Assembly (NCBI GenBank): GCA_965217775.1
Contig: CBDCJH010000002.1
Coordinates: forward strand, 5,504,001-5,568,000
DNA: 64,000 nt
Reading direction: 5' to 3'
Origin: Acidobacteriota bacterium
GTDB taxonomy: Bacteria > Acidobacteriota > UBA6911 > RPQK01 > JAJDTT01
In this document: positions 1 to 64,000 of the stretch, in pieces
Layout of the letters: every line of letters starts with the position of its first letter
How positions within the stretch are numbered: the first letter of the stretch is position 1
Translations under genes and position numbers: made by a program
The notes under the pieces: generated by a model
Told to the model about the DNA's origin: nothing
What the model saw: only the letters and a program-made list of their open reading frames with translations
Databases searched by the model: none

Positions 1-413
1 CACCGGCCCGCCCGCAGCTCGGCGGTCTGGTAGGAAACCCGCTTGGAGACGGCCAGCATGAGAGCGAGTGCATGCTCGGCCACTACCGCAGCCGTCATCC
101 CGGGAATGTTGGAGACGACGATGTTCCGCTCCCGTGCCGCCTGCAGGTCGATGGAGTCGGTCCCGATCCCGCACACCGTGATGAAGCGAAGGCGAGGAAG
201 TTGCTCTAACAGTTGGCCAGGCCATTTGACCGCGCCCCGGGAATTGATCATGACCTGCGCGTCCCGGACCCGGCTCAGTTTCTCGGCGTCGCCGCCGGGA
301 GAAGTGGAGTAGAGGACCACCTCTCCATAGGGGCGCAGGCGCTCCAGGTGAGGGGATCCGGCCAGTTGCACCGGGTTGTCACCGGGGACCACGATCAGGG
401 GTCTTTTGTCCAT
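1..413 (-). CDS. D-isomer-specific 2-hydroxyacid dehydrogenase family protein (5' part; runs off window edge)
   Basis: Not in the ORF track; manual translation from ATG at 413 (AGAAAGGA RBS) gives MDKRPLIVVPGD...LPRLRFITVCGIGTDSIDLQAARERNIVVSNIPGMTAAVVAEHALALMLAVSKR, the typical substrate-binding domain of SerA/glyoxylate-reductase-like enzymes. Confidence 0.85.
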   Translation of the reverse strand, partial: MDKRPLIVVPGDNPVQLAGSPHLERLRPYGEVVLYSTSPGGDAEKLSRVRDAQVMINSRGAVKWPGQLLEQLPRLRFITVCGIGTDSIDLQAARERNIVVSNIPGMTAAVVAEHALALMLAVSKRVSYQTAELRAGR

Positions 414-656
414 TGGAATCGGTCCTTTCTTCTGGTTGGTGATAGGATCAGTGAAACTGTTTCGCACTCGACGACACCGTTGAGGACGCCTGATGATGAG
501 CGGATATTTCTCTGTTTCGGCCTGCCTTTTCCTGCTCCCCTGGCATCTCGAATCGATGCCGGCTCGGCAGCGGCACTGCTCCACCGCCCGGAACGCCGTT
601 CACAGTAGTCCCTTGGGACGGTACGCGGCAAGGCCCATGGACACGAGGCCCGCGAA

Positions 657-1832
657 GTGATCCGGCGCCGGGATTTCCTCAGGAAGGCCGCCGCGGCCGG
701 GCTCATATCCATGACGGGGAGGACAGCCGCTGGAGCCGCCCGCTCCGGCAGCGGAGACCCGGGAACCGCCATTCCCGTCCCCTTTTCCTACGAGATCCCA
801 CACACCCGATCCACGACTCCCATCCAAGGAGCCAGGATCTATCCCATGTCCAGCCCCTTCACCCGGACCGACACCCGAACCGGCCTGACCCGGAATGGCC
901 ACGTCTACGCGGCCGGCAGCGGTTACCTCTGGGCGTCCCGGGACCGGGGCAGGACCTGGACCATGCGCAAACTCCCCGTGGGCACCGGAGGCGGGTTCGG
1001 AATCCTGAACGGCGACGTCTTCATTCTGGTCCACGACGCGCCCGATCACTCGGTCACCTACGTTCAGCGCTCCACGGACTACGGTGAAACCTGGAGCGAG
1101 CCCTTTCCCCTGGACGTGAGCCCCTACACCTTCAGCGGGTCCGGTTGGAGCGACGTCTACCAGCACCCGGACGGAACCGCCATGGTCACCGTGACGCTCC
1201 GCCACCGGGACGGGGTCGACGAATGGGACAACCCTCAGGTTCGCGGCTTCCACGACCACATCTTCCGCTCCCGGGACGAGGGCCTGAGCTGGGGCGACCG
1301 GACCCTGATTCTGCCCTATTCGGCCGAAAGCACATTGATGGCGGTAAAGGACTCGAACCGGATGTTGGCCTACATCCGAGCCCAGAGACCCATGCTTCAG
1401 GAAGATCCCCCCGACTTCCGGGAGCGGACCGGGGCTACCCCAACCGAGGAGTGGGTCCTGAAGAACGGCGTCGTCGCCGAGTCCGTCGACGGCGGCCGGA
1501 CCTGGGTGAACCCCAGGCTGTTTGACCTTCGGGGTAGCGTCCCGGGCGAGTTCGTCCAGGTCCCCGACGGGAGGATCGCCGCCATCTGGTTGCAGCGCTA
1601 CCCCTACGAGCTGGCCGAGATCCGGGCCCGCATCAGTTCCGACGGGGGACGGACCTGGGGGCCGACCACCTACTCCCTCATGCACGGTCACGGTTACCCG
1701 GACAGCGTCGTCTACTCTGACGGCACCATCGTGACCGTCTGCGAAAATACGGACTTGAATCACCTCGGCCGGGTGCTGGGAAGTCGAACCATGGCCGCGC
1801 TCCACTGGCGGCTTGGAGGGGCGACTTCCTAG
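657..1832 (+). CDS. Tat-exported BNR/Asp-box (sialidase-like) beta-propeller protein
   Basis: Twin-arginine signal RRRDFLRK; Asp boxes SRDRGRTW, STDYGETW, SRDEGLSW, SVDGGRTW, SSDGGRTW; C-terminal HGYPDSV. Confidence 0.8.
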   Translation: MIRRRDFLRKAAAAGLISMTGRTAAGAARSGSGDPGTAIPVPFSYEIPHTRSTTPIQGARIYPMSSPFTRTDTRTGLTRNGHVYAAGSGYLWASRDRGRTWTMRKLPVGTGGGFGILNGDVFILVHDAPDHSVTYVQRSTDYGETWSEPFPLDVSPYTFSGSGWSDVYQHPDGTAMVTVTLRHRDGVDEWDNPQVRGFHDHIFRSRDEGLSWGDRTLILPYSAESTLMAVKDSNRMLAYIRAQRPMLQEDPPDFRERTGATPTEEWVLKNGVVAESVDGGRTWVNPRLFDLRGSVPGEFVQVPDGRIAAIWLQRYPYELAEIRARISSDGGRTWGPTTYSLMHGHGYPDSVVYSDGTIVTVCENTDLNHLGRVLGSRTMAALHWRLGGATS

Positions 1833-1900
1833 TCGCCCACTGGGAGCGGCGGTTTCCAGCCGCCGAACGGGAGCGGCGGTTTCCAACCGCCGAACTCCAG
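1815..1900 (+). repeat. Cluster of three GGAG-headed REP-like palindromes
   Basis: GGAG-GGGCGAC-ttccta-GTCGCCC, GGAG-CGGCGG-tttccag-CCGCCG, GGAG-CGGCGGT-ttcca-ACCGCCG in tandem; the first overlaps the upstream stop codon. Confidence 0.75.
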
Positions 1901-1973
1901 AGTAACAACGGAGCAAAATGGAGACGGGCAATAGAAGGCTTGACCTGAAAATCACCCCTACTAAGGAGTCGGC

Positions 1974-3221
1974 ATGCACCGATACCGCTTTCACTTAATC
2001 CATTTCCTATGGGCCTTGTTCCTGGGGTTCGGCTGTAGTCCTTCCGGAGCCCCCGACGGCGGGACCGACGTCGAGCCGGCCGCTCCCATCCCCTTCACCC
2101 CCAACGGCGAAATCCGAATCACCCGGGACAACCAAGTCATCGGAACCCTCCCCGCCGAATACATCCCCCTCGACTATCCCGACATGCCCTGGCGGGGTGA
2201 CCCCGGCATCGGAATGACCCGGGACGGACGTATCTACGTCGCCCTCTATGCCCGGATTTTCCTCTCCCGCGACGCCGGAAAGACCTGGGAGAGCCGACCC
2301 ATCGACGTGGAGTCGCTGGACCCGCCGATGCGAGCCGACAACTATGACTCCTTCGGCGTGCTCCGGGACGGCACCCTGCTCTGGGCCTACCGCGCCGACG
2401 ATCCGCCCACCGACTTCCTGCTGCGAAGCACCGACGGCGGCGAGTCGTGGCACCCCTGGAGCCGGTTGGAAAACCTGTCGCCGTTCATCCGGGCGGGAGG
2501 GAACCAGAACTGCCTGCTGGAGCTTCGGGACGGCACCCTTCTGTGGCCCACCATCATGGCGGCCCAACGCGCCTATGACCACAATGAGGACGCCTCGAAG
2601 CCGCCGCCCACCACCTACGTCTTCCGCTCCACCGACGGAGGCAAGAGCTGGGAGGAGAAGCACCCGCTCCAGGAATGGGGAACCGAGACCAATCTGCTGG
2701 AAATGAAGGACCGCCGTCTGCTGGCCGCCATCCGTTACCAGCGCGTATTCGAGGCGCCGCCCCCCCAGAACGAACCGCCGGTTCTGATCGAGGAGCACGC
2801 CCGGCGGGAGATGCAGAAGAGCATCGTGGGAAAACGGGTCTTCCTGGCGGACTCGGCGGATGGGGGCCGGAACTGGCAGAATTTCCGCCCCCTCTGGCGT
2901 CATACGGACGGCCCCATGGATCTGGAGTTCGGCCAGGCGCACGGCCACATGGTTCAGCTCTCGGACGGGACGGTGGTCCTGGTGGTGGAAGACCGCTACC
3001 CCTATCCGGAGGGGGACGTCAGGGCCCGGATCAGCCGGGATGGCGGACAGACCTGGTTGCCCGAGGTCTACCATCTGAGTCCGGGGCACGGCTACGGCGG
3101 CAGCGTCGTCCTGGAGGACGACACCATCGTGACCGCCTTGGGGAACACTCGCCTGGACGAGAGAGGACGCCCCACCGGAAGCTACACTGCCCAGATCGTC
3201 CGGTGGCGTTTGCCCAACTGA
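1974..3221 (+). CDS. BNR/Asp-box (sialidase-like) lipoprotein
   Basis: AAGGAG RBS; lipobox-like LGFGC; Asp boxes SRDAGKTW, STDGGESW, STDGGKSW, SADGGRNW, SRDGGQTW; shares RxQR, RYPY and HGY motifs with the 657 gene. Confidence 0.8.
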   Translation: MHRYRFHLIHFLWALFLGFGCSPSGAPDGGTDVEPAAPIPFTPNGEIRITRDNQVIGTLPAEYIPLDYPDMPWRGDPGIGMTRDGRIYVALYARIFLSRDAGKTWESRPIDVESLDPPMRADNYDSFGVLRDGTLLWAYRADDPPTDFLLRSTDGGESWHPWSRLENLSPFIRAGGNQNCLLELRDGTLLWPTIMAAQRAYDHNEDASKPPPTTYVFRSTDGGKSWEEKHPLQEWGTETNLLEMKDRRLLAAIRYQRVFEAPPPQNEPPVLIEEHARREMQKSIVGKRVFLADSADGGRNWQNFRPLWRHTDGPMDLEFGQAHGHMVQLSDGTVVLVVEDRYPYPEGDVRARISRDGGQTWLPEVYHLSPGHGYGGSVVLEDDTIVTALGNTRLDERGRPTGSYTAQIVRWRLPN

Positions 3222-3255
3222 ACCCTGCGGAGAGCGTTGCCGTCACCGTGACCGG

Positions 3256-4821
3256 CTATCTGAAACGAATCGAGTAAAGGTCCGCGTCCTTGAGGACGAA
3301 GCGGAGGCGGACCGGTTGCCCCGCCAGGGAGGAGACGTCTGCCCCGTTTCGCCAAGTAGCGACGCGCTCGATCTCGTCCCCCACGATCTCCAAAGAATTC
3401 TCCAGCGCATAGCCGGCGATGGGCTCGCCGCTGGGCGACTGGATCTCCACCCGAACGCTGCCGGCGGCGGACGTGGAGGTGTTGAGCACCAGTTCCTTCC
3501 CCGAGAAAGTGAGCGGACGGGTCACCATTTCTCCACCGTCATAGGGAGCGTTGACCGACGCGAACCCGTCCACTCTCAAGACGTACCGCCGGATGTGCCA
3601 GTGGCGGGTGCCGGCCTCCCGGGTGACGTACATGGAGATCTCCCGCGGGCCGGTGGGCACCACGCCGCGAAGGGCGTAGGTGGTGCGCGTGATCCAGTTC
3701 CGCGCTCCCGGTCCGGGACGAATGAAACCCTCCCGGAAGGTCGTGTCATAGTGGTTGCCGGGTCCACGCGTGGTCATGAGGACCGTCTCCGAGCTGTCCA
3801 TCCATCTTCCTTCCGGAACCCCGGCCGTCCGAGCCTCCTCGTCGGTCAGAACCTGGCGGCCCACCATGAGCCGGGCCGGGAAAGCGAGATAGATCTGAGG
3901 CGCCCGGTAATAGGGAAGCGTCAGGTTGATGTAGAGGTGGTTCTCCGGAATGGTCCCGCCGTCCCCGAAGGTCATGGGTTGGAACTCGGACCACTCGAAC
4001 AGATTGGGGGCCGTGAGCCGCCCGATGGCCCGCCGGCCCACCGATCGATTCGGGGAGGTGAAGTAGCGTGAGTAGATGACGTACCGCCGCTCGATCTCCG
4101 ACCAGAAAAAGGAAAAGTCACCGTCCAGAGTCCCGTACAGGTTGTCCCGGAAAAGCGGCCTGTCTCCGAGTCTCTCCCAGGCCTTCCCATCCTCGGAGAC
4201 CCAGGGGATGACGTCGGTGGGAGATCCCTGCCACAACCCTCGCTCGTTCACCGTGAGCTTCCGGGCCAGTTCCTCTTCGGTGGGATTTGCCCGGTGTCCT
4301 TCGTTCAACTTGAGCGCTATGAGGCGCCGACCGGGAGGGACGCCCGGCCGGGTGTCGAGATAGACCCTTGCGGCAGGCTCCAATAGATGATCGTAGAGAT
4401 ACTCGCCGCCGGCGGTCCCCACCAGGTTGTTCTGCCGGCTGCCGTCGACGTCGATCAGGCTTAGCGCCGGCTTGGTCCAGTGGATCCCGTCCCGGCTCTC
4501 GGCATAGCAAAGCTGGTTGGAGCCGTGGTAGTACATGAGGTACTTGCCCCGGTGCAGGATCACGGTCTGGCCAAATCCGAGTTCGCCTTCCCAGGGCCGG
4601 TCGCCCCGGACCACCGTTTCCGCAGGCCTGGGATGATGGAGCTTGAGGCGAGCGCCCTTCAGGCGATCGATGAGGTGATGATCGACGAACAACTCCAGCC
4701 GGTCTCCCATCTCGACCAGGACCGGCCGGTTCAAAAGGGCCGGAGTTTCGGCGGCGGTTTCCTGGGCCGTGAGGAATACGAATAGGGGCCAGTGCAGGAA
4801 GAAAAGTCGGTAACGCAGCAT
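3256..4821 (-). CDS. Exported glycoside-hydrolase-like protein (GH32/43-like five-bladed propeller plus C-terminal beta-sandwich)
   Basis: Probable true start ATG 4821 (GGAG RBS, signal peptide MLRYRLFFLHWPLFVFLTA); motifs ELFVDHHLI, YAESRDGIHWTKP, LRVDGFAS, GEMVTRPL, GQPVRLRF. The ORF-track extension to 5997 is antisense to the next gene. Confidence 0.7.
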   Translation of the reverse strand: MLRYRLFFLHWPLFVFLTAQETAAETPALLNRPVLVEMGDRLELFVDHHLIDRLKGARLKLHHPRPAETVVRGDRPWEGELGFGQTVILHRGKYLMYYHGSNQLCYAESRDGIHWTKPALSLIDVDGSRQNNLVGTAGGEYLYDHLLEPAARVYLDTRPGVPPGRRLIALKLNEGHRANPTEEELARKLTVNERGLWQGSPTDVIPWVSEDGKAWERLGDRPLFRDNLYGTLDGDFSFFWSEIERRYVIYSRYFTSPNRSVGRRAIGRLTAPNLFEWSEFQPMTFGDGGTIPENHLYINLTLPYYRAPQIYLAFPARLMVGRQVLTDEEARTAGVPEGRWMDSSETVLMTTRGPGNHYDTTFREGFIRPGPGARNWITRTTYALRGVVPTGPREISMYVTREAGTRHWHIRRYVLRVDGFASVNAPYDGGEMVTRPLTFSGKELVLNTSTSAAGSVRVEIQSPSGEPIAGYALENSLEIVGDEIERVATWRNGADVSSLAGQPVRLRFVLKDADLYSIRFR

Positions 4822-4851
4822 TTGGAGTTTCTCCAGAGGAGGATTCGGCTC

Positions 4852-6138
4852 ATGATACTGGAAGAGGTGAGAGACACAAGACGAAGAATCGACATCGCCC
4901 TGTTCCTGGCAGCGGCCGGTTTCCTCTCTTGCGCGGCGCCGCGGAATGAAAAACCACCTCCTGCGTCCGCTGCCATTCATTTTACCGAGCATCTGATCAT
5001 GGACGGGTACACCTATCCCTTCGGAATCGCCGCCGCGGATCTGGACGGGGACGGCGACCTGGATCTGACCAGCGCCGACGCGCTCCCGCACAACGACCTC
5101 TACTGGTTCGAAAACGACGGGACGGGGGACTTCACCCGCCGTTTCATCCAAAAGGACGACCCCGAGCGTCTCGAGCGGCACGCCGTGGGGGACATCAACG
5201 GCGACGGGCATCCGGACGTGGTGATCGTGAAGAACCTGCACGGAGACCTGCTCTGGTTCGAAAACAGCGGCAGTCCCCGGGACGGAGAGCTTTGGAAACG
5301 GAGAAACATCGCCAAGGGAACGTTGCCGGGCGCGTACGACGTGGCGCTGGCCGATTTCGACACCGACGGCGATCTGGACGTGGCCGCCTCTTCCTGGTGG
5401 TTGGGCTACCAGTTCGCCTGGTTCGAAAACCCGGGGAACCCCATGGACCCGGCGGTCGAAGCCTGGGATCAGCACCTGATCGAAGGCGATCTTCGGGAGA
5501 CCACCACCATTCGGGCCGCGGATATCGACGCCGACGGCGACTGGGATCTGCTGGCCACCGCCGCTCCCGAGGAGATCGTCCGGATCAACGGTGCGGAAGC
5601 CGGCGACGCCGTCGTTATCTGGTACGAGAACAGTGGCCTCCCGGCGTCCGGACCCTGGAAGAGACACATGATTGCCGAAGCACCGCGGGCCCTCCACGGA
5701 CAGCCGGTCGACCTGGATCTGGACGGCGACCTGGACGTGGTCATGGCCGCTGGCCGGGAGCTCACGCCGGGGCAATCGACCCACTCGGTCCTCTGGTACG
5801 AGAACGCCGGCGACCCGGCCGAGGGTCCGTGGCCGGTCCACGTGATCCGGGAGCCCTACCAGAATGCGTTCGAGGCGGATGCCGCGGATCTGGACGGCGA
5901 TGGAGACGTGGACGTGGTGGCCACCGGTTGGGGCCAGCCGGGCCGTGTCGCCTGGTTCGAGAACGGGGGCGACCCCAAGGGCGAATGGACCATGCACGTG
6001 TTGAAGGACAATTGGCGGCGGGCCAACCAGGTCATCATCGCCGACCTGGACGGAGACGGAGGCCCGGACCTTGCCGCCGTGGCCGAACGGGGCACTCTGG
6101 AATTCCGGTGGTGGCGGAACCAGGGTAGACAGCCATGA
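4852..6138 (+). CDS. FG-GAP/VCBS-repeat beta-propeller lipoprotein
   Basis: Repeated DLDGDGDLD / DINGDGHPD Ca-binding motifs each followed by WFEN/WYEN; lipobox FLSC; GAGGAGG RBS before ATG 4852. Confidence 0.8.
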   Translation: MILEEVRDTRRRIDIALFLAAAGFLSCAAPRNEKPPPASAAIHFTEHLIMDGYTYPFGIAAADLDGDGDLDLTSADALPHNDLYWFENDGTGDFTRRFIQKDDPERLERHAVGDINGDGHPDVVIVKNLHGDLLWFENSGSPRDGELWKRRNIAKGTLPGAYDVALADFDTDGDLDVAASSWWLGYQFAWFENPGNPMDPAVEAWDQHLIEGDLRETTTIRAADIDADGDWDLLATAAPEEIVRINGAEAGDAVVIWYENSGLPASGPWKRHMIAEAPRALHGQPVDLDLDGDLDVVMAAGRELTPGQSTHSVLWYENAGDPAEGPWPVHVIREPYQNAFEADAADLDGDGDVDVVATGWGQPGRVAWFENGGDPKGEWTMHVLKDNWRRANQVIIADLDGDGGPDLAAVAERGTLEFRWWRNQGRQP

Positions 6139-7265
6139 AGATCGTGGAAAGAGGCATCCTGGCCGAGAGCGAGCCCGGCACCGACCGCGCCGTGACCACC
6201 TTTCCGGCGCTTGCCGTCCTCGCGGGCGGCGGCCTCCTGGCCACCTGCCGCGCCGGGTCCAGCAAGGATGGCGCCGACGAGTGTCCCGAGCTCTTTCGTT
6301 GGGACGGGGAGGCGCGGCGTTGGAGCGCTCCGAGCCGCCCCTGGACGGCCCCCACCGTGGACGGAGTGCGGGGATCGCTCAAGATCTGCTACCTCACCGA
6401 GACGGCGCCGGGACGTCTTCTGGCCGCCGGGATGTGGGTGGACCGCCAGACCTACCCGGGCGGTGGGCTGTTCAACCCGGAGACCGAAGGCTGCCTCCCC
6501 ATGGCGGTGATCCTGGCCGAGTCCGACGACCAGGGGAGGACGTGGTCGCCATGGCGGGTCGTTCCCATGCCGGAAGAAATCGGTCCGCCCAGCCTGACCA
6601 GTCCCGTCTTTCGCCTCGCCGATGGAAGGCTCGGGATGAGCATCGAGAGCAACAAACACTACGACGACGGGTCCAAGTGGTACCAGAAGGTGGTCCTCTT
6701 CCACACCCGGGACGGAGGTCTGACGTGGGGAGATCCGGTCGTGGCCGGTGAAGACCCGAGCGGACGCATCTTCAACTGGGACCAGCGCGTCGGGGTCGCG
6801 CCCGACGGCCGGATCGCGGCTTTCCTCTGGACCTACGACAGTGAGGCTAACAAGTATCTGAACGTCCACCGGCGCCTGAGCGCCGACGGCGGCCTCACCT
6901 GGTCCCGCGCTCAGGATCTGGGTTTCGCGGACCAGGCCGCCCATCCGGCCATCCTCCCCGACGGCAGAGTCGCGCTGGCTTGGGTGGACCGGTACGGGAC
7001 CCACTCCATCCGGGCTCGGCTGGCCCGGAGCGTGGACGCGGATTTCGATTCGGCCAGCGAGGTGATTCTCTACACCCACGGCCCTTCAGGGTCGCAGGAC
7101 TCGCCGGAGGATGAGACCGGAGAGCTGCTCTCGGAGATGTCCCTCTGGAGCTTCGGGTTGCCGTTCGCCGAAATCCTTCCCGACGGGAGTGTGATGGTGG
7201 TCTACTACGCTGGCGACGCCGACTCCATGAGCTGCTACTGGGCCCGCCTGGATCCGGATGCCTGA
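6135..7265 (+). CDS. BNR/Asp-box (sialidase-like) protein without signal peptide
   Basis: Asp boxes SDDQGRTW, TRDGGLTW, SADGGLTW; ATGA overlap with the upstream stop. Confidence 0.7.
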   Translation: MKIVERGILAESEPGTDRAVTTFPALAVLAGGGLLATCRAGSSKDGADECPELFRWDGEARRWSAPSRPWTAPTVDGVRGSLKICYLTETAPGRLLAAGMWVDRQTYPGGGLFNPETEGCLPMAVILAESDDQGRTWSPWRVVPMPEEIGPPSLTSPVFRLADGRLGMSIESNKHYDDGSKWYQKVVLFHTRDGGLTWGDPVVAGEDPSGRIFNWDQRVGVAPDGRIAAFLWTYDSEANKYLNVHRRLSADGGLTWSRAQDLGFADQAAHPAILPDGRVALAWVDRYGTHSIRARLARSVDADFDSASEVILYTHGPSGSQDSPEDETGELLSEMSLWSFGLPFAEILPDGSVMVVYYAGDADSMSCYWARLDPDA

Positions 7266-8961
7266 CGCCGGCGGGGAAACGCCGGAAATCCACATCGAGA
7301 TGGATGTCGAGGTCCCGGTCCGGGACGGCCTCGTCCTCCGCGCCAACGTCTTTCGGCCCGAGGGCCCCTCTCCCTGTCCCGGCCTGCTGATGCGGACCCC
7401 TTACGGGAAGCCGGACAGCGGGTTCGAACCGTTCGTGCGGGCCGGCTACGCGGTGGTCGCCCAGGACAGCCGCGGCCGCTATGCCTCCGGAGGGGAGTAC
7501 GTCCCGTTCACGGTGGAGCGGACTCAGGATGGGGAGGACGGGTACGACAGCGTGGAGTGGCTGGCCCTGCAGCCTTGGTGCAACGGCAAGGTGGGCACCT
7601 TCGGAGTCTCGTACAACGGCTGGATGCAGTGGTCCCTGGCCCGTCTCCGGCCGCCTCACCTGGTGGCCATGTGCGCCAATTCCATCCCCCTGGAGATCAC
7701 CGACCTGGACTGGTGGGGCTCCTTCCGTCCGGGCCGCCGGGTCAAATGGTGGATGACCAACATCGCCCCGGACCTGCGCCGCCGCCATGGGCTGCCTCCG
7801 CCCCACACACCGGAGCAGGCCGAGGAGATCTGGGACGAGCAGGAGCAGATGCGCTGGATCTGGTTCCTCCCCTGGATGGATCTTCCCAGGTACCTTCCGC
7901 CGGGGCTTCGGGAATATGCGCGGGACTGGTTCCAAGACCCGGCCCGCCGCTGCTGGCGATTCGACCGGGTCCACCACGAGGTGGAGGTCCCCAACCTGGA
8001 CTTCAGCGGCTGGTACGATCACTGCAACGGTTCCATGGGACACTTGCAACTGATGCAGAAGCACGCCCGTACTGCGGAGGCGCGCGAACAGACCCGGCTC
8101 ATCATCGGACCCTGGAATCATAAGCACCTGGGGGAGCGCGCCCTCGGCTCCATCGACTACGGACCCGGGGCCCAGGTCGACCTGAGCCAGGTGATGATTC
8201 GCTGGTTCGACCATTGGCTCAAGGGAACCGGAGACGGACTGCGGCGGGAGGCGCCGGTGCGGTACTTCGTCATGGGATCGCAGGTTTGGAAAGGGGCCCA
8301 GACCTGGCCTCCACAGGATGGCATCGGCCAGTGCAAGTTCTATCTGGACAGCGACGGCGACGCCCATCGTCCGGACGGCTCAGGCAGTCTGCTGGCGTCG
8401 GCTCCATCGCGGTCCGGTGGAGATGCTTACGACTACGATCCCCAGGATCCGGTCCCGACGCTCTGGAGCCCGGAGATGTTCACCCAATCCTCCGATCGCT
8501 CCGCCCTCTCCCATCGCCGGGACATCCTGAACTACCGGACCGGTCCCCTGGAGCAGGAGGTGGAGGTGGTCGGCTACCCCGAGGCCGTCCTCTTCGCCTC
8601 GACCTCGGCCCGGGACACGGACTTCTTCGCCCGGCTCGTGGACGAACATCCCGACGGCCGGGCCTTGGACGTCGGTTACGGCATGGTCCGCGCCCGGCAC
8701 CGGATCTCCATGGATCGGGAGGACTTGGCGACTCCGGGTGAGATCGTCGAGTACCCCATCAGGCTGGGACCGACCGCCTGCCGGTTTCTCAAAGGACATC
8801 GAATCCGGGTGGAGATCACCAGCAGCGACTTCCCGAACCACGATCGCAACCACAATACCGGAGGGAACGATCTGGCCGAGACCGAGCTGGTGACGGCCCG
8901 TCAGGTGATCCACCACTCCCGGAGAAACCCTTCCCGGATCGTGCTTCCAGTAGCACGTTGA
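7258..8961 (+). CDS. CocE/NonD family serine hydrolase (peptidase S15/PepX-like)
   Basis: RTPYGK, QDSRGRYASGG, nucleophile elbow GVSYNG, GWYD, GPWNH, C-terminal SSDFPNHDRN domain. Confidence 0.9.
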   Translation: MPDAGGETPEIHIEMDVEVPVRDGLVLRANVFRPEGPSPCPGLLMRTPYGKPDSGFEPFVRAGYAVVAQDSRGRYASGGEYVPFTVERTQDGEDGYDSVEWLALQPWCNGKVGTFGVSYNGWMQWSLARLRPPHLVAMCANSIPLEITDLDWWGSFRPGRRVKWWMTNIAPDLRRRHGLPPPHTPEQAEEIWDEQEQMRWIWFLPWMDLPRYLPPGLREYARDWFQDPARRCWRFDRVHHEVEVPNLDFSGWYDHCNGSMGHLQLMQKHARTAEAREQTRLIIGPWNHKHLGERALGSIDYGPGAQVDLSQVMIRWFDHWLKGTGDGLRREAPVRYFVMGSQVWKGAQTWPPQDGIGQCKFYLDSDGDAHRPDGSGSLLASAPSRSGGDAYDYDPQDPVPTLWSPEMFTQSSDRSALSHRRDILNYRTGPLEQEVEVVGYPEAVLFASTSARDTDFFARLVDEHPDGRALDVGYGMVRARHRISMDREDLATPGEIVEYPIRLGPTACRFLKGHRIRVEITSSDFPNHDRNHNTGGNDLAETELVTARQVIHHSRRNPSRIVLPVAR

Positions 8962-8990
8962 CCGAAAAGTTTTCCCGCCAACGCGGCTGA

Positions 8991-9042
8991 TTTGCTATTA
9001 ATAGCGAAAATCGACGCCAGTTTTGCTATCAATAGCAAAACT
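8991..9042. promoter_or_regulatory. Two tandem AT-rich palindromes TTTGCTAT-N2-ATAGC(A/G)AA (candidate operators)
   Basis: tttgctattaatagcgaa (8991-9008) and agttttgctatcaatagcaaaact (9019-9042), centres 31 bp apart, upstream of the tauD-like gene. Confidence 0.5.
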
Positions 9043-9048
9043 TTCCTA

Positions 9049-9127
9049 GGAGGGGGACATTTTTGTCCCCCATTCTTTCTTGCCCAAACGTCAATGGGAG
9101 TTCGGCGGTTAGAAATCGCCGCTCCCA
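9049..9127. repeat. Inverted pair of GGAG-headed REP-like palindromes
   Basis: GGAG-GGGGACA-tttt-TGTCCCC on +; GGGAGCGGCGATTTCTAACCGCCGAACTCCC on -. Confidence 0.7.
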
Positions 9128-9206
9128 ACTCGAAGGGCTCGGGGCAGACGTCTGGAACGGTACTTGGCGTTTCCGATAGACTACCCGCTGAACCCAGGCG
9201 CCTCCC

Positions 9207-10031
9207 ATGCCGGCTCCGAAACTCGAATTCAGGAAAGTGACCGGTCATTGCGGCGCCGAAGTGCACGGCATCGACCTTGCCCGGCCGCTCGGCGCGGAGG
9301 TGGTGGACGTTCTCTCCAACGCACTGGCCGAACACTGCGTCCTCTTCTTCCACGAACAGTCCATGACTCCGGCCCAGCAGAAGGCGCTGGGCCGCCATTT
9401 CGGTGAATTGCACATTCATCCGGCGTGGCCCCGGTTGGTCGACGGCCATCCGGAAGTCATGGAAATCTACGCCGACGAGAACACCCGCCGGATCGCCGGG
9501 GAAGACTGGCATTCGGATGTCTCCTGCGACCGGGAGCCGCCGCTGGGGACGATCCTGCAGATGCTGGAGGTGCCGCCGGTAGGGGGCGATACCCTGTTCG
9601 CCAACATGTACGCGGCCTACGAGTCACTGTCGACGCCGATGCGGCGTTTGCTGGACGGAATGACCGCGATCCACGATGGAGAGTATGTCTACCGGGGCCG
9701 TTACGATGGCGCCGACGATGAGGGGAAGACCTTCCCCAGATCGGAGCATCCCGTCGGCCGGACCCATCCGGTGAGCGGACGCAAGGCGCTCTTCGTCAAC
9801 CGCCTCTTCACGACCCGTATCGTTCAGCTCTCGAAGCGGGAGAGCGACGCGGTCCTCGGTTTTTTGGTGGAGCACGCCGCGAGCCCCATGTTCCAGTGCC
9901 GGTTCCGCTGGCGTCCCGGATCGGTGGCGTTCTGGGACAACCGCTGCGCCCAGCACTACGCCCTGTGGGACTATTATCCGAACCGGCGCCGCGGGTTGCG
10001 CGTCACCATCAAGGGCGATCGGCCGCGTTAA
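9207..10031 (+). CDS. tauD: TauD/TfdA family Fe(II)/2-oxoglutarate dioxygenase (taurine/alkylsulfate dioxygenase-like)
   Basis: GAEVHGIDL, WHSD (HxD), GGDTLFANM, HPVGRTHP, FWDNRCAQH, RVT; gene symbol is family-level only. Confidence 0.85.
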   Translation: MPAPKLEFRKVTGHCGAEVHGIDLARPLGAEVVDVLSNALAEHCVLFFHEQSMTPAQQKALGRHFGELHIHPAWPRLVDGHPEVMEIYADENTRRIAGEDWHSDVSCDREPPLGTILQMLEVPPVGGDTLFANMYAAYESLSTPMRRLLDGMTAIHDGEYVYRGRYDGADDEGKTFPRSEHPVGRTHPVSGRKALFVNRLFTTRIVQLSKRESDAVLGFLVEHAASPMFQCRFRWRPGSVAFWDNRCAQHYALWDYYPNRRRGLRVTIKGDRPR

Positions 10032-10193
10032 CAGTCCGTGGTGAAAGTCCTGCGAGCACCGAGACCGTTCCTGCGCCCGCCGGACAAGGCGCGATTCGGG
10101 TGCATACCGGGAGTATGTGCCCGAATCGCAACGCCGTCCGCCGGGATGCAGGGACGGTCGAATGCCGTGATGACTTTTGCCACGGGCTGTTAA
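10028..10193. mobile_element. MITE-like element with 21-bp imperfect terminal inverted repeats and TTAA flanks
   Basis: taacagtccgtggtgaaagtc (10029-10049) versus reverse complement of 10172-10192, taacagcccgtggcaaaagtc (18/21 match); TTAA at both ends; long internal hairpin 10081-10140. Confidence 0.7.
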
Positions 10194-10199
10194 GGCGGT

Positions 10200-11825
10200 T
10201 CAATACTTGATCCGGAGTTGCACGCCGCAGAGAGTTGCCCCGTCGCGACCCACGTTTGCGTCTTCCGGGAGCGAGACCTCCAGCGTGTTCTCTCCGGTCC
10301 TCAGGGGCGGAGCGCTCAGCGCATAGGCGACCGGGTACTTGCACTCGCCATCATGCGGACTCTCCACTGACCCTTTCTCTAAAGACACGCCGTTGAGACG
10401 CAGCCGTAGTGGATCCTCTGCCGTGGGTCTTTGCAGCCTCAACTCCAGTCGGATCTCGGCCGGCGCCCCCGCCGGGGCGTTCGGGGCCAACTCATCGGCC
10501 ACGGCCAGCGTGAACTCATGGGAGGTGCCTCTCTGGACCAAGCGCGGCAGAGGCGTCGGACTGGACACGAACGCGTAGTGTTCGAAGGCCTGGGCGTCGA
10601 GGCCGTAGAGCTTGGTCTTTCCCGCCAGTGTCTCCGGCTCGCCGATCTCGTCGAGAGCCGCGTGCCGTTGATCCTTCACCTCTTGGGGACCGAACATGTT
10701 CCAGAGGTAGCTTCCGTCGGCTCCGGCTCGGCGCCAATTGGCCGCCAACGCCCTCATCTGTTCCACTATGGAGCCCCTCAACCGGGTTCCCGTGTTGAAG
10801 CAGGGATAGACCAGCACGCCGTGCTTCTGAGCCGCCCGGGCGAATTCGGCCACGTCCAGCGAATTCGGAGCGTACCCCCCGCCTGCGATCAGGATGTCCA
10901 CCAATCCCTCCCGCGCCCACTGCTCCAGGTCCAGCCCGATTCCCCTGGAAAGATGGAAGCTGTCCGGGACCCGAGCGGCCAGAAGCAGGGGACGCCCGCG
11001 GCGAGTGGCGATCTCATCCATTGAGCGGCGAATGCGGCGCAGGAAGCCGGTCATGACGGCAACCTCTCCGTCGCCGACCGGCACTCCCCGCATCGATGAG
11101 CTGAAGTACACGGGCTGGCGGATGAAGTCCAGCTCGATTCCGTCGATGTCGTATCGTTGGCACACCTCTTCGATGATCTCGAGCTTGCGCCGACGAACCT
11201 CCTGGTGGACGAAGTCCTGGGCCGTGACGTACAACTTCCGCTCGGGCAACATCCCGGTCCGGTCCACCAGGAACTGGGGGTGGTTCCTCTTCCAGTGGGT
11301 GATCCAGCGGTACCACATGCTGTCGTGCACGTCGTTCATGCGCAACGACGCGAATGCCTCCATCCCGTTAGCGTGGCAGAAGTCCACCACTACTTGCAGG
11401 GGACAGTGTCCGGCCTCGATCAGCGATTTGAGATTCGAGATCATGGGACCCATACGCGGGGCCGGATGGGCGTGGGCGGGGCCGAAGACCGGCTGGACCC
11501 TGCTGTCGTAGTTGGGCGCGTCCCCCTTGGTGATGGACCAGGCGACGGTATCGACCTGGGTGCCGGCCAGCCGTTTCAAACGAATTCCCAGGAACCCCTC
11601 CGGCGTGCTCGAATCCGCGTCGTGCAGGTCGCCGCCATCGTCATTGAAGATGATGCGCCGTGGCTTGGCGGCGGCCTCTTTGCGTGCTCGAACGACCTCC
11701 ACCGCTACTACGGTACCCGCTGGGTCGGAGCTGTCGGCGGGCGCCTCAGGAGCCGGGGACTGGGTAGTGCAGGCCAGCGGCAACAGGACCAGAAGAAGAC
11801 AACAGCCGGTCGAACGCGTGTACAT
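10200..11825 (-). CDS. GHL10/DUF187-like TIM-barrel glycoside-hydrolase-like lipoprotein
   Basis: Lipobox PLAC; IIFNDDG, SLRMNDVHD, YDIDGIELDF motifs; start taken at ATG 11825 (GAGG RBS). Confidence 0.65.
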   Translation of the reverse strand: MYTRSTGCCLLLVLLPLACTTQSPAPEAPADSSDPAGTVVAVEVVRARKEAAAKPRRIIFNDDGGDLHDADSSTPEGFLGIRLKRLAGTQVDTVAWSITKGDAPNYDSRVQPVFGPAHAHPAPRMGPMISNLKSLIEAGHCPLQVVVDFCHANGMEAFASLRMNDVHDSMWYRWITHWKRNHPQFLVDRTGMLPERKLYVTAQDFVHQEVRRRKLEIIEEVCQRYDIDGIELDFIRQPVYFSSSMRGVPVGDGEVAVMTGFLRRIRRSMDEIATRRGRPLLLAARVPDSFHLSRGIGLDLEQWAREGLVDILIAGGGYAPNSLDVAEFARAAQKHGVLVYPCFNTGTRLRGSIVEQMRALAANWRRAGADGSYLWNMFGPQEVKDQRHAALDEIGEPETLAGKTKLYGLDAQAFEHYAFVSSPTPLPRLVQRGTSHEFTLAVADELAPNAPAGAPAEIRLELRLQRPTAEDPLRLRLNGVSLEKGSVESPHDGECKYPVAYALSAPPLRTGENTLEVSLPEDANVGRDGATLCGVQLRIKY

Positions 11826-11906
11826 AAGTGGCAACCTCAAAGGATATCGGGGGAAACGGGAGGCCTGCCGGCGCGGGTTCCCGGGTGCCCACTGGTTCCC
11901 GAGCCG

Positions 11907-13184
11907 TCAGGGCAGATTCTCCAAGCGCCAGAACCGGCCCCGAAGGATCTTGTCCCGCTTGTAGGCGCCGAAGGTCAGGAACCGGTTCTTGGAGACTTCG
12001 ATGGTCGCCGGCACCGAGGCGCCGTAGTGGTCCACCTTGCCCACGTTCCGGTACGCCGGAAACACCACGAACTTCTTGGCCTTCGCCGGTAACTTGGTGC
12101 CCTCTTCGGTGCCGTCGAGCCAGATCTTCCCTCCGTTCAGACTGATTCGGAGCGCATGGTCGCCAGTATTCTCTCGTTGTCCCGGGTCCTGACCCGCGTG
12201 GCTGGCCAGGACCAGCCAGTCATCCTCGGTCCAGATCATGGACCAGCGGTAGCTGGCAAATCCGAACAAGCCGCCGGGCACCTCCCGGAAGGATCGGCCG
12301 CCGTCGGTCGATTCCAGCAGGATGCCGTTCTTGTAGGCCCAGTCGGGCATGTAGTTGGGCGGCGTCATGTCCATGGCGCTCAGCTTCCGGATCGCCTGAA
12401 GGTCCTCGCCCGGCAGGCCTTTCCTCTGGATTCGGGTGGCCGCGAAGATGTGGTCCGGGTCGTTGGGGTCCACGGCGTAGGCGGTCTCGGTGGCGTGCTG
12501 GTGGACGATGCTGGGATCTCCCCAGGTTTTCCCTCCGTCCCGGGTGCGGACCATCACGTCGCGGATGCCGGGTCGGGACTGATCCTCCTGATGCCAGTCA
12601 TCCCAATCGGGGTAGCGCATGCTGAGGGAAAAGAAGGCGGTCCCGTCGGGCCGCTCCACGAAGTTGGGGTGGCACCAGGCAGTCTCCATCATCGTATAGG
12701 GGTCCGCGTCGGGGTCGGGAGCGAAGCGGCCGTACTCGATCTCCCGGCTCTCCCAGGTCCGGCCGCCGTCCGTGGATTTCGAGAAAAAGACCCTCCGGTC
12801 TTTGTATTCCATGGACTTGCCGTCGGCAGTGTAGGTCGGGGGGGCCTGATGGAGCAGCCAGAGACTGCCGTCCCGGGCGACGTGAAAGCCTGCCAAATGC
12901 TGGCCGGGAGGGGCCTGGGGGAATTCGACCGGAATCGTCTCCCAGGTCCGGCCCCGATCCTTGCTCCGGAAGAGGCCCGGCTTCGGTTCCCCGGTGTTGA
13001 GCCAGATGGCTCCGTCCGGTCCGTGAACCACGTTATAGGCATCCAGGTCGGCGCGCGCCGGAGCGAGGATCACCTCGTCTTCGATGAAGAGCCGGACGTC
13101 CGCCAGGCTACCTCCGGCCCACACGGGCACGGCGGCCAAACTGAACACGAACAATGTGATTACGGAGTCGATTCGTTTCGGCAT
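11907..13184 (-). CDS. Exported BNR/Asp-box (sialidase-like) protein, tandem paralog 1
   Basis: Start MPKRIDS (AGGAGAGG RBS), signal peptide ending VWA; Asp boxes SKDRGRTW, STDGGRTW, TRDGGKTW, STDGGRSF. Confidence 0.8.
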   Translation of the reverse strand: MPKRIDSVITLFVFSLAAVPVWAGGSLADVRLFIEDEVILAPARADLDAYNVVHGPDGAIWLNTGEPKPGLFRSKDRGRTWETIPVEFPQAPPGQHLAGFHVARDGSLWLLHQAPPTYTADGKSMEYKDRRVFFSKSTDGGRTWESREIEYGRFAPDPDADPYTMMETAWCHPNFVERPDGTAFFSLSMRYPDWDDWHQEDQSRPGIRDVMVRTRDGGKTWGDPSIVHQHATETAYAVDPNDPDHIFAATRIQRKGLPGEDLQAIRKLSAMDMTPPNYMPDWAYKNGILLESTDGGRSFREVPGGLFGFASYRWSMIWTEDDWLVLASHAGQDPGQRENTGDHALRISLNGGKIWLDGTEEGTKLPAKAKKFVVFPAYRNVGKVDHYGASVPATIEVSKNRFLTFGAYKRDKILRGRFWRLENLP

Positions 13185-13213
13185 GAGCTGTCCTCTCCTG
13201 TTTCGGGTAAGGA

Positions 13214-13294
13214 GGGCGGCCACAAGGGCCGCCCCAACGGTTCCCATCTGCGTCATCGTAGCGGCAACGGTAGGGGCACCCCTCGTGGGTGCCC
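13214..13294. repeat. Back-to-back GTAG-type REP pair
   Basis: gggcggccacaagggccgccccaac (minus-strand REP) and GTAGGGGCACCCCTCGTGGGTGCCC (13270-13294). Confidence 0.75.
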
Positions 13295-13373
13295 TCGTTG
13301 ACAACGTGGCGGAATATCCCATTCCAGGTGGGGCCGGGGTGCTCGGATCAGCGTCATGCAGCTCGCCCCGCCA

Positions 13374-14654
13374 TCAGGGCAGATTCTCCAGGCGCCAGAA
13401 CCGGCCTCGGAGGATATTGTCCTTCTTGTAGGCAGCGAAGGTCAGGAACCGGTTCTTGGAGACTTCAACGGTCGCCGGCACCGAGGCGCTGTAGTGGTCC
13501 GCCTTGCCCACGTCCCGGTACGCCGGAAACACCGCGAACTTCTTGGCCTTCTCCGGTAACCTGGTGCCCTCTTCGGTGCCGTCGAGCCAGGACTTCCCTC
13601 CGTTCAGACTGATTCGGAGCACGTGGTCGCCTATAGAATCATTATTTTGTCCCGGGTCCTGACCCGCGTGGCTGGCCAGGACCAGCCAGTCGTCCTCGGT
13701 CCAGACCATGGACCAGCGGTAGCTGGCAAATCCGAACAAGCCGCCGGGCACCTCCCGGAAGGATCGGCCGCCGTCGGTCGATTCCAGCAGGATGCCGTTC
13801 TTGTAGGCCCAGTCGGGCATGTAGTTGGGCGGCGTCATGTCCATGGCGCTCAGTTTCCGGATCGCCTGAAGGTCTTCGCCCGGCAGGGCTTTCCTTTGGA
13901 TTCGGGTGGCCGCGAAGATGTGATCCGGGTCGTTGGGATCCACGGCGTAGGCGGTCTCGGCGACGAACTGGTGGACGATGGTGGGATCTCCCCAGGTTTT
14001 CCCCCCATCCCGGGTGCGGACAATCACGTCGCGGGCACCCGGGCGCGTCTGATCCGCCTGGGAGAAGTCGTCCCAGTGGTCGTAGCGCATGCTGAGGGAG
14101 AAGAAGGTGGTCCCGTCGGGCCGCTCCACGAAGTTGGGGTGACACCACGCGGCCTCCATGGATACATAGGGGTCCGCCTCGGGGTCGGGAGCGAAACCGC
14201 CGTAGTCGATCTCCCGGCTCTCCCAGGTCCGGCCGCCGTCCGTGGATTTCGAGAAAAAGACCCTCCGGTCCCTGTATTCGACGGACTTGCCGTCAACAGT
14301 GTAGGTCGGGACGGCCTGATGGAGCAACCAGAGACTGCCGTCCCGGGCGGCGTGAAAGCCTGCCGTATGCTGGCCGGGCGGGGCCTGGGAAAGCTCGACC
14401 GGAACCGTCTCCCAGGTCCGGCCCTGATCCTTGCTCCGGAAGAGGCCCGGCTTCGGTTCCCCGGTGTTGAGCCAAATGGCTCCGTCCGGTCCGCGAACCA
14501 CGTTGTAGGCGTCCAGGTCGGCGCTCGCCGGAGCCAGGATCACCTCGTCTTCGATGAAGAGCCGGATCTCCGCCAGGCTTCCTCCGGCCCAAGCGGTGAC
14601 GGCAGTCAAACTGAACACGAACCAAATAATTACGGAGTCGGTTCGTTTTGGCAT
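13374..14654 (-). CDS. Exported BNR/Asp-box (sialidase-like) protein, tandem paralog 2
   Basis: Start MPKRTDS; signal peptide ending AWA; near-identical to paralog 1 over long stretches. Confidence 0.8.
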   Translation of the reverse strand: MPKRTDSVIIWFVFSLTAVTAWAGGSLAEIRLFIEDEVILAPASADLDAYNVVRGPDGAIWLNTGEPKPGLFRSKDQGRTWETVPVELSQAPPGQHTAGFHAARDGSLWLLHQAVPTYTVDGKSVEYRDRRVFFSKSTDGGRTWESREIDYGGFAPDPEADPYVSMEAAWCHPNFVERPDGTTFFSLSMRYDHWDDFSQADQTRPGARDVIVRTRDGGKTWGDPTIVHQFVAETAYAVDPNDPDHIFAATRIQRKALPGEDLQAIRKLSAMDMTPPNYMPDWAYKNGILLESTDGGRSFREVPGGLFGFASYRWSMVWTEDDWLVLASHAGQDPGQNNDSIGDHVLRISLNGGKSWLDGTEEGTRLPEKAKKFAVFPAYRDVGKADHYSASVPATVEVSKNRFLTFAAYKKDNILRGRFWRLENLP

Positions 14655-14683
14655 GAGATGTCTTCCCCTGTTTCGTCTGAAGA

Positions 14684-14752
14684 GGGCGGCCACAAGGGCC
14701 GCCCCTGCGGTCCCTATCTGGCTTATCGTAGCGGCACCCCTCGTGGGTGCCC
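14684..14752. repeat. Back-to-back GTAG-type REP pair (duplicate of 13214-13294)
   Basis: gggcggccacaagggccgcccctgc and gtagcggcacccctcgtgggtgccc. Confidence 0.7.
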
Positions 14753-14831
14753 TCGTTGACAACGTGGCGGAATGTCCCATGCCAAATGGGGCCGGGGTGC
14801 TCGGATCCGCGTCATGCAGTTCGCCCCGCCA

Positions 14832-16109
14832 TCAGGGCAGATTCTCCAGGCGCCAGAACCGGCCTCGGAGGATCCGGTCCTTCTTGTAGGTGCAAAAGGT
14901 CAGGAACCGGTTCTTGGCGATCTGGATGGTCGCCGGCACCGAGGCGCTGTAATGGTCCGCCTTGCCCACGTCCCGGTACCCCGGAACCACCGGAAACTTC
15001 TTTGCCTCCGCCGCGGTGGACGTCCCGCTTTCGGTGCCGTCGAGCCAAGTCTTCCCTCCGTTCAGACTGACTCGGAGCACTTGGTCGCCAGGACTCTTTC
15101 GTTGACCCGGATCCTGACCCGCGTTGCCGGCCAGGATCAACCAGTCGTCCTCCGTCCAGACCATGGACCAGCGGTAGCTGCCGAAGCCGAACAAGCCGCC
15201 AGACACTTCCCGGAAGGATCGGCCGCCGTCGGTCGATTCCAGCAGGATGCCGTTCTTGTAGGCCCAGTCGGGCATGTAGTTGGGCGGCGTCATGTCCATG
15301 GCGGTCAGTTTCCGGATCGCCTGCAGGTCCTCGCCCGGGAGGCCTTTCCTCTGGATTCGGGTCGTCGCGAAAATGTGGTCCGGGTCTTTGGGATCCACGG
15401 CGTAGGCGGTTTCGGTGGCGTGCTGGTGGACGATGGTGGGATCTCCCCAGGTCCGGCCCCCGTCCCGGGTGCGGACCATCACGTCGCGGACGCCGGGACG
15501 TGTCTGATCCTCCTGGGAGTAGTCCTCCCAATCGTCGTAGCGCATGCTGAGGGAGAAGAAGGCGCTCCCGTCGGGCCGCTCCACGAAGTTGGGGTGGCAC
15601 CAGGCGATGTCGATGGACGTATAGGGATCCGCCTCGGGGTCGGGAGCGAAGCGGCCCTGGTCGAGCTCCTGCGTCTCCCAGGTCCGGCCGCCGTCCGTGG
15701 AGATGGAGAAGAATCCCCGCCGGTCGGTGGACTCGATCGACTTGCCGTCGACGATGCGGTAGGGGGCGGCCTGGTGGACCAGCCAGAGGCTGCCGTCCCG
15801 GGCGGCGTGAAAGCCCGCCAGATGCTGTCCGGGTGGAACATCGGAGAGCTTGACGGGAAGCGTCTTCCAGGTTCGGCCTTCATCCGTGCTGCGAAAGAGG
15901 CCCGGTTCCAGTTCGCCGGTGTTGAGCCAAATGGCTCCGTCCGGTCCCCGAACCACGTTCTGGGCGTTCAGCCGGCTGCTCGCGGGAGCGAGGATCACCT
16001 CGTCTTCGATGAAGAGCTGGACGTCCGCCAGGCTTCCCCCCTCCGGAGCACCGCAGCCCGTCAGGGCAAAGGCCAAGAGTGTGATCATGGTGTCGAGTCG
16101 TCTTGACAT
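14832..16109 (-). CDS. BNR/Asp-box (sialidase-like) lipoprotein, tandem paralog 3
   Basis: Start MSRRLD; lipobox LTGC; same mature sequence family as paralogs 1 and 2. Confidence 0.8.
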   Translation of the reverse strand: MSRRLDTMITLLAFALTGCGAPEGGSLADVQLFIEDEVILAPASSRLNAQNVVRGPDGAIWLNTGELEPGLFRSTDEGRTWKTLPVKLSDVPPGQHLAGFHAARDGSLWLVHQAAPYRIVDGKSIESTDRRGFFSISTDGGRTWETQELDQGRFAPDPEADPYTSIDIAWCHPNFVERPDGSAFFSLSMRYDDWEDYSQEDQTRPGVRDVMVRTRDGGRTWGDPTIVHQHATETAYAVDPKDPDHIFATTRIQRKGLPGEDLQAIRKLTAMDMTPPNYMPDWAYKNGILLESTDGGRSFREVSGGLFGFGSYRWSMVWTEDDWLILAGNAGQDPGQRKSPGDQVLRVSLNGGKTWLDGTESGTSTAAEAKKFPVVPGYRDVGKADHYSASVPATIQIAKNRFLTFCTYKKDRILRGRFWRLENLP

Positions 16110-16228
16110 GCGCTGTCTTCCCCTGTTTCTAATCGGGACCGAGTCTGCCGCCGTCGGCGAGTTTCCTCTATGATGAGGGCAATTGTCCGGACATATTTCT
16201 CTCTTTTGAGCTGGTTCAGGAGATTCTG

Positions 16229-17764
16229 ATGCAATCACTGTGGAATTCCAAGTCCGGGTTCATCCTGCCGGGATGCGTTCTTGCCGTCTGGGTCACGGCC
16301 GCAGCCGGGTCCACTCTGGACGTGGCGCAGAACCGGCAGTTGTTCGTCGACGACTACATCATCGAATCTTTGGACGGTGCCACCAAGACTCTGAACCAGC
16401 CGGTCAAGGTCGGGGCCAACCCGGTGCTGCCCATGGTTCCCGAGGGGGACCCGTCCTGGGAAGCGGGAATGCACTTCTGCTTCATCACCATCCTCTTCGA
16501 CGAGGCGGATGGGATCTACAAGATGTGGTACAGCCTCTGGGGAGCCAAAGACCAATCGATGATCCTGGCCTACGCTACCAGCCGGGACGGGCTCCGATGG
16601 GTGAAGCCGTCGCTTGGCATCGTCGAGCATCGGGGCAGCCGGGAAAACAACATCATCATGGATCGGGACGGGCTGGAAACGGGTGTCTTCATCGATCCCC
16701 GCGAGACTGATCCCGCCAAACGGTTCAAGATGCTCTACCAGGGAATCCGGGCCGCCTATTCGGCGGACGGCCTCCACTGGACGGACTACAACGACGGGGA
16801 AAAGGTCATCTTCCACGCGCCGGGGCACGACAGCCAGCCGGTTCCCTACTGGGACGGCCGGCTCGGCAAGTACGTGGCCATCATCCGGGACCGCACCGGG
16901 ATGATCAAAGAGGTGCGCAAGAAGATGGTCAGCGATCCCTGGGCCCGCCGGGTCTACGCCCAGCTTTGGGGCGGACCCAAGAAGGACCGGGTCCCTGAGA
17001 ACCACAGCCTGCGCCGGGTTGGCCAAGTGGAGAGCGACGACTTCGTCCACTGGACTCCCATGCGGACGGTGGTGGCGGCCGACGACCGGGATCCGATGCA
17101 CCGGGACCAGTTCTACAACATGCAGGTCATGCTCCACGACGAGCTGCGGATCGGGTTGATGACCGTGTTCAGCTACGGTTACGAGCGTCCCCGGGGACCG
17201 GTCCAGTTGACCTACAGCCGCGACGGCCTGAACTGGCATCGTGGCGGCGACCGGGAGGTCTTCCTGCCCACGTCGGAGCGGCCGGGCGACTTCGACTGGG
17301 GGTTCATCTGGCCGGTGCAGGGGCCGCTGGTCCGGGATGACGAGATCCGGATCTACTACGTGGGGTGGGGCGCCGACCACAATTCCGTGCCGCCGGACGG
17401 TTTCACCGGATTCAAGAGCGGCGTCGCGCTGTCGAAGCTGCGCCTGGACGGGTTCGTCTCCGTCGACGCCGGAGCGGCGGGCGGCGTCCTGACCACCAGG
17501 CCCTTCCGCTTCCGCGGCGGCAAGCTGTTGTTGAATGCCGATGCGGGGTCGGGCTGGGTCCAGGTCGAGATTCTTTCCGCGGACGGCAAGCCGCTGGAAA
17601 ATTTCGGCAGGGACGATTGCGACGCTCTGGAATCGGACGCCGTCCGCCATCGCGTGACCTGGAACGGCCAGGGGAATCTGAAAGGCTTGGAGGGGCAGCC
17701 GGTCCGGCTGAAGTTCCATCTACGGAACGCCAAGCTTTTCTCGTTCGGTTTTCGAGATCGATAG
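16229..17764 (+). CDS. Exported glycoside-hydrolase-like propeller protein (related to 3256..4821)
   Basis: AGGAG RBS; signal peptide; QLFVDDYII, YATSRDGLRWVKP, LRLDGFVS, GVLTTRP, GQPVRLKF. Confidence 0.7.
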   Translation: MQSLWNSKSGFILPGCVLAVWVTAAAGSTLDVAQNRQLFVDDYIIESLDGATKTLNQPVKVGANPVLPMVPEGDPSWEAGMHFCFITILFDEADGIYKMWYSLWGAKDQSMILAYATSRDGLRWVKPSLGIVEHRGSRENNIIMDRDGLETGVFIDPRETDPAKRFKMLYQGIRAAYSADGLHWTDYNDGEKVIFHAPGHDSQPVPYWDGRLGKYVAIIRDRTGMIKEVRKKMVSDPWARRVYAQLWGGPKKDRVPENHSLRRVGQVESDDFVHWTPMRTVVAADDRDPMHRDQFYNMQVMLHDELRIGLMTVFSYGYERPRGPVQLTYSRDGLNWHRGGDREVFLPTSERPGDFDWGFIWPVQGPLVRDDEIRIYYVGWGADHNSVPPDGFTGFKSGVALSKLRLDGFVSVDAGAAGGVLTTRPFRFRGGKLLLNADAGSGWVQVEILSADGKPLENFGRDDCDALESDAVRHRVTWNGQGNLKGLEGQPVRLKFHLRNAKLFSFGFRDR

Positions 17765-17778
17765 TGGAGGGTTGGACG

Positions 17779-18990
17779 ATGACACGGAAACTGGAATGGA
17801 TTGGGGTCGTCCTGTTGGCGTTGGGCGCCTCCTGCGCTCCGACTGAATTCGCTCCCGGAGCGAAGGTCGAGATCGAGGCGGAGGTGATGGTGGACCCCGT
17901 AGAATCGGGACTGGAACGTTCCATGCTGGGCATGGTCACCCACCCGGACGGGAGCATCTACCTGAACACCCAAACCCAGCAGAGGCTCTACAAGAGCACC
18001 GATCAGGGGAGAAGCTGGACCCGGTTGCCGGTAAATCTTCCGGAGGCGCCTCCCGATCAGGTTCAACACGGACTCTTTGTCAGCCGCGATGGCCGTCTCT
18101 GGCTGATGCATCAGTCTCCTGGCGGCAAGGACCTGTTCGTTTCCGTTTCGAACGACTCGGGAAGCACCTGGAAGACCACGTCCATCGATTTCGGACAGTT
18201 CTCACCGGGCGGATCCGAGGACCCCTACGTCCTCTGCGCAAACGACTACAACACCTTCTTCCAGGAGGCGGACGGCACCGTGGCGCTGGGGGTGGGCCTG
18301 CGTTACGCGGATCATAGGGATTACCAGCAGGAGGACCGGTCGCGGCCGGGATTTCACGAGACTCTGATCCGAACGCGGGACGAAGGAGCGAGCTGGGGCG
18401 ATCCCACCGAAGTCCACCAGCACATCGCCGAAACCGGCTACGCCGTGGACCCCAACCCCTCGATGCGCGTCCTGGCCATGACGCGGATCCAGAGGCCTCC
18501 GTTTCCGGGAGAAGACGTGGCGGCGATGTCGAAGCGCAGCGGAGCTCCTCCGGGGGCCTCGGCCATCTACAAACAGGGAATACTCCTCGAATCCAGCGAC
18601 GGCGGACGGACCTTCCAGGAGGTGCCGGGAAGCCTGAACGAATACTACGGGCACCGGGGGACCATCCTCTGGACCCCGAGAAACGTGGTCGTGATCACCC
18701 ACCAGGGAGGTGTCCCGGGCAAGAGTGCCCCTGACGGCACGGTGCTGGCGCGGGTCAGCCTGGACGGGGGACGGACTTGGGTGAACGAGACGGAATCGGG
18801 GACCCCCTCCATGGCCGATTCCACCCGGTTTCTGCTGGTGCCCCAGCCGCCGGGCCACTCTTATACGGCCCCGACGGTGGAGTTGGAGCCGGACCACTTC
18901 CTGACCGTCTACAACACCCGGCATCCAGGGTGGGAGAGCCGGGCCGTCAAGGGTGTCTTCTGGCGTCTGGTGCGGTCGTCGGCAAACTGA
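17779..18990 (+). CDS. BNR/Asp-box (sialidase-like) lipoprotein, more distant homolog of the triplicated genes
   Basis: Start ATG 17779 (GGAGG RBS), lipobox GASC; shares LNT, STDQGRSW, WLMHQ, ETGYAVDP, TRIQR, YKQGILLES with the triplet. Confidence 0.8.
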   Translation: MTRKLEWIGVVLLALGASCAPTEFAPGAKVEIEAEVMVDPVESGLERSMLGMVTHPDGSIYLNTQTQQRLYKSTDQGRSWTRLPVNLPEAPPDQVQHGLFVSRDGRLWLMHQSPGGKDLFVSVSNDSGSTWKTTSIDFGQFSPGGSEDPYVLCANDYNTFFQEADGTVALGVGLRYADHRDYQQEDRSRPGFHETLIRTRDEGASWGDPTEVHQHIAETGYAVDPNPSMRVLAMTRIQRPPFPGEDVAAMSKRSGAPPGASAIYKQGILLESSDGGRTFQEVPGSLNEYYGHRGTILWTPRNVVVITHQGGVPGKSAPDGTVLARVSLDGGRTWVNETESGTPSMADSTRFLLVPQPPGHSYTAPTVELEPDHFLTVYNTRHPGWESRAVKGVFWRLVRSSAN

Positions 18991-19021
18991 TCGGAGAGGC
19001 AGGCAGCGAGCCGGGAAAGGA

Positions 19022-22000
19022 TTACGGATCCGTTTCCACAGGCTCTTGCACGACCAGCAGGCGGCCGGCCGGAACCTCCTCCAGGACCTGGGTGGCGCCG
19101 CTGGGCCAGCGGACCTCCAAGCGGTCCACCTGGGTCGCATCACCCAGGCCGAAGGTCAGCCGCGGATCGCTCTCGGAGAGATAGCTGGAGCCGCTTCGAC
19201 GGTAGCGCCGTTGGGTTGTGGAACCGGATTTCACGGTGACCAGGGCGCCGATGCCGTCCCGGTTGGAGGCGTTGCCGACGAGCCGGATCCGGAGCCAGTG
19301 GTTTCGGTTTCCCCCCTGGTTGCGAAGCAGGTGCGCCGGACCTCCGTTTTCCGTTACGACCAGATCCAGGTCCCCGTCGTTGTCATAGTCGATGGCTGCG
19401 GCGCCGCGGCCCGCATAAGCTTGATCCAGAGCGGGACCCGCCTCCCCGCCCATGGGCAGGAAGCGGCCGTCCCTCCGGTTGCGGAACAGGAGCGGCCGTT
19501 GCCGGTAGGTCAGCCGGGTCTGAACCGTCTCCACCAGGTCGTCGATGTGGCCGTTGATCGCCAACAGGTCTTGCCAACCGTCCAGATCGTAGTCCAGAAA
19601 GAGGAGTCCGAAGCCCAGGGTCAAGAGACTGGGCTGACCGATGCCCGCCGGGACGGCCTGATCGATGAAGTTCAGGTCGCTGCCCCAGCGGTAGAAGCCG
19701 ATCCCCTCGTAGGAGAAGTTGGTAACGGCCACCACCCCTCGCCCGTCGTTGTCGGCGTCGGCCACGTCGACCCCCATGCCGGCCCGGGCCTGGCCCGATT
19801 CGGAAAAACCGAATCCGTTGCGAGTTCCCACCTCCTCGAAGCGGAAGCCGCCCCGGTTCAGGTAGATCTTGTCCGGCTGAGTGTCCTCGGCCACCACGAG
19901 ATCCATCAGTCCGTTCCCGTCGAAATCCCAAAGGGCCACTCCCAAGGCTTTTCCCGAGGGGTTGAACAGTCCCGCCTCCCTGGTGACGTCCCGGAATCGC
20001 CCGCCGCCCAGGTTGCGAAAGAGGCGCGAGGTGTCACCGGTGAAGATCTCGGGAGTGCAGTAGTGCTTGACCCCGGGGCCGTAACCGCACCGCTGATCCT
20101 GGGAAGGGCTCCAACGGACGTAGTTGGTCACGAAGAGGTCGAGCTTGCCGTCATTGTCGGCGTCCAGCCAGGCCGCGCTCGCCCCCCAGGAGGGATCTCC
20201 GACGCCGGCATCAACGCTCACGTTCGCAAAGGTCCCGTCGCCGTTGTTCCGGTAGAGCCGGTTGAGGCCCAGAATCGTCACATAGAGGTCCGGAAAGCCG
20301 TCGTTGTCATAATCTCCGGCCGCCGCCCCCATGCCGTAGGCGTGAACTTCCAGCCCGGCCTCCCGGGTGACGTCGGTAAACGTGCCGTCGCCCAGGTTGC
20401 GGAAGAGGACGGAACCGACCCCCTCGGGCGTCCCGCCTTCCAGGCGCCACCCGTTGACGAAGAAGAGGTCCATCCACCCGTCCTGATCGAAGTCCAGGAC
20501 CGCCACTCCCGAGCCAATGGTCTCGGGCAGGTACCGTTTCCCCGTCTCCCCCTGGTAGTGCCGGAAGCGGATGCCCGCTGCTTCGGTCACGTCGGTGAAC
20601 TGGACTGGAGCAGGTTCGGCGTGAGCCAAGGCGGCGGCTGGCACCCGAAACCGCTCCGGTATGAAGGCTTCAACTCTCACACGGGTTTCGGAGACGAGGC
20701 CGTCCCATCCTCGCCGCAGCCATCCCAGGAGCCTTCCCTCCACCTCGGACCTCTGTTCCCTGTCAAGTGCAGCGGACGGATCGGTGCCCCCCCGATCCCG
20801 GACGAAGACATCGACGATCCCGTTGTCGTCCCGAGACACCAGATTCGAGGCCTGGGACTCGAAGGCCACGAAGCGGGCATCGGCGCTGATGGTAGGATCC
20901 CGGCTCGGGCCATTCGTTTCCCCGCCCTTTTCGGTCAGGCTGGCCCGGGTCGTCGCTCCTGTCATCCGGTCGTGCACGAAGACGTCCAGAGTTCCGTTGG
21001 TGTCGCCGTCCACCAGGTTGGAGGCGAAGGAGTGGAAGGTCACCCATCGGCCGTCGGCACTGAGGGCGGCTATTCCGCTGCCCCCGTTGGCTTGGCGTCC
21101 CCGGCTGTCGACGCTCACCCGGGTGGTCTCCCCCGTCTGTCGGTCGTGGACGAAGACGTCGATTTCCTGGTTGGTGTCGCCGTCCACCAGGTTGGATCCG
21201 TAGGAGCCGAAGCCCACGAAACGTCCGTCGGCGCTGAGACTCGGGGCCGAGCTGCCCCCGTTGGCTTGGCGTCCCCGGCTGTCGACGCTGATCCGAGTCG
21301 TTTCCCCCGTCTGTCGGTCGTGCACGAAGACGTCCGACACCCGGTTTGTGTCTCCAGGCACCAAGTCGGTGGCCAGCGACTCGAAGGCTACGTATCGGCC
21401 ACTGCCGTCCAAGCTGGAACCGGCACTGGAGCCGTTGGCCTGGCGTCCCCGGCTGTCGACGCTCACCCGATTCGTCTCCCCTGTCTGGCGATCATGGACG
21501 AAGACGTCGGTAGATTCGTTGGTGTCGCCATCCACCAAGTTGGAAGCGAGCGACTCGAAAGCCACGACACGGCCGTCGGAACTGAGGCAGGGTACCCCGT
21601 TGGCGCGGTTGCCCTGGTCCCCTCCGCTGCCGAGGCTGACTCGTGTGGTCTGGCTTGACTTGCGGTCGTGGACGAAGACGTCCAGAGCACCGTTGGTGTC
21701 TCCGTCCACCAGGTTGGAAGCGAGCGATTCGAAGGCGACGATGCGGCCACCGGCGCTGATCCTGGGAAACTGACTCAGACCGTTACCCTGGTTCCCCGCG
21801 TCGTCCACGCTAGCCCGGATGGTCTCCCCCGTTTCACGGTCGTGGACGAAGACGTCCGACACCCAGTTGGTATCTCCGTCCACCAGGTTGGATGCGGTCG
21901 AGGTGTAGACGACGAAGCGTCCTGAGGCGCTGATCTGGGCGTACTGACTGGGACCGTTTCCCCGGTTGGGTCCGTGGACGCTGATTCGTGTGGTGGTCTG

Positions 22001-22099
22001 GCCGGAAAGATCGGTGGCCGGCAGTATCAGCGGGATGAGCAACGTGAGACTGGCGAAAACGTCTGCCGTCTTCCGTGAGCGCCGACCCGGTTCTCTCAC
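19022..22099 (-). CDS. Fusion of a 7-repeat TolB/PD40-like beta-propeller with a CRTAC1-family FG-GAP + ASPIC/UnbV domain
   Basis: Seven SNLV.GDTN...DVFV.DR repeats at exact 174-nt spacing; then FTDVT..AGI, DFDQDG/DYDNDG motifs, LYRNNGDGTF, SNRDGIGA, SYLSESDPRLTFGLG, VRWPSG. Confidence 0.85.
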   Translation of the reverse strand: MREPGRRSRKTADVFASLTLLIPLILPATDLSGQTTTRISVHGPNRGNGPSQYAQISASGRFVVYTSTASNLVDGDTNWVSDVFVHDRETGETIRASVDDAGNQGNGLSQFPRISAGGRIVAFESLASNLVDGDTNGALDVFVHDRKSSQTTRVSLGSGGDQGNRANGVPCLSSDGRVVAFESLASNLVDGDTNESTDVFVHDRQTGETNRVSVDSRGRQANGSSAGSSLDGSGRYVAFESLATDLVPGDTNRVSDVFVHDRQTGETTRISVDSRGRQANGGSSAPSLSADGRFVGFGSYGSNLVDGDTNQEIDVFVHDRQTGETTRVSVDSRGRQANGGSGIAALSADGRWVTFHSFASNLVDGDTNGTLDVFVHDRMTGATTRASLTEKGGETNGPSRDPTISADARFVAFESQASNLVSRDDNGIVDVFVRDRGGTDPSAALDREQRSEVEGRLLGWLRRGWDGLVSETRVRVEAFIPERFRVPAAALAHAEPAPVQFTDVTEAAGIRFRHYQGETGKRYLPETIGSGVAVLDFDQDGWMDLFFVNGWRLEGGTPEGVGSVLFRNLGDGTFTDVTREAGLEVHAYGMGAAAGDYDNDGFPDLYVTILGLNRLYRNNGDGTFANVSVDAGVGDPSWGASAAWLDADNDGKLDLFVTNYVRWSPSQDQRCGYGPGVKHYCTPEIFTGDTSRLFRNLGGGRFRDVTREAGLFNPSGKALGVALWDFDGNGLMDLVVAEDTQPDKIYLNRGGFRFEEVGTRNGFGFSESGQARAGMGVDVADADNDGRGVVAVTNFSYEGIGFYRWGSDLNFIDQAVPAGIGQPSLLTLGFGLLFLDYDLDGWQDLLAINGHIDDLVETVQTRLTYRQRPLLFRNRRDGRFLPMGGEAGPALDQAYAGRGAAAIDYDNDGDLDLVVTENGGPAHLLRNQGGNRNHWLRIRLVGNASNRDGIGALVTVKSGSTTQRRYRRSGSSYLSESDPRLTFGLGDATQVDRLEVRWPSGATQVLEEVPAGRLLVVQEPVETDP

Positions 22100-22109
22100 G
22101 ATTCCGCCA

Positions 22110-22586
22110 TCATCCGCCCCGGCGGAGATTCTGGTTCGATCGAGACTTCACCTTGTCGATGAATCTTTTCCAGACCGGATAATCGGCGGGGTCCCAGATC
22201 GAAGCGATATGCGTGCGGGCGCCCTCCCAGGACCAGTCCAAGTCTTTCATCGCATAGAGAGAGTAGAAGGCGCTGACCCGGTAGTTGGCCGCGCAATGGA
22301 TCAGGATCTTCTTGTCCCCGGCGTTTTCCATGACGCGTCTGAAGCGGCTGAAGTCCGCTTCCGTCGGGTTACCGAAGTCGACCGGAATGTAATGGTATTC
22401 CAATCCCCTACCCTCGACAATTTCACGTTCTTTCGGGACCGCCACCTCCGATGAGTCCGGCAACAGGTTGACCACCGCATCGAATCCTTCTCTCCTGAGC
22501 CGCCGGAGGCGGTCTTCGGACACCGATCCGGAGGTCGCGACCCGCTCACTGATTTTCCGATAGTTGACGGCGCCTTCGATGCCCAT
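22110..22586 (-). CDS. DUF442/BLH-like phosphatase-fold (putative sulfurtransferase) protein
   Basis: ATSG, GFDAVVNL, YHYIPVD, active loop HCAANYR; AGGAG RBS. Confidence 0.7.
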   Translation of the reverse strand: MGIEGAVNYRKISERVATSGSVSEDRLRRLRREGFDAVVNLLPDSSEVAVPKEREIVEGRGLEYHYIPVDFGNPTEADFSRFRRVMENAGDKKILIHCAANYRVSAFYSLYAMKDLDWSWEGARTHIASIWDPADYPVWKRFIDKVKSRSNQNLRRGG

Positions 22587-22667
22587 GCTTTCTCCTCAAT
22601 CCGGATGTTGGTACGCTCGAATCAGAGCCGTTCGGTCCGAGCCTGCGGAAAAGATATGGAGCGCGAC

Positions 22668-25600
22668 ATGGAAGAGTGGAAGATCCTGAGTGTGGATCCT
22701 CTCCCGGTGGTGGGGCGGCCGGCTGCGGACCTGCCTTTCCCTCATCGTTGGATCGAGTTGGAGATTGCGAAGCCGGAGGGGTCGCTTCCGCCCGCCCTGA
22801 CGCTTGAAACGACGGCGGAAGACGTGACCTTGCGCTGTCCCGCCGAGCCCTGGCCGGAAGCGGGCAGGCTGTCGCTCCTGGCAGTGGTGAAGGACGTCGC
22901 CGATCCGGTCCGTGCCTCGATCCGGCTGCTTGCCGGGGAACGGATTCTGGCCGTGACCGAGTTCGAGACCGGGCCGGTTCCCCTCTTCGACTACCACCTG
23001 ATGCCTTCGTCCCATCTCTGTTTCGGCTATTTTACCGGCCTTCCCGAGCACTGGGAGGCGTTCCGGTCGCTAGATGACGCCATCCAGTTGATTTCTGAGG
23101 ACGACGACTACACCTACAACGTGGAATTCCTCTACGGACTCAAGAACCTGTTGCACAAGCGGCCGCAGTTGCAGGAGAGGGTGAAACGATTCATCCGGGA
23201 GGGGCGGCTGGACATCAGCCCCACCCTGGCGCCCAGTTACGCTGACTTCTATGAAGGGGAATCCTACATCCGGCAATTCTCCGAAAGCCAGTGGTGGCTC
23301 CGCCGCCGTCTGGGGGTGCAGGGCCGCGTCCTCTACTCCTGCGACAGTCCCGGGTTCGACCCGCAGATGCCTCAGATCCTGGACAAATGCGGGATTTCCT
23401 TCTTCTGGCGCGGACGCTACGGGGGTATCTATCCCCGCCCCTCGGGCAGTCAGTTGCTCGACGTCGAGGGCGCGGACGGCACCCGCCATCCCAACTTCGT
23501 TCCGCAGGAAGGGGTCCTGGCCGGGTACACCACGCCCACCATCTCCGCCCTCTGGCGGACCGACGAACTCATAGAGGGAGGTTTCGCCTCCCGGAGCAAG
23601 GTGGTACGCCAGACGGCGGCCTCCATTCGCTCGGTCCTTGCGGCCTGGGGCGCCCCCTACGTGGGTCACGCCGCGGCCCGGGACCAAGCCGAATCGAGGC
23701 GGGCCCTGATCAACCGGGTGACGGCCTGGAACCGCAGCTTCGTCACTCCCCGGGCCCGGTTCAATACCCTGAGCCGGTTCTCGGACCAGGTCGCCGCCGA
23801 CTCCCGGGTCCGGCGGGACCGCCACCAGGGCTACCTGCCCCACTTCGCGCTGAACGCCCACGGGATGTACCCCATCATGGAGCAGTCCCATCGAGCCGGC
23901 TACGACCTGGCGGCCGCGGAGAAGGCCGCCGCCCTCGACTATTGCGTCACCGGCGCCCTCTATCCCAGGGACCTGCTGTCCGCCCTCTGGTCCGACCTGC
24001 TCTTCACCCAGCAGCACGAGCAGATCGGCTGGGCCGGCGACGAGACCATCCAGCACACCCGGGACATCTTGAGGCGGGTCCAGGGAGCGGCCGGCGACGT
24101 GACGTTGTCGGCCGCTCACCGGATCGCCTCCAAGATCGCTTTTCGGCGGGAGGACACGGCCGTCGTGGTCTTCAACCTGTTGAATTGGGAGCGCCGGGAC
24201 GTGGTTGAGCTACCGCTTCCCGGCTCGGTCGAAAAGGGACGGCTGGCACTCTCCGATTCCACGGGTTCCCCGGTCCCCCACGAGTTGGGGCCGAAAGACA
24301 CGCTGCGTTTCAGCGCTCGGGTCCCCGCCATGGGATACGAGACCTTCTATCTGAACGGGAACGGAAAACCGGAGGCGACCGACAGTCCCCTGAAAACGGG
24401 TCGGCACTCTATCGAAAACGAGTTCTATCGGGTCTGTCTGGACCCTGCGACAGGTTTTTGCGAGAGCCTCTACGACAAGACACTGGGAGTCGAGCTGGTG
24501 GATGGTTCGGCTGCATTCGGAGCGGGAGAACTGCTCATCGAAGAGGACAGCGGGCGCAGTTGCATCGACTTCGATCCCACCGGACGGGAGTATCGCAGCC
24601 GCGATCATGGCCCGCCTGAAATCCGGGTCAACGGAGGAGGCGTTTCGGCGAGCATCGAGGTGCGCCGTCCCCTCCTGACTCCGAAGGACGGCCCTGCCTT
24701 CTTCGGAGGCTACTGGAGCCAACGTTGTGTCCTCTACGCCGGCCTGCGGCGCGTGGACTTCTTCTTTCGTTGGCACTGGAACAACCGTCCCAGGCACGGA
24801 TTGCGCTGGTTCTTTCCGCTGAACCTGGAAGACCCGGAGATCGTTTTCGACACTCTGTTTGCCACTCAGGAGCACGAGCGGCACCTGACCGACCGGCTGG
24901 GAGCGGACGAGGTATGGCTGGCTGGCGAGAAGGCGAGGGCCGACCGGGACGCCCGCATGACGGGCCGTTTCCTCAGCTTCCGGGACCGCCGGCGCGACTT
25001 CTGCGTCACCGTCACTCCTCCCAAGAGCATGATGCGGTTCGACCGGGGCTCCCTCTGCGCCCAGCTCTCCAGCAATTGCAGCATCTACGCGCCCACCTTC
25101 AACTTCTTCCCGGGAGAGCAGGAGGCTCAGCTTTCACTGACCTCCCACGCCGGCGACTGGAAGAGCGGGCAGGACTGGCGGTTCGGCTGGGAGCACCTGG
25201 CAGGATGGAACCGGCTCCTACCCATCGTTCCGGACAGCCGCTACGACATCCTTCCGGAGCAAGCGAGCCTCATGGCCGTGGGCCCGGACAACGTGGTGCT
25301 CTCGGCGTTGAAGCTGTCCCAGGAAGGAGAGGACCTGGTGGCCCGGGTCTACGAGGCCGAGGGCCGCCCGGTGAACATGACTTGCAAACTGCTGGCTCCG
25401 TTCGTGACCTTTCGTCCGTACGAGCTGGCCCTGCACCGGCGCGGAGAGGCACCGCTGATTCCCCGCAAATTCGGTCCGTTGCCGGTGGTCGAAGCTTGGG
25501 AGACCGATCTTCTGGAAAACAACCTGAATAAACTTGGCCGGGAGGCGCCGGTTCAAGGGTTGCCCGTCGCTGCCAGCGAGATCAAGACCCTCAGGCTGGT

Positions 25601-25751
25601 CCTACCCGAGGTCAGGCGGGGAGACGTCAGCGCGGAGCTGGGAGAGCGAACCGTCTACCGCCTGGAAAAGGCGCCTCCCGAACCGGAAGGCAGCGGAGGC
25701 GAGCCGGAAGAACCCATCACCGGAACCTCCCAATATCTGGGGGTGGGATAG
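22668..25751 (+). CDS. GH38 (alpha-mannosidase-like) glycoside hydrolase with atypical metal ligands
   Basis: SHLCFGY, FIREGRL, GESYIRQ, CDSPG, QQHEQ, VVFNLLNWER, VPAMGYET, IENEFYRV, SLYDK, SALKLSQEG, RVYEAEG, EIKTLR; start uncertain (22605/22656/22668). Confidence 0.75.
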   Translation: MEEWKILSVDPLPVVGRPAADLPFPHRWIELEIAKPEGSLPPALTLETTAEDVTLRCPAEPWPEAGRLSLLAVVKDVADPVRASIRLLAGERILAVTEFETGPVPLFDYHLMPSSHLCFGYFTGLPEHWEAFRSLDDAIQLISEDDDYTYNVEFLYGLKNLLHKRPQLQERVKRFIREGRLDISPTLAPSYADFYEGESYIRQFSESQWWLRRRLGVQGRVLYSCDSPGFDPQMPQILDKCGISFFWRGRYGGIYPRPSGSQLLDVEGADGTRHPNFVPQEGVLAGYTTPTISALWRTDELIEGGFASRSKVVRQTAASIRSVLAAWGAPYVGHAAARDQAESRRALINRVTAWNRSFVTPRARFNTLSRFSDQVAADSRVRRDRHQGYLPHFALNAHGMYPIMEQSHRAGYDLAAAEKAAALDYCVTGALYPRDLLSALWSDLLFTQQHEQIGWAGDETIQHTRDILRRVQGAAGDVTLSAAHRIASKIAFRREDTAVVVFNLLNWERRDVVELPLPGSVEKGRLALSDSTGSPVPHELGPKDTLRFSARVPAMGYETFYLNGNGKPEATDSPLKTGRHSIENEFYRVCLDPATGFCESLYDKTLGVELVDGSAAFGAGELLIEEDSGRSCIDFDPTGREYRSRDHGPPEIRVNGGGVSASIEVRRPLLTPKDGPAFFGGYWSQRCVLYAGLRRVDFFFRWHWNNRPRHGLRWFFPLNLEDPEIVFDTLFATQEHERHLTDRLGADEVWLAGEKARADRDARMTGRFLSFRDRRRDFCVTVTPPKSMMRFDRGSLCAQLSSNCSIYAPTFNFFPGEQEAQLSLTSHAGDWKSGQDWRFGWEHLAGWNRLLPIVPDSRYDILPEQASLMAVGPDNVVLSALKLSQEGEDLVARVYEAEGRPVNMTCKLLAPFVTFRPYELALHRRGEAPLIPRKFGPLPVVEAWETDLLENNLNKLGREAPVQGLPVAASEIKTLRLVLPEVRRGDVSAELGERTVYRLEKAPPEPEGSGGEPEEPITGTSQYLGVG

Positions 25752-25836
25752 GCGACGATTTTCTTGCCACCGATTGGGAGCGGCGACTTTCTTGTCGCCG
25801 AATGGGACCGGCGGCTTTCTTGCCGCCGAACTCCAG
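25745..25836 (+). repeat. Tandem GGAG-headed REP-like palindromes
   Basis: gggagcggcgactttcttgtcgccg, gggaccggcggctttcttgccgccg plus a degenerate first copy; ends in gaactccag like the 1815 cluster. Confidence 0.7.
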
Positions 25837-25843
25837 ATGAGGT

Positions 25844-28336
25844 GTGGAGCAAAAAGAAAGTGAGAATTCCAATTTGACTTTAGGTGCTTTCCGCGCAGCG
25901 GCTCTTCTCGTCCTGATTTGCCTTTGGCATTCTCCCGTCTTCGGAGAGGACCGCGCCCGGCTCCTGAGGGAGCGCAGCGTCCAGGTCTTGCGTCAAGCGC
26001 TGGAAGACGAGACGGGATGGGTCCGCACTCGTGCCGCCGAAGCCCTGCTCTGGAACAACTACAGCGAAGGTGTGAAGGAGTTCTTCTCCACTGAGCAACC
26101 GGAATCCGCTTCGACTCATGAAATCGGCGTCTGGCAGATCCTGGCGCAGGCGACGCTCCGGAAGAGCCAACATGAGCTGGAGCGGCAGCAATACGTGGAC
26201 CGGATCTTCGAGGCCTTCCTGTCGAGTGAAGACGAACGAGGTGGCTGGGCCGCGGAGGCCTTGGCCAATCTGGGCTATGCAGACCGGCCGGCGGAGTTGC
26301 TGCGGCTGGCTACTGAGGGTGACGGCGTCCGCCAAGTAGACGCCCTCTGGCTGCTGTCCGCTTCCGGAACGGGCGAGTATCAAACCGAGTTGGCCTCCCG
26401 GCTGGAGTCCGGGGACCCGGCCGTCCGCGCTCGAACCGCCTACGCGCTCCGCCACCTGGAGAGCATCGATCCCGAGGACCGTGCCGGATTGGAGCGGGCT
26501 CTGTTCAGGGAAGCTGCCGATTCAAGCGTCCGGATCTACCTGCTGAGTGCGCTCTACGTGCACCGCGGTGAGGAAGTCGGTCCCCCGGTCCAGTTCGAAC
26601 TATTTTCCTACGTCACAGACGGGGACCGGGAACAACGGTTGGAAGCGGTCGAGGCCCTGGCTCAGGCCGGAGGCAGGGCTCAGGTCCCGCTGTTGGAGGC
26701 GCTCCTGGTCCGCCAGGGGACCGCACCCGAGATCCATGTCGCCGCCGCCAATGCGCTGCTCAGGATCGACCGGAGGGACTTCCGGGGCCTGGGGTGGTTG
26801 GACTGGCTCGTGGTCGCCGTCTACGGCGCCTTCATGCTGGGCGTGGGTTGGTACTACTCTCGCCGCCAGACCAACACCGAGGAGTATTTCCTGGGCAGCC
26901 GCAGCCTGGGTTCGTTCGTCATCGGGATTTCGCTCTACGCCACGCTGCTGAGCACGATTTCCTATCTGGCGGTTCCCGGGGAGCTGGTCAAGCATGGGCC
27001 GGGCATCCTGGTCTGGGGACTGTTGGGGACACCGCTGATCGTCGTCTGTTGCGGTTTCTTCCTCATACCCGTTTTCATGAAGCTCCCCATCACCAGCGCC
27101 TACGAGCTTCTGGAGGGCCGTCTGGGAATCGGGGTCCGGCTGACGGCGGCGGTGATCTTCATCCTGACGCGCCTGGTCTGGATGGCTCTGCTCATCTATC
27201 TGGCGGCCAAGGCCGTAGTGGTCATGGTGGGTTGGCCCGAGTCGACGACGCCGACGGTGGTGATGGTGGCCGGGGCGGTCGCGGTGCTCTACACCGCCCT
27301 CGGGGGTCTGCGGGCCGTCGTGATCACGGACGTCATTCAGTTCGTCATCCTCTTTGCCGGAGGCCTGATCACGATGGCGATGGTCACCATGGACATCGGT
27401 CTCGGGGGTTGGATCCCGACTTCCTGGGCGCCCCATTGGGACCAAGTCCCGGTTTTCGACTGGAACCCGGCCGTCCGAGTGACGGTGATCGGATCGATCC
27501 TCTCCGGGGCGGTGTGGACCATCTTCACCTACGGATCGGATCAGGTGGCCATTCAGCGTTACCTGGCGACGCGGGACACCAAGGCCGCCCGGCGCGCCCT
27601 GTACATCAACATCGGAGCCGGCGTCGCCGTCTCCGTGCTGCTCGCGGGGCTGGGCTTCTCGGTCCTGGGTTTCTTCCAGACCCATCCCCACGCCATCGCC
27701 GACGGCAAGGACCTGCTGGCGGACGCCGATTTTCTGTTTCCCCACTTCATCGCCAACTATCTGCCGCACGGGCTGGCCGGCCTGGTCATCGCGGCCATGT
27801 TCGCCGCCGCCATGTCGAGCCTCGACTCGGGCATCAATTCCATCGTGACCGTGTTCCACGTCGATTTCCTGGGCCGTTTCCGCCGCCGGAAACTGCGGAA
27901 GGAACACAGCATCAAACTGGCCCGGGCGCTGGTGCTGGGCATCGGCATCGCCGTGGTTCTGCTCAGTGCGCCGGTGGGCAACGTCCCCGGCAACATCACC
28001 GAGGTGACCAACAAGACCAACGGGCTATTCGTCGCTCCCCTGTTCGGGCTCTTCTTCATGTGCCTCTTCGTGCCGTTCTCGACGCCGTTCGGAGCGATCG
28101 TGGGGGCCGTCTACGGTTTTTCCTTTGCCTTCCTGTGGGCTTTCTGGGACATCTTGACCGGCGGCCCGAGTCTCAGCTTTCAATGGATCTATCTGCTTCC
28201 ATTCCTGGTCCACGTGCTGGTGGGTTCGGCCGCGAGTCTGTTGCCAATGCAAGGCCGATCCTGGCGGTTCCTCCTTCTTTGCAGCCTCGCCGCCGGGGTT
28301 CCCATAGCGGTCGTCTTCCTGCTGCTGAGTTCGTGA
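25844..28336 (+). CDS. HEAT-repeat domain fused to a sodium:solute symporter (SSS; SiaT-like)
   Basis: Signal peptide, helical repeats (WVRTRAAEAL, AVRARTAYAL, QRLEAVEALA, HVAAANAL), then SSS motifs EEYFLGSR, STISYLAVPG, SAYELLE.R, GGLRAVVITD, DQVAIQRYL, AAAMSSLDSGINS. Confidence 0.85.
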   Translation: MEQKESENSNLTLGAFRAAALLVLICLWHSPVFGEDRARLLRERSVQVLRQALEDETGWVRTRAAEALLWNNYSEGVKEFFSTEQPESASTHEIGVWQILAQATLRKSQHELERQQYVDRIFEAFLSSEDERGGWAAEALANLGYADRPAELLRLATEGDGVRQVDALWLLSASGTGEYQTELASRLESGDPAVRARTAYALRHLESIDPEDRAGLERALFREAADSSVRIYLLSALYVHRGEEVGPPVQFELFSYVTDGDREQRLEAVEALAQAGGRAQVPLLEALLVRQGTAPEIHVAAANALLRIDRRDFRGLGWLDWLVVAVYGAFMLGVGWYYSRRQTNTEEYFLGSRSLGSFVIGISLYATLLSTISYLAVPGELVKHGPGILVWGLLGTPLIVVCCGFFLIPVFMKLPITSAYELLEGRLGIGVRLTAAVIFILTRLVWMALLIYLAAKAVVVMVGWPESTTPTVVMVAGAVAVLYTALGGLRAVVITDVIQFVILFAGGLITMAMVTMDIGLGGWIPTSWAPHWDQVPVFDWNPAVRVTVIGSILSGAVWTIFTYGSDQVAIQRYLATRDTKAARRALYINIGAGVAVSVLLAGLGFSVLGFFQTHPHAIADGKDLLADADFLFPHFIANYLPHGLAGLVIAAMFAAAMSSLDSGINSIVTVFHVDFLGRFRRRKLRKEHSIKLARALVLGIGIAVVLLSAPVGNVPGNITEVTNKTNGLFVAPLFGLFFMCLFVPFSTPFGAIVGAVYGFSFAFLWAFWDILTGGPSLSFQWIYLLPFLVHVLVGSAASLLPMQGRSWRFLLLCSLAAGVPIAVVFLLLSS

Positions 28337-28339
28337 CCT

Positions 28340-28465
28340 GGAGCGGCGGCTTTCTTGCCGCCGTAAGGGAACTTCGGATTTCCAGCCGCCGAGCTCCCAA
28401 GTGGGCAATGGGGCAGGAGAGCATCCGGGGAATGGGGGAGTGGGCGACTGGTGAGTCGCCCCTCC
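28340..28465. repeat. GGAG-headed REP-like cluster between convergent genes
   Basis: ggagcggcggctttcttgccgccg ... gggcgactggtgagtcgcccctcc (inverted copy). Confidence 0.65.
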
Positions 28466-28472
28466 GGCGCCC

Positions 28473-31244
28473 CTACTTGGAGTTCAGCTCGATGCTCACC
28501 CGGTCCAGGATCGGGTAGCTGTCTCCATTGCCGGACTCGAAAACGGCCTGGTACTGCAGGACGCGGTCGCTGCTCTCCAGGGGAAAACGGTCCCCGTTCA
28601 CTTGGCGCCAGGGTTTTTGCTCCAGTCCGGACGGTATGGCGCCCGAACGGATGCGGAAGCTCAGCCGGCTGTGGGTGGACGTTTCCGCCTTGGCCTGCAG
28701 CCGGCCGCCGCTGCGGGCACCGTCCCAGTGAAACAGGGAGGAATCGTAGGTCTGGCGCCAGCTCCGATCGTAGATGTGCCCGACGTCGGCCAGATAGATG
28801 GTGTGTCCCCCCAGGGTGGGAAGCCCCACCGTCCTGGGGGCGGTAAAGCGCTTTCCATCGTTGTAGAACACCTTCGAGTCAATGCGGTGGTCCCCGTGGC
28901 GGGTATGGCAGACGACCGCCAGGTCGAGAAGACCGTCCTGATCGAAATCTCCCGCCATGGCGTCGCTGGCGCTGTCGCATACGAGCCGGGTCTTGTTCTC
29001 GGGGCGCAGGCCGTCCCGGCTTCCCCAGAACAGGTAGGAGGGCATGGACTCCCGGACGCCGGTTCCGTGATAGGAGGGGGCGAACAGGTCCAGGAAGCCG
29101 TCCCGGTCGAAGTCGGCCACCAACGGGGCCAATTGCCCCATGCCGGGCAGCCACTGGGTGTTCCAGGGAGTGAAGCCCTCTACCGATCCCCAGAAGACGA
29201 AGAGTCCGACGTCGAAGGTACGGGTGGTGGGATCGGCGTAGCCGCCCACGATCAAATCCAGGTGTCCATCGGCGTTGAGGTCGGCCGTTTCCTGGTTGGC
29301 CGCCCAGGGCACGTATCCTATGGGTTCCAGTTCGCGGCCCGGTCCCTCCGGGCCGCCCCAGAGGATCCCCACCGCTCCGTTCGGCGAGCTACCGGACAGG
29401 TCCAACCAGCCGTCCCGGTTGAAGTCGGCCACGGTCAGCACCGAGGGTAGAACCAGGCGCCGGCTCCGGTGGAACCCAGTCTCCGATCCGTAGTAAAGGA
29501 CGGTTTGGGCCGGATCGAAACCGTTCAGGATCAGGTCCAGGTAACCATCGCGGTCCAAGTCGGCGACGTTGCCGGAAGAGAGGTGATTCTCCGAGAGGAT
29601 GGTTCGGTGTCCGTCCAGGTCGAACCCCCGGGACGTGCCCCAGAGAATGTGGGCTCCCACGTCGGGGTCCGCCTGCCCGCCGTGCCCGGAGTTCATGGCC
29701 ACCAGATCGGTGATGCCGTCGGCGTTCAGGTCGGCACCGACGGCGCCGTAGCCGCCGCTGAAGGGGATGACCCAGCGATGGTCCGGGTCGAAGCCCTCCT
29801 TGCCGCCCCAGTAGACGTAGAGGGGAACCCTCTCGTTCAGAGTGCCGCCCTGGCTGTTGCAGACGACGACCCGGGCCGGCAAGTCTTCCTCCGCCGGGGC
29901 CACCAGCACGTCTGCGGCTCCGGAGGAGGGGATACCGCGGCTTGCCCGACGGAAGGAGCGGTCACCGTGTCCGAAAAAGACGGCGGACTCCGCGGCGAAG
30001 TTTGACGTCCCCTGGTAGACGGCCGCCACCAGATCGGACCTCCCATCGCCGTCCAGATCGCCGATAGCCGAGGCCGAAGGGTGATCTACCTCTAGATTGA
30101 GCGAGTGCGCGGAATCGTACTTTCCCGCCTCCCCCCAGAGGATGCGGATCCCTCCTGGACGGTCGGCGGCACCCCGCTCGCCGCCCGAAGCATGCCGGAT
30201 CCCGAACTCCGTCAACGCCAGGTCGGCGTGTCCATCGCCGTCCAGATCGCCGATGGAGATGTGGGAAGCCGGCGCGGCTTGCCCCCGGACCGGATGGCTC
30301 CAGTTTCGGTGGGCGCCGGCGTTGACGGTGAAGAGGATCTCGTGGGAGGTTCCCGCCACCAGGTCGGTGAGTCCGTCCCCATCGATATCCCCGGCCGCCA
30401 AGCAGCCGGCCGCCGGGCCAGAGAGAGGGATGCGAGTGGAGTTCAGGCCCACGGGCACGGTGGACGGCTCAGAAGACGCCCAGAAGATCCGGATCTCGTT
30501 TTCGGCGGTCAGCACCGCGATGTCCCGGGTTCCGTCAGCGTCGAAGTCGGCCGCCTTCATGTCGACCGACATGGGGAGTTCCTGGATTTGACGCCGGCCC
30601 AGATAAAAACCCAGTCGACCGCCCCAGAACACCTTCATCACCATGCTCTCGACCGGTTTCCCGCCCGGCTGCCTCCGGGGCGCCTGGGCCAGGACCACGA
30701 TGTCGGGCCACCCGTCGCGGTTCAGATCGGCGATGGCCACGGCTCGCGGGTCCCACGCCGGCAGGACGCCGCTGATCCGGTTGGAGCTCCAGCCTTCCGC
30801 GGCCCCCCAGGCGATGGAGATGAATCTACGGGGGTGTTGAATGCCGTCGGGGTTGGGACAGAAGACCAGGTCGGTGAAACCGTCCCGGTTCAGGTCTCCC
30901 GCAACCGCCCCGAGACTCCCCAGAACCGCCAGCGAAGAGTGGGTGAGCGTCCGGGCGGCGTCGAAGCCGGCCCAGGTCGCATCGACGTAGGTGATGCTGT
31001 CATGCGTATTGTTGAAGATCAGATCCAGGTAGCCGTCCTGATTCAGATCGAAGCGATGGACGGTGCGCACGGTTCCGTTGCGAGACACGTAGAGGTTCTG
31101 GCCGGAAGCGTCCAGCCGCCCGTCGGCAAAGTCCTCGAAGCTGTCTTCGTTCCAGCTCTGGGCCCTCGTCGCAGGGAAACCCGCGCCCAACCAGAGGGCC
31201 AGTAGAAAGAAGATCAGGGAAGTCCTGTGACCTGAAATCGGCAT
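28473..31244 (-). CDS. Large exported FG-GAP/VCBS-repeat protein
   Basis: More than ten DLN.DG..DL motifs with .WG/YWG strands; signal peptide ending TRA; GGAG RBS fits ATG 31244. Confidence 0.8.
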   Translation of the reverse strand: MPISGHRTSLIFFLLALWLGAGFPATRAQSWNEDSFEDFADGRLDASGQNLYVSRNGTVRTVHRFDLNQDGYLDLIFNNTHDSITYVDATWAGFDAARTLTHSSLAVLGSLGAVAGDLNRDGFTDLVFCPNPDGIQHPRRFISIAWGAAEGWSSNRISGVLPAWDPRAVAIADLNRDGWPDIVVLAQAPRRQPGGKPVESMVMKVFWGGRLGFYLGRRQIQELPMSVDMKAADFDADGTRDIAVLTAENEIRIFWASSEPSTVPVGLNSTRIPLSGPAAGCLAAGDIDGDGLTDLVAGTSHEILFTVNAGAHRNWSHPVRGQAAPASHISIGDLDGDGHADLALTEFGIRHASGGERGAADRPGGIRILWGEAGKYDSAHSLNLEVDHPSASAIGDLDGDGRSDLVAAVYQGTSNFAAESAVFFGHGDRSFRRASRGIPSSGAADVLVAPAEEDLPARVVVCNSQGGTLNERVPLYVYWGGKEGFDPDHRWVIPFSGGYGAVGADLNADGITDLVAMNSGHGGQADPDVGAHILWGTSRGFDLDGHRTILSENHLSSGNVADLDRDGYLDLILNGFDPAQTVLYYGSETGFHRSRRLVLPSVLTVADFNRDGWLDLSGSSPNGAVGILWGGPEGPGRELEPIGYVPWAANQETADLNADGHLDLIVGGYADPTTRTFDVGLFVFWGSVEGFTPWNTQWLPGMGQLAPLVADFDRDGFLDLFAPSYHGTGVRESMPSYLFWGSRDGLRPENKTRLVCDSASDAMAGDFDQDGLLDLAVVCHTRHGDHRIDSKVFYNDGKRFTAPRTVGLPTLGGHTIYLADVGHIYDRSWRQTYDSSLFHWDGARSGGRLQAKAETSTHSRLSFRIRSGAIPSGLEQKPWRQVNGDRFPLESSDRVLQYQAVFESGNGDSYPILDRVSIELNSK

Positions 31245-31376
31245 TGTCAATCTCCTATCCCCAGTCGGATCCGGTTCGCGCGGAAGATTTCGCCTCGACG
31301 GACGAGGGCGCAGTGCCCTTCCGCCGGGCCTCGACCGAGGGGAACAACCCGCCGGGGAGCCAAGGTCCGGCAGTCC

Positions 31377-32153
31377 CTACTCCGGGAGGGGCAGCTTGCT
31401 CATCATTCCGCCGTCGACGTTGATGGCGGTCCCCGTGACGTATGCGGAGAGAGGGGAGGCCAGAAACAGGGCCACGTTGGCGATGTCCTCCGGCAGGCCC
31501 ACCCGCCCCAGGGGAAGGGAGGCCACCAGCCTCTCCATGTAGGCGTCCCGGTCCGCCGTGCTGGTGAAGGATCGGTCCAGCATGGGGGTCTGGATGCAAC
31601 CGGGACAGATGGTGTTGACCCGGATGTTGTACTGGCCCAGGTCTCGGGCCATGTCCCGCGTCATGGCCAGGATGCCCCCCTTGGCGGCGGCGTAGGGTGC
31701 GATCCGTCCGGTCGTGGCCAGGGCCTGTACCGAGGCGGTGTTGACGATGCTGCCGCCCCCGTTCCGGATCATGGAGGGAATGGCCCTCCGGCTGCAGAAG
31801 AACACACTCTTCAGGTTGACGGCGATCTGGCGGTCGAACTCCTGGTCCGTAAACTCCAGGAATTCCTGGTAGTGCTCGATGCCGGCGACGTTCACCAGGA
31901 CGTCGACGGTCCCGAAGTCGGCCAGGATCTTTTCGAAAGCGGCATCGGTGCTGCTGGCGTCGCCGACGTCGGCCTGCACCGCCAGCGCTACTCCACCGCT
32001 CCCCCGGATCTCCCGGGCCGTCTCCCGGACCGTGTCGAAATTGATGTCGACGGCCGCCACCCTGGCGCCGTGCCCGGCGAACTTCAGGGCGACCCCCCGG
32101 CCGATGCCGGCTCCGGCCCCGGTGACGACTGCCGTCTTGCCGCTCATGTCCAT
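31377..32153 (-). CDS. Short-chain dehydrogenase/reductase (SDR)
   Basis: TGAGAGIG, LVNVAG, YAAAK catalytic motif, NTICPG, VDGG. Confidence 0.92.
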   Translation of the reverse strand: MDMSGKTAVVTGAGAGIGRGVALKFAGHGARVAAVDINFDTVRETAREIRGSGGVALAVQADVGDASSTDAAFEKILADFGTVDVLVNVAGIEHYQEFLEFTDQEFDRQIAVNLKSVFFCSRRAIPSMIRNGGGSIVNTASVQALATTGRIAPYAAAKGGILAMTRDMARDLGQYNIRVNTICPGCIQTPMLDRSFTSTADRDAYMERLVASLPLGRVGLPEDIANVALFLASPLSAYVTGTAINVDGGMMSKLPLPE

Positions 32154-32606
32154 TTGATTCGTCCTCCCTCCCCGTGAGATTCAGTTCCCTCCACGAGTCC
32201 TGGAAACGCCCCGGCAGGTCCGCCGGGCGGGAAACGAAGTGTTCCTGGGTTCTGGTTTCAGCGATGCTACTCGGCGAACGGTTCTGAGTCCATTTCCCGC
32301 AACTGGTACGTCGGCGGGTGTTCTCCCTCACCTGAATGATGGTGCAAAAATAACTCTTGAGTAATTCTTGACCATGTTGGATCGCGCATGGTAAAAATAC
32401 TGCCAGCGTGTGGGCCCGTATCCCAGGGGGCTCGATATCCTTTTTTTCCTGGCGGAGATAAACCAGGAAGCGATTTGCTAGGATCTGTCCCAATTAGAAA
32501 ATCTCTGGCTGATCCAGTATGTCGGCGGGATTTTGACTCCAATACCACTGAGTGCATTCCCAGGCGCTCCCTTCAATCCGTTTTTCTTCTGAAATAAGGA
32601 GAGGTC

Positions 32607-35600
32607 ATGATTAACAAGCGAATTCTCTGGGTTCTGCTGGCTCCGGCGCTGTGCGCGCTCCTGCTCACGCCGGTGCAGGCACAGACCACCGCCGCTACCG
32701 TGCTGGGCACCGTCACCGACGCCGCCGGGGCGATCGTTCCAGGTGTGACGGTGACGCTCACAAACCAGGACACGGGGTTCATCCGCGAGACCATCAGCGA
32801 TGATCGCGGCGATTTCGAGTTCGCCGTGGTGCAGGCTCCGAACACCTACACCCTCAGCGCGGAGCTGCCCGGCTTCAAGAAGTACGTCAATATTGACAAC
32901 TATCTGGCCACCCGGGTCATCCAGCGGTTCGACGTCAAACTGCAAGTGGGCGAGGTGGCCGAGCAGGTGACCGTGCAGAGCGAGGTTCCGGTGATCAACA
33001 CCGACACGCCCCAATGGAGCGAGACCCGGACCGACCGGCTCATCAACGCGGGACCGCGCGGGACCATGGTCATGGGTCGTTTCGGCCACAGCACCCGGCC
33101 CCTGAGCCTGGCCTTCATCAACGCCGACGTGGCCGACAGCTACAAGAGCAACGGCTCGCGAACCAGCATGACCCAGACTTCGGTGGACGGGACTCCCATG
33201 AACGGCGAGCAGGTGGGGCCTCCCTTCTCGGCCATCGCCGAGGAGAAGACGGTTGCCTTGAACGCCGCCGCCGAATTCCGGCACCCGCTGACCGTCGACG
33301 CCGTCACCAAGCGCGGTGAGAACCGGCCCCACGGCATGTTCACGCTGAACATGCGCCACCCCCGGCTGGCTGCCCTCTGGCCCGGACCTCCCGGTGCGAG
33401 GCGGAATCCGGACGCGGTGTGGGCATTTCGATACAATTTCACCGGGGGCGGTCCCATCTACATTCCGAAAATCTACGATGGACGGGACAAGAGTTGGCTC
33501 TTCATTTCATTCGAGCAGAATCCGCCCACCAACATCACCTTCGGGCAGGGAACCTGGCTCAACACCCCCACCCAGGCCATGCGCAGGGGCGACCTTTCCG
33601 CGTATCTGGCCAAGACCCGGCCCCAATTGGGGGAATTGAAGGATCCCCTCACCGGGGAGACCTTCGCCGGGAACATCATTCCCCGCTCCCGTTGGAACCC
33701 CGTCGCCATCAACATGATCGACAACTGGCTCCTGGAGCCCACCGGATCCAACCTCGGCGACCCCGACATCCCGGAGCAGAATTTGCAGTATATCGGAAGC
33801 CAGCAGGGGGCCAACAAGCAGTGGGTCTATCGCTTCGACCAGAGCATCCTCAACCGGAACACCTTCGGCATCATGCACACCCAGAGGGACTTCTGGGAAA
33901 CCTGCCATTGCGGGGGTTCCACCTTTTTCGGCCAACGCCATCCCGCCACCGGACAGGACTGGTTCGGCAACCTGAATGACATCGTGAACGTCTTCGATAC
34001 CCACATCTTCACTCCCGGTCTCATCAACGAGTTCCGGTTCGGCCTGTTCCGCCGCGATGCGTACAGCAGAACCGAGCATCCCGCTTCCCTCTTCATCGAC
34101 TCGCTGGGGATCGACCTGGGCGACGACGCCGCTACCCGCAAGTCGTTCAACACGCTCCCCTACATCAGGGTCGACGGTATTCACACCATCGGCACCCGGT
34201 TCGGCGCCACCAACGAGACGGTGAGCAACAACTACAGTATCCGCAACAACCTCAGCTATCGCACCGGAATCCACAGTTGGAAGCTGGGCTATGACCACGC
34301 CATCCGGCAAATCTCCGACCTCCGGGCCCTCAGGTCGGTGGCGGGCGACTGGAATCACACCGGATTCTTTACCGGCGACCCCTTCGCCGACTTCCTGCTG
34401 GGACTTCCCACCCAGACCGGGCGCCACACCCCACGGCCGGCCGTGGAGGGGCGCTACAGCGAGTTCGGGATGTTCGTCCAGGACGACGTTCAGGTCAGCT
34501 CCAGGTTGAAGCTGAACATCGGGTTCCGCTACGACCGGATCTCCCCGCGCAGGGACGTCAACGGGGCTTGGTACAACTTCAACATGGCCACCGGCGCCCT
34601 GGTGGTGCCGGAAGCCGGACGGGGTTTGATCGCCCCCGCCTTCCATCCCGCCATCCCCATCGAGACGGCGGACGAGGCCCGCTTTCCCAGCCATCTGATC
34701 AATTCGTTGACCAAGTGGTCGCCGCGTCTGGGCTTTGCCTACCGGCTCGACGACAAGACCGTCCTGCGGGTCGGTTACGGCATGTTCATGCACGACGCCG
34801 GGAGCACCAACAACTACTTCGCGACGCTGCTCACGGGCGGGCCTTTCGCTCTGGACGAGACCTTTCGGAATACCATCACCGACGGCGTCCCCCTGGTCAC
34901 CACCGACCGGCCCTTTCCCCGGGCGACCGTCGGAGGCTCGGCTCCGGCCACCTTCAACATCCAGGGCGTGAACCCCGAGATCAAGGAGCCCTACCTGCAG
35001 CAGTGGAACCTGACCTTGGAGCGGCAGTTGGGACGCGAAACCTCCTTCCGCTTCGCCTACGTCGGCTCCTCGGCTACGAGCCTCTGGTACTCCAGGGACG
35101 TCAACATTCCTCCGGCGAGTCTGACTCCCTTTACCGAAGAGCGGCTCAACTACCCCCACAACCCGGGTTTTGACGACATCATCTACCTGGACAGCGGCGG
35201 CCACATGAGCCATCACCAGTTCCAGTGGCAGTTCACTCGGCGCATGTCCCGGACTCCTATCGGCGGGCTCATGTTCGACGGAATATTCCAGTGGCTCAAA
35301 GAGATCGAGGACGTGGACGACACTACGGCGTTCGCGTCCGCCTACGGGCGGGGCATAGCGCCGCGCCTCGGAGGCTATGCCGGGATCGAGGATCCCTACG
35401 ACCGGAACCGGGATCGGGCCGACGCCTATCTGAACCCGGCCTCAATCCGCATCAACTTCATCTGGGAGCTCCCGTGGGGTCCGGATCAGCCTTACCTGTC
35501 GCACCTGAGGAAAGGCTCGATCCTGAGCGCCCTGGTGGGTGGCTGGGAATTCGCGGGCATCTTCGATGCCGGTACTGGACGTCCTTACCACCAGTACTAC

Positions 35601-36026
35601 AGCGGTTTCGATCCCACCAACACCGGCCGCTTCAGCGGCCGGGCCAGCATGTCCAAGGCTGGCTGCAACCCGCAGATCCGCCCCCACAGCTATACGCGGC
35701 CGACGACCGTCGACATCAACTGCTTCAAGGTCCCGGATCCGGGCACCTACGGTACGACTCCGCGCGACGCCGTGAGCCGGCTGGCGGGCTGGGCCTTTGA
35801 CGCGACGTTCTACAAATTCCTCCCCATCCGGATGCTCCATGAAGACATTAGAGCCCGGCTCTCCGTGACCTTCGTCAACCCATTCCACCACGTGGTGGCG
35901 TCGAGAGACCGCGGCCTCTACGTCAACAGGCCGGCTCGCTTCGGAATCCCTTCACGGGGCGGAGGCCTGCTGCGGTTCGGGTCGGCTCCCCGTAGCGCCA
36001 ACTTCCAGTTCCAGATCGTCTGGTAG
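32607..36026 (+). CDS. TonB-dependent receptor (Oar-like, with N-terminal carboxypeptidase-regulatory-like domain)
   Basis: Signal peptide; GTVTDAAGAIVPGVTVTLTN; GGGPIYIPKIYDGRDKSW; FVQDD.QVS.RLKLNIGFRYD; SPRLGFAY; QQWNLTLERQL; C-terminal beta-signal FQFQIVW. Confidence 0.9.
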   Translation: MINKRILWVLLAPALCALLLTPVQAQTTAATVLGTVTDAAGAIVPGVTVTLTNQDTGFIRETISDDRGDFEFAVVQAPNTYTLSAELPGFKKYVNIDNYLATRVIQRFDVKLQVGEVAEQVTVQSEVPVINTDTPQWSETRTDRLINAGPRGTMVMGRFGHSTRPLSLAFINADVADSYKSNGSRTSMTQTSVDGTPMNGEQVGPPFSAIAEEKTVALNAAAEFRHPLTVDAVTKRGENRPHGMFTLNMRHPRLAALWPGPPGARRNPDAVWAFRYNFTGGGPIYIPKIYDGRDKSWLFISFEQNPPTNITFGQGTWLNTPTQAMRRGDLSAYLAKTRPQLGELKDPLTGETFAGNIIPRSRWNPVAINMIDNWLLEPTGSNLGDPDIPEQNLQYIGSQQGANKQWVYRFDQSILNRNTFGIMHTQRDFWETCHCGGSTFFGQRHPATGQDWFGNLNDIVNVFDTHIFTPGLINEFRFGLFRRDAYSRTEHPASLFIDSLGIDLGDDAATRKSFNTLPYIRVDGIHTIGTRFGATNETVSNNYSIRNNLSYRTGIHSWKLGYDHAIRQISDLRALRSVAGDWNHTGFFTGDPFADFLLGLPTQTGRHTPRPAVEGRYSEFGMFVQDDVQVSSRLKLNIGFRYDRISPRRDVNGAWYNFNMATGALVVPEAGRGLIAPAFHPAIPIETADEARFPSHLINSLTKWSPRLGFAYRLDDKTVLRVGYGMFMHDAGSTNNYFATLLTGGPFALDETFRNTITDGVPLVTTDRPFPRATVGGSAPATFNIQGVNPEIKEPYLQQWNLTLERQLGRETSFRFAYVGSSATSLWYSRDVNIPPASLTPFTEERLNYPHNPGFDDIIYLDSGGHMSHHQFQWQFTRRMSRTPIGGLMFDGIFQWLKEIEDVDDTTAFASAYGRGIAPRLGGYAGIEDPYDRNRDRADAYLNPASIRINFIWELPWGPDQPYLSHLRKGSILSALVGGWEFAGIFDAGTGRPYHQYYSGFDPTNTGRFSGRASMSKAGCNPQIRPHSYTRPTTVDINCFKVPDPGTYGTTPRDAVSRLAGWAFDATFYKFLPIRMLHEDIRARLSVTFVNPFHHVVASRDRGLYVNRPARFGIPSRGGGLLRFGSAPRSANFQFQIVW

Positions 36027-36058
36027 GGGGTCCCAAGCCAAGAAAGGTTGATTTGACA

Positions 36059-36096
36059 GGGGGGAAGGGAAGCAGTTCCCTTCCCCCCATTTTGTT
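36059..36096 (+). terminator. Rho-independent terminator-like hairpin after the TonB receptor
   Basis: Perfect 13-bp stem GGGGGGAAGGGAA-gcag-TTCCCTTCCCCCC followed by ATTTTGTT. Confidence 0.65.
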
Positions 36097-36109
36097 ACGA
36101 GGTGCGGAT

Positions 36110-37141
36110 ATGAACAAAACGAGTCACCGCCTTTGGTCTGTATTTGGAGCGTTCTTCCTGCTGGTCCCGGGTCCGGTCGAAGCCCGGATCCACCGGGGCA
36201 CGCTGCAGGGTCAGGTCAAGGATCAGGACGGGAAACCTCTTGAAGACGTCGTCGTCAGGATCGAGGGACTCAACAGCAAGCAGAGGTACGAGCTCACGAC
36301 CGACAAGGGAGGAAGATACTTTCACATCGCCGTCGATCCCTATCTGGCATATCGCATCGTGGTCATAAAGGAGGGCTACTGGACCGAAGAGTCGGTGGGT
36401 GTCCGGGCTTCAAGGCAACAGAGCGGCGGCATCAACAACTTCACCATGCGACCCGGCCGTTCCACCGCCGCCGAAATGACGCAAGCGGCGAGAGACGCCC
36501 TGGTTCGAGAGCTGAAGCAGGCGGATGAGCTGAAGCGAAAAGTGAAAGCCATCGACGAGAGCCATAAGGTGGCGATGCGAATGATCGGTGAAGGTCGATA
36601 CGCGGAAGCGGAAAAAGCCTTCCGCAGGGTGGTGGAACTGCAACCGACTCTGGCGCCGACGTGGGGCAACCTGGGGCACGTCTACACCAAGCTGAACAGG
36701 CCATCGGATGCAGTGGCCGCCTACCGGAAGGCCATCGAGGTCGATCCTGAGAACGCTACCTTCTACCAGGACCTGGGCCACGTCTACTCGGACATGGGGG
36801 AGGCCGGGAAGGCCACGGAGATGTACCAAAAGGGGGCCAAGTTGACCGGAAGCCAGGACCCCAAGGAAGCGGCCCAATCCCAGTACATTATCGCCGTGGA
36901 CCACCTCAACTCGGGGAGGGAATCGGAAGCCATGGAGGCTCTGCGGCAGACTCTCGCCGCCGACCCCGAACACGCCGACGCTCACTACTACGTGGGAGTT
37001 CTGCTGATCCGGGAGAACCGGATGAAGGAAGCACTGGACCATTTGGGCAGACACCTGGAAATGTCGCCCGAGAGTCCCACCGCCGCCGATGCCCGGGCGC
37101 TCCTGGAGGCGCTGAGGCAAACGCCGGAGGCTGCCGAATAG
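36110..37141 (+). CDS. Exported TPR protein with N-terminal carboxypeptidase-regulatory-like domain
   Basis: GQVKDQDGKPL...TDKGGRY; TPR motifs WGNLGHVY, AYRKAIEVDP, AHYYVG; GAGG RBS before ATG 36110. Confidence 0.8.
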   Translation: MNKTSHRLWSVFGAFFLLVPGPVEARIHRGTLQGQVKDQDGKPLEDVVVRIEGLNSKQRYELTTDKGGRYFHIAVDPYLAYRIVVIKEGYWTEESVGVRASRQQSGGINNFTMRPGRSTAAEMTQAARDALVRELKQADELKRKVKAIDESHKVAMRMIGEGRYAEAEKAFRRVVELQPTLAPTWGNLGHVYTKLNRPSDAVAAYRKAIEVDPENATFYQDLGHVYSDMGEAGKATEMYQKGAKLTGSQDPKEAAQSQYIIAVDHLNSGRESEAMEALRQTLAADPEHADAHYYVGVLLIRENRMKEALDHLGRHLEMSPESPTAADARALLEALRQTPEAAE

Positions 37142-37195
37142 CAGTCGTCCGTGAGGGAATAGGGCCGGATCTCGGATCCGCTATCGAGTTTGGGA

Positions 37196-38860
37196 TCAGG
37201 GCCGGAAAACCTGGGCTTGGCTGGCATCTCCACCGGCCTTCACGATAGTGAACTCTTCGTTGCGGCTGGTGTTGTTTCCCCCGATCCGGTCCGCGATCTG
37301 AGCCCTGAGCGTATACTTCCCCGGCTTCAGTCGGGCCAGGGGAAACTGTTGCAGCAACATGGTGCGGCGATTGGAAGAGAAATAGACCGACTTGCCCAAA
37401 GAGTCATGGATCTCGAAGACGATCTGACCGTCTTTCAGGATGAAGTAGTCCGCCTTGATGGACGGTTCACTGGATGCTGCATCCAGTTCCAATCCATAGA
37501 TTTCCAGGTATGCCCATAGTGGGTATTCGCCGTCGAAGTTTCTTGAGACGCTGGGGCGGACCACCAGGTCGCCCATGACGAACATCTCGTATTGCTCAGG
37601 GACGTAACCCAACTGCCTCACGTGATCCGACAGCAGCAGGGTGCTGGCGCCCAGACCTTCGTCCCGGGGTCGAAAGGGATTGATGGCCAGGGTCTTGCTG
37701 CCCACCTTTCCGCTCTCCATGTCCTGCAGAAACAGTTCCAGCTTGTAGCGCTGCCCTCGGCCCAGGGCAATGATCACCTGATGCAGGGAGACGTCGGTCA
37801 ACCCTCGCGCCAGCTCGTTTGCGGGCACGTGGACGACGATCTCATGGTCGATCTCGGCCACATGCTGGTTGGTCATGTTGGTCACCAGCCCATACAGGTC
37901 CAGCGTGGCCGTAGCCACGGCCGCGCCGCCCGGTTTGAAGTTGAGCTCCTTCTTGGGCACTTCCAGCGTCAGCAGCACCAGAACTTCCTCGCCATTCAGC
38001 TCCAACTGGTCGTTCCTGAGCCGAAAGGGAAGCGGCTCATACGAGACACGGGTCCTCACGAACTTCTTCAGGTCGTCGTACTTGCCCTTGGTCTGTCCCA
38101 TGGTGGCGGTAGTGACGCGGAGCCGGTCGAAATACTTCTGCACCTGGAGCCAGTCGCCGGCGCCGCTCATGTCCATCATGGGGCGTCCGTGCCTGAGCCA
38201 GCGGTCCGACCTGTCGGTGTACCCTTGTATCTCGGCCCACTTCATGCCCCCGAATCCCTTGTCGTCCATCAGGTCCTTTTCGTCGGGGTGGTAGGCGAGC
38301 TTGTAGTCTCCCGTCATGGACTGGTCGACAAACTCGATGATGATGTTCGATCCGATGCCCTCCAGGTTCCGGTAGCGCCAGCGCTCAAAGGGAAAGACGA
38401 TGGTGGTGCCGAGTCCTTCATCCAGGGTCCGGTCGTAGCGGCCGCCGGCAGGAAAGCTCTCGATGTCGGCTGGCGGCCCGTGCATGATGTAGATCCGGCC
38501 CCGATCCGTATTCCGGCCCGCGAGGCCACTGGAGAAGTGGTCGTCGGCATAGGCGATCCGGCGGTAGTGCTCCTCCTTGAACTCGTTGATCATGGTGCGC
38601 GGGTCGGAATCCCGGCGGCGCCAGAACTGCTCGATGAAATTCTCCTTCTCCTCGGGACTCGTCAATTTCTCGAAGACCGCCCGTTCATCATGGGCGATGA
38701 TGTGGACGACCGTGTCGTTCAGCCATTTTTCGTAGTAGTCGACGGCCTCTTCGCGAGAGGCGTCCTTTTTCTCGGGTCCGGCCCAGGTCATCGCGGGGGT
38801 CAGTGTCAGGACAAGGACCAGAGACGCTGCTGAACTCAATTTGGAATAGAAGGAGAACAT
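37196..38860 (-). CDS. GWxTD domain-containing protein
   Basis: FIEQFWRRRD.DP...NEFKEEHYRRIAYAD.HF....GRNTDRGRIYI.HGPP, ERWRYR; signal peptide. Confidence 0.85.
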   Translation of the reverse strand: MFSFYSKLSSAASLVLVLTLTPAMTWAGPEKKDASREEAVDYYEKWLNDTVVHIIAHDERAVFEKLTSPEEKENFIEQFWRRRDSDPRTMINEFKEEHYRRIAYADDHFSSGLAGRNTDRGRIYIMHGPPADIESFPAGGRYDRTLDEGLGTTIVFPFERWRYRNLEGIGSNIIIEFVDQSMTGDYKLAYHPDEKDLMDDKGFGGMKWAEIQGYTDRSDRWLRHGRPMMDMSGAGDWLQVQKYFDRLRVTTATMGQTKGKYDDLKKFVRTRVSYEPLPFRLRNDQLELNGEEVLVLLTLEVPKKELNFKPGGAAVATATLDLYGLVTNMTNQHVAEIDHEIVVHVPANELARGLTDVSLHQVIIALGRGQRYKLELFLQDMESGKVGSKTLAINPFRPRDEGLGASTLLLSDHVRQLGYVPEQYEMFVMGDLVVRPSVSRNFDGEYPLWAYLEIYGLELDAASSEPSIKADYFILKDGQIVFEIHDSLGKSVYFSSNRRTMLLQQFPLARLKPGKYTLRAQIADRIGGNNTSRNEEFTIVKAGGDASQAQVFRP

Positions 38861-39158
38861 TCCGATTCCAAGTAGTTTAGGTCCGAACCGGAGACGAGGT
38901 CAAGCCGGGAATGGGAGTAACGGAGTCGTGGTCTTCACCCGACAGACTCGCGGTCAGGCCAAGCTCGCCACGTGCATGATCCGGTCCGACAGGTAGGGGT
39001 GTCCCCGCAAGACCGCCTGGCACGCATCCGAGTTGCCTCACCAAGGAAATCCACCCGAAACAGGTAAACAGCCCGAGGCAGAAGTCGTCGCGGCTTTCGA
39101 TCCACCCTGTGACCCAGTGGACGGCGTCGTCGCTACGTCACATAATTCGATTGGGAAC

Positions 39159-39183
39159 GGGCAGCCACAAGGGCTGCCCCTAC
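39159..39183 (-). repeat. GTAG-type REP
   Basis: Reverse complement is GTAGGGGCAGCCCTTGTGGCTGCCC; a degenerate partner gtaggggtgtcccc lies near 38993. Confidence 0.65.
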
Positions 39184-39229
39184 TCCTCTCCAGGTGACGC
39201 AACTGGCGAGATTGCCATCTCCATTCAAA

Positions 39230-40839
39230 ATGGGGAAACTCTTGCAGATGGTTCTCCGATTCGCCGCGTGTCTTTTCTGCGGCGCAGTGGCCTTCGCTCC
39301 GGCCTGCGGTGTCGCGCCGGTGCCCCAACGGCATCGGGACATCGTTCTGCTCGCCATCGACGACCACCTGCTCCCCTTCCGGCGGAACCTCTGCTACTAC
39401 CTGTCCCGGCCGCGGGTCCGAAAGGAGCCGGTACTGGTGCCCAGTCGCGACGACGCCAATGCGGCCGACCAGTTGGCAGCCCATTTCTACGGCACCGTGA
39501 TCGCGGACGAGGGCAGGTTTCGCATGTGGTACTACCCGGTTCGTTTGGGCGCCCGGACTTCCGAACTGGAAATCGGTCCCGCCGGCTACGCCGAGAGCGA
39601 GGATGGCATTCGTTGGATCAAGCCGTCGTTGAAGCAGGTCTCCATCAAGGGAAATCCGGAAAACAACGCCATCCGTTTGCCCGACGATCGAGTCATGGGG
39701 GTCACCGTCATCAAGGACGAGGAGGAGACCGATCCCGAACGACGCTACAAGATGGTCTACAATCCCGTCGCGGTGAGGGAACGCTGGGCCGAACCCAAGC
39801 TGAACGGGGCGGCCCGATCCACGCTCCGAACCGCCACCAGCCGCGACGGATTGACCTGGACTGCGAGGCCCGACCTGCCGCTCGACGTTTTCGTCGAGCT
39901 CTCCTCCTTCTACAAGCACGACGGGCTCTTCGTGGCTCACGGCCAGGGAAAGCTGTTCGGGGAGGGTGGAGAGCTGCACGGGCGCCGGGGCTACGCCTGG
40001 GTGTCCACCGACTTCGAGCACTGGCTGGCGGGCCAGGCCGAGACCTTCGGATTGCCGGAGCCCGGGACCCTGGGTCCAAGGGGAGCCGCCGGGGAGTACG
40101 ATCAGGTCCACCTGGGCGTCGGGGGGGCCAGCTACGGCTCGGTGGTGGTGGGACTCTACGGAATCTGGCGCCAAGGCGGCACGGGAGTCGGCGGAACCAC
40201 CTGCGATCTGGGCTTGGTGGTGAGCAACGACGGGATCCATTTTCGCGAGCCGGTGAAGAAACACGTCTACATCTCGCGGCACGATTCTCCGGTCACGCCG
40301 GTAGCCGGTAAGGACTATCCCACGATCCTGTGCCAGGCCAACGGTATTCTGAACGTGGACGACGAGACCTGGATCTATCATGGCCGCTGGCGGAACGCGC
40401 CGGTGGGACCCGAATATTATGGAGAGGTCGCCCTTGCCACCTTGCCTCGTGATCGATGGGGCGCCGTGGGGCTGATTCGGGGAGTCTCCGAGGGCTGGGT
40501 CTGGTCGGCGCCCCTCCGCTGGCCGGAAGGGGGCGCCCAGGTCTACCTGAACGCCGATTTTGCGCCGCAGATGCGGGTCGAGGTGTCCGACGTCGATTTC
40601 AATCTGCTCCCCGGCTACTCCGATGCCAACGCCGGTACGGTCTCCTGGCCCGGCGGCACGGGGCGGTTCCGTGAGCGGAACGGGGGGCTCGACTGTTCCG
40701 TCGTCTGGCCCGGGGCTCAGCTTTCAGACTTGGCGGGTCGGGAGGTACGGCTTCGCATCCAACTCACGTCGGCGGGAGGCGATCCCAGGCTCTACGCAGT
40801 GTATGTGCGCGGGAGCGGGCCGGTGGAGAAACCCTCCGG

Positions 40840-40843
<4 letters not shown>
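39230..40843 (+). CDS. Exported glycoside-hydrolase-like propeller protein
   Basis: GRFRMWY, YAESEDGIRWIKP, ERRYKMVY, SRDGLTW, SNDGIHFREP, C-terminal GREVRLRI; start uncertain (39194/39230/39248). Confidence 0.6.
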
Positions 40844-43716
<2,873 letters not shown>

Positions 43717-43737
43717 GGGAGTCTGACGACTGAGCCG

Positions 43738-45222
43738 ATGGATACCCTGAGCGGGGAGCCGAACGAGAAGAGAACGATGGGACCTGCGGCCCCAAGAGCG
43801 GTTCCACGGCGGGCTTTGCTGCGCCGGGCGGCGTGCGGATTCGGGGCCCTGAGCCTTTCGGCATTGCTGGCAGAAGAGACGAGGCTGTCTGCCACCTCGT
43901 CCTCCCACAATCCTTTGGCTCCGAAACCACCCCACTTCACTCCTCGCGCCAAGCGGGTGATCTTCCTCTTCATGCACGGTGGACCGTCCCACCTGGATAC
44001 CTTCGATCCCAAGCCGCGCCTGGATCAGGACCACGGGAAGCCGATCCCCTTCAAGCTCTCGCTCTCGTTCAACCCGACCTACAAGGGAGGCCTGATGAAG
44101 TCGCCCTGGGGATTCAAGCGGTACGGGGAGAGCGGTATTCCCGTGAGCGATCTCTTTCCCAAAGTCGGCGAGCTGGCGGATGAACTCTGCGTCGTCCGTT
44201 CCATGGTGAGCGACGGCGTCGATCACGGCAGCGCCATCCTCCAGATGAATACGGGCACCCTCAACTTCAGCCGTCCCAGCATCGGCTCCTGGATCCTCTA
44301 CGGCCTGGGAAGCGAGAATCGGAACCTGCCGGGATTCATTACCGTCAAACCCTCGCTCTATCACGGCGGATCCAAACATTGGGGTTCGGCCTTCCTTCCG
44401 GGGGCCTATCAGGGCATCCCGCTGGGTCTCGACAAGATGCCCCTGCGGGACCTCAGGGACGAGCCCATCGAGCACCTGTTGACCCGGGGACTGACTCGGG
44501 AGCAGCAGCGGTATGAATTCGAGATGCTGCAGAAGATGAACCGGCGACACGCCTTGGAAAGAGATTCCGATCCCAAGCTGGAATCCCGTATCCAGGCCTT
44601 CGAATTGGCCTCACGAATGCAACTCGAAGGGCAGGAGGTCTTCGACGTCGACCAGGAATCGGAGGCGACCCGGAAGCTGTATGGACTCGACGACAGGGTC
44701 ACCGAAGACTTTGCCTGGCAGTGCCTGTTGGCTCGGCGGTTGATCGAACGGGGAGTCCGTTTCGTGCAATGTTCCCACAGCAACTACGAGCCCGGCTCGA
44801 TTCTTTGGGACCAGCACAGCCAACTCGCCCGGGTCCACGCCAAGAATGCGCGTGAAGTGGACAAGCCCATCGCCGGGCTGCTGACGGACCTGAGGGCCCG
44901 GGGCCTGTTGCAGGACACGCTGGTGCTGTGGGGCGGTGAGTTCGGCCGCACCCCGTTTGCGGAAGGGGACGGCCGGGACCACAATCCGTACGGATACACC
45001 ATGTGGATGGCCGGAGGAGGGGTCAAAGCAGGAACCATCTACGGCGCCACCGACGAGTTCGGCTACCATGCCGTGGAGAACCGGATGCATCTGCACGACC
45101 TGCATGCCACCATCCTGCATCTGTTGGGTCTCGACCACACGAAGCTGACTTACCGGTATGGGGGCCGGGATTTCCGGCTGACCGACGTGCACGGAAGCGT
45201 GGCCCACGGAATCATGGCATGA
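43738..45222 (+). CDS. DUF1501 family protein (Tat signal)
   Basis: RRALLRR..CGFG; AKRVIFLFM.GGPSHLDTFDPKP; ARRLIERGVRFVQ; WDQH; WGGEFGRTP; GRDHNP; HDLHATIL. Confidence 0.92.
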   Translation: MDTLSGEPNEKRTMGPAAPRAVPRRALLRRAACGFGALSLSALLAEETRLSATSSSHNPLAPKPPHFTPRAKRVIFLFMHGGPSHLDTFDPKPRLDQDHGKPIPFKLSLSFNPTYKGGLMKSPWGFKRYGESGIPVSDLFPKVGELADELCVVRSMVSDGVDHGSAILQMNTGTLNFSRPSIGSWILYGLGSENRNLPGFITVKPSLYHGGSKHWGSAFLPGAYQGIPLGLDKMPLRDLRDEPIEHLLTRGLTREQQRYEFEMLQKMNRRHALERDSDPKLESRIQAFELASRMQLEGQEVFDVDQESEATRKLYGLDDRVTEDFAWQCLLARRLIERGVRFVQCSHSNYEPGSILWDQHSQLARVHAKNAREVDKPIAGLLTDLRARGLLQDTLVLWGGEFGRTPFAEGDGRDHNPYGYTMWMAGGGVKAGTIYGATDEFGYHAVENRMHLHDLHATILHLLGLDHTKLTYRYGGRDFRLTDVHGSVAHGIMA

Positions 45223-45291
45223 AGAGATTCCGATTCGAGCTATCCGTCTTTGTTGACAAGAAGTCGAAGCGATGACCCTGGGAGGTTAAGA

Positions 45292-46734
45292 ATGTCGAAC
45301 GTCCTCTATGCGGGCGCCGCCCGAAGAATCATCAACCCGCCCCTCGGAACGAAGCGGCCCGGCATCCGGCTGTTCGCCGACCCGCTCCAGGCTGTCGAAT
45401 CGGATCTGTCGGCGACCGCCGTGGTGCTCTCCAATCAGGCCAGCAAGGTCGTCATCGTCGGCATTGACATCTGCACCATCTTTCTGCCCGTCGCTCTCGA
45501 GATCCGGCGCCGCATCGGCGAGGCGGTGGGGACGCCGGCGTCCCATGTCCTGATCAATTTCAACCATACCCACAGCGGTCCGGCACTGCCTGATTTCCTG
45601 CCCGACTCGCCCGAGCAGATGAGGCTTCAACGCGCCTACCAGGAACGGCTCATCGAATGGCTGGTGGAGACGTGCGTGGAAGCCGACCGGTCGTTGCAGC
45701 CGGCCCGGATCGGGGCGGGGTGGGGTGAAGCCCATATCGGCATCTACCGTCGGGAGACAGGTTCCGACGGCCGGGACGTGTTGGGGGAGGATCCCAGGGT
45801 ACCCATCGATTCGGCCGTCGGCGTCCTCAGGATCGACGATCCGGAGGGCCGGACCATCGCCACCTGCTTCAGCTACGGCTGCCACACCGTGACCATGGGA
45901 CCCCGCTCGTCGGTGGTCTCCTCCGACTTTCCCGGTCCGGCCCGCGACCTGGTCGAAAACAGCCTGGGTGGGCTGGCCGTCTTCCTGCAGGCCTGTGGCG
46001 GAAACGTCAATCCCGTCCATGGGATCGGTTACGAGGTGGATTGCCGGGACACCAAGAACCGGACCGGAATGATTCTGGGTGCCGAAGTGCTCAAGGTGGC
46101 CGCCAACATCCGCACCAACCTCCGGCGCGGGAAACAGCGGCGGCCCATGGGGGTCATTCCCAATATCCTGTTCTGGCCGTGGGATCCCGTCGATGGCGAT
46201 ACTTGCACCTATCTGGACGCCGTCGACGAGATCATCCAGTTGGAATTCATGGATCTGCCGCCGCTGGAGGAAGCGGTGGCCATCCGTGACGAGTGGAAGC
46301 AGAAGTTGGCCCAGGCCCGGGCCAGCGACGCCAGGAACTGGGAGATCAGCGTGGCGATGCGCTTTACCGACTGGGCCGAAAAACTGGTCGAAGCCGTGCA
46401 CCAGGGGAATCCGCCGCTGGATGCCCTGATTCAGGCGATTCGGATCAACGACATCGTCCTGGCCAGCGTCAGCGCCGAGGCTTTCTTTCAGACGGGACTG
46501 GAGGTCAAGGCGCGATCGCCCTTCGATCATACCCAGTTCTTGGGGTTCTCCAACGGCCTCGTCGCCTACCTGCCCCGTGCCGAAGACTATCCCGAAGGCG
46601 GCTGGAGTGTTCACGAGCGCTATGCCGTACCGGACCTGTTGGTGCAGAGCTATTCGATGCCGGTCGCGTTCCGTCCGGACGCCGAGCAGGTCGTCGTCGA
46701 GAGGGTGTCCAAATTGATCCGGCAGCTCGCCTGA
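45292..46734 (+). CDS. Neutral/alkaline ceramidase-like N-terminal domain protein (metal-dependent amidohydrolase-like)
   Basis: HTHSGP, YGCHTV, SSDFPG, FLQACGGNVNP, YLP motifs; GGAGG RBS before ATG 45292. Confidence 0.75.
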   Translation: MSNVLYAGAARRIINPPLGTKRPGIRLFADPLQAVESDLSATAVVLSNQASKVVIVGIDICTIFLPVALEIRRRIGEAVGTPASHVLINFNHTHSGPALPDFLPDSPEQMRLQRAYQERLIEWLVETCVEADRSLQPARIGAGWGEAHIGIYRRETGSDGRDVLGEDPRVPIDSAVGVLRIDDPEGRTIATCFSYGCHTVTMGPRSSVVSSDFPGPARDLVENSLGGLAVFLQACGGNVNPVHGIGYEVDCRDTKNRTGMILGAEVLKVAANIRTNLRRGKQRRPMGVIPNILFWPWDPVDGDTCTYLDAVDEIIQLEFMDLPPLEEAVAIRDEWKQKLAQARASDARNWEISVAMRFTDWAEKLVEAVHQGNPPLDALIQAIRINDIVLASVSAEAFFQTGLEVKARSPFDHTQFLGFSNGLVAYLPRAEDYPEGGWSVHERYAVPDLLVQSYSMPVAFRPDAEQVVVERVSKLIRQLA

Positions 46735-46756
46735 TCAAGCCTGGGGGAAAACAAGT

Positions 46757-47503
46757 ATGAACGAAAGACTGGCCGGCAAGGTATTTCTGATCACTGGGGC
46801 CGCAGGCGGAATCGGGACGGCCATCGCCCGGGCGGTCACCGCGGAGTCGGCAACGGTGGTGCTCTGTGACATCAATCTCGAAGGGGCGCGGCGACTGGCG
46901 GATCGGTTGACCGGGGAAGGACGGTCGGCGGCCGCTTACGCCCTCGATATTTCCCGCCCCCCTGAGATCGCGGCCGTTATCGAGGAAGTCGTAAAGAGGC
47001 ACCAACGCATCGACGTGCTGGTGAACAATGCCGCCATCTGCCCTCGAATCCCTTTGGAGGAGGTGACCGAGGCGGATTTCGATCGAATTGTGGGAATCAA
47101 TCTCAAGGGGACCTTCTTCGTGTCCCAGGCGGTGTCGCCGGTGATGGTCCGGCAGGGCTGGGGAAGGATCGTGAACCTCAGCTCCATCGGCGCGCGGACT
47201 GGCGGCGTGGCCGCTTCTTCGGTCTATGCCGCTACCAAGGCGGGCATCATCGCCATCACGAAGTCGTACGCTCGGACACTGGCTCCCAATGTCACCGTGA
47301 ATGCGATCGCTCCCGGAGTCGTCGATACGGAGATGATGCGGATTCCGTCCGAGCAGGTGGCAGCCATCGTCGACCAGATTCCCCTGGGACGGTTGGCCGA
47401 TCCGGAGGAGATCGCCTCCGTGGTCCTCTTCCTGGCTTCGAAGGAAGCGTCCTATTTCACCGGCGCCACACTCGATGTCAACGGCGGCTGGTTCATGTAC
47501 TAG
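46757..47503 (+). CDS. Short-chain dehydrogenase/reductase (FabG-like SDR)
   Basis: TGAAGGIG, NNA, YAATK, NAIAPG, DVNGG. Confidence 0.92.
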   Translation: MNERLAGKVFLITGAAGGIGTAIARAVTAESATVVLCDINLEGARRLADRLTGEGRSAAAYALDISRPPEIAAVIEEVVKRHQRIDVLVNNAAICPRIPLEEVTEADFDRIVGINLKGTFFVSQAVSPVMVRQGWGRIVNLSSIGARTGGVAASSVYAATKAGIIAITKSYARTLAPNVTVNAIAPGVVDTEMMRIPSEQVAAIVDQIPLGRLADPEEIASVVLFLASKEASYFTGATLDVNGGWFMY

Positions 47504-47661
47504 GGGGGAGCGGCGGCTTCCTAGCCGCCGGGAGGGGCGGTTTCCTAGCCGCCCACAGGAACGGCGGTTTCCAACCGCCGATCTCCAGAGTGACATTTTG
47601 GTGTCGAAGAATGGGCGACTGGAAATCGCCCCTCCAATGGGGGACTGGAAATCGCCCCTCC
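47504..47661. repeat. Convergent cluster of five GGAG-headed REP-like palindromes
   Basis: Three + copies (ggagcggcggcttcctagccgccg etc.) and two - copies (gggcgactggaaatcgcccctcc) between convergent stop codons. Confidence 0.75.
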
Positions 47662-48788
47662 TAGAACGCGTACTTCTCGACCACGGACTGGTCCACCGTC
47701 ACCCCCAGCCCGGGGCTTTCCCGGACTTCGAGATAACCGTCCTCCTGGACCCAGGGATCGCTCACCAACTCATGCTGCATGGGGGAGGTGTGGGGCTTGA
47801 AATCCATGGCCGCCCCGTGGGTCGAGCTGGCCAGGAGGTGGACGCTCGCCGCCGTATTCAGCGCGCTGCTCCAGGTGTGGGCTGAGAACTGGATGTTCTG
47901 GGCCTCGATCAGCGGGACGACCTTGACGCAGCCGGTGATCCCCAGGCACCGTCCCGGGTCCATCTGCACCACGTCCACGGCGCCGTGCTTCAGGAGGCGC
48001 CGGTAGCCCTCCGGATTCCACTCCTGCTCACCGGTGCCGATGGGGGTCCGGGTCCCCGCTCGGAGGAGCCGGTGGGCCGCATAGTCCTGAGGCGGAAGCG
48101 GCTCTTCGATCCAGCGCAGCCGGTAGGCTTCGAAGTCCCGGACCCGGCGAATCGCCTCCTGGGCGCTCCATTTCACCCGTCCTCCCAGCACGTCGAACAC
48201 GATGTCGCAATCGGGGCCGACGATCTCCCGGACGTCTCGAACCAGGGCCAGATCCTTGGCATGGTCCAGCCCGAAGACAGCATCCGGCTGGCTGCCCCAG
48301 CCACCCTTGACGATGCGGTAGCCTTGGTCCTTGAAGGTCTGGAACTCGTTCAGGGTCCAGTCCAGGTCCACCATGTCCAGGTGGATAGACGCCATCGCCA
48401 CGACTCGCGGCACGACCCGTCCACCCATCAGGCGACACACCGGCTGGTCCAGCAGGTGTCCCTTCAGGTCCCAGAGAGCCATGTCCACGGCGCTCACGGC
48501 GAAGCCCGCAATGCCCTGGGGGCCGTACCACCAGATGTGATTCAGCAGTTTGTGCCAGAGGCGCTCCACGTCGAGGGCGTTCTCGCCGGTCAACATGGGG
48601 GCGTATCCGCGCTCGATGATGGTCTTGACGGCCGCGGCCGACTCGGGAAACTGGCTGATGCATTCGCCCCAGCCCACGGCTCCTCCCTCCGCTTCCACGC
48701 GAGCCAGGGTGATGTAGCGGATGTTGTTGTGGTCGTGGGGTTCCGGGTAACGCAGGGGATACGCGTCGACACGGCGAATCTTCGTCAT
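47661..48788 (-). CDS. Mandelate racemase/muconate lactonizing enzyme family (enolase superfamily) protein
   Basis: GWGE, SAVDMALWDLKG, KGGWG, metal ligands in FDV / WIEEP / TGEQE, SAHTW, PGLGV. Confidence 0.9.
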   Translation of the reverse strand: MTKIRRVDAYPLRYPEPHDHNNIRYITLARVEAEGGAVGWGECISQFPESAAAVKTIIERGYAPMLTGENALDVERLWHKLLNHIWWYGPQGIAGFAVSAVDMALWDLKGHLLDQPVCRLMGGRVVPRVVAMASIHLDMVDLDWTLNEFQTFKDQGYRIVKGGWGSQPDAVFGLDHAKDLALVRDVREIVGPDCDIVFDVLGGRVKWSAQEAIRRVRDFEAYRLRWIEEPLPPQDYAAHRLLRAGTRTPIGTGEQEWNPEGYRRLLKHGAVDVVQMDPGRCLGITGCVKVVPLIEAQNIQFSAHTWSSALNTAASVHLLASSTHGAAMDFKPHTSPMQHELVSDPWVQEDGYLEVRESPGLGVTVDQSVVEKYAF

Positions 48789-48832
48789 GGTCTCAACCTA
48801 GTCAGTGTTTGAGGACGGGATATGGCGGAGAA

Positions 48833-51800
48833 TCATCGCACATAGATGAACTCCGGCGCGTTGAACAGGGCGTGAGCCGTATCCTTCCAGACCTGCGCCG
48901 AATGCATCACCGGGGACCGCGCTGCTTCGGATGCCGCTTCCCGCTCGTGGAGTGCGGCGATGTCGTTGACGGCTTCCGACCAGCGGGTCAATTCCTGGGC
49001 TTCCGGGTTCCGGTTGAAGGCTCGCTTGAACATGTAGGCCAGCCTCTCGCGAGGCGATTCATGCGGCGCCGCCACCAGTTCCTGGGCCCAGAATTCGGCC
49101 TGTCCCGCGACGAAGGGGTTGTTCAGCAGGGCCAGGGCCTGTGCCGGAACGTTGGTGACGTCCCGCCTTCCGGTGGGAATCTTGGGTTTCGGCTGGTTGA
49201 AAGTCGCCAGCAATTTGGAGGGCTCCATGACGGTCATCTTCAGATAGATGGAACGGCGTCCATCGCCGTCGAGAGGTCCGGAGAAGAGGCGCTTGGTCGC
49301 ATCTTCCATTTTCCGAAAGGGATTGATGGGTTCGCCGAAGAGGCTCCGGTCCAACCGTCCCGAGACGGCCAGCAAGGAATCGCGAATCGACTCGGCATCC
49401 AGGCGCCGGAGGGGCATGTGATGCCAGAGGCGGTTGGAGGGGTCCGCCTCCACTGCCTGGGCGCTGGCTTGGCCCGACTGCCTGAAGGTCTCGCTCATGA
49501 CCAACGTCCGGACCAGGTGCTTCACGGACCAGCCGTTTCGAACGAAGTCGTCTGCCAGGTAGTCCAGCAGTTGCGGGTGTGTGGGTTGATCTCCCAAGTG
49601 GCCGAAATCGTTGGGCGTGGAGACGATCCCGGTTCCAAACACCCATTGCCAGACCCGGTTGACGAACACGCGGCCGGTCAGCGGGTTCTTGGGGCTGGCC
49701 ACCAGGTTGGCCAACTCCAGCCGGCCGCTACCCTCGGGGCGGCCATTGTCGGCCGCTCTCAGGACCCGAACGTGGCCCCGGGGAACCAGGTCTCCCAGGT
49801 CTTCGTACACTCCCCGGATATTGACTCGGTAGTCTCGACCCGGGTCCAAGTCGACCATGCCGTTGATGGTCTGGGGTTCCAGAAGCCGTTTCTCCACCAT
49901 GCGGTAGGAGGCGACCAGCTCCCGGACCGGCTCCCGGTCCTCCAGGCTGTTCGGCAACAGTTTCCGGTGGAGCATCCAGTTGATCAGGAGAACGTCATCC
50001 TCGTCCGCGCGATCGTTGCTCCAGTCTTCGAGGGAAGCGGTCAGCCATCGCCCATACCGCGTAGCGGCGTCCGTCAGGCTGGATGGAGGATCGCCGGAGA
50101 AGAGGGGCTCGAATCGGGACAACTCGTCCGCCGGCGACTCGACACAATCGAAGATCGCGCCGTAGTTCGTGACCTTGCCTTTCGTGACGAGGTACGCCCG
50201 GGTGATGCCGAACCAGCTCTTCGGGTCGTGCGACCCGCAGTCGTCCTTCTTGATCTCTTCGTCCTTGCATCCGCCCAGCCCGTACCGCGGTGGAAAGTAG
50301 GGGTTGGAGGTCTTGGTCGTGAACTCGAGATAGTTCCGGGTTTCCGCCGCCTCGACGGCTGATTTGGGCCAGGCACTCTTGTCGGCCGCGTTCTGGGTGT
50401 GGCACACCCAATGCAACTCGTCGTTGTCCATGTATCCCCATTCGCGCTCGGTGAGGAAGCCGTTGTCGACCACGAGCCGGCGGGTGCTCAAGTCGCCGCC
50501 GTTCACTTCCAGGCTGACGACCCGGGGACTGGTTGGATCCAGGAAAGGGCTGCGGAGGGCGCCGTTGAGCCGTGGCGAGATGGCGTGGGTGAACAGCCCC
50601 GCCGGAAGCAGCATGTCCACCGCCTCGGTTCCCTCCAGCGCCACCGTGAAGTCGCCGTTGGAGACCGGACCGTCGCGCAGTCCGACCCCATCTACTGACC
50701 AGCCTTCCGGCAATTCCTCCCGGAAATCGGCCAGCAGAGGGAAGTTCCGGGCATTGGTCTGCGAACGCTCCTGATGGGCGGTTCCATATTCCTGGGCCAA
50801 CTCTGACCAGCGGCTGTCGACGCTGCCAAGCTGTTTCGCCGATGCGTGTAGTTGGAGCCAGGGATAGAGAATGTCCTTCAGTGCGGGCTTGTCTTCAGCC
50901 TCCTCCTCTTCGGACTTTTTCTCGGCCGCTTCCCTTTCCTCGGCTTCTTCAGCCTTCTCTTCGCTCTCGGCCGGTTCCTCGACCGGTTCGAACCGGAGCG
51001 CTTTCTCCCAGGCCTGGAGCCGTTCGGGCTTCAAGCCCTGGGCCAGTTGGCCCGCAGCTTCATCCCCGTCGATACGCGCCTGTGCGGCCAGGATATAGGC
51101 CGGAATGTCATGGGACGCCTCCAGCCACCAGTCCGCCAGCGGACGCCGCATTCGCTTCTTGAGGGTCGAGAGTCCTTCGATGACCTGCCTGTTCCGGTCG
51201 GGGAGATCCAGCGTATTGGTCCCCCAGCGCGAACTCATCAAGACGCCGGCCAGCGCGTAATAGTCCTTCTGGGCGACGGCGTCCAGCTTGTGGTCGTGGC
51301 AGCGTGCGCAGGCGACGGTCATGGCCTGAAACGCCTTGGAGAAGGCGTCGATCTTGTCGTCCACCATCTCCTGGTGGATGCCGTTGAAGATCACGCTGTC
51401 CCCGTGACGCTTCTCGCCCATCATGTAGAACATGGGACCGATGAGGGACTCGTTGATCTGCTGGTCGGCATTGATTCTGGGAGGCTCCAGCATGTCACCG
51501 GCGATCTGCTCGCGGATCAGACGGTCGAAAGGCAGGTCGTCGTTGAAGGCGCGGATCAGATAGTCTCGAAATCGCCAAGCGCCCTTGGCCGGGATGTCCC
51601 ACTCGTAGCCGTAGGTGTCGCTGTAACGCACCACGTCCATCCAGTGACGCGCCCAGCGCTCGCCGAAGTGGGGGGATTCGAGCAGGCTCTCCACCAGGTG
51701 TTCATACGCGCCCTCGTCCGGGTCGCTTACAAAGGCCTCGACCTGTTCGGCGGTCGGCGGCAGACCGGTCAGCACCAGACTGAGGCGCCGGACCAAGGTG

Positions 51801-52429
51801 CTCCGTTCCGCCCGGGGAGCTGGCTCCAGCCCATTCTTCTCCAGTTGGGCGAGGATGTGGCGGTCCATGGGGAGATCCGACCAGCCCTCGTTCTCGACCT
51901 GAGGCAGCGGCGGTTGAACCACCGGTTGGAGACTCCACCAGTGGCTCCGCTCCTCGAAGACTTCTTCCCATGAATCGTCCGCCACATACGCGGTTTTGGC
52001 TGCGGGGGGCGCGCCGCGCGGGTCGGGCGCTCCCAGCAGGATCCATTGTTCGAAGTCGTCGATAGCCTCGGACGAGAGTTGAGCTTCCCCCAGGGGCATC
52101 GGGGTTCGAGAGCCATCGTGCCGGATGGCTCGAATCAGGGGACTCTGGTCCGGATCGCCCGGCACCAACGCCGGTCCCGACTGGCCGCCTTCCTGCCATC
52201 CGCCCCGATAATCGAGACGCAGGCCCCCCATGGCCTGGATTTCGCTGTGACAACTCTGACAGTTGTCGACCAGGACGGGACGGATTCGCTTCTCGAAGAA
52301 CTCCAGCTCATCCGGGCTGATTGTCTTCTCGACACTTTCCGCCGTCCCTCCGAGCGCCCAAGCGCAGACCACCGTCAGGGCGGCAACTCGCAAGAAGTGT
52401 TTCGGCATCCCTACTGCGAAGCTATTCAT
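48833..52429 (-). CDS. PSCyt1/DUF1549/DUF1553 (PSD1) cytochrome c protein
   Basis: FFEKRIRPVL..NCQSCH, GERWARHWMD, CARCHDHK, GSGRLELA, RVFVNRVWQ, THPQLLD, PAQALALLN; start uncertain (52408/52429/52459). Confidence 0.9.
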   Translation of the reverse strand: MNSFAVGMPKHFLRVAALTVVCAWALGGTAESVEKTISPDELEFFEKRIRPVLVDNCQSCHSEIQAMGGLRLDYRGGWQEGGQSGPALVPGDPDQSPLIRAIRHDGSRTPMPLGEAQLSSEAIDDFEQWILLGAPDPRGAPPAAKTAYVADDSWEEVFEERSHWWSLQPVVQPPLPQVENEGWSDLPMDRHILAQLEKNGLEPAPRAERSTLVRRLSLVLTGLPPTAEQVEAFVSDPDEGAYEHLVESLLESPHFGERWARHWMDVVRYSDTYGYEWDIPAKGAWRFRDYLIRAFNDDLPFDRLIREQIAGDMLEPPRINADQQINESLIGPMFYMMGEKRHGDSVIFNGIHQEMVDDKIDAFSKAFQAMTVACARCHDHKLDAVAQKDYYALAGVLMSSRWGTNTLDLPDRNRQVIEGLSTLKKRMRRPLADWWLEASHDIPAYILAAQARIDGDEAAGQLAQGLKPERLQAWEKALRFEPVEEPAESEEKAEEAEEREAAEKKSEEEEAEDKPALKDILYPWLQLHASAKQLGSVDSRWSELAQEYGTAHQERSQTNARNFPLLADFREELPEGWSVDGVGLRDGPVSNGDFTVALEGTEAVDMLLPAGLFTHAISPRLNGALRSPFLDPTSPRVVSLEVNGGDLSTRRLVVDNGFLTEREWGYMDNDELHWVCHTQNAADKSAWPKSAVEAAETRNYLEFTTKTSNPYFPPRYGLGGCKDEEIKKDDCGSHDPKSWFGITRAYLVTKGKVTNYGAIFDCVESPADELSRFEPLFSGDPPSSLTDAATRYGRWLTASLEDWSNDRADEDDVLLINWMLHRKLLPNSLEDREPVRELVASYRMVEKRLLEPQTINGMVDLDPGRDYRVNIRGVYEDLGDLVPRGHVRVLRAADNGRPEGSGRLELANLVASPKNPLTGRVFVNRVWQWVFGTGIVSTPNDFGHLGDQPTHPQLLDYLADDFVRNGWSVKHLVRTLVMSETFRQSGQASAQAVEADPSNRLWHHMPLRRLDAESIRDSLLAVSGRLDRSLFGEPINPFRKMEDATKRLFSGPLDGDGRRSIYLKMTVMEPSKLLATFNQPKPKIPTGRRDVTNVPAQALALLNNPFVAGQAEFWAQELVAAPHESPRERLAYMFKRAFNRNPEAQELTRWSEAVNDIAALHEREAASEAARSPVMHSAQVWKDTAHALFNAPEFIYVR

Positions 52430-52469
52430 GGTCGAGGCAGCCCTCCAAGTCACGAGCAACCGTGCCGCT

Positions 52470-53468
52470 TCAGAATACCGCGATTGGATTCATGGGAGAA
52501 CCCGTCCCTCCCTCCACCGGAATGGGGGCCGTGGTCAGGAGAAACTCCCAGCGTTGACGCTCTTCCGCGGCTTGGCTCAACGCCTCCAGGTCGCAACTGT
52601 CGAAGATGTGAACTCCCATCGCGATCAGGACCACCTGGTGGATCGGATGGGTGATCCCTTCCACCAGGGAAGGATGGACGTCGCTGGCGGCTTCACTTCC
52701 CAGCATCGCCACGTCCCGGTCCTTCAGCCATTTGGCGCAGGAGGCGTGGAGGCCGGACGAGGCCTTCGTCACGTCCCAGGGGCCCAGGGCCGCTCGCCGC
52801 GCCCAGCGGCCGGTCCGAATGAACACCACGTCCCCACTCGAAACCTTGAATCCCGCCTTCTTTTCCCAAGCCTCCAGGTCTTCGGGAAAGATGGGAGTCC
52901 CGGGTTCCAAGTAGGGCACTCCCTTCAGTCTCGGTATGTCGAACAGGACCCCGCGGGTGAAGATGCCGTTCTTGAGCTTGTGGATGTCGAGCTGTTGGGC
53001 GCCTTCCGCGGTGACCTCCTCTTGGGCGTAACCGTTGTACATCTTGCCCCGGTAGAACATGTGACAGAGGGCGTCCAGATGGGTATGCGCGTAACCGTGG
53101 AAAGAGACCGAGAGCGTATCGACGGCGTACTGGGCATTCTCGTCGAGTCCGGTCATGGTCATGACGTGCTCATAGGGAGAGGCATTGTCGATGGACTTCT
53201 CCGTGGTCGCATCGCGCGACAGGGACACGGTGAAGCCATCCTTGACCAGCGCGGCGGCCTGCCTCCGCTTTTCCGGAGTAATCAGGTTGAGGGCGCCCAA
53301 CTGATCGTCCGGGCCCCAGCGACCCCAGTTGGAAAGCTCCTCCATCCAGCGATCGACGTCTTCGCTGGTCAGGGGATATCGCGGTTGGGCTTGAGGCTCC
53401 GGAGCAAGGCAGTGGATCAGGACGGGAAGCAATAGCCCCGCAATAAGCAAGACTCGAATCGTCGGCAC
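52470..53468 (-). CDS. Cyclase-family (kynurenine formamidase-like) metallohydrolase with signal peptide
   Basis: NWGRWGPDDQLGALN, HTHLDALCH, RGVLFD, GDVVFIRTG, GGTGSPMNPIA; GTG start at 53468 with AGGGGG RBS. Confidence 0.85.
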   Translation of the reverse strand: MPTIRVLLIAGLLLPVLIHCLAPEPQAQPRYPLTSEDVDRWMEELSNWGRWGPDDQLGALNLITPEKRRQAAALVKDGFTVSLSRDATTEKSIDNASPYEHVMTMTGLDENAQYAVDTLSVSFHGYAHTHLDALCHMFYRGKMYNGYAQEEVTAEGAQQLDIHKLKNGIFTRGVLFDIPRLKGVPYLEPGTPIFPEDLEAWEKKAGFKVSSGDVVFIRTGRWARRAALGPWDVTKASSGLHASCAKWLKDRDVAMLGSEAASDVHPSLVEGITHPIHQVVLIAMGVHIFDSCDLEALSQAAEERQRWEFLLTTAPIPVEGGTGSPMNPIAVF

Positions 53469-53537
53469 GGTGTTCCCCCTGGACTCGGAATCAGATGATG
53501 GACACATTATTACTTCCCCGACCGTCCGGTTCAAACC

Positions 53538-53617
53538 AGGAGGGGGGACATCCTTTTCCCCCATTGGGAAGGGGGACATCCGTGTCCCCCGAATCGGGGG
53601 TTAAAAACCCCCGCTCC
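53538..53617. repeat. GGAG/GGAA-headed REP-like cluster
   Basis: ggaggggggacatccttttccccc, gggaagggggacatccgtgtccccc, and inverted cgggggttaaaaacccccgctcc. Confidence 0.65.
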
Positions 53618-53636
53618 TATTCCATAGCGCTACGGT

Positions 53637-54689
53637 CTACGCCAGCGTATTCGTCCACCCAATCAGAAACATGGAAGCGGACAAAACCAGAATGGAGACC
53701 CCCATCACCGCCATGGACTGCCGTGACGCGCCCGTCCACTCGCCGCTCAACGCCCCCCATACGGTGGCGGCGATGATTGACATGGCGGAAGCCATGGGCC
53801 AGCCGATGACTTCGCGAAGGTCGCCCAGCATGGAACCTCCGATGCCGTAGGTGACGACCCCGCAGATCCACAAGATTCCCATGGCCGCGCCCACGCCGTA
53901 GTGAAATGGCTGCCTCCGGAAAATGTGCCAGCTCCTCCCCTTGACGATCAGGTAGACACAGTAGCCGGCGTTCACCAGGAAACCCGCGGACAAGGCCACG
54001 ACCCAGATGACGTTCGAAGCCATCGAGGGCGAAGTGCCGAGCAGGACGGCCTGATCGGCGAGCTTGATCCCATAGGCAAAGCTCAGGTTCAGCATGGGCG
54101 AGAGTATTCCCGAAAGGGCGGCCACGAGGAGCCCCAAGAGCAGCGGCGCCGCCCTCGTGATTTTCTTCGCCGCCGTCTCGGATCCCTCCGCAGGATCCTG
54201 GAGTCGTCCAGGCGATTCCTCTCTCAACTTCCCCGCCCAGGCGGAGAGCAGGACTCCAACGACGACCAGCAGGACTCCGGCGCAGATCACCATGCCCTTG
54301 ACCGTCAGGAAATCGTCCCAATGGAGCAGAACGAATGGCGCCATGGTGCCGACCGCCGCGGTCAGGCCCATGACGATGGCGTAGCTCAGGGCCAGGCCGA
54401 CCATCTTCAGCGCCAGTCCGTAGAGGACGGACCCCACTCCCCAACCCATGCCGAACAGGAAGACCAGAAGCAGGTCGCGGGTTTCGGCCGCCGCCAGGAC
54501 GGCAAACAGAGACTCGATAGTGAGGAACCCGAGGAGCCAGGGAATCAAGATCATTGCAGTCACGGAGAAGAGAAGCCAGATATGCTCCCATTTCCAACTG
54601 CGCGTGAACTTGAGTCCCAGTCCAAAGGCGGAATTCGCAGTAGAACCCGTCAGGATCACGAGAATGCCGAGGCCGAAACCGGTTTCCAT
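53637..54689 (-). CDS. RhaT-like (L-rhamnose:H+ symporter, DMT superfamily) sugar transporter
   Basis: About 10 hydrophobic segments; WKWEHIW, IPW, GMGWGVG...YGL, LSYAIVMG, SGILS.MLN, GFLVNAGYC, WG.LSGEW. Confidence 0.8.
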   Translation of the reverse strand: METGFGLGILVILTGSTANSAFGLGLKFTRSWKWEHIWLLFSVTAMILIPWLLGFLTIESLFAVLAAAETRDLLLVFLFGMGWGVGSVLYGLALKMVGLALSYAIVMGLTAAVGTMAPFVLLHWDDFLTVKGMVICAGVLLVVVGVLLSAWAGKLREESPGRLQDPAEGSETAAKKITRAAPLLLGLLVAALSGILSPMLNLSFAYGIKLADQAVLLGTSPSMASNVIWVVALSAGFLVNAGYCVYLIVKGRSWHIFRRQPFHYGVGAAMGILWICGVVTYGIGGSMLGDLREVIGWPMASAMSIIAATVWGALSGEWTGASRQSMAVMGVSILVLSASMFLIGWTNTLA

Positions 54690-54811
54690 AGGTAAATCTC
54701 CCGGTCAGAAACTACCTATTCCAGATCACAATTTGAAGGGGCGGGATGGTGGACAATCCAGCCGCCGTTGCCGGATCATGGATGGTCCGGTCGGGTTTGA
54801 ATGGAGGTGAC

Positions 54812-55966
54812 ATGGAGACCATCAAGTTGCCGAAGCTGGCCATCACCATGGAAGAAGGGACCGTCGTGCGATGGCTCAAGCAGGAAGGCGACCCCATCGC
54901 CAAGGGTGAACCCGTGGTCGAGATCGAGACCGAGAAGGCCAATGCCGAGATCGAATCCAACTGCGCCGGCTACCTCAAGAGAATCGCCGTCAAGGAAGGT
55001 GAAGCTGCACCGGTGGAAGTCGTGCTGGCCTATATCGCCAACAACGAAGCGGAATTGAAGGCCCCCTTCGAAGCCGCCGTCCGCGAGCTGAAGCCAAAGG
55101 CCCAGGTAGTTTCCACGAAACCGTCACCCAGGGCCGCGCACCGAACCCCGCAGCGTCCCGCAGCCGGACCGAAAGGCCCGGTGCGCGCCGCTCCGGCGGC
55201 CCGCCGGTTGGCCCGGGAACTGGGCCTGGATCTCGCCTCCATCCCGGGGACCGGTCCCGGGGGACGCATCCTGCCGGCGGACGTTCGCCGGGCGCAGGCC
55301 GCTGCCGCCGAACCGCCGAAAGACCCACTCGATAAACGAAAGCCGATCATTGCCACCCTGACCAAGTCCATCCAGTCGATTCCCCACATCCACATCTCCA
55401 GGGAGCTGCCTGCGGATGGGTTGATCGCCCTGAAGCAACGCACCCGCGACATCACCTACACGGAGATCCTGTTCAAGGCACTGGCGCTGGCGGTCGAGGA
55501 ATTTCCCGCGTTCAAGACTTCACTGGTGGAAGACCGGCTCTTCCAGCCGGAGAAGACCAGGGTGGGGTTCGTCGTCGACGTGGAGGACGCCCTGGTTATC
55601 CCGACCATCGAAGACCCGGCCAACAAGTCGATCCAGGACTTGGCTGCCGAGGTTCGCGGTCTGATCCGCCGGGTCCGGCATGGGACCCTCGATCACGCCG
55701 ACGTGACCGGCGCCACGGTGAGCCTGAGCAATCTTGGAATGCACGAAGTCGACCTCTTCACGGCCGTCATCCCTTACGGCCAAGTCGCCGTGCTCACCAC
55801 CGGCCGCATCCGATATCAGCCAACGATCCAAGAAGGATCGCTCGTGGAAGTCCCGCGGCTCTGGGCGAACCTGACCGTGGACCATCGCCTGATCGACGGC
55901 GTCGCCGCCGCGAAGTTTCTGAAGACGCTGGCCAACCTGCTCCGGGATGGGAGCGTGGGTTTGTAA
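54812..55966 (+). CDS. 2-oxoacid/acetoin dehydrogenase E2 (dihydrolipoamide acyltransferase)
   Basis: Lipoyl domain EIETEKAN, subunit-binding AAPAARRLARELGLDL..IPGTGPGGRI, catalytic SNLG and DHRLIDG; GGAGG RBS. Confidence 0.92.
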   Translation: METIKLPKLAITMEEGTVVRWLKQEGDPIAKGEPVVEIETEKANAEIESNCAGYLKRIAVKEGEAAPVEVVLAYIANNEAELKAPFEAAVRELKPKAQVVSTKPSPRAAHRTPQRPAAGPKGPVRAAPAARRLARELGLDLASIPGTGPGGRILPADVRRAQAAAAEPPKDPLDKRKPIIATLTKSIQSIPHIHISRELPADGLIALKQRTRDITYTEILFKALALAVEEFPAFKTSLVEDRLFQPEKTRVGFVVDVEDALVIPTIEDPANKSIQDLAAEVRGLIRRVRHGTLDHADVTGATVSLSNLGMHEVDLFTAVIPYGQVAVLTTGRIRYQPTIQEGSLVEVPRLWANLTVDHRLIDGVAAAKFLKTLANLLRDGSVGL

Positions 55967-55973
55967 CCTCGAA

Positions 55974-56040
55974 TTGGGGGACAGGGATGTCCCCCTTCCC
56001 AATGGGGGACAAGGATGTCCCCCCTCCATGTCCCCCTCTC
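55974..56040 (-). repeat. REP-like palindromes inside the catabolic operon
   Basis: gggggacagggatgtcccccttccc and gggggacaaggatgtcccccctcc, reverse complements of the 53538 type. Confidence 0.65.
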
Positions 56041-56094
56041 GTATCCTTTACGCCAACTTGGGACGCAAGCTAGAATGACCCGACCTCTGGTCCC

Positions 56095-57300
56095 ATGAGA
56101 CTTTACGAGTTCGAGTCGAAGCAGCTTCTGGCCCGGAGTGGGATCAGGGTTCCCCGATCTCAACTGATCACTTCAGCCTCTTCTTTTTCCCTGTCTGAAG
56201 ACCTCCTGCCCGGAATCGTCAAAGTCCAGACCTTGAGCGGAAAGCGGGCCCTGCGGGGCGGAGTTAAGCCGGTCGACGATGTCGACGCCGTCAGAGACTT
56301 TGCCAAACGATTCCTGAAGCAGGGATTCGGGGACGAACCGGTCAATCGCATTCTCCTGGAAGAACGGATCGACTTCGCAGCGGAATACTTCCTAGGCATC
56401 ACCTACGACAGCCGTGCCAGGAAACCCCTTCTGCTCTTCTCCCGCCATGGCGGCGCGAATATCGAAGAGACCGCCCGGTCGAGTCCGGACCTGGTCAAGA
56501 CCCAGTTGCTACCGCCCGGCGGAGACGTTCGCACCTACCACGCCGTCGAATGGCTTTCCGAGTGGGGTTTTTCCGCAAAGCTGCTGCTGCGTCTGGCGGG
56601 CCTGGTTCGCAAGATGGCCCGCTTGTTTCACCGCTACGACGCTCTGCTCCTGGAGTTCAACCCCCTGGCGAGCACGGCTGCACAGGATCTGGTGGTCCTG
56701 GACTGCCATCTGGACATCGACGACGATGCGCTGAAGCGCCAGTCGCTGGACTTCGAGGGGCTGTCGAACCGGATGGAGGGCGCGCGCCAGCCAACCGAAT
56801 TCGAGCAGCAAGCCCGCGAGATCGACCAACTCGATTACCGCGGCGTCGCCGGCCGGATGATCGAGTTCGAGGGCAATCTGGGACTGCTCATCGGAGGTGG
56901 AGGCGCCAGCCTCACCGCCTTCGACGCGGTGCGAAACTCGGGAGGGACCCCCGCCAACTACTGTGAGATCGGTGGCAACCCGACGGTCAAAAAGGTGCAG
57001 GAATTGACGAAACTTCTGGTCAGCCGGCCGGCCGTCGAAAAGCTGGCCGTGATCATGAACGTGGTCAGCAACACCCGGTCGGACCTGGTGGCCCGGGGTG
57101 TGATCAAGGGGATGGTCGAGGCGGGCAGAGACCCGGAGCAGACAATTGCCGTGTTTCGTCTCCCCGGCGCCGGCGAAGAAGAGTGCAGGAAGATACTCAA
57201 GCACTACGGCATCCCCTTTTGCGGACGGGAAGTGTCCATTGACGAGGCCGCCGCCCTGGCGGTCGCGCGGGCCGGGAACACGGCGGATCAACGCGTCTGA
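56095..57300 (+). CDS. ADP-forming acyl-CoA ligase beta subunit (succinyl-CoA synthetase beta-like, divergent)
   Basis: MRLYEFESK, ATP-grasp VK...G.R...GGVK, EYFLGI, GGANIEE, EFNPL, LD..LDIDDDA; ligase domain IGGGGASL, PANYCEIGGNP. Confidence 0.85.
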   Translation: MRLYEFESKQLLARSGIRVPRSQLITSASSFSLSEDLLPGIVKVQTLSGKRALRGGVKPVDDVDAVRDFAKRFLKQGFGDEPVNRILLEERIDFAAEYFLGITYDSRARKPLLLFSRHGGANIEETARSSPDLVKTQLLPPGGDVRTYHAVEWLSEWGFSAKLLLRLAGLVRKMARLFHRYDALLLEFNPLASTAAQDLVVLDCHLDIDDDALKRQSLDFEGLSNRMEGARQPTEFEQQAREIDQLDYRGVAGRMIEFEGNLGLLIGGGGASLTAFDAVRNSGGTPANYCEIGGNPTVKKVQELTKLLVSRPAVEKLAVIMNVVSNTRSDLVARGVIKGMVEAGRDPEQTIAVFRLPGAGEEECRKILKHYGIPFCGREVSIDEAAALAVARAGNTADQRV

Positions 57301-58211
57301 TGGGAATACTGATCGATCGGAGCACCACGATTCTGGTTCAGGGGATCACCGGGCGTGAAGCCAGTTTCTTCACGCGCGAATCTCTCGATTACGGGGCCCG
57401 GGTCGTGGCCGGAGTGACTCCCGGAAAGGGAGGCCAGGAGGTCTATGGAATCCCCGTCTATGATTGTGTGAAGAACGCCCTTCGCAACCACCGGATCGAC
57501 GCCGGCGTGGTCTCGGTCCCTCCCTTCGCGGTCCGGGACGCTGCCCTGGAAGCCGTCGAAAACGGAATTCCCTTGCTGGTCATCATGACGGAGCGCGTCC
57601 CGCGGCGGGACGTTGCCGCCCTGTTGCACTTTGCTCGAGAGAACGGCACCCGTGTCATCGGTCCCAACAGCTTGGGCCTCATCTCTCCCGGCGAGTCCAA
57701 ACTGGGAGCCGTGGGCGGCAATGTCGAAAACACGCTGCGAACCTTTACCCAGGGACCCGTGGGAGTCATGTCGCGCAGCGGCGGGATGACGAGTGAATTC
57801 GCCAATCTCCTGGGCCAGGAAGGGCTCGGCCAGTCCACTTGCGTCAGCGTCGGAGGGGATCCCCTGATCGGCTCTACTTTTCAGGACCTGTTCCCGTTGT
57901 TCGAGGAAGACAAGCAGACCCGGGCGGTCGCCCTCTTCTGCGAACCCGGCGGGATCATGGAGGAGGAGTTCGCCCGATTCTATGCTGCCCGGACCGATCC
58001 GAAACCGGTGGTGGCCTTCATCGCGGGGAGATTCGCCGACCGGATGCCGGGCACCCGATTCGGCCATGCTGCCGTGATCGTCGAGGGAGACCGCGGCAGC
58101 ACCAGGAAAAAGAGAGCGCTCATGAAGAAAGCCGGGGTCCACGTGGCCGAACGGCTGTCGGATGTCCCGAAAATCATAAGGGGGCTGCTGAGCCATGGGC
58201 ATGTTCATTGA
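57300..58211 (+). CDS. ADP-forming acyl-CoA ligase alpha subunit (succinyl-CoA synthetase alpha-like)
   Basis: VQGITG, GVTPGKGG, IGPNSLG, SRSGG, VGGDP, phospho-His FGHAA; TGATG coupling to the beta gene. Confidence 0.9.
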   Translation: MGILIDRSTTILVQGITGREASFFTRESLDYGARVVAGVTPGKGGQEVYGIPVYDCVKNALRNHRIDAGVVSVPPFAVRDAALEAVENGIPLLVIMTERVPRRDVAALLHFARENGTRVIGPNSLGLISPGESKLGAVGGNVENTLRTFTQGPVGVMSRSGGMTSEFANLLGQEGLGQSTCVSVGGDPLIGSTFQDLFPLFEEDKQTRAVALFCEPGGIMEEEFARFYAARTDPKPVVAFIAGRFADRMPGTRFGHAAVIVEGDRGSTRKKRALMKKAGVHVAERLSDVPKIIRGLLSHGHVH

Positions 58212-58419
58212 GGTCGCGGTTCGGGACCCGGGCTTTCTCAAGACCGGGGAATCCCGCAAGCTGCTGGCGGCCTGCGCCGTGAACATTTTCGAGCCGGCGG
58301 AGGAAGGAGTCGCCGTCAATCGCGATCAGGAAGACGAATGCACGCTGTGCGGCCGCTGCCTCGAGATTGCAGGCGACCGTTTGGAGATCGTGAAGCTCTA
58401 CGAGAAGGCTGAACTATAG
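58195..58419 (+). CDS. Small ferredoxin-like protein (single Fe-S cluster)
   Basis: 74 aa with CAVNIF and CTLCGRC; four Cys in total; overlaps the alpha-subunit stop. Confidence 0.7.
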   Translation: MGMFIEVAVRDPGFLKTGESRKLLAACAVNIFEPAEEGVAVNRDQEDECTLCGRCLEIAGDRLEIVKLYEKAEL

Positions 58420-58468
58420 ACGGGATCTAGGCTTTCTCCCTGCGGAGAGGTAGGGGAGAGGAAAGAGC

Positions 58469-59446
58469 ATGCGAGAGATCACCTACTCACAGGCCATCAA
58501 CGAAGCGATTCGGGAAGAAATGCGCCGCGACTCCGACATCGTCCTGCTGGGCCAGGACATCGGTGTGTACGGTGGGACCTTCGGGGTCTACCGGGGACTT
58601 TGCGAGGAGTTCGGTGAGGACCGCGTCCGTGACGGGCCGCTTTCGGAGGCGGCCACTGCGGGCTTCGGGATCGGTCTCGCCGTGGCCGGCATGCGGGCGA
58701 TCGTGGAGATCGAGTTCATGGACTTCTCGCCGCTGATCCTGGACGCGGTGGCCAATCAGGCCTCCAAGATGCGCTATTTCTTCGGGGGCAAGGTCAAGGT
58801 CCCCCTGGTGCTGCGGATGCCCAGCGCCAGCAAGCTGGGACTGGGCGCCCAGCATTCCCAGAGCCTCGAGGCGTGGTTCATGCACACTCCGGGTCTGCTC
58901 ATCGCGATGCCGGCGACCCCCTACGACGCCAAAGGACTGCTGAAGACCGCCATTCGCCAGGACAATCCGGTCATCTTCATCGAACATGTCCGGCTCTACG
59001 CCACCAAGGGAGAGGTGCCCGAGGAGGAGTACCGCCTGCCCTTCGGCAGCGCCCGGATCGTTCGCGAGGGTACGGACATCACCGTCGTGGCCATCGCCAT
59101 GATGGTCCAAGAGGCGGTTCAAGCCGCCAACGAGTTGGAGAAGGAGGGGATCAGCGTCGAGATCATCGATCCCCGCACCCTGGCTCCCCTGGATGGCGAG
59201 ACCATCGTCGAGTCGGTGAAGAAGACCGGCCGCCTGCTGGTGACCCACGAGGCCTACCGGACCGCCGGGGTCGGGGCCGAGATCGGGCAGGTCGCCCTGG
59301 AGGGTGCCTTCGACTACCTGATCGCCCCCATCCGCCGCGTCGCCGGCAAGGACCAGCCGATCCCCAGCGGACCGTTGCAGGACGAGGTCTTTCCGGACCG
59401 CAACAAGTTGGCCGCGGCCATCAGAGATCTCATGGAGGAGGGATAG
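58469..59446 (+). CDS. ThDP-dependent dehydrogenase E1 beta subunit (PdhB/AcoB-like)
   Basis: GQDIGVYGG, DGPLSE, EIEFMDF, AQHSQSLEAW, PATPYDAKGLL, IDPRTLAPLD. Confidence 0.93.
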   Translation: MREITYSQAINEAIREEMRRDSDIVLLGQDIGVYGGTFGVYRGLCEEFGEDRVRDGPLSEAATAGFGIGLAVAGMRAIVEIEFMDFSPLILDAVANQASKMRYFFGGKVKVPLVLRMPSASKLGLGAQHSQSLEAWFMHTPGLLIAMPATPYDAKGLLKTAIRQDNPVIFIEHVRLYATKGEVPEEEYRLPFGSARIVREGTDITVVAIAMMVQEAVQAANELEKEGISVEIIDPRTLAPLDGETIVESVKKTGRLLVTHEAYRTAGVGAEIGQVALEGAFDYLIAPIRRVAGKDQPIPSGPLQDEVFPDRNKLAAAIRDLMEEG

Positions 59447-59451
59447 GAGTC

Positions 59452-60435
59452 ATGACAGAGCAGGCCCAAAGCGCCGCGACCGTCAGCTCGGACCAGGCTC
59501 TGGCCTGGTACCGCCAGATGGTCCACATCCGGAAGTTCGAGGAGAAGGTGGTGGAACTCTCCGGCAGGGGACTGGTCAGCGGTTCCACCCACCCCTGCAT
59601 CGCCCAGGAGGCGGTCTCCGTGGGCTGCATCTCCGCCTTGAGCGCAGAGGATATGGTGCTGGCCACCTACCGTGGCCATGGCGCGTTTATCGCCCGGGGC
59701 GGAGACCCTAAGGCCGCAATGGCCGAGATCCTCTGCCGGGAGACCGGTTGCTGCAAGGGCAAAGGGGGGTCCATGCACCTGTGCGACCCCGACATCGGCT
59801 TCCTGGGAACCAACGCCATCGTGGCGGCTCATATCCCCATTGCCTCGGGTGTGGCCCTGGCCAACCAGTTGAAGAAGACCAATCGGGTGACCCTCTGCCT
59901 TTTCGGCGACGGGGCCTCGTGTGAGGGTGCCTTCTACGAGACCTTGAACATGGTCGCCCTCTGGAAGATTCCCGTGGTGCTGGTCTGCGAGAATAACGGC
60001 TACGCGATTTCGGTCCCGACAAAGAAATCGTTGAGCGTTGCCGAGATCGCCACCCGGGCTCAAGGTTTCGACATGCCCGGAATTTCCATCGACGGGAACG
60101 ACATTGCGGAAGTCTACGAAACCACGAAGCAGGCGGTGGAACGGGCGCGCGACGGTGGGGGGCCGACCCTGATCGAATGCAGGACCGTCCGCTGGGAACG
60201 CCACAGCGCCCTCTCGGCCGGATTCTACGAATCGCGGGAAGAGAGAAAACGCTGGCAGGTCGTGGATCCTATCCCGAGGTTTCGCACTGTCCTCACCGAG
60301 GAGATGTCCATCCCGGCATCGGTACTGGAAGGGATCGAGCAGGAGGCAGCCGAGGCCGCCGATGAAGCCGCGGATTTCGCCATCCGGAGCCCCTTTACGG
60401 GCACGGCGCAGCTCGAACAAGATATCTTTGCTTGA
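59452..60435 (+). CDS. ThDP-dependent dehydrogenase E1 alpha subunit (PdhA/AcoA-like)
   Basis: True start ATG 59452 (AGGAG RBS); IRKFEE, QEA, YRGHG, GKGGSMH, ThDP motif GDGA...CENNGY, GPTLIE. Confidence 0.93.
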   Translation: MTEQAQSAATVSSDQALAWYRQMVHIRKFEEKVVELSGRGLVSGSTHPCIAQEAVSVGCISALSAEDMVLATYRGHGAFIARGGDPKAAMAEILCRETGCCKGKGGSMHLCDPDIGFLGTNAIVAAHIPIASGVALANQLKKTNRVTLCLFGDGASCEGAFYETLNMVALWKIPVVLVCENNGYAISVPTKKSLSVAEIATRAQGFDMPGISIDGNDIAEVYETTKQAVERARDGGGPTLIECRTVRWERHSALSAGFYESREERKRWQVVDPIPRFRTVLTEEMSIPASVLEGIEQEAAEAADEAADFAIRSPFTGTAQLEQDIFA

Positions 60436-60440
60436 TCGCC

Positions 60441-60502
60441 GGGAGGGGCGATTTCCAGTCGCCCTCCCCTCGGAGGAACGGGGCAAGAATGCCCCACTCC
60501 CA
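60441..60502. repeat. Inverted pair of GGAG-headed REP-like palindromes
   Basis: gggaggggcgatttccagtcgccc and inverted ggggcaagaatgccccactcc. Confidence 0.65.
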
Positions 60503-60536
60503 ATGGGTTGTTTCTGAGTCAGAAGGAGAACCCGAA

Positions 60537-61598
60537 ATGAGTCCCCAGGAATCCTCCGGTCCGAGAGTGATTCTCTGCGGTGTCGGAGGCGTCGGTCGCA
60601 GAGTGACCCGTCTGTTGAGCGTCCGTCCCGGCTACCGGGTCGTGGCGGCCTACACCAGGAACCGGGACTTGGCTGGTCAGGACCTGGGTAGTTTGGCCGG
60701 TATCGAACCCAACGGGATCATCGTCACCACCGACCGGGACGCCGCCCTGCGGCAACCCGCCGACATCGTGATCGTCGCCACCACCTCATTCCTGAGAGCG
60801 GTGGCGCCCGAACTGCGAGCGGCGGTGGAACACAACCTCAACGCCATCACCACGGCCGAGGAGGCGGCCTTCCCCTGGCTGACCGACGAGGCACTCACCG
60901 ATGAACTGGATCAACTGGCGCAGGACCGGGGGGTCTCGCTCCTGGGGGTGGGACTGAACCCCGGCTTCATTTTCGACGCGCTGCTGTTGACGGCCACCGG
61001 ACCGGCCTGGGATGCACGCAGGATTCGGATCAGGCGGGTCGTGGACGTCTCGCGGTTCAGCGCCACCATCCAGCGGCGGTTGGGCATCGGTTTCTCCAGG
61101 GAGAGGTTCGAGGCGGGGGTCCGAGCCGGAACCATCTTCGGCCACATCGGCTTTCCTCAATCCTTTCATCTGGCCGCAAAATGTCTGGGCCGGACGCTGG
61201 ACGACTACAGGAAGTCGTTCGAGCCGGTGATCGCCGAGCGCCCCTTTTCCAATGACTTTCTTACGGTCCAGCCGGGCCAGACCGTGGCCTTCATTCAGCG
61301 GGACGAGGGGGTCATCGGCGGAAAACCCTGGATCGATTCCGAGTTCGTCGCTTTCATTGATCCGTCCGCCGGAGATTTCGTCGCGCAGGACTCGATTTCG
61401 ATCCAGGGATACAACCCACTGAATCTGACCATCAGGCCGGGCTGCCAGCCGCAACTGGGGTCGGCGGCCATGGTGGCCAATTCCATCCCCAAGGTGATTG
61501 CGGCGAAACCCGGCTTCCGGACCGTGGCGGATCTGCCGCCCCTCTGCCCGCCGCCGACGGACAGCGACCGGTTGGCGGAAGCCGCCCGGAACTGGTGA
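60537..61598 (+). CDS. 2,4-diaminopentanoate dehydrogenase (Ord)-like / amine dehydrogenase family oxidoreductase
   Basis: Rossmann GVGGVG, TTS, NAITTAEE, GVGLNPGFIFD, GHIGFPQS, NSIPKVIAAKPG; AAGGAG RBS before ATG 60537. Confidence 0.8.
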   Translation: MSPQESSGPRVILCGVGGVGRRVTRLLSVRPGYRVVAAYTRNRDLAGQDLGSLAGIEPNGIIVTTDRDAALRQPADIVIVATTSFLRAVAPELRAAVEHNLNAITTAEEAAFPWLTDEALTDELDQLAQDRGVSLLGVGLNPGFIFDALLLTATGPAWDARRIRIRRVVDVSRFSATIQRRLGIGFSRERFEAGVRAGTIFGHIGFPQSFHLAAKCLGRTLDDYRKSFEPVIAERPFSNDFLTVQPGQTVAFIQRDEGVIGGKPWIDSEFVAFIDPSAGDFVAQDSISIQGYNPLNLTIRPGCQPQLGSAAMVANSIPKVIAAKPGFRTVADLPPLCPPPTDSDRLAEAARNW

Positions 61599-61621
61599 TC
61601 CAGGGAGTTCGTCCAGCGACC

Positions 61622-62764
61622 ATGGACAAAATACGAACGATACAAGTCATTCCCCTCATCAGACGGTTGGACCAGGTCTTCAGCGGAAGCACCTACCAGA
61701 TCGTTTCGCGGAATACGATCTACGCCCGGATCGAGACGGAAGGTGGGATCGTCGGCGAGGCCTTCGGAGGGGACGAGGACATCCACCAGGAGAAGGTGGT
61801 CCGGATCGCCAATGAAAGTCTGGCGCCCCGCCTGATCGGCAATGAGATCTGGCCGGTGGAGCCGCTCTGGCGCAAGATGTTCACCACCCCCGATCTGCCG
61901 CTGCACAACCGCGGCATCCACGCCTTGGACATGATCAACCACGCCATCCTGATGCAGGCCATCGCCATCATCGACATGGCGATCTGGGACGCCGTCGGCA
62001 AGTCCTTCGGCAAACCTTTGTGGCAGTTGCTGGGCGGGTTTAGAAGCCGAGTCCCCGTCGTCGGGATCGGCGGTTATTATAAGCCGGGTGCGTTGGAGGA
62101 GTTGGGCGAGGAGATCCAACTCTGCATCGATCTCGGCCTGGCGGGAATCAAACTGAAGGTCGGGAAAGCCTCGGTCGACGAGGACATCCGCCGAGTGGAA
62201 TACATTCGGAAGCACTTTGCCGACACCTTCGTGCTCGCCTGTGACGCGAACCAGGCCTGGACCTACGAACAGGCTCTCCGGTTCGCTCAAGGTGTCGCGG
62301 ACCTGAACCTGGAGTGGCTGGAGGAACCCGTCCGCTGGTACGACCAGTTGGAGGGGTTGAAGCGGTTGAGGAGCTCGACCGCCATTCCCCTGGTCGCCGG
62401 GCAAGGGGAGATCTCCAAATGGGGGTGCCGCGACCTCATCCTGGGCGGTTGCGTCGACACGCTCAACGTCGACGCCACCATCGCCGCCGGCATCACCGAG
62501 TGGATGAGGATCGCCTCCTTCGCCGAAACCATGGACGTCAACATGGGCCACCATGAGGAGCCCCAGGTTGCGCTGCATATGTTGGGAGCCATCCCCAACT
62601 CCACCTATGTCGAGATCTTCCATCAGCGGGAACGGGACCCCATGTGGTACGAATTGGTGGCTGATCTGCCCCGCATCTCCGGTGGCTTCATGTATCCCAA
62701 CGACGCCCCCGGACTGGGCTGGCACTACAATGCCGAGGTCATCGATCGATACGGCCAGCCGTGA
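61622..62764 (+). CDS. Mandelate racemase-subgroup enolase-superfamily enzyme
   Basis: DMAIWDAVGK, GGYY, KLKVG (KxK), CDAN, WLEEP, GQGE, NVDA, GHHE, PGLG. Confidence 0.9.
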   Translation: MDKIRTIQVIPLIRRLDQVFSGSTYQIVSRNTIYARIETEGGIVGEAFGGDEDIHQEKVVRIANESLAPRLIGNEIWPVEPLWRKMFTTPDLPLHNRGIHALDMINHAILMQAIAIIDMAIWDAVGKSFGKPLWQLLGGFRSRVPVVGIGGYYKPGALEELGEEIQLCIDLGLAGIKLKVGKASVDEDIRRVEYIRKHFADTFVLACDANQAWTYEQALRFAQGVADLNLEWLEEPVRWYDQLEGLKRLRSSTAIPLVAGQGEISKWGCRDLILGGCVDTLNVDATIAAGITEWMRIASFAETMDVNMGHHEEPQVALHMLGAIPNSTYVEIFHQRERDPMWYELVADLPRISGGFMYPNDAPGLGWHYNAEVIDRYGQP

Positions 62765-62830
62765 CCGGCATTTGTCGCCGCCCCGACCGGTCACCTGCTC
62801 GTTGGCTCGAAGAGCATCCCGATCTCGTCT

Positions 62831-63592
62831 ATGACTGAGGAGCAATTCCACGGGATATTGGTCTGGACGATCTTCCTGACCGCCGTTGTGAGCTTCGCGA
62901 GCCTATTGGTTCTGGCTGCTCCCTACGGCCGGCACTACTCCGGGAAGGGCTGGGGACCGCACATTTCCAACCGGACCAGTTGGGTCCTCATGGAGCTTCC
63001 GTCGGTGGTTCTCTTCCTGTTCGTTTATTTCGCTGGAGCAGCCGTATTCCAGACTGTTCCGCTGGTCCTTCTCGGAGTCTGGCAGTGCCACTATCTCAAC
63101 CGGACGTTCGTCTATCCTCTGCGAACTCGAACCGCAGGCGAGAAAATGCCTCTCGTGGTAATGGCTTGCGGCTTCACTTTCAACTCGATCAACGCCTACG
63201 TCAACGCCCGTTTCATCTCCGAATTCGGTGAGTATGGGTCGGAATGGCTGGCCGACCCGCGATTCCCGGCCGGTCTCGCCATCTTTCTGGCCGGTCTGGC
63301 CCTGAACGTCCACTCTGACAACATCCTTTTGAACCTGCGAAAAACCGGGGAGTCCGGGTATGCGATTCCTCAGGGCGGCGCCTTCCGTTACGTCTCGTGC
63401 CCGAACTACCTCGGGGAAATAATGGAATGGGCGGGCTGGGCGCTGGCGACATGGTCGCCGGCTGGACTGGCCTTCTTCGTATACACCGCGGCAAACCTGA
63501 TCCCGAGAGCGCGCAGCCACCATCAGTGGTACCGGGCGCGGTTTCCTGACTATCCCGCCAACCGAAAATCCCTGATTCCGGGCCTGATCTGA
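62831..63592 (+). CDS. 3-oxo-5-alpha-steroid 4-dehydrogenase (steroid 5-alpha-reductase, SRD5A-like) membrane protein
   Basis: APYGRH, WVLMELPS, HYLNRTFVYP, NVHSDNILLNLRK, YAIPQGG, VSCPNYLGEIMEW, NL.PRA..HHQWY, YPANRKSLIP. Confidence 0.9.
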   Translation: MTEEQFHGILVWTIFLTAVVSFASLLVLAAPYGRHYSGKGWGPHISNRTSWVLMELPSVVLFLFVYFAGAAVFQTVPLVLLGVWQCHYLNRTFVYPLRTRTAGEKMPLVVMACGFTFNSINAYVNARFISEFGEYGSEWLADPRFPAGLAIFLAGLALNVHSDNILLNLRKTGESGYAIPQGGAFRYVSCPNYLGEIMEWAGWALATWSPAGLAFFVYTAANLIPRARSHHQWYRARFPDYPANRKSLIPGLI

Positions 63593-63619
63593 CCGTCGCC
63601 AGCACGACTCGAAAAAAGA

Positions 63620-63672
63620 TTGACAGCGGCCACAAGAACTCTGTATTGTAGAGTAACTCTGTATTACAGAGT
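63620..63672 (+). promoter_or_regulatory. Sigma70-like promoter overlapped by two tandem palindromic operators
   Basis: TTGACA (63620-25), 18 bp, TATTGT (63644-49); ACTCTGTATTGTAGAGT (63638-54) and perfect ACTCTGTA-T-TACAGAGT (63656-72). Confidence 0.7.
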
Positions 63673-63703
63673 AGTATGGTGACCCTGTACTGAGGAGGAA
63701 TCC

Positions 63704-64000
63704 ATGACCGACAACACGCAACTCAAGGAAGACATCGCATATGTTCGCGCCGTCGCCGAACGATCGAGGACGAAGCCTGTACGTCCAATTTATCTTCTGT
63801 GGGCGATGATCGGACTATGTGGATTCGTGCTGGTCGACTTCGTCGACGACAAGAAGTGGATTAGCATCTACTGGCTCTTCGCTGCACCGATCGGATTCGC
63901 GCTGTCGTTCTGGCTCGGTTTCCGGGCGGGTCGCAACCAGGGCGCCACCAGTCGAGAGACGGGAATTCGCCACAGTCTTCACTGGCTGGCGTTCATGACT
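63704..64000 (+). CDS. Hypothetical membrane protein (5' part; runs off window edge)
   Basis: GAGGAGG RBS; MTDNTQLKEDIAYVRAVAERS then hydrophobic segments (IYLLWAMIGLCGFVLV, IYWLFAAPIGFALSFWLG); open to the edge. Confidence 0.7.
   Translation, partial: MTDNTQLKEDIAYVRAVAERSRTKPVRPIYLLWAMIGLCGFVLVDFVDDKKWISIYWLFAAPIGFALSFWLGFRAGRNQGATSRETGIRHSLHWLAFMT

Follow-up and report, generated by a model that had tools for sequence, protein, structure and literature searches.

A candidate acidobacterial module for the catabolism of an oxidised sugar, combining a specialised E1/E2 complex with a divergent ADP-forming acid-CoA ligase

Eight co-oriented, tightly packed genes occupy positions 54812-62764 on the plus strand of the window, the whole 64,000-nucleotide stretch of Acidobacteriota DNA analysed here. 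Judged from their sequences, they stand an even chance of forming a module devoted to the breakdown of an oxidised sugar, in which a 2-keto-3-deoxy sugar acid, probably a dicarboxylic one, would be oxidatively decarboxylated to a malyl-CoA-like thioester from which a ligase would make ATP. The organism would thus probably gain ATP while degrading an oxidised sugar, via a route so far undescribed.

Table 1. Genes of the plus-strand cluster and its neighbours in the window (Pfam matches counted at E ≤ 0.001)
Feature	Position	Strand	Domains or basis
Classical SDR dehydrogenase, in conserved set	46757..47503	+	PF13561, PF00106
MR2, second MR-type dehydratase, in conserved set	47661..48788	-	PF13378, PF02746
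PSCyt1/PSCyt2/PSD1 cytochrome-domain protein, in divergent operon	48833..52459	-	Pfam
Cyclase-family metal hydrolase	52470..53579	-	PF04199
RhaT-like sugar/proton symporter, divergent from E2	53637..54689	-	PF06379
E2 dihydrolipoyl acyltransferase	54812..55966	+	PF00364 lipoyl, PF02817 E3-binding, PF00198 catalytic domain
SCS/CCS-like ADP-forming acid-CoA ligase, beta (ATP-grasp) subunit (SCS-beta)	56095..57300	+	PF08442, PF16114
SCS-like ligase alpha subunit, CoA-binding domain (SCS-alpha)	57300..58211	+	PF02629, PF13607, PF00549
74-aa four-Cys degenerate ferredoxin-like protein (Fdx)	58195..58419	+	homology to 8-Cys ferredoxins
E1beta subunit	58469..59446	+	PF02779, PF02780
E1alpha subunit (ThDP-binding)	59452..60435	+	PF00676, 257 bits
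Ord / native-amine-dehydrogenase-like NAD(P) enzyme	60537..61598	+	PF19328, PF01113
MR1, MR-subgroup enolase-superfamily acid-sugar dehydratase	61622..62764	+	PF13378, PF02746

Gene content, conservation, paralogy and motif changes can be read directly from the sequences. All eight genes of the initial annotation are present with the families it gave them (Pfam, NCBIfam), as are the divergent RhaT-like, cyclase, PSD1 cytochrome and second enolase-family genes (Pfam), to which the SDR is to be added. Single orientation and tight spacing back an operon structure: 128 nt separate E2 from SCS-beta, the two ligase genes overlap by 1 nt and SCS-alpha and Fdx by 17 nt, and gaps of 49 and 5 nt precede E1beta and E1alpha. 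On RNA-library contigs of relatives (∼92% identity), the stretch from SCS-alpha into Ord, with Fdx, E1beta and E1alpha in between, is continuous; as contigs only, they are weak evidence for the operon. The E2 start codon, ATG, is preceded by GGAGGTGAC. E1alpha starts at ATG 59452, since the codon at 59443 is ATA, and the most likely starts of Ord and MR1 are ATG 60537 (AAGGAG upstream) and ATG 61622. Longer reading frames from TTG 60432 and GTG 61595, respectively, would each overlap the preceding gene by 4 nt.

Conservation elsewhere, named at the outset as a test, was found at two distances. The gene set is kept in 5/5 same-genus genomes, with SCS-beta orthologs at 88-92% identity (next best match among 401 genomes, 37%), and L039 and L040 retain the neighbourhood in full. 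The set recurs, rearranged, in a distant acidobacterial genome (G401), split over two loci. One G401 locus holds MR1 (63%), SCS-beta (59%), SCS-alpha (63%), Fdx (67%), E1beta (81%), E1alpha (65%) and RhaT (55%); in the other, the E2 ortholog (52-56%) adjoins MR2 (74%), together with the SDR (65%), all as reciprocal best hits. With this arrangement, the core set grows by the second dehydratase, the SDR and the RhaT-like transporter. The cyclase-family hydrolase is kept within the genus only (91-92% identity in L039 and L040), with no ortholog in the G401 loci examined, and other members of the genus share the PSCyt/PSD1 protein (90-91% identity).

The eight-gene locus does not represent housekeeping copies. 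A canonical sucC lies elsewhere in the genome (542 bits vs a cut-off of 375) with sucD adjoining, as do four further alpha-beta-E2 sets. Neither of the two refuting outcomes named at the outset was observed, which speaks for the initial interpretation; overall, it is supported in part. The absence of E3, put forward earlier as a feature of the locus, is real and is no distinguishing mark: none of the genome's five E1/E2 sets has an adjacent E3, and the only Lpd above cut-off is at C2:6109898.

The E2 translation carries an ETEKA lipoyl-lysine motif and DHRLIDG. It scores below every NCBIfam equivalog cut-off (best 206 vs 445 bits) and is the most divergent of the genome's five E2 paralogs (PF00198, 171 bits vs 233-281). 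E1alpha is no outlier by HMM score (TIGR03182, 343 bits, below the cut-off of 394, vs 323-376 for paralog fragments); what sets it apart are motif changes specific to the clade. Beside the conserved His, VRWERHS takes the place of the canonical TYRxxGHS (Y249V, G253R), and AQEA that of GQEA (G54A, G in 65/65 others). The E1beta changes are E29Q, T56G, I58L, I63T, M82E and M104F, with T56G and I58L falling in DTPIxE. In both subunits, the changes hit positions that are otherwise near-invariant. The E1beta tree places the window, L039, L061, L041, L133, L119 and L152 in one clade (support 100), apart from the genome's four own paralogs. All seven members adjoin MR1, Ord or an acid/acyl-CoA enzyme, and the reversed gene order, beta then alpha, is found in six of the seven, L152 ending inside E1beta. 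L119 and L152 carry a family III CoA-transferase and an Ich-like MaoC hydratase in place of the ligase, close to a CitE-like lyase; the substrates of such enzymes are 3-hydroxy- or enoyl-dicarboxylyl-CoA esters. L119, however, encodes only a lipoyl and E3-binding protein whose catalytic domain is absent, which counts against the proposed scheme and is left unexplained by it.

SCS-beta lies about as far from E. coli SucC (152 bits) as from CcsA 6HXQ_B (148 bits). It forms a separate clade on a long branch from SucC (support 100) and falls below the TIGR01016 cut-off (226 vs 375 bits) and that of the MtkA model (158 vs 604). SCS-alpha likewise falls below that of TIGR01019 (290 vs 353 bits), and H256 of its GHA phosphohistidine motif is invariant in 38/38 sequences. 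The 74-aa Fdx-like protein has no Pfam match at E ≤ 0.001 (only 14-16 bits on Fer4 models). It shares homology with true 8-Cys ferredoxins that occupy the corresponding position in related loci and pass the Pfam Fer4 cut-offs, and its C27, C49, C52 and C55 are invariant in 40/40 aligned sequences; it is probably a third ligase subunit with one [4Fe-4S] cluster. Among 61 loci of the ligase family for which 4 kb or more of downstream sequence is present, a CitE-like lyase occurs in 44, a mesaconyl-CoA-hydratase-like gene in 18 and a small Fe-S protein within 6 kb in 53. The ligase is thus a member of a widespread module of ligase, small Fe-S protein and CitE lyase, and these neighbours therefore point to malyl- or citramalyl-CoA-like thioesters for the family. 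Given this membership, the reaction could run either way; among the CitE-linked relatives, it may consume ATP. Of the positions that are ≥90% conserved among these relatives, the window ligase departs at just 7 in beta and 2 in alpha, and E1beta-alpha takes the place of the CitE lyase downstream of the Fdx gene.

The best NCBIfam match of MR1 is L-talarate/galactarate dehydratase (TalGalacDh, 172 vs 500 bits), and its KxK, D/E/E metal ligands and D-H pair are invariant in the alignment (A5). A fold search with its structure model (pLDDT 92.8) retrieves TalrD/GalrD (Z 45.6-45.9) and, at Z 45.3, an enzyme from Bordetella whose structure was determined with m-xylarate and L-lyxarate; the scores are nearly tied across the enolase superfamily (40-46). 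By family model and predicted fold, its best named relatives appear to be aldarate dehydratases. The Ord-like enzyme, single-copy in the genome, scores 271 bits on NF040740 (cut-off 400) and is no true 2,4-diaminopentanoate dehydrogenase. Aligned with AmDH4 (6G1M), it keeps E102, N135 and R161, with N163 changed to V and H264 to F, and keeps a Phe aligned with F168. We take N163 and H264 of AmDH4 to be binders of the 2-amino acid part; F168 may be position P12 of the published scheme, in which case the retained Phe would favour a methyl-ended over a carboxyl-ended substrate. G401 has only a 34% homolog of the Ord-like gene, which is outside the set conserved there, and the gene has no assigned step in the sugar route, a point against that route.

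From this context we infer the reactions, the substrate, the ligase direction and the Fe-S cluster. The RhaT-like symporter would import the sugar, the SDR would oxidise it to a sugar acid, with the cyclase-family hydrolase as a possible lactonase, and MR1 and/or MR2 would yield a 2-keto-3-deoxy (4-hydroxy-2-oxo) acid. The specialised E1beta-alpha/E2 would oxidatively decarboxylate this acid to a 3-hydroxyacyl-CoA and be reoxidised by the genome's shared Lpd via the E3-binding domain of E2. The ligase with its Fe-S subunit would then convert the 3-hydroxyacyl-CoA, ADP and phosphate into the free acid and ATP. The sequence proposed originally, from dehydration or deamination through ThDP cleavage and lipoyl transfer to CoA and ATP, fits the gene context, short of proof. 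Given the scheme, our preferred substrate class, a dicarboxylic sugar acid, is roughly an even bet. Starting from a pentarate, or from 4-hydroxyglutamate by way of the Ord-like enzyme, the route could run through 4-hydroxy-2-oxoglutarate and malyl-CoA to malate and ATP. A hexarate could pass through 5-keto-4-deoxyglucarate and 3,4-dihydroxyglutaryl-CoA to 2,3-dihydroxyglutarate and ATP, and the second dehydratase would turn the 2,3-dihydroxyglutarate into 2-oxoglutarate.

The transporter (NF010022, 221 bits, below the cut-off of 369) suggests a neutral (deoxy)sugar rather than a diacid, and so speaks against the dicarboxylic reading. A 6-deoxyhexose of the L-fucose or L-rhamnose type, or a pentose, might be oxidised and dehydrated to a 2-keto-3-deoxy-aldonate by the same enzymes. 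E1/E2 would make a 2-deoxy-aldonoyl-CoA such as 3,4-dihydroxypentanoyl-CoA, the ligase would free the acid with ATP, and the Ord-like enzyme would act at C4 of the 4-substituted pentanoate skeleton. RhaT-like transporters in both genomes (55% identity, adjoining E1, in L041), a RhaM-like mutarotase in L119, an SDR of the classical sugar/KD-sugar-acid dehydrogenase type and the automatic JGI name of MR1 relatives, D-arabinonate dehydratase, with its monocarboxylic substrate, are all consistent with this. So is an Ord-like pocket that keeps R161 for a carboxylate and Phe at F168 while losing N163 and H264 (groups described in PMC11164908). It is nevertheless unlikely: the ligase relatives are tied to CitE-type lyases with free-carboxylate substrates and the window ligase is hardly changed, a free 2-deoxy acid would need further unseen enzymes, and two MR dehydratases would be redundant. 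Quite unlikely is an E1 acting on an alpha-hydroxyketone or ketose instead of a 2-oxoacid, like acetoin dehydrogenase E1 or transketolase. After sugar isomerisation or oxidation, ThDP would cleave the C-C bond adjoining the keto group, an acyl fragment (acetyl, glycolyl or oxo-dicarboxylyl) would pass via lipoyl-E2 to CoA for ATP formation by the ligase, and the aldehyde fragment would be oxidised, then dehydrated by the MR enzymes. The heavily altered E1alpha loop, GQEA and DTPIxE might suit such a substrate, and E1alpha being nearest to PDH-type E1 (human PDHA, 190 bits) also speaks for this reading. A sugar-isomerase-like gene after E1alpha in L041 and L133 (weak matches: SQ isomerase SftI, 69 bits; AraA, 48 bits) would suit a ketose and counts against our preferred reading, but it is absent from the window. 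In the sulfo-transketolase route, an ADP-forming sulfoacetate-CoA ligase reportedly accompanies a ThDP enzyme. Conversely, MR dehydratases yield 2-oxoacids, the natural E1 substrates, no AcoX/AcoR-type genes are seen, and the match to the AcoC model is confined to the lipoyl part (89 bits, cut-off 307).

That the ligase consumes ATP, as some of its CitE-linked relatives are likely to do, activating a free hydroxy-dicarboxylate to its CoA ester while E1/E2 serves a separate or later step with no ATP gain, is decidedly unlikely. In 44 of the 61 family loci, the ligase is accompanied by a lyase able to use the CoA ester, E1beta-alpha stands in that lyase's place, and in G401 the E2 gene lies apart from the ligase genes. 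The cluster, however, would then have two acyl-CoA makers and zero consumers, the E1/E2 reaction is irreversible, and tblastn of the genome found no CoA-transferase III or MaoC homolog and one distant CitE-like gene only (C2:674910). Highly improbable is the absence of any special pathway, with extra PDH/BCKDH-type and SucCD-type paralogs merely beside sugar-acid genes. E1beta does exceed the PDH-type subfamily cut-off (NCBIfam, 352 vs 321 bits), E1alpha is also near its PDH model with a score inside the paralog range, and the genome has at least nine MR paralogs. Yet the ligase-Fdx-E1beta-alpha linkage persists at 59-81% identity in a rearranged context, the E1 clade has its own motif changes and again adjoins MR1, Ord and acyl-CoA enzymes in L119 and L152, and the ligase is well separated from SucC.

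The proposed decarboxylation and ligase steps would together parallel the conversion of 2-oxoglutarate via succinyl-CoA to succinate. A preprint (bioRxiv 10.1101/2024.09.25.614871) describes two side activities: the mammalian 2-oxoglutarate dehydrogenase complex converts 2-keto-4-hydroxyglutarate to malyl-CoA, and malate and malyl-CoA are interconverted by succinate-CoA ligase. These reactions provide a chemical precedent for the proposed scheme.

The eight genes listed in the table below form a cluster that is real, conserved and non-housekeeping, and that brings known kinds of enzyme together in an undescribed combination. They are packed like an operon: the genes for the beta and alpha subunits of the SCS-like ADP-forming ligase overlap by 1 nt, the alpha gene and that of the 74-aa ferredoxin-like Cys protein by 17 nt, and the remaining gaps range from 5 to 128 nt. 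The E1alpha gene starts at 59452 (59443 reads ATA), the ATG of the Ord-like gene, which resembles amine dehydrogenases, is preceded by AAGGAG, and the ATG of the mandelate-racemase-type dehydratase MR1 agrees with the start of its homologs.

Genes of the cluster, with positions in the window
Gene	Position	Strand	Domains and motifs
E2	54812-55966	+	Lipoyl, E3-binding and catalytic domains; ETEKA and DHRLIDG in translation
SCS-like beta (ATP-grasp)	56095-57300	+	PF08442, PF16114
SCS-like alpha	57300-58211	+	CoA-binding and ligase domains
74-aa Cys protein	58195-58419	+	Ligase-linked ferredoxin-like family
E1beta	58469-59446	+	PF02779, PF02780
E1alpha	59452-60435	+	PF00676
Ord/amine-dehydrogenase-like	60537-61598	+	PF01113, PF19328
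MR1 (mandelate-racemase subgroup)	61622-62764	+	PF13378, PF02746

Upstream, on the opposite strand, Pfam assigns a RhaT-like symporter, a cyclase-family hydrolase, a PSCyt/PSD1 cytochrome-domain protein and a second mandelate-racemase-type dehydratase, MR2, with which an SDR gene (46757-47503, plus strand) is convergent. An ORF of 363 aa on the minus strand (46505-47596) is rejected as a shadow of this SDR gene, based on its GC3 pattern and the lack of a Pfam match; the spurious ORF still gives tblastn matches of 77-82% in relatives, which reflect DNA conservation. The window encodes two PSCyt1/PSCyt2/PSD1 cytochrome-domain proteins, members of a family usually paired with DUF1501. The one at 40840-45222 is followed by a DUF1501 protein; the one at 48833-52459 has no such partner and belongs to the sugar operon, where it is flanked by the cyclase gene and MR2. 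At the other end, 66 nt past MR1 and on the same strand, is a steroid-5-alpha-reductase-family membrane protein (PF02544, 62831-63592), 89-91% identical in the same-genus loci L039 and L040 and with no evident pathway link.

A promoter and terminator scan of 53400-64000 is not informative (4 promoter-like sites with 1.9 expected, 6 terminator-like sites with 8.4 expected), and no Rfam family reaches its gathering score in 44000-64000. Two studies yielded RNA-library contigs that are 92-99% identical to the operon. A contig of 3,071 nt corresponds to 57924 to 60958, running from the end of the alpha gene through the Cys protein, E1beta and E1alpha to the start of the Ord-like gene; another, of 1,789 nt, corresponds to 57766 to 59551. 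These contigs indicate the presence of the operon in such libraries and are not proof of a single transcript, as they derive from relatives and could include DNA carry-over. Operon parts that no contig covers carry no evidential weight.

The genes, treated as one functional set in the initial annotation, are kept in other genomes, both within the genus and, rearranged, in the distant acidobacterial genome G401. Ligase-beta orthologs with 88-92% identity occur in 5/5 same-genus genomes and nowhere else in a 401-genome sample of the phylum (next best match, 37%), and E1beta passes E<=1e-125 in 5/251 genomes, namely the window's own and 4/4 sampled same-genus genomes; ligase and E1 orthologs outside the genus were not found in these phylum-wide scans. 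Two public Acidobacteriota MAGs (L039 and L040) retain the entire neighborhood. The G401 locus (L041, record Acidobacteria gp18) encodes MR1 (63%), ligase beta (59%) and alpha (63%), the Cys protein (67%), E1beta (81%), E1alpha (65%) and the RhaT-like symporter (55%), with a GntR regulator, a TonB-type outer-membrane protein and a sugar-isomerase-like gene in addition; E2 and the Ord-like gene are absent from it. The E2 ortholog of G401 (52-56%) lies on a separate contig, next to the MR2 (74%) and SDR (65%) orthologs, each a reciprocal best hit, and in the company of a Gfo/Idh/MocA oxidoreductase, a KARI-like gene and a 2-hydroxyacid dehydrogenase, while the best Ord homolog of G401 reaches an identity of only 34%. 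The set common to both genomes is therefore RhaT, SDR, MR2, MR1, E2, E1beta-alpha, ligase beta/alpha and the Cys protein.

On its G401 contig (C221; L208:4103-5189), this E2 ortholog is read in two overlapping frames, with the lipoyl and E3-binding domains at 4575-5189 and the catalytic domain at 4103-4585, reflecting either a frameshift or an assembly error. Elsewhere in the window's own genome, a second RhaT-like gene (45% identity) is found about 1.2 kb from a KARI-like gene (G000:C2:4062347-4065518, where C2 is the contig of the window). Since a 39% homolog of this KARI-like gene sits in the E2/MR2 locus of G401, the region may be a related second sugar cluster.

The cluster does not hold the only genes of these kinds in the genome, in line with the separate pathway proposed in the initial annotation: canonical sucCD (sucC at C2:4804870, 542 bits against a cut-off of 375, sucD adjoining) and four other E1alpha/E1beta/E2 sets lie elsewhere. 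Those four are ordered alpha, beta, E2; the window's set alone runs E2 ... beta, alpha. Its subunits have the folds of 2-oxoacid dehydrogenase complex E1 (PF00676, 257 bits; PF02779, 135 bits; PF02780, 129 bits), and its E2 contains PF00364, PF02817 and PF00198, along with ETEKA and DHRxxDG, which we take to be the lipoyl-lysine and catalytic E2 motifs. The PF00198 score of this E2 is the weakest of the five (171 bits vs 233-281). The pyruvate dehydrogenase equivalog level is reached neither by E1alpha (TIGR03182, 343 against 394) nor by E2 (TIGR01349, 206 against 445); E1beta exceeds a subfamily model only (352 against 321), and the AcoC model of acetoin dehydrogenase (NF011457) aligns with just the lipoyl part of E2 (89 against 307). 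The missing E3, which the same annotation had singled out, is indeed absent from the locus but is not distinctive. The sole Lpd above cut-off (TIGR01350, 491 bits against 409, C2:6109898) is unlinked to and far from all five sets, so the lack of an E3 is a property of the genome rather than of the cluster. The window E2 retains its E3-binding domain.

Among plasmid sequences, the best match is an E1alpha/E1beta/E2 set on a Rhizobium plasmid (L209, NZ_CP072144.1; 46% identity to the window E1alpha), flanked on one side by genes for a glucitol/sorbitol PTS and an NAD(P)H oxidoreductase and on the other by a thiamine biosynthesis operon. It belongs to another E1 clade, and its setting is suggestive of a further, uncharacterized sugar-linked E1/E2 set. 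The nearest canonical E1 loci (L126 and L131) were considered and dismissed as a source of functional clues: they have the ordinary alpha-beta-E2 order in an apparent archaeal housekeeping context.

The view of E1 as divergent stands for its motifs, which carry clade-specific changes, but not for its overall score: with the pyruvate dehydrogenase model, E1alpha reaches 343 bits, which lies within the 323-376 bits that its paralogs give on BLAST segments. When E1beta was used to scan metagenomes, at least 80 loci were returned. Among the matches listed with both subunits on the contig, the beta-then-alpha order is found only in L133 (81%) and L119 (61%); the contig of L152 (62%) stops inside E1beta, and the remaining E1 loci listed (57% or less) read alpha, beta and usually then E2. 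In an 81-row FastTree, the window and loci L039, L061, L041, L133, L119 and L152 form one clade with a support of 100, apart from the four paralogs of the genome itself. Comparison of these seven members with 65 (alpha) and 74 (beta) other sequences reveals shared substitutions at positions that are otherwise almost fixed. In E1alpha, AQEA replaces GQEA (G in 65/65 others) and VRWERHS replaces TYRxxGHS, which places a new Arg next to the conserved His; in E1beta, GQDIG replaces GEDxG, DGPLxE replaces DTPIxE and YF replaces YM. The changed motifs presumably line the ThDP and substrate site.

Gene content varies within this clade. L119 contains, in order, an amino-acid permease, a copper amine oxidase, a RhaM-like protein, E1beta, E1alpha, a 175-aa lipoyl and E3-binding protein, an Ich-like MaoC hydratase, a family III CoA-transferase and an Ord-like gene (51%), with a CitE-like lyase on the opposite strand. 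L152 reads MR1 (53%), a propeller protein, MaoC, CoA-transferase and E1beta, and L133 follows the pattern of L041 (E1beta, E1alpha, isomerase-like gene). So the thiokinase is swapped for a CoA-transferase and a hydratase within the E1 clade, with MR1 and Ord variably present. The 175-aa protein (L119:10750-11277), directly after E1beta-alpha and upstream of the MaoC and CoA-transferase genes, stands alone without an E2 catalytic domain and is 38% identical to the N-terminal part of the window E2.

The ligase belongs to the SCS superfamily, with an ATP-grasp beta subunit, a CoA-binding alpha subunit and the phosphohistidine GHA motif, whose alpha H256 is invariant in 38/38 sequences. It does not reach the SucCD equivalog level (beta, 218 against 370 and 226 against 375; alpha, 288 against 336). 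Relatives of the beta subunit with 44-52% identity occur in Desulfobacterales, Myxococcota, Chloroflexota and others. In the tree, this family is split from SucC by a long branch (support 100), and the acidobacterial E1-linked beta sequences group in a clade of their own (100), with 31 other rows next to it. Genomic neighborhoods were counted within 6 kb at the 61 loci, among at least 80, that have at least 4 kb downstream of beta, with a Pfam check on a sample of loci. A homolog of the small Cys protein is found at 53/61 loci, an HpcH/CitE-like lyase at 44/61, a mesaconyl-CoA-hydratase-like gene at 18/61 and E1beta-alpha at 4/61 (three same-genus records and L041). With 226 bits for CitE and about 180 bits for the itaconate-pathway RipC/Ccl, the neighboring lyases fall between the two families and reach the cut-off of neither. 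No adjacent CitE/HpcH-type lyase was found in the window, and the genome has a single CitE-like gene, at C2:674910. At positions at least 90% conserved in the lyase-linked relatives, the window ligase differs seven times in beta and twice in alpha; the ligase looks little changed by this comparison, whereas E1 is much changed. A literature search found no paper describing the module of ligase, Fe-S protein and CitE-type lyase. In one delta-proteobacterial MAG (L050:10001-11173), the beta gene has an in-frame stop at about codon 56, so it is either a pseudogene or subject to recoding, unless the stop is a sequencing error.

The small Cys gene of the window adjoins beta/alpha and is homologous to the small proteins of the 53/61 loci. 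These align over their full length, with C27, C49, C52 and C55 invariant in 40/40 sequences. The Desulfobacterales-type members have the full eight Cys expected for a two-cluster ferredoxin and score above the Pfam Fer4 cut-off, whereas those of Myxococcota, Chloroflexota and the window have four and fall below it. The window protein is thus not a 2x[4Fe-4S] ferredoxin (C27, C49xxC52xxC55; Fer4 models 14-16 bits vs cut-offs of 21-27) and likely keeps one [4Fe-4S] cluster as a remnant, as judged from its cysteines. Alignment A2 (58195-58419 and 39 loci) reads as a decay series, from 8-Cys two-cluster proteins to 4-Cys forms with CP changed to CA in the window, and a C-terminal KLYE motif is conserved throughout. 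The basis for regarding the Cys protein as bound to the ligase is gene linkage only.

MR1 retains the presumed catalytic residues of the MR subgroup of acid-sugar dehydratases, together with its capping and barrel fold: KxK (K177, K179), the metal carboxylates D208, E234 and E263, and the D284-H310/H311 pair are invariant in 36 sequences (alignment A5). It belongs to a large uncharacterized subfamily (about 55% identity) with the automatic JGI name D-arabinonate dehydratase. Structurally, its model (pLDDT 92.8) is closest to the unassigned structures 4H83, 3NO1 and 3MSY (Z 48-51, 40% identity), followed by L-talarate/galactarate dehydratases (Z 45.6-45.9 at 28-29% identity), a Bordetella enzyme solved with m-xylarate and L-lyxarate (Z 45.3) and L-talarate dehydratase (Z 44.3). 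These values discriminate little, since MR-family structures overall score Z 40-51 and the whole superfamily is nearly tied at Z 40-46. MR1 does not reach the L-talarate/galactarate dehydratase equivalog (NF047820, 172 against 500), and no close solved relative of MR2 was found.

The Ord-like enzyme is nearest to 7XDU and AmDH4 and falls below the 2,4-diaminopentanoate dehydrogenase equivalog (NF040740, 271 against 400). In AmDH4 numbering, E102, N135 and R161 are intact, and N163 and H264, presumably contacts to the 2-amino-acid end of the substrate, are V and F. Ornithine fermentation employs a racemase, an aminomutase and a thiolase; such enzymes are not among the results of a general Pfam scan of the locus. 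A 2024 survey of the native amine dehydrogenases (PMC11164908) places group G2 alone in ornithine fermentation and states that the native substrates of group G1 are unknown, synteny analysis having been uninformative.

Taken as a whole, the cluster may encode a lower pathway, so far undescribed, that conserves ATP from aldaric or uronic acids and perhaps also from hydroxy-amino acids. A dedicated E1beta-alpha/E2 complex would convert a 2-keto-3-deoxy-aldarate to a malyl-CoA-type thioester and a three-subunit Fe-S thiokinase would turn it into ATP, leaving malate or, after a second MR dehydration, 2-oxoglutarate. In this complete form the proposal is a tentative one that we consider rather unlikely to be right, and the function is drawn from context and chemistry only. 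The MR-type dehydratases would make 2-keto-3-deoxy acids, that is, 2-oxoacids, whose oxidative decarboxylation would yield 3-hydroxyacyl-CoA, the type of compound handled by MaoC hydratases. If the acid is dicarboxylic, this ester would also suit CitE-type lyases and the present ligase family, and a single scheme would then account for the three cluster variants. In the window, ATP would be made at the expense of the thioester, by analogy with the conversion of succinyl-CoA to succinate. Along one route, a pentarate, or 4-hydroxyglutamate via the Ord-like enzyme, would give 4-hydroxy-2-oxoglutarate, then malyl-CoA and malate. Along the other, 5-keto-4-deoxyglucarate would give 3,4-dihydroxyglutaryl-CoA and then 2,3-dihydroxyglutarate, from which the second MR enzyme could produce 2-oxoglutarate. 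A bioRxiv preprint (10.1101/2024.09.25.614871) describes both half-reactions of the malate route as side activities of mammalian KGDH and succinate-CoA ligase.

The general scheme seems to us about evenly balanced between right and wrong, and its dicarboxylate version about half as probable. A dicarboxylic sugar acid is favored because the ligase family is tied to malyl- and citramalyl-CoA-type esters and the best named relatives of MR1 are aldarate dehydratases. The transporter, which is of the neutral-sugar type, speaks against the scheme, as do the isomerase-like gene in L041 and L133 and the absence of an E2 catalytic domain from L119. Further points against it are that the Ord-like gene is not kept together with the other genes, that the pocket of its product may be suited to methyl-ended substrates, and that the ligase could run in the reverse direction. 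Sulfoquinovose or sulfonate catabolism, considered in view of the ADP-forming sulfoacetate-CoA ligase and a weak match to the isomerase SftI in L041, was set aside: there is no sulfite exporter, sulfolyase or aldolase, and the SftI match scores 69 bits against a cut-off of 700.

If the sugar-acid scheme is true, no 2-oxoacid dehydrogenase complex would have been assigned to sugar-acid catabolism before this one, and Fe-S-bearing SCS-like ligases would gain their first physiological role away from a lyase context. The non-phosphorylative routes known for sugar acids finish with an aldol cleavage, a hydrolysis or a semialdehyde dehydrogenase, and to our knowledge none conserves thioester energy; with the proposed route, each sugar acid would yield one ATP more. 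Such a route would alter pathway prediction in soil Acidobacteriota and other uncultured groups, and would provide a handle on three orphan families: the Fe-S-subunit SCS-like ligases, the reversed-order E1 clade and the native amine dehydrogenases, whose natural substrates have so far been elusive to the field (PMC11164908). Since the proposed substrates are all obtainable or can be made enzymatically, the question is directly testable.

Of the known systems, 2-oxoglutarate dehydrogenase with SCS in the TCA cycle follows the same proposed logic, oxidative decarboxylation of a 2-oxo-dicarboxylate on ThDP and lipoyl to an acyl-CoA and then ATP by an ADP-forming alpha/beta phosphohistidine thiokinase. 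However, the window E1 is of the heterotetramer type (alpha and beta) and nearest to pyruvate dehydrogenase rather than SucA, and, unlike SucCD, the ligase stays below the SucC and SucD cut-offs, has an extra Fe-S protein and is clustered with sugar-acid dehydratases. The module of ligase, Fe-S protein and CitE-type lyase shares homologous beta, alpha and Cys protein genes in the same order, with the family-invariant residues kept. In the window and L041, by contrast, the lyase is missing and E1beta-alpha follows the ferredoxin-like gene, whose product in the window has 4 Cys vs 8 and CA for CP. MtkAB with malyl-CoA lyase (serine cycle) and CcsAB with Ccl (Hydrogenobacter, PDB 6HXQ) are likewise two-subunit ADP-forming hydroxy-dicarboxylate ligases with a C-C lyase. 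Yet the window beta subunit scores 158 bits with the model of malate thiokinase MtkA (NF010647, cut-off 604), and the citryl-CoA synthetase CcsA (148 bits) is no nearer to it than E. coli SucC (152 bits); we know of no Fe-S subunit or E1/E2 partner for either MtkAB or CcsAB.

The oxidative uronate/aldarate pathway proceeds through Udh, GarD/GudD or TalrD/GalrD, KdgD and 2-oxoglutarate semialdehyde dehydrogenase, and the non-phosphorylative fucose, rhamnose and pentose routes comprise the Weimberg, Dahms and diketo-hydrolase types. The upper part would be held in common, with a sugar dehydrogenase, a lactonase and an MR-type dehydratase leading to a 2-keto-3-deoxy acid, and TalrD/GalrD is the best named relative of MR1. 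A Pfam scan of 25844-63592 found no DapA-type dehydratase/decarboxylase, FAH hydrolase, HpcH aldolase or aldehyde dehydrogenase. Unlike in those routes, the lower part would consist of an oxoacid dehydrogenase complex and a thiokinase, with one ATP added. Finally, the Ord-like protein shares the fold and domains (PF01113 and PF19328) of Ord and native amine dehydrogenases and keeps the catalytic Glu and R161 of AmDH4, but it differs from Ord in its sub-equivalog score and in having V and F for N163 and H264.
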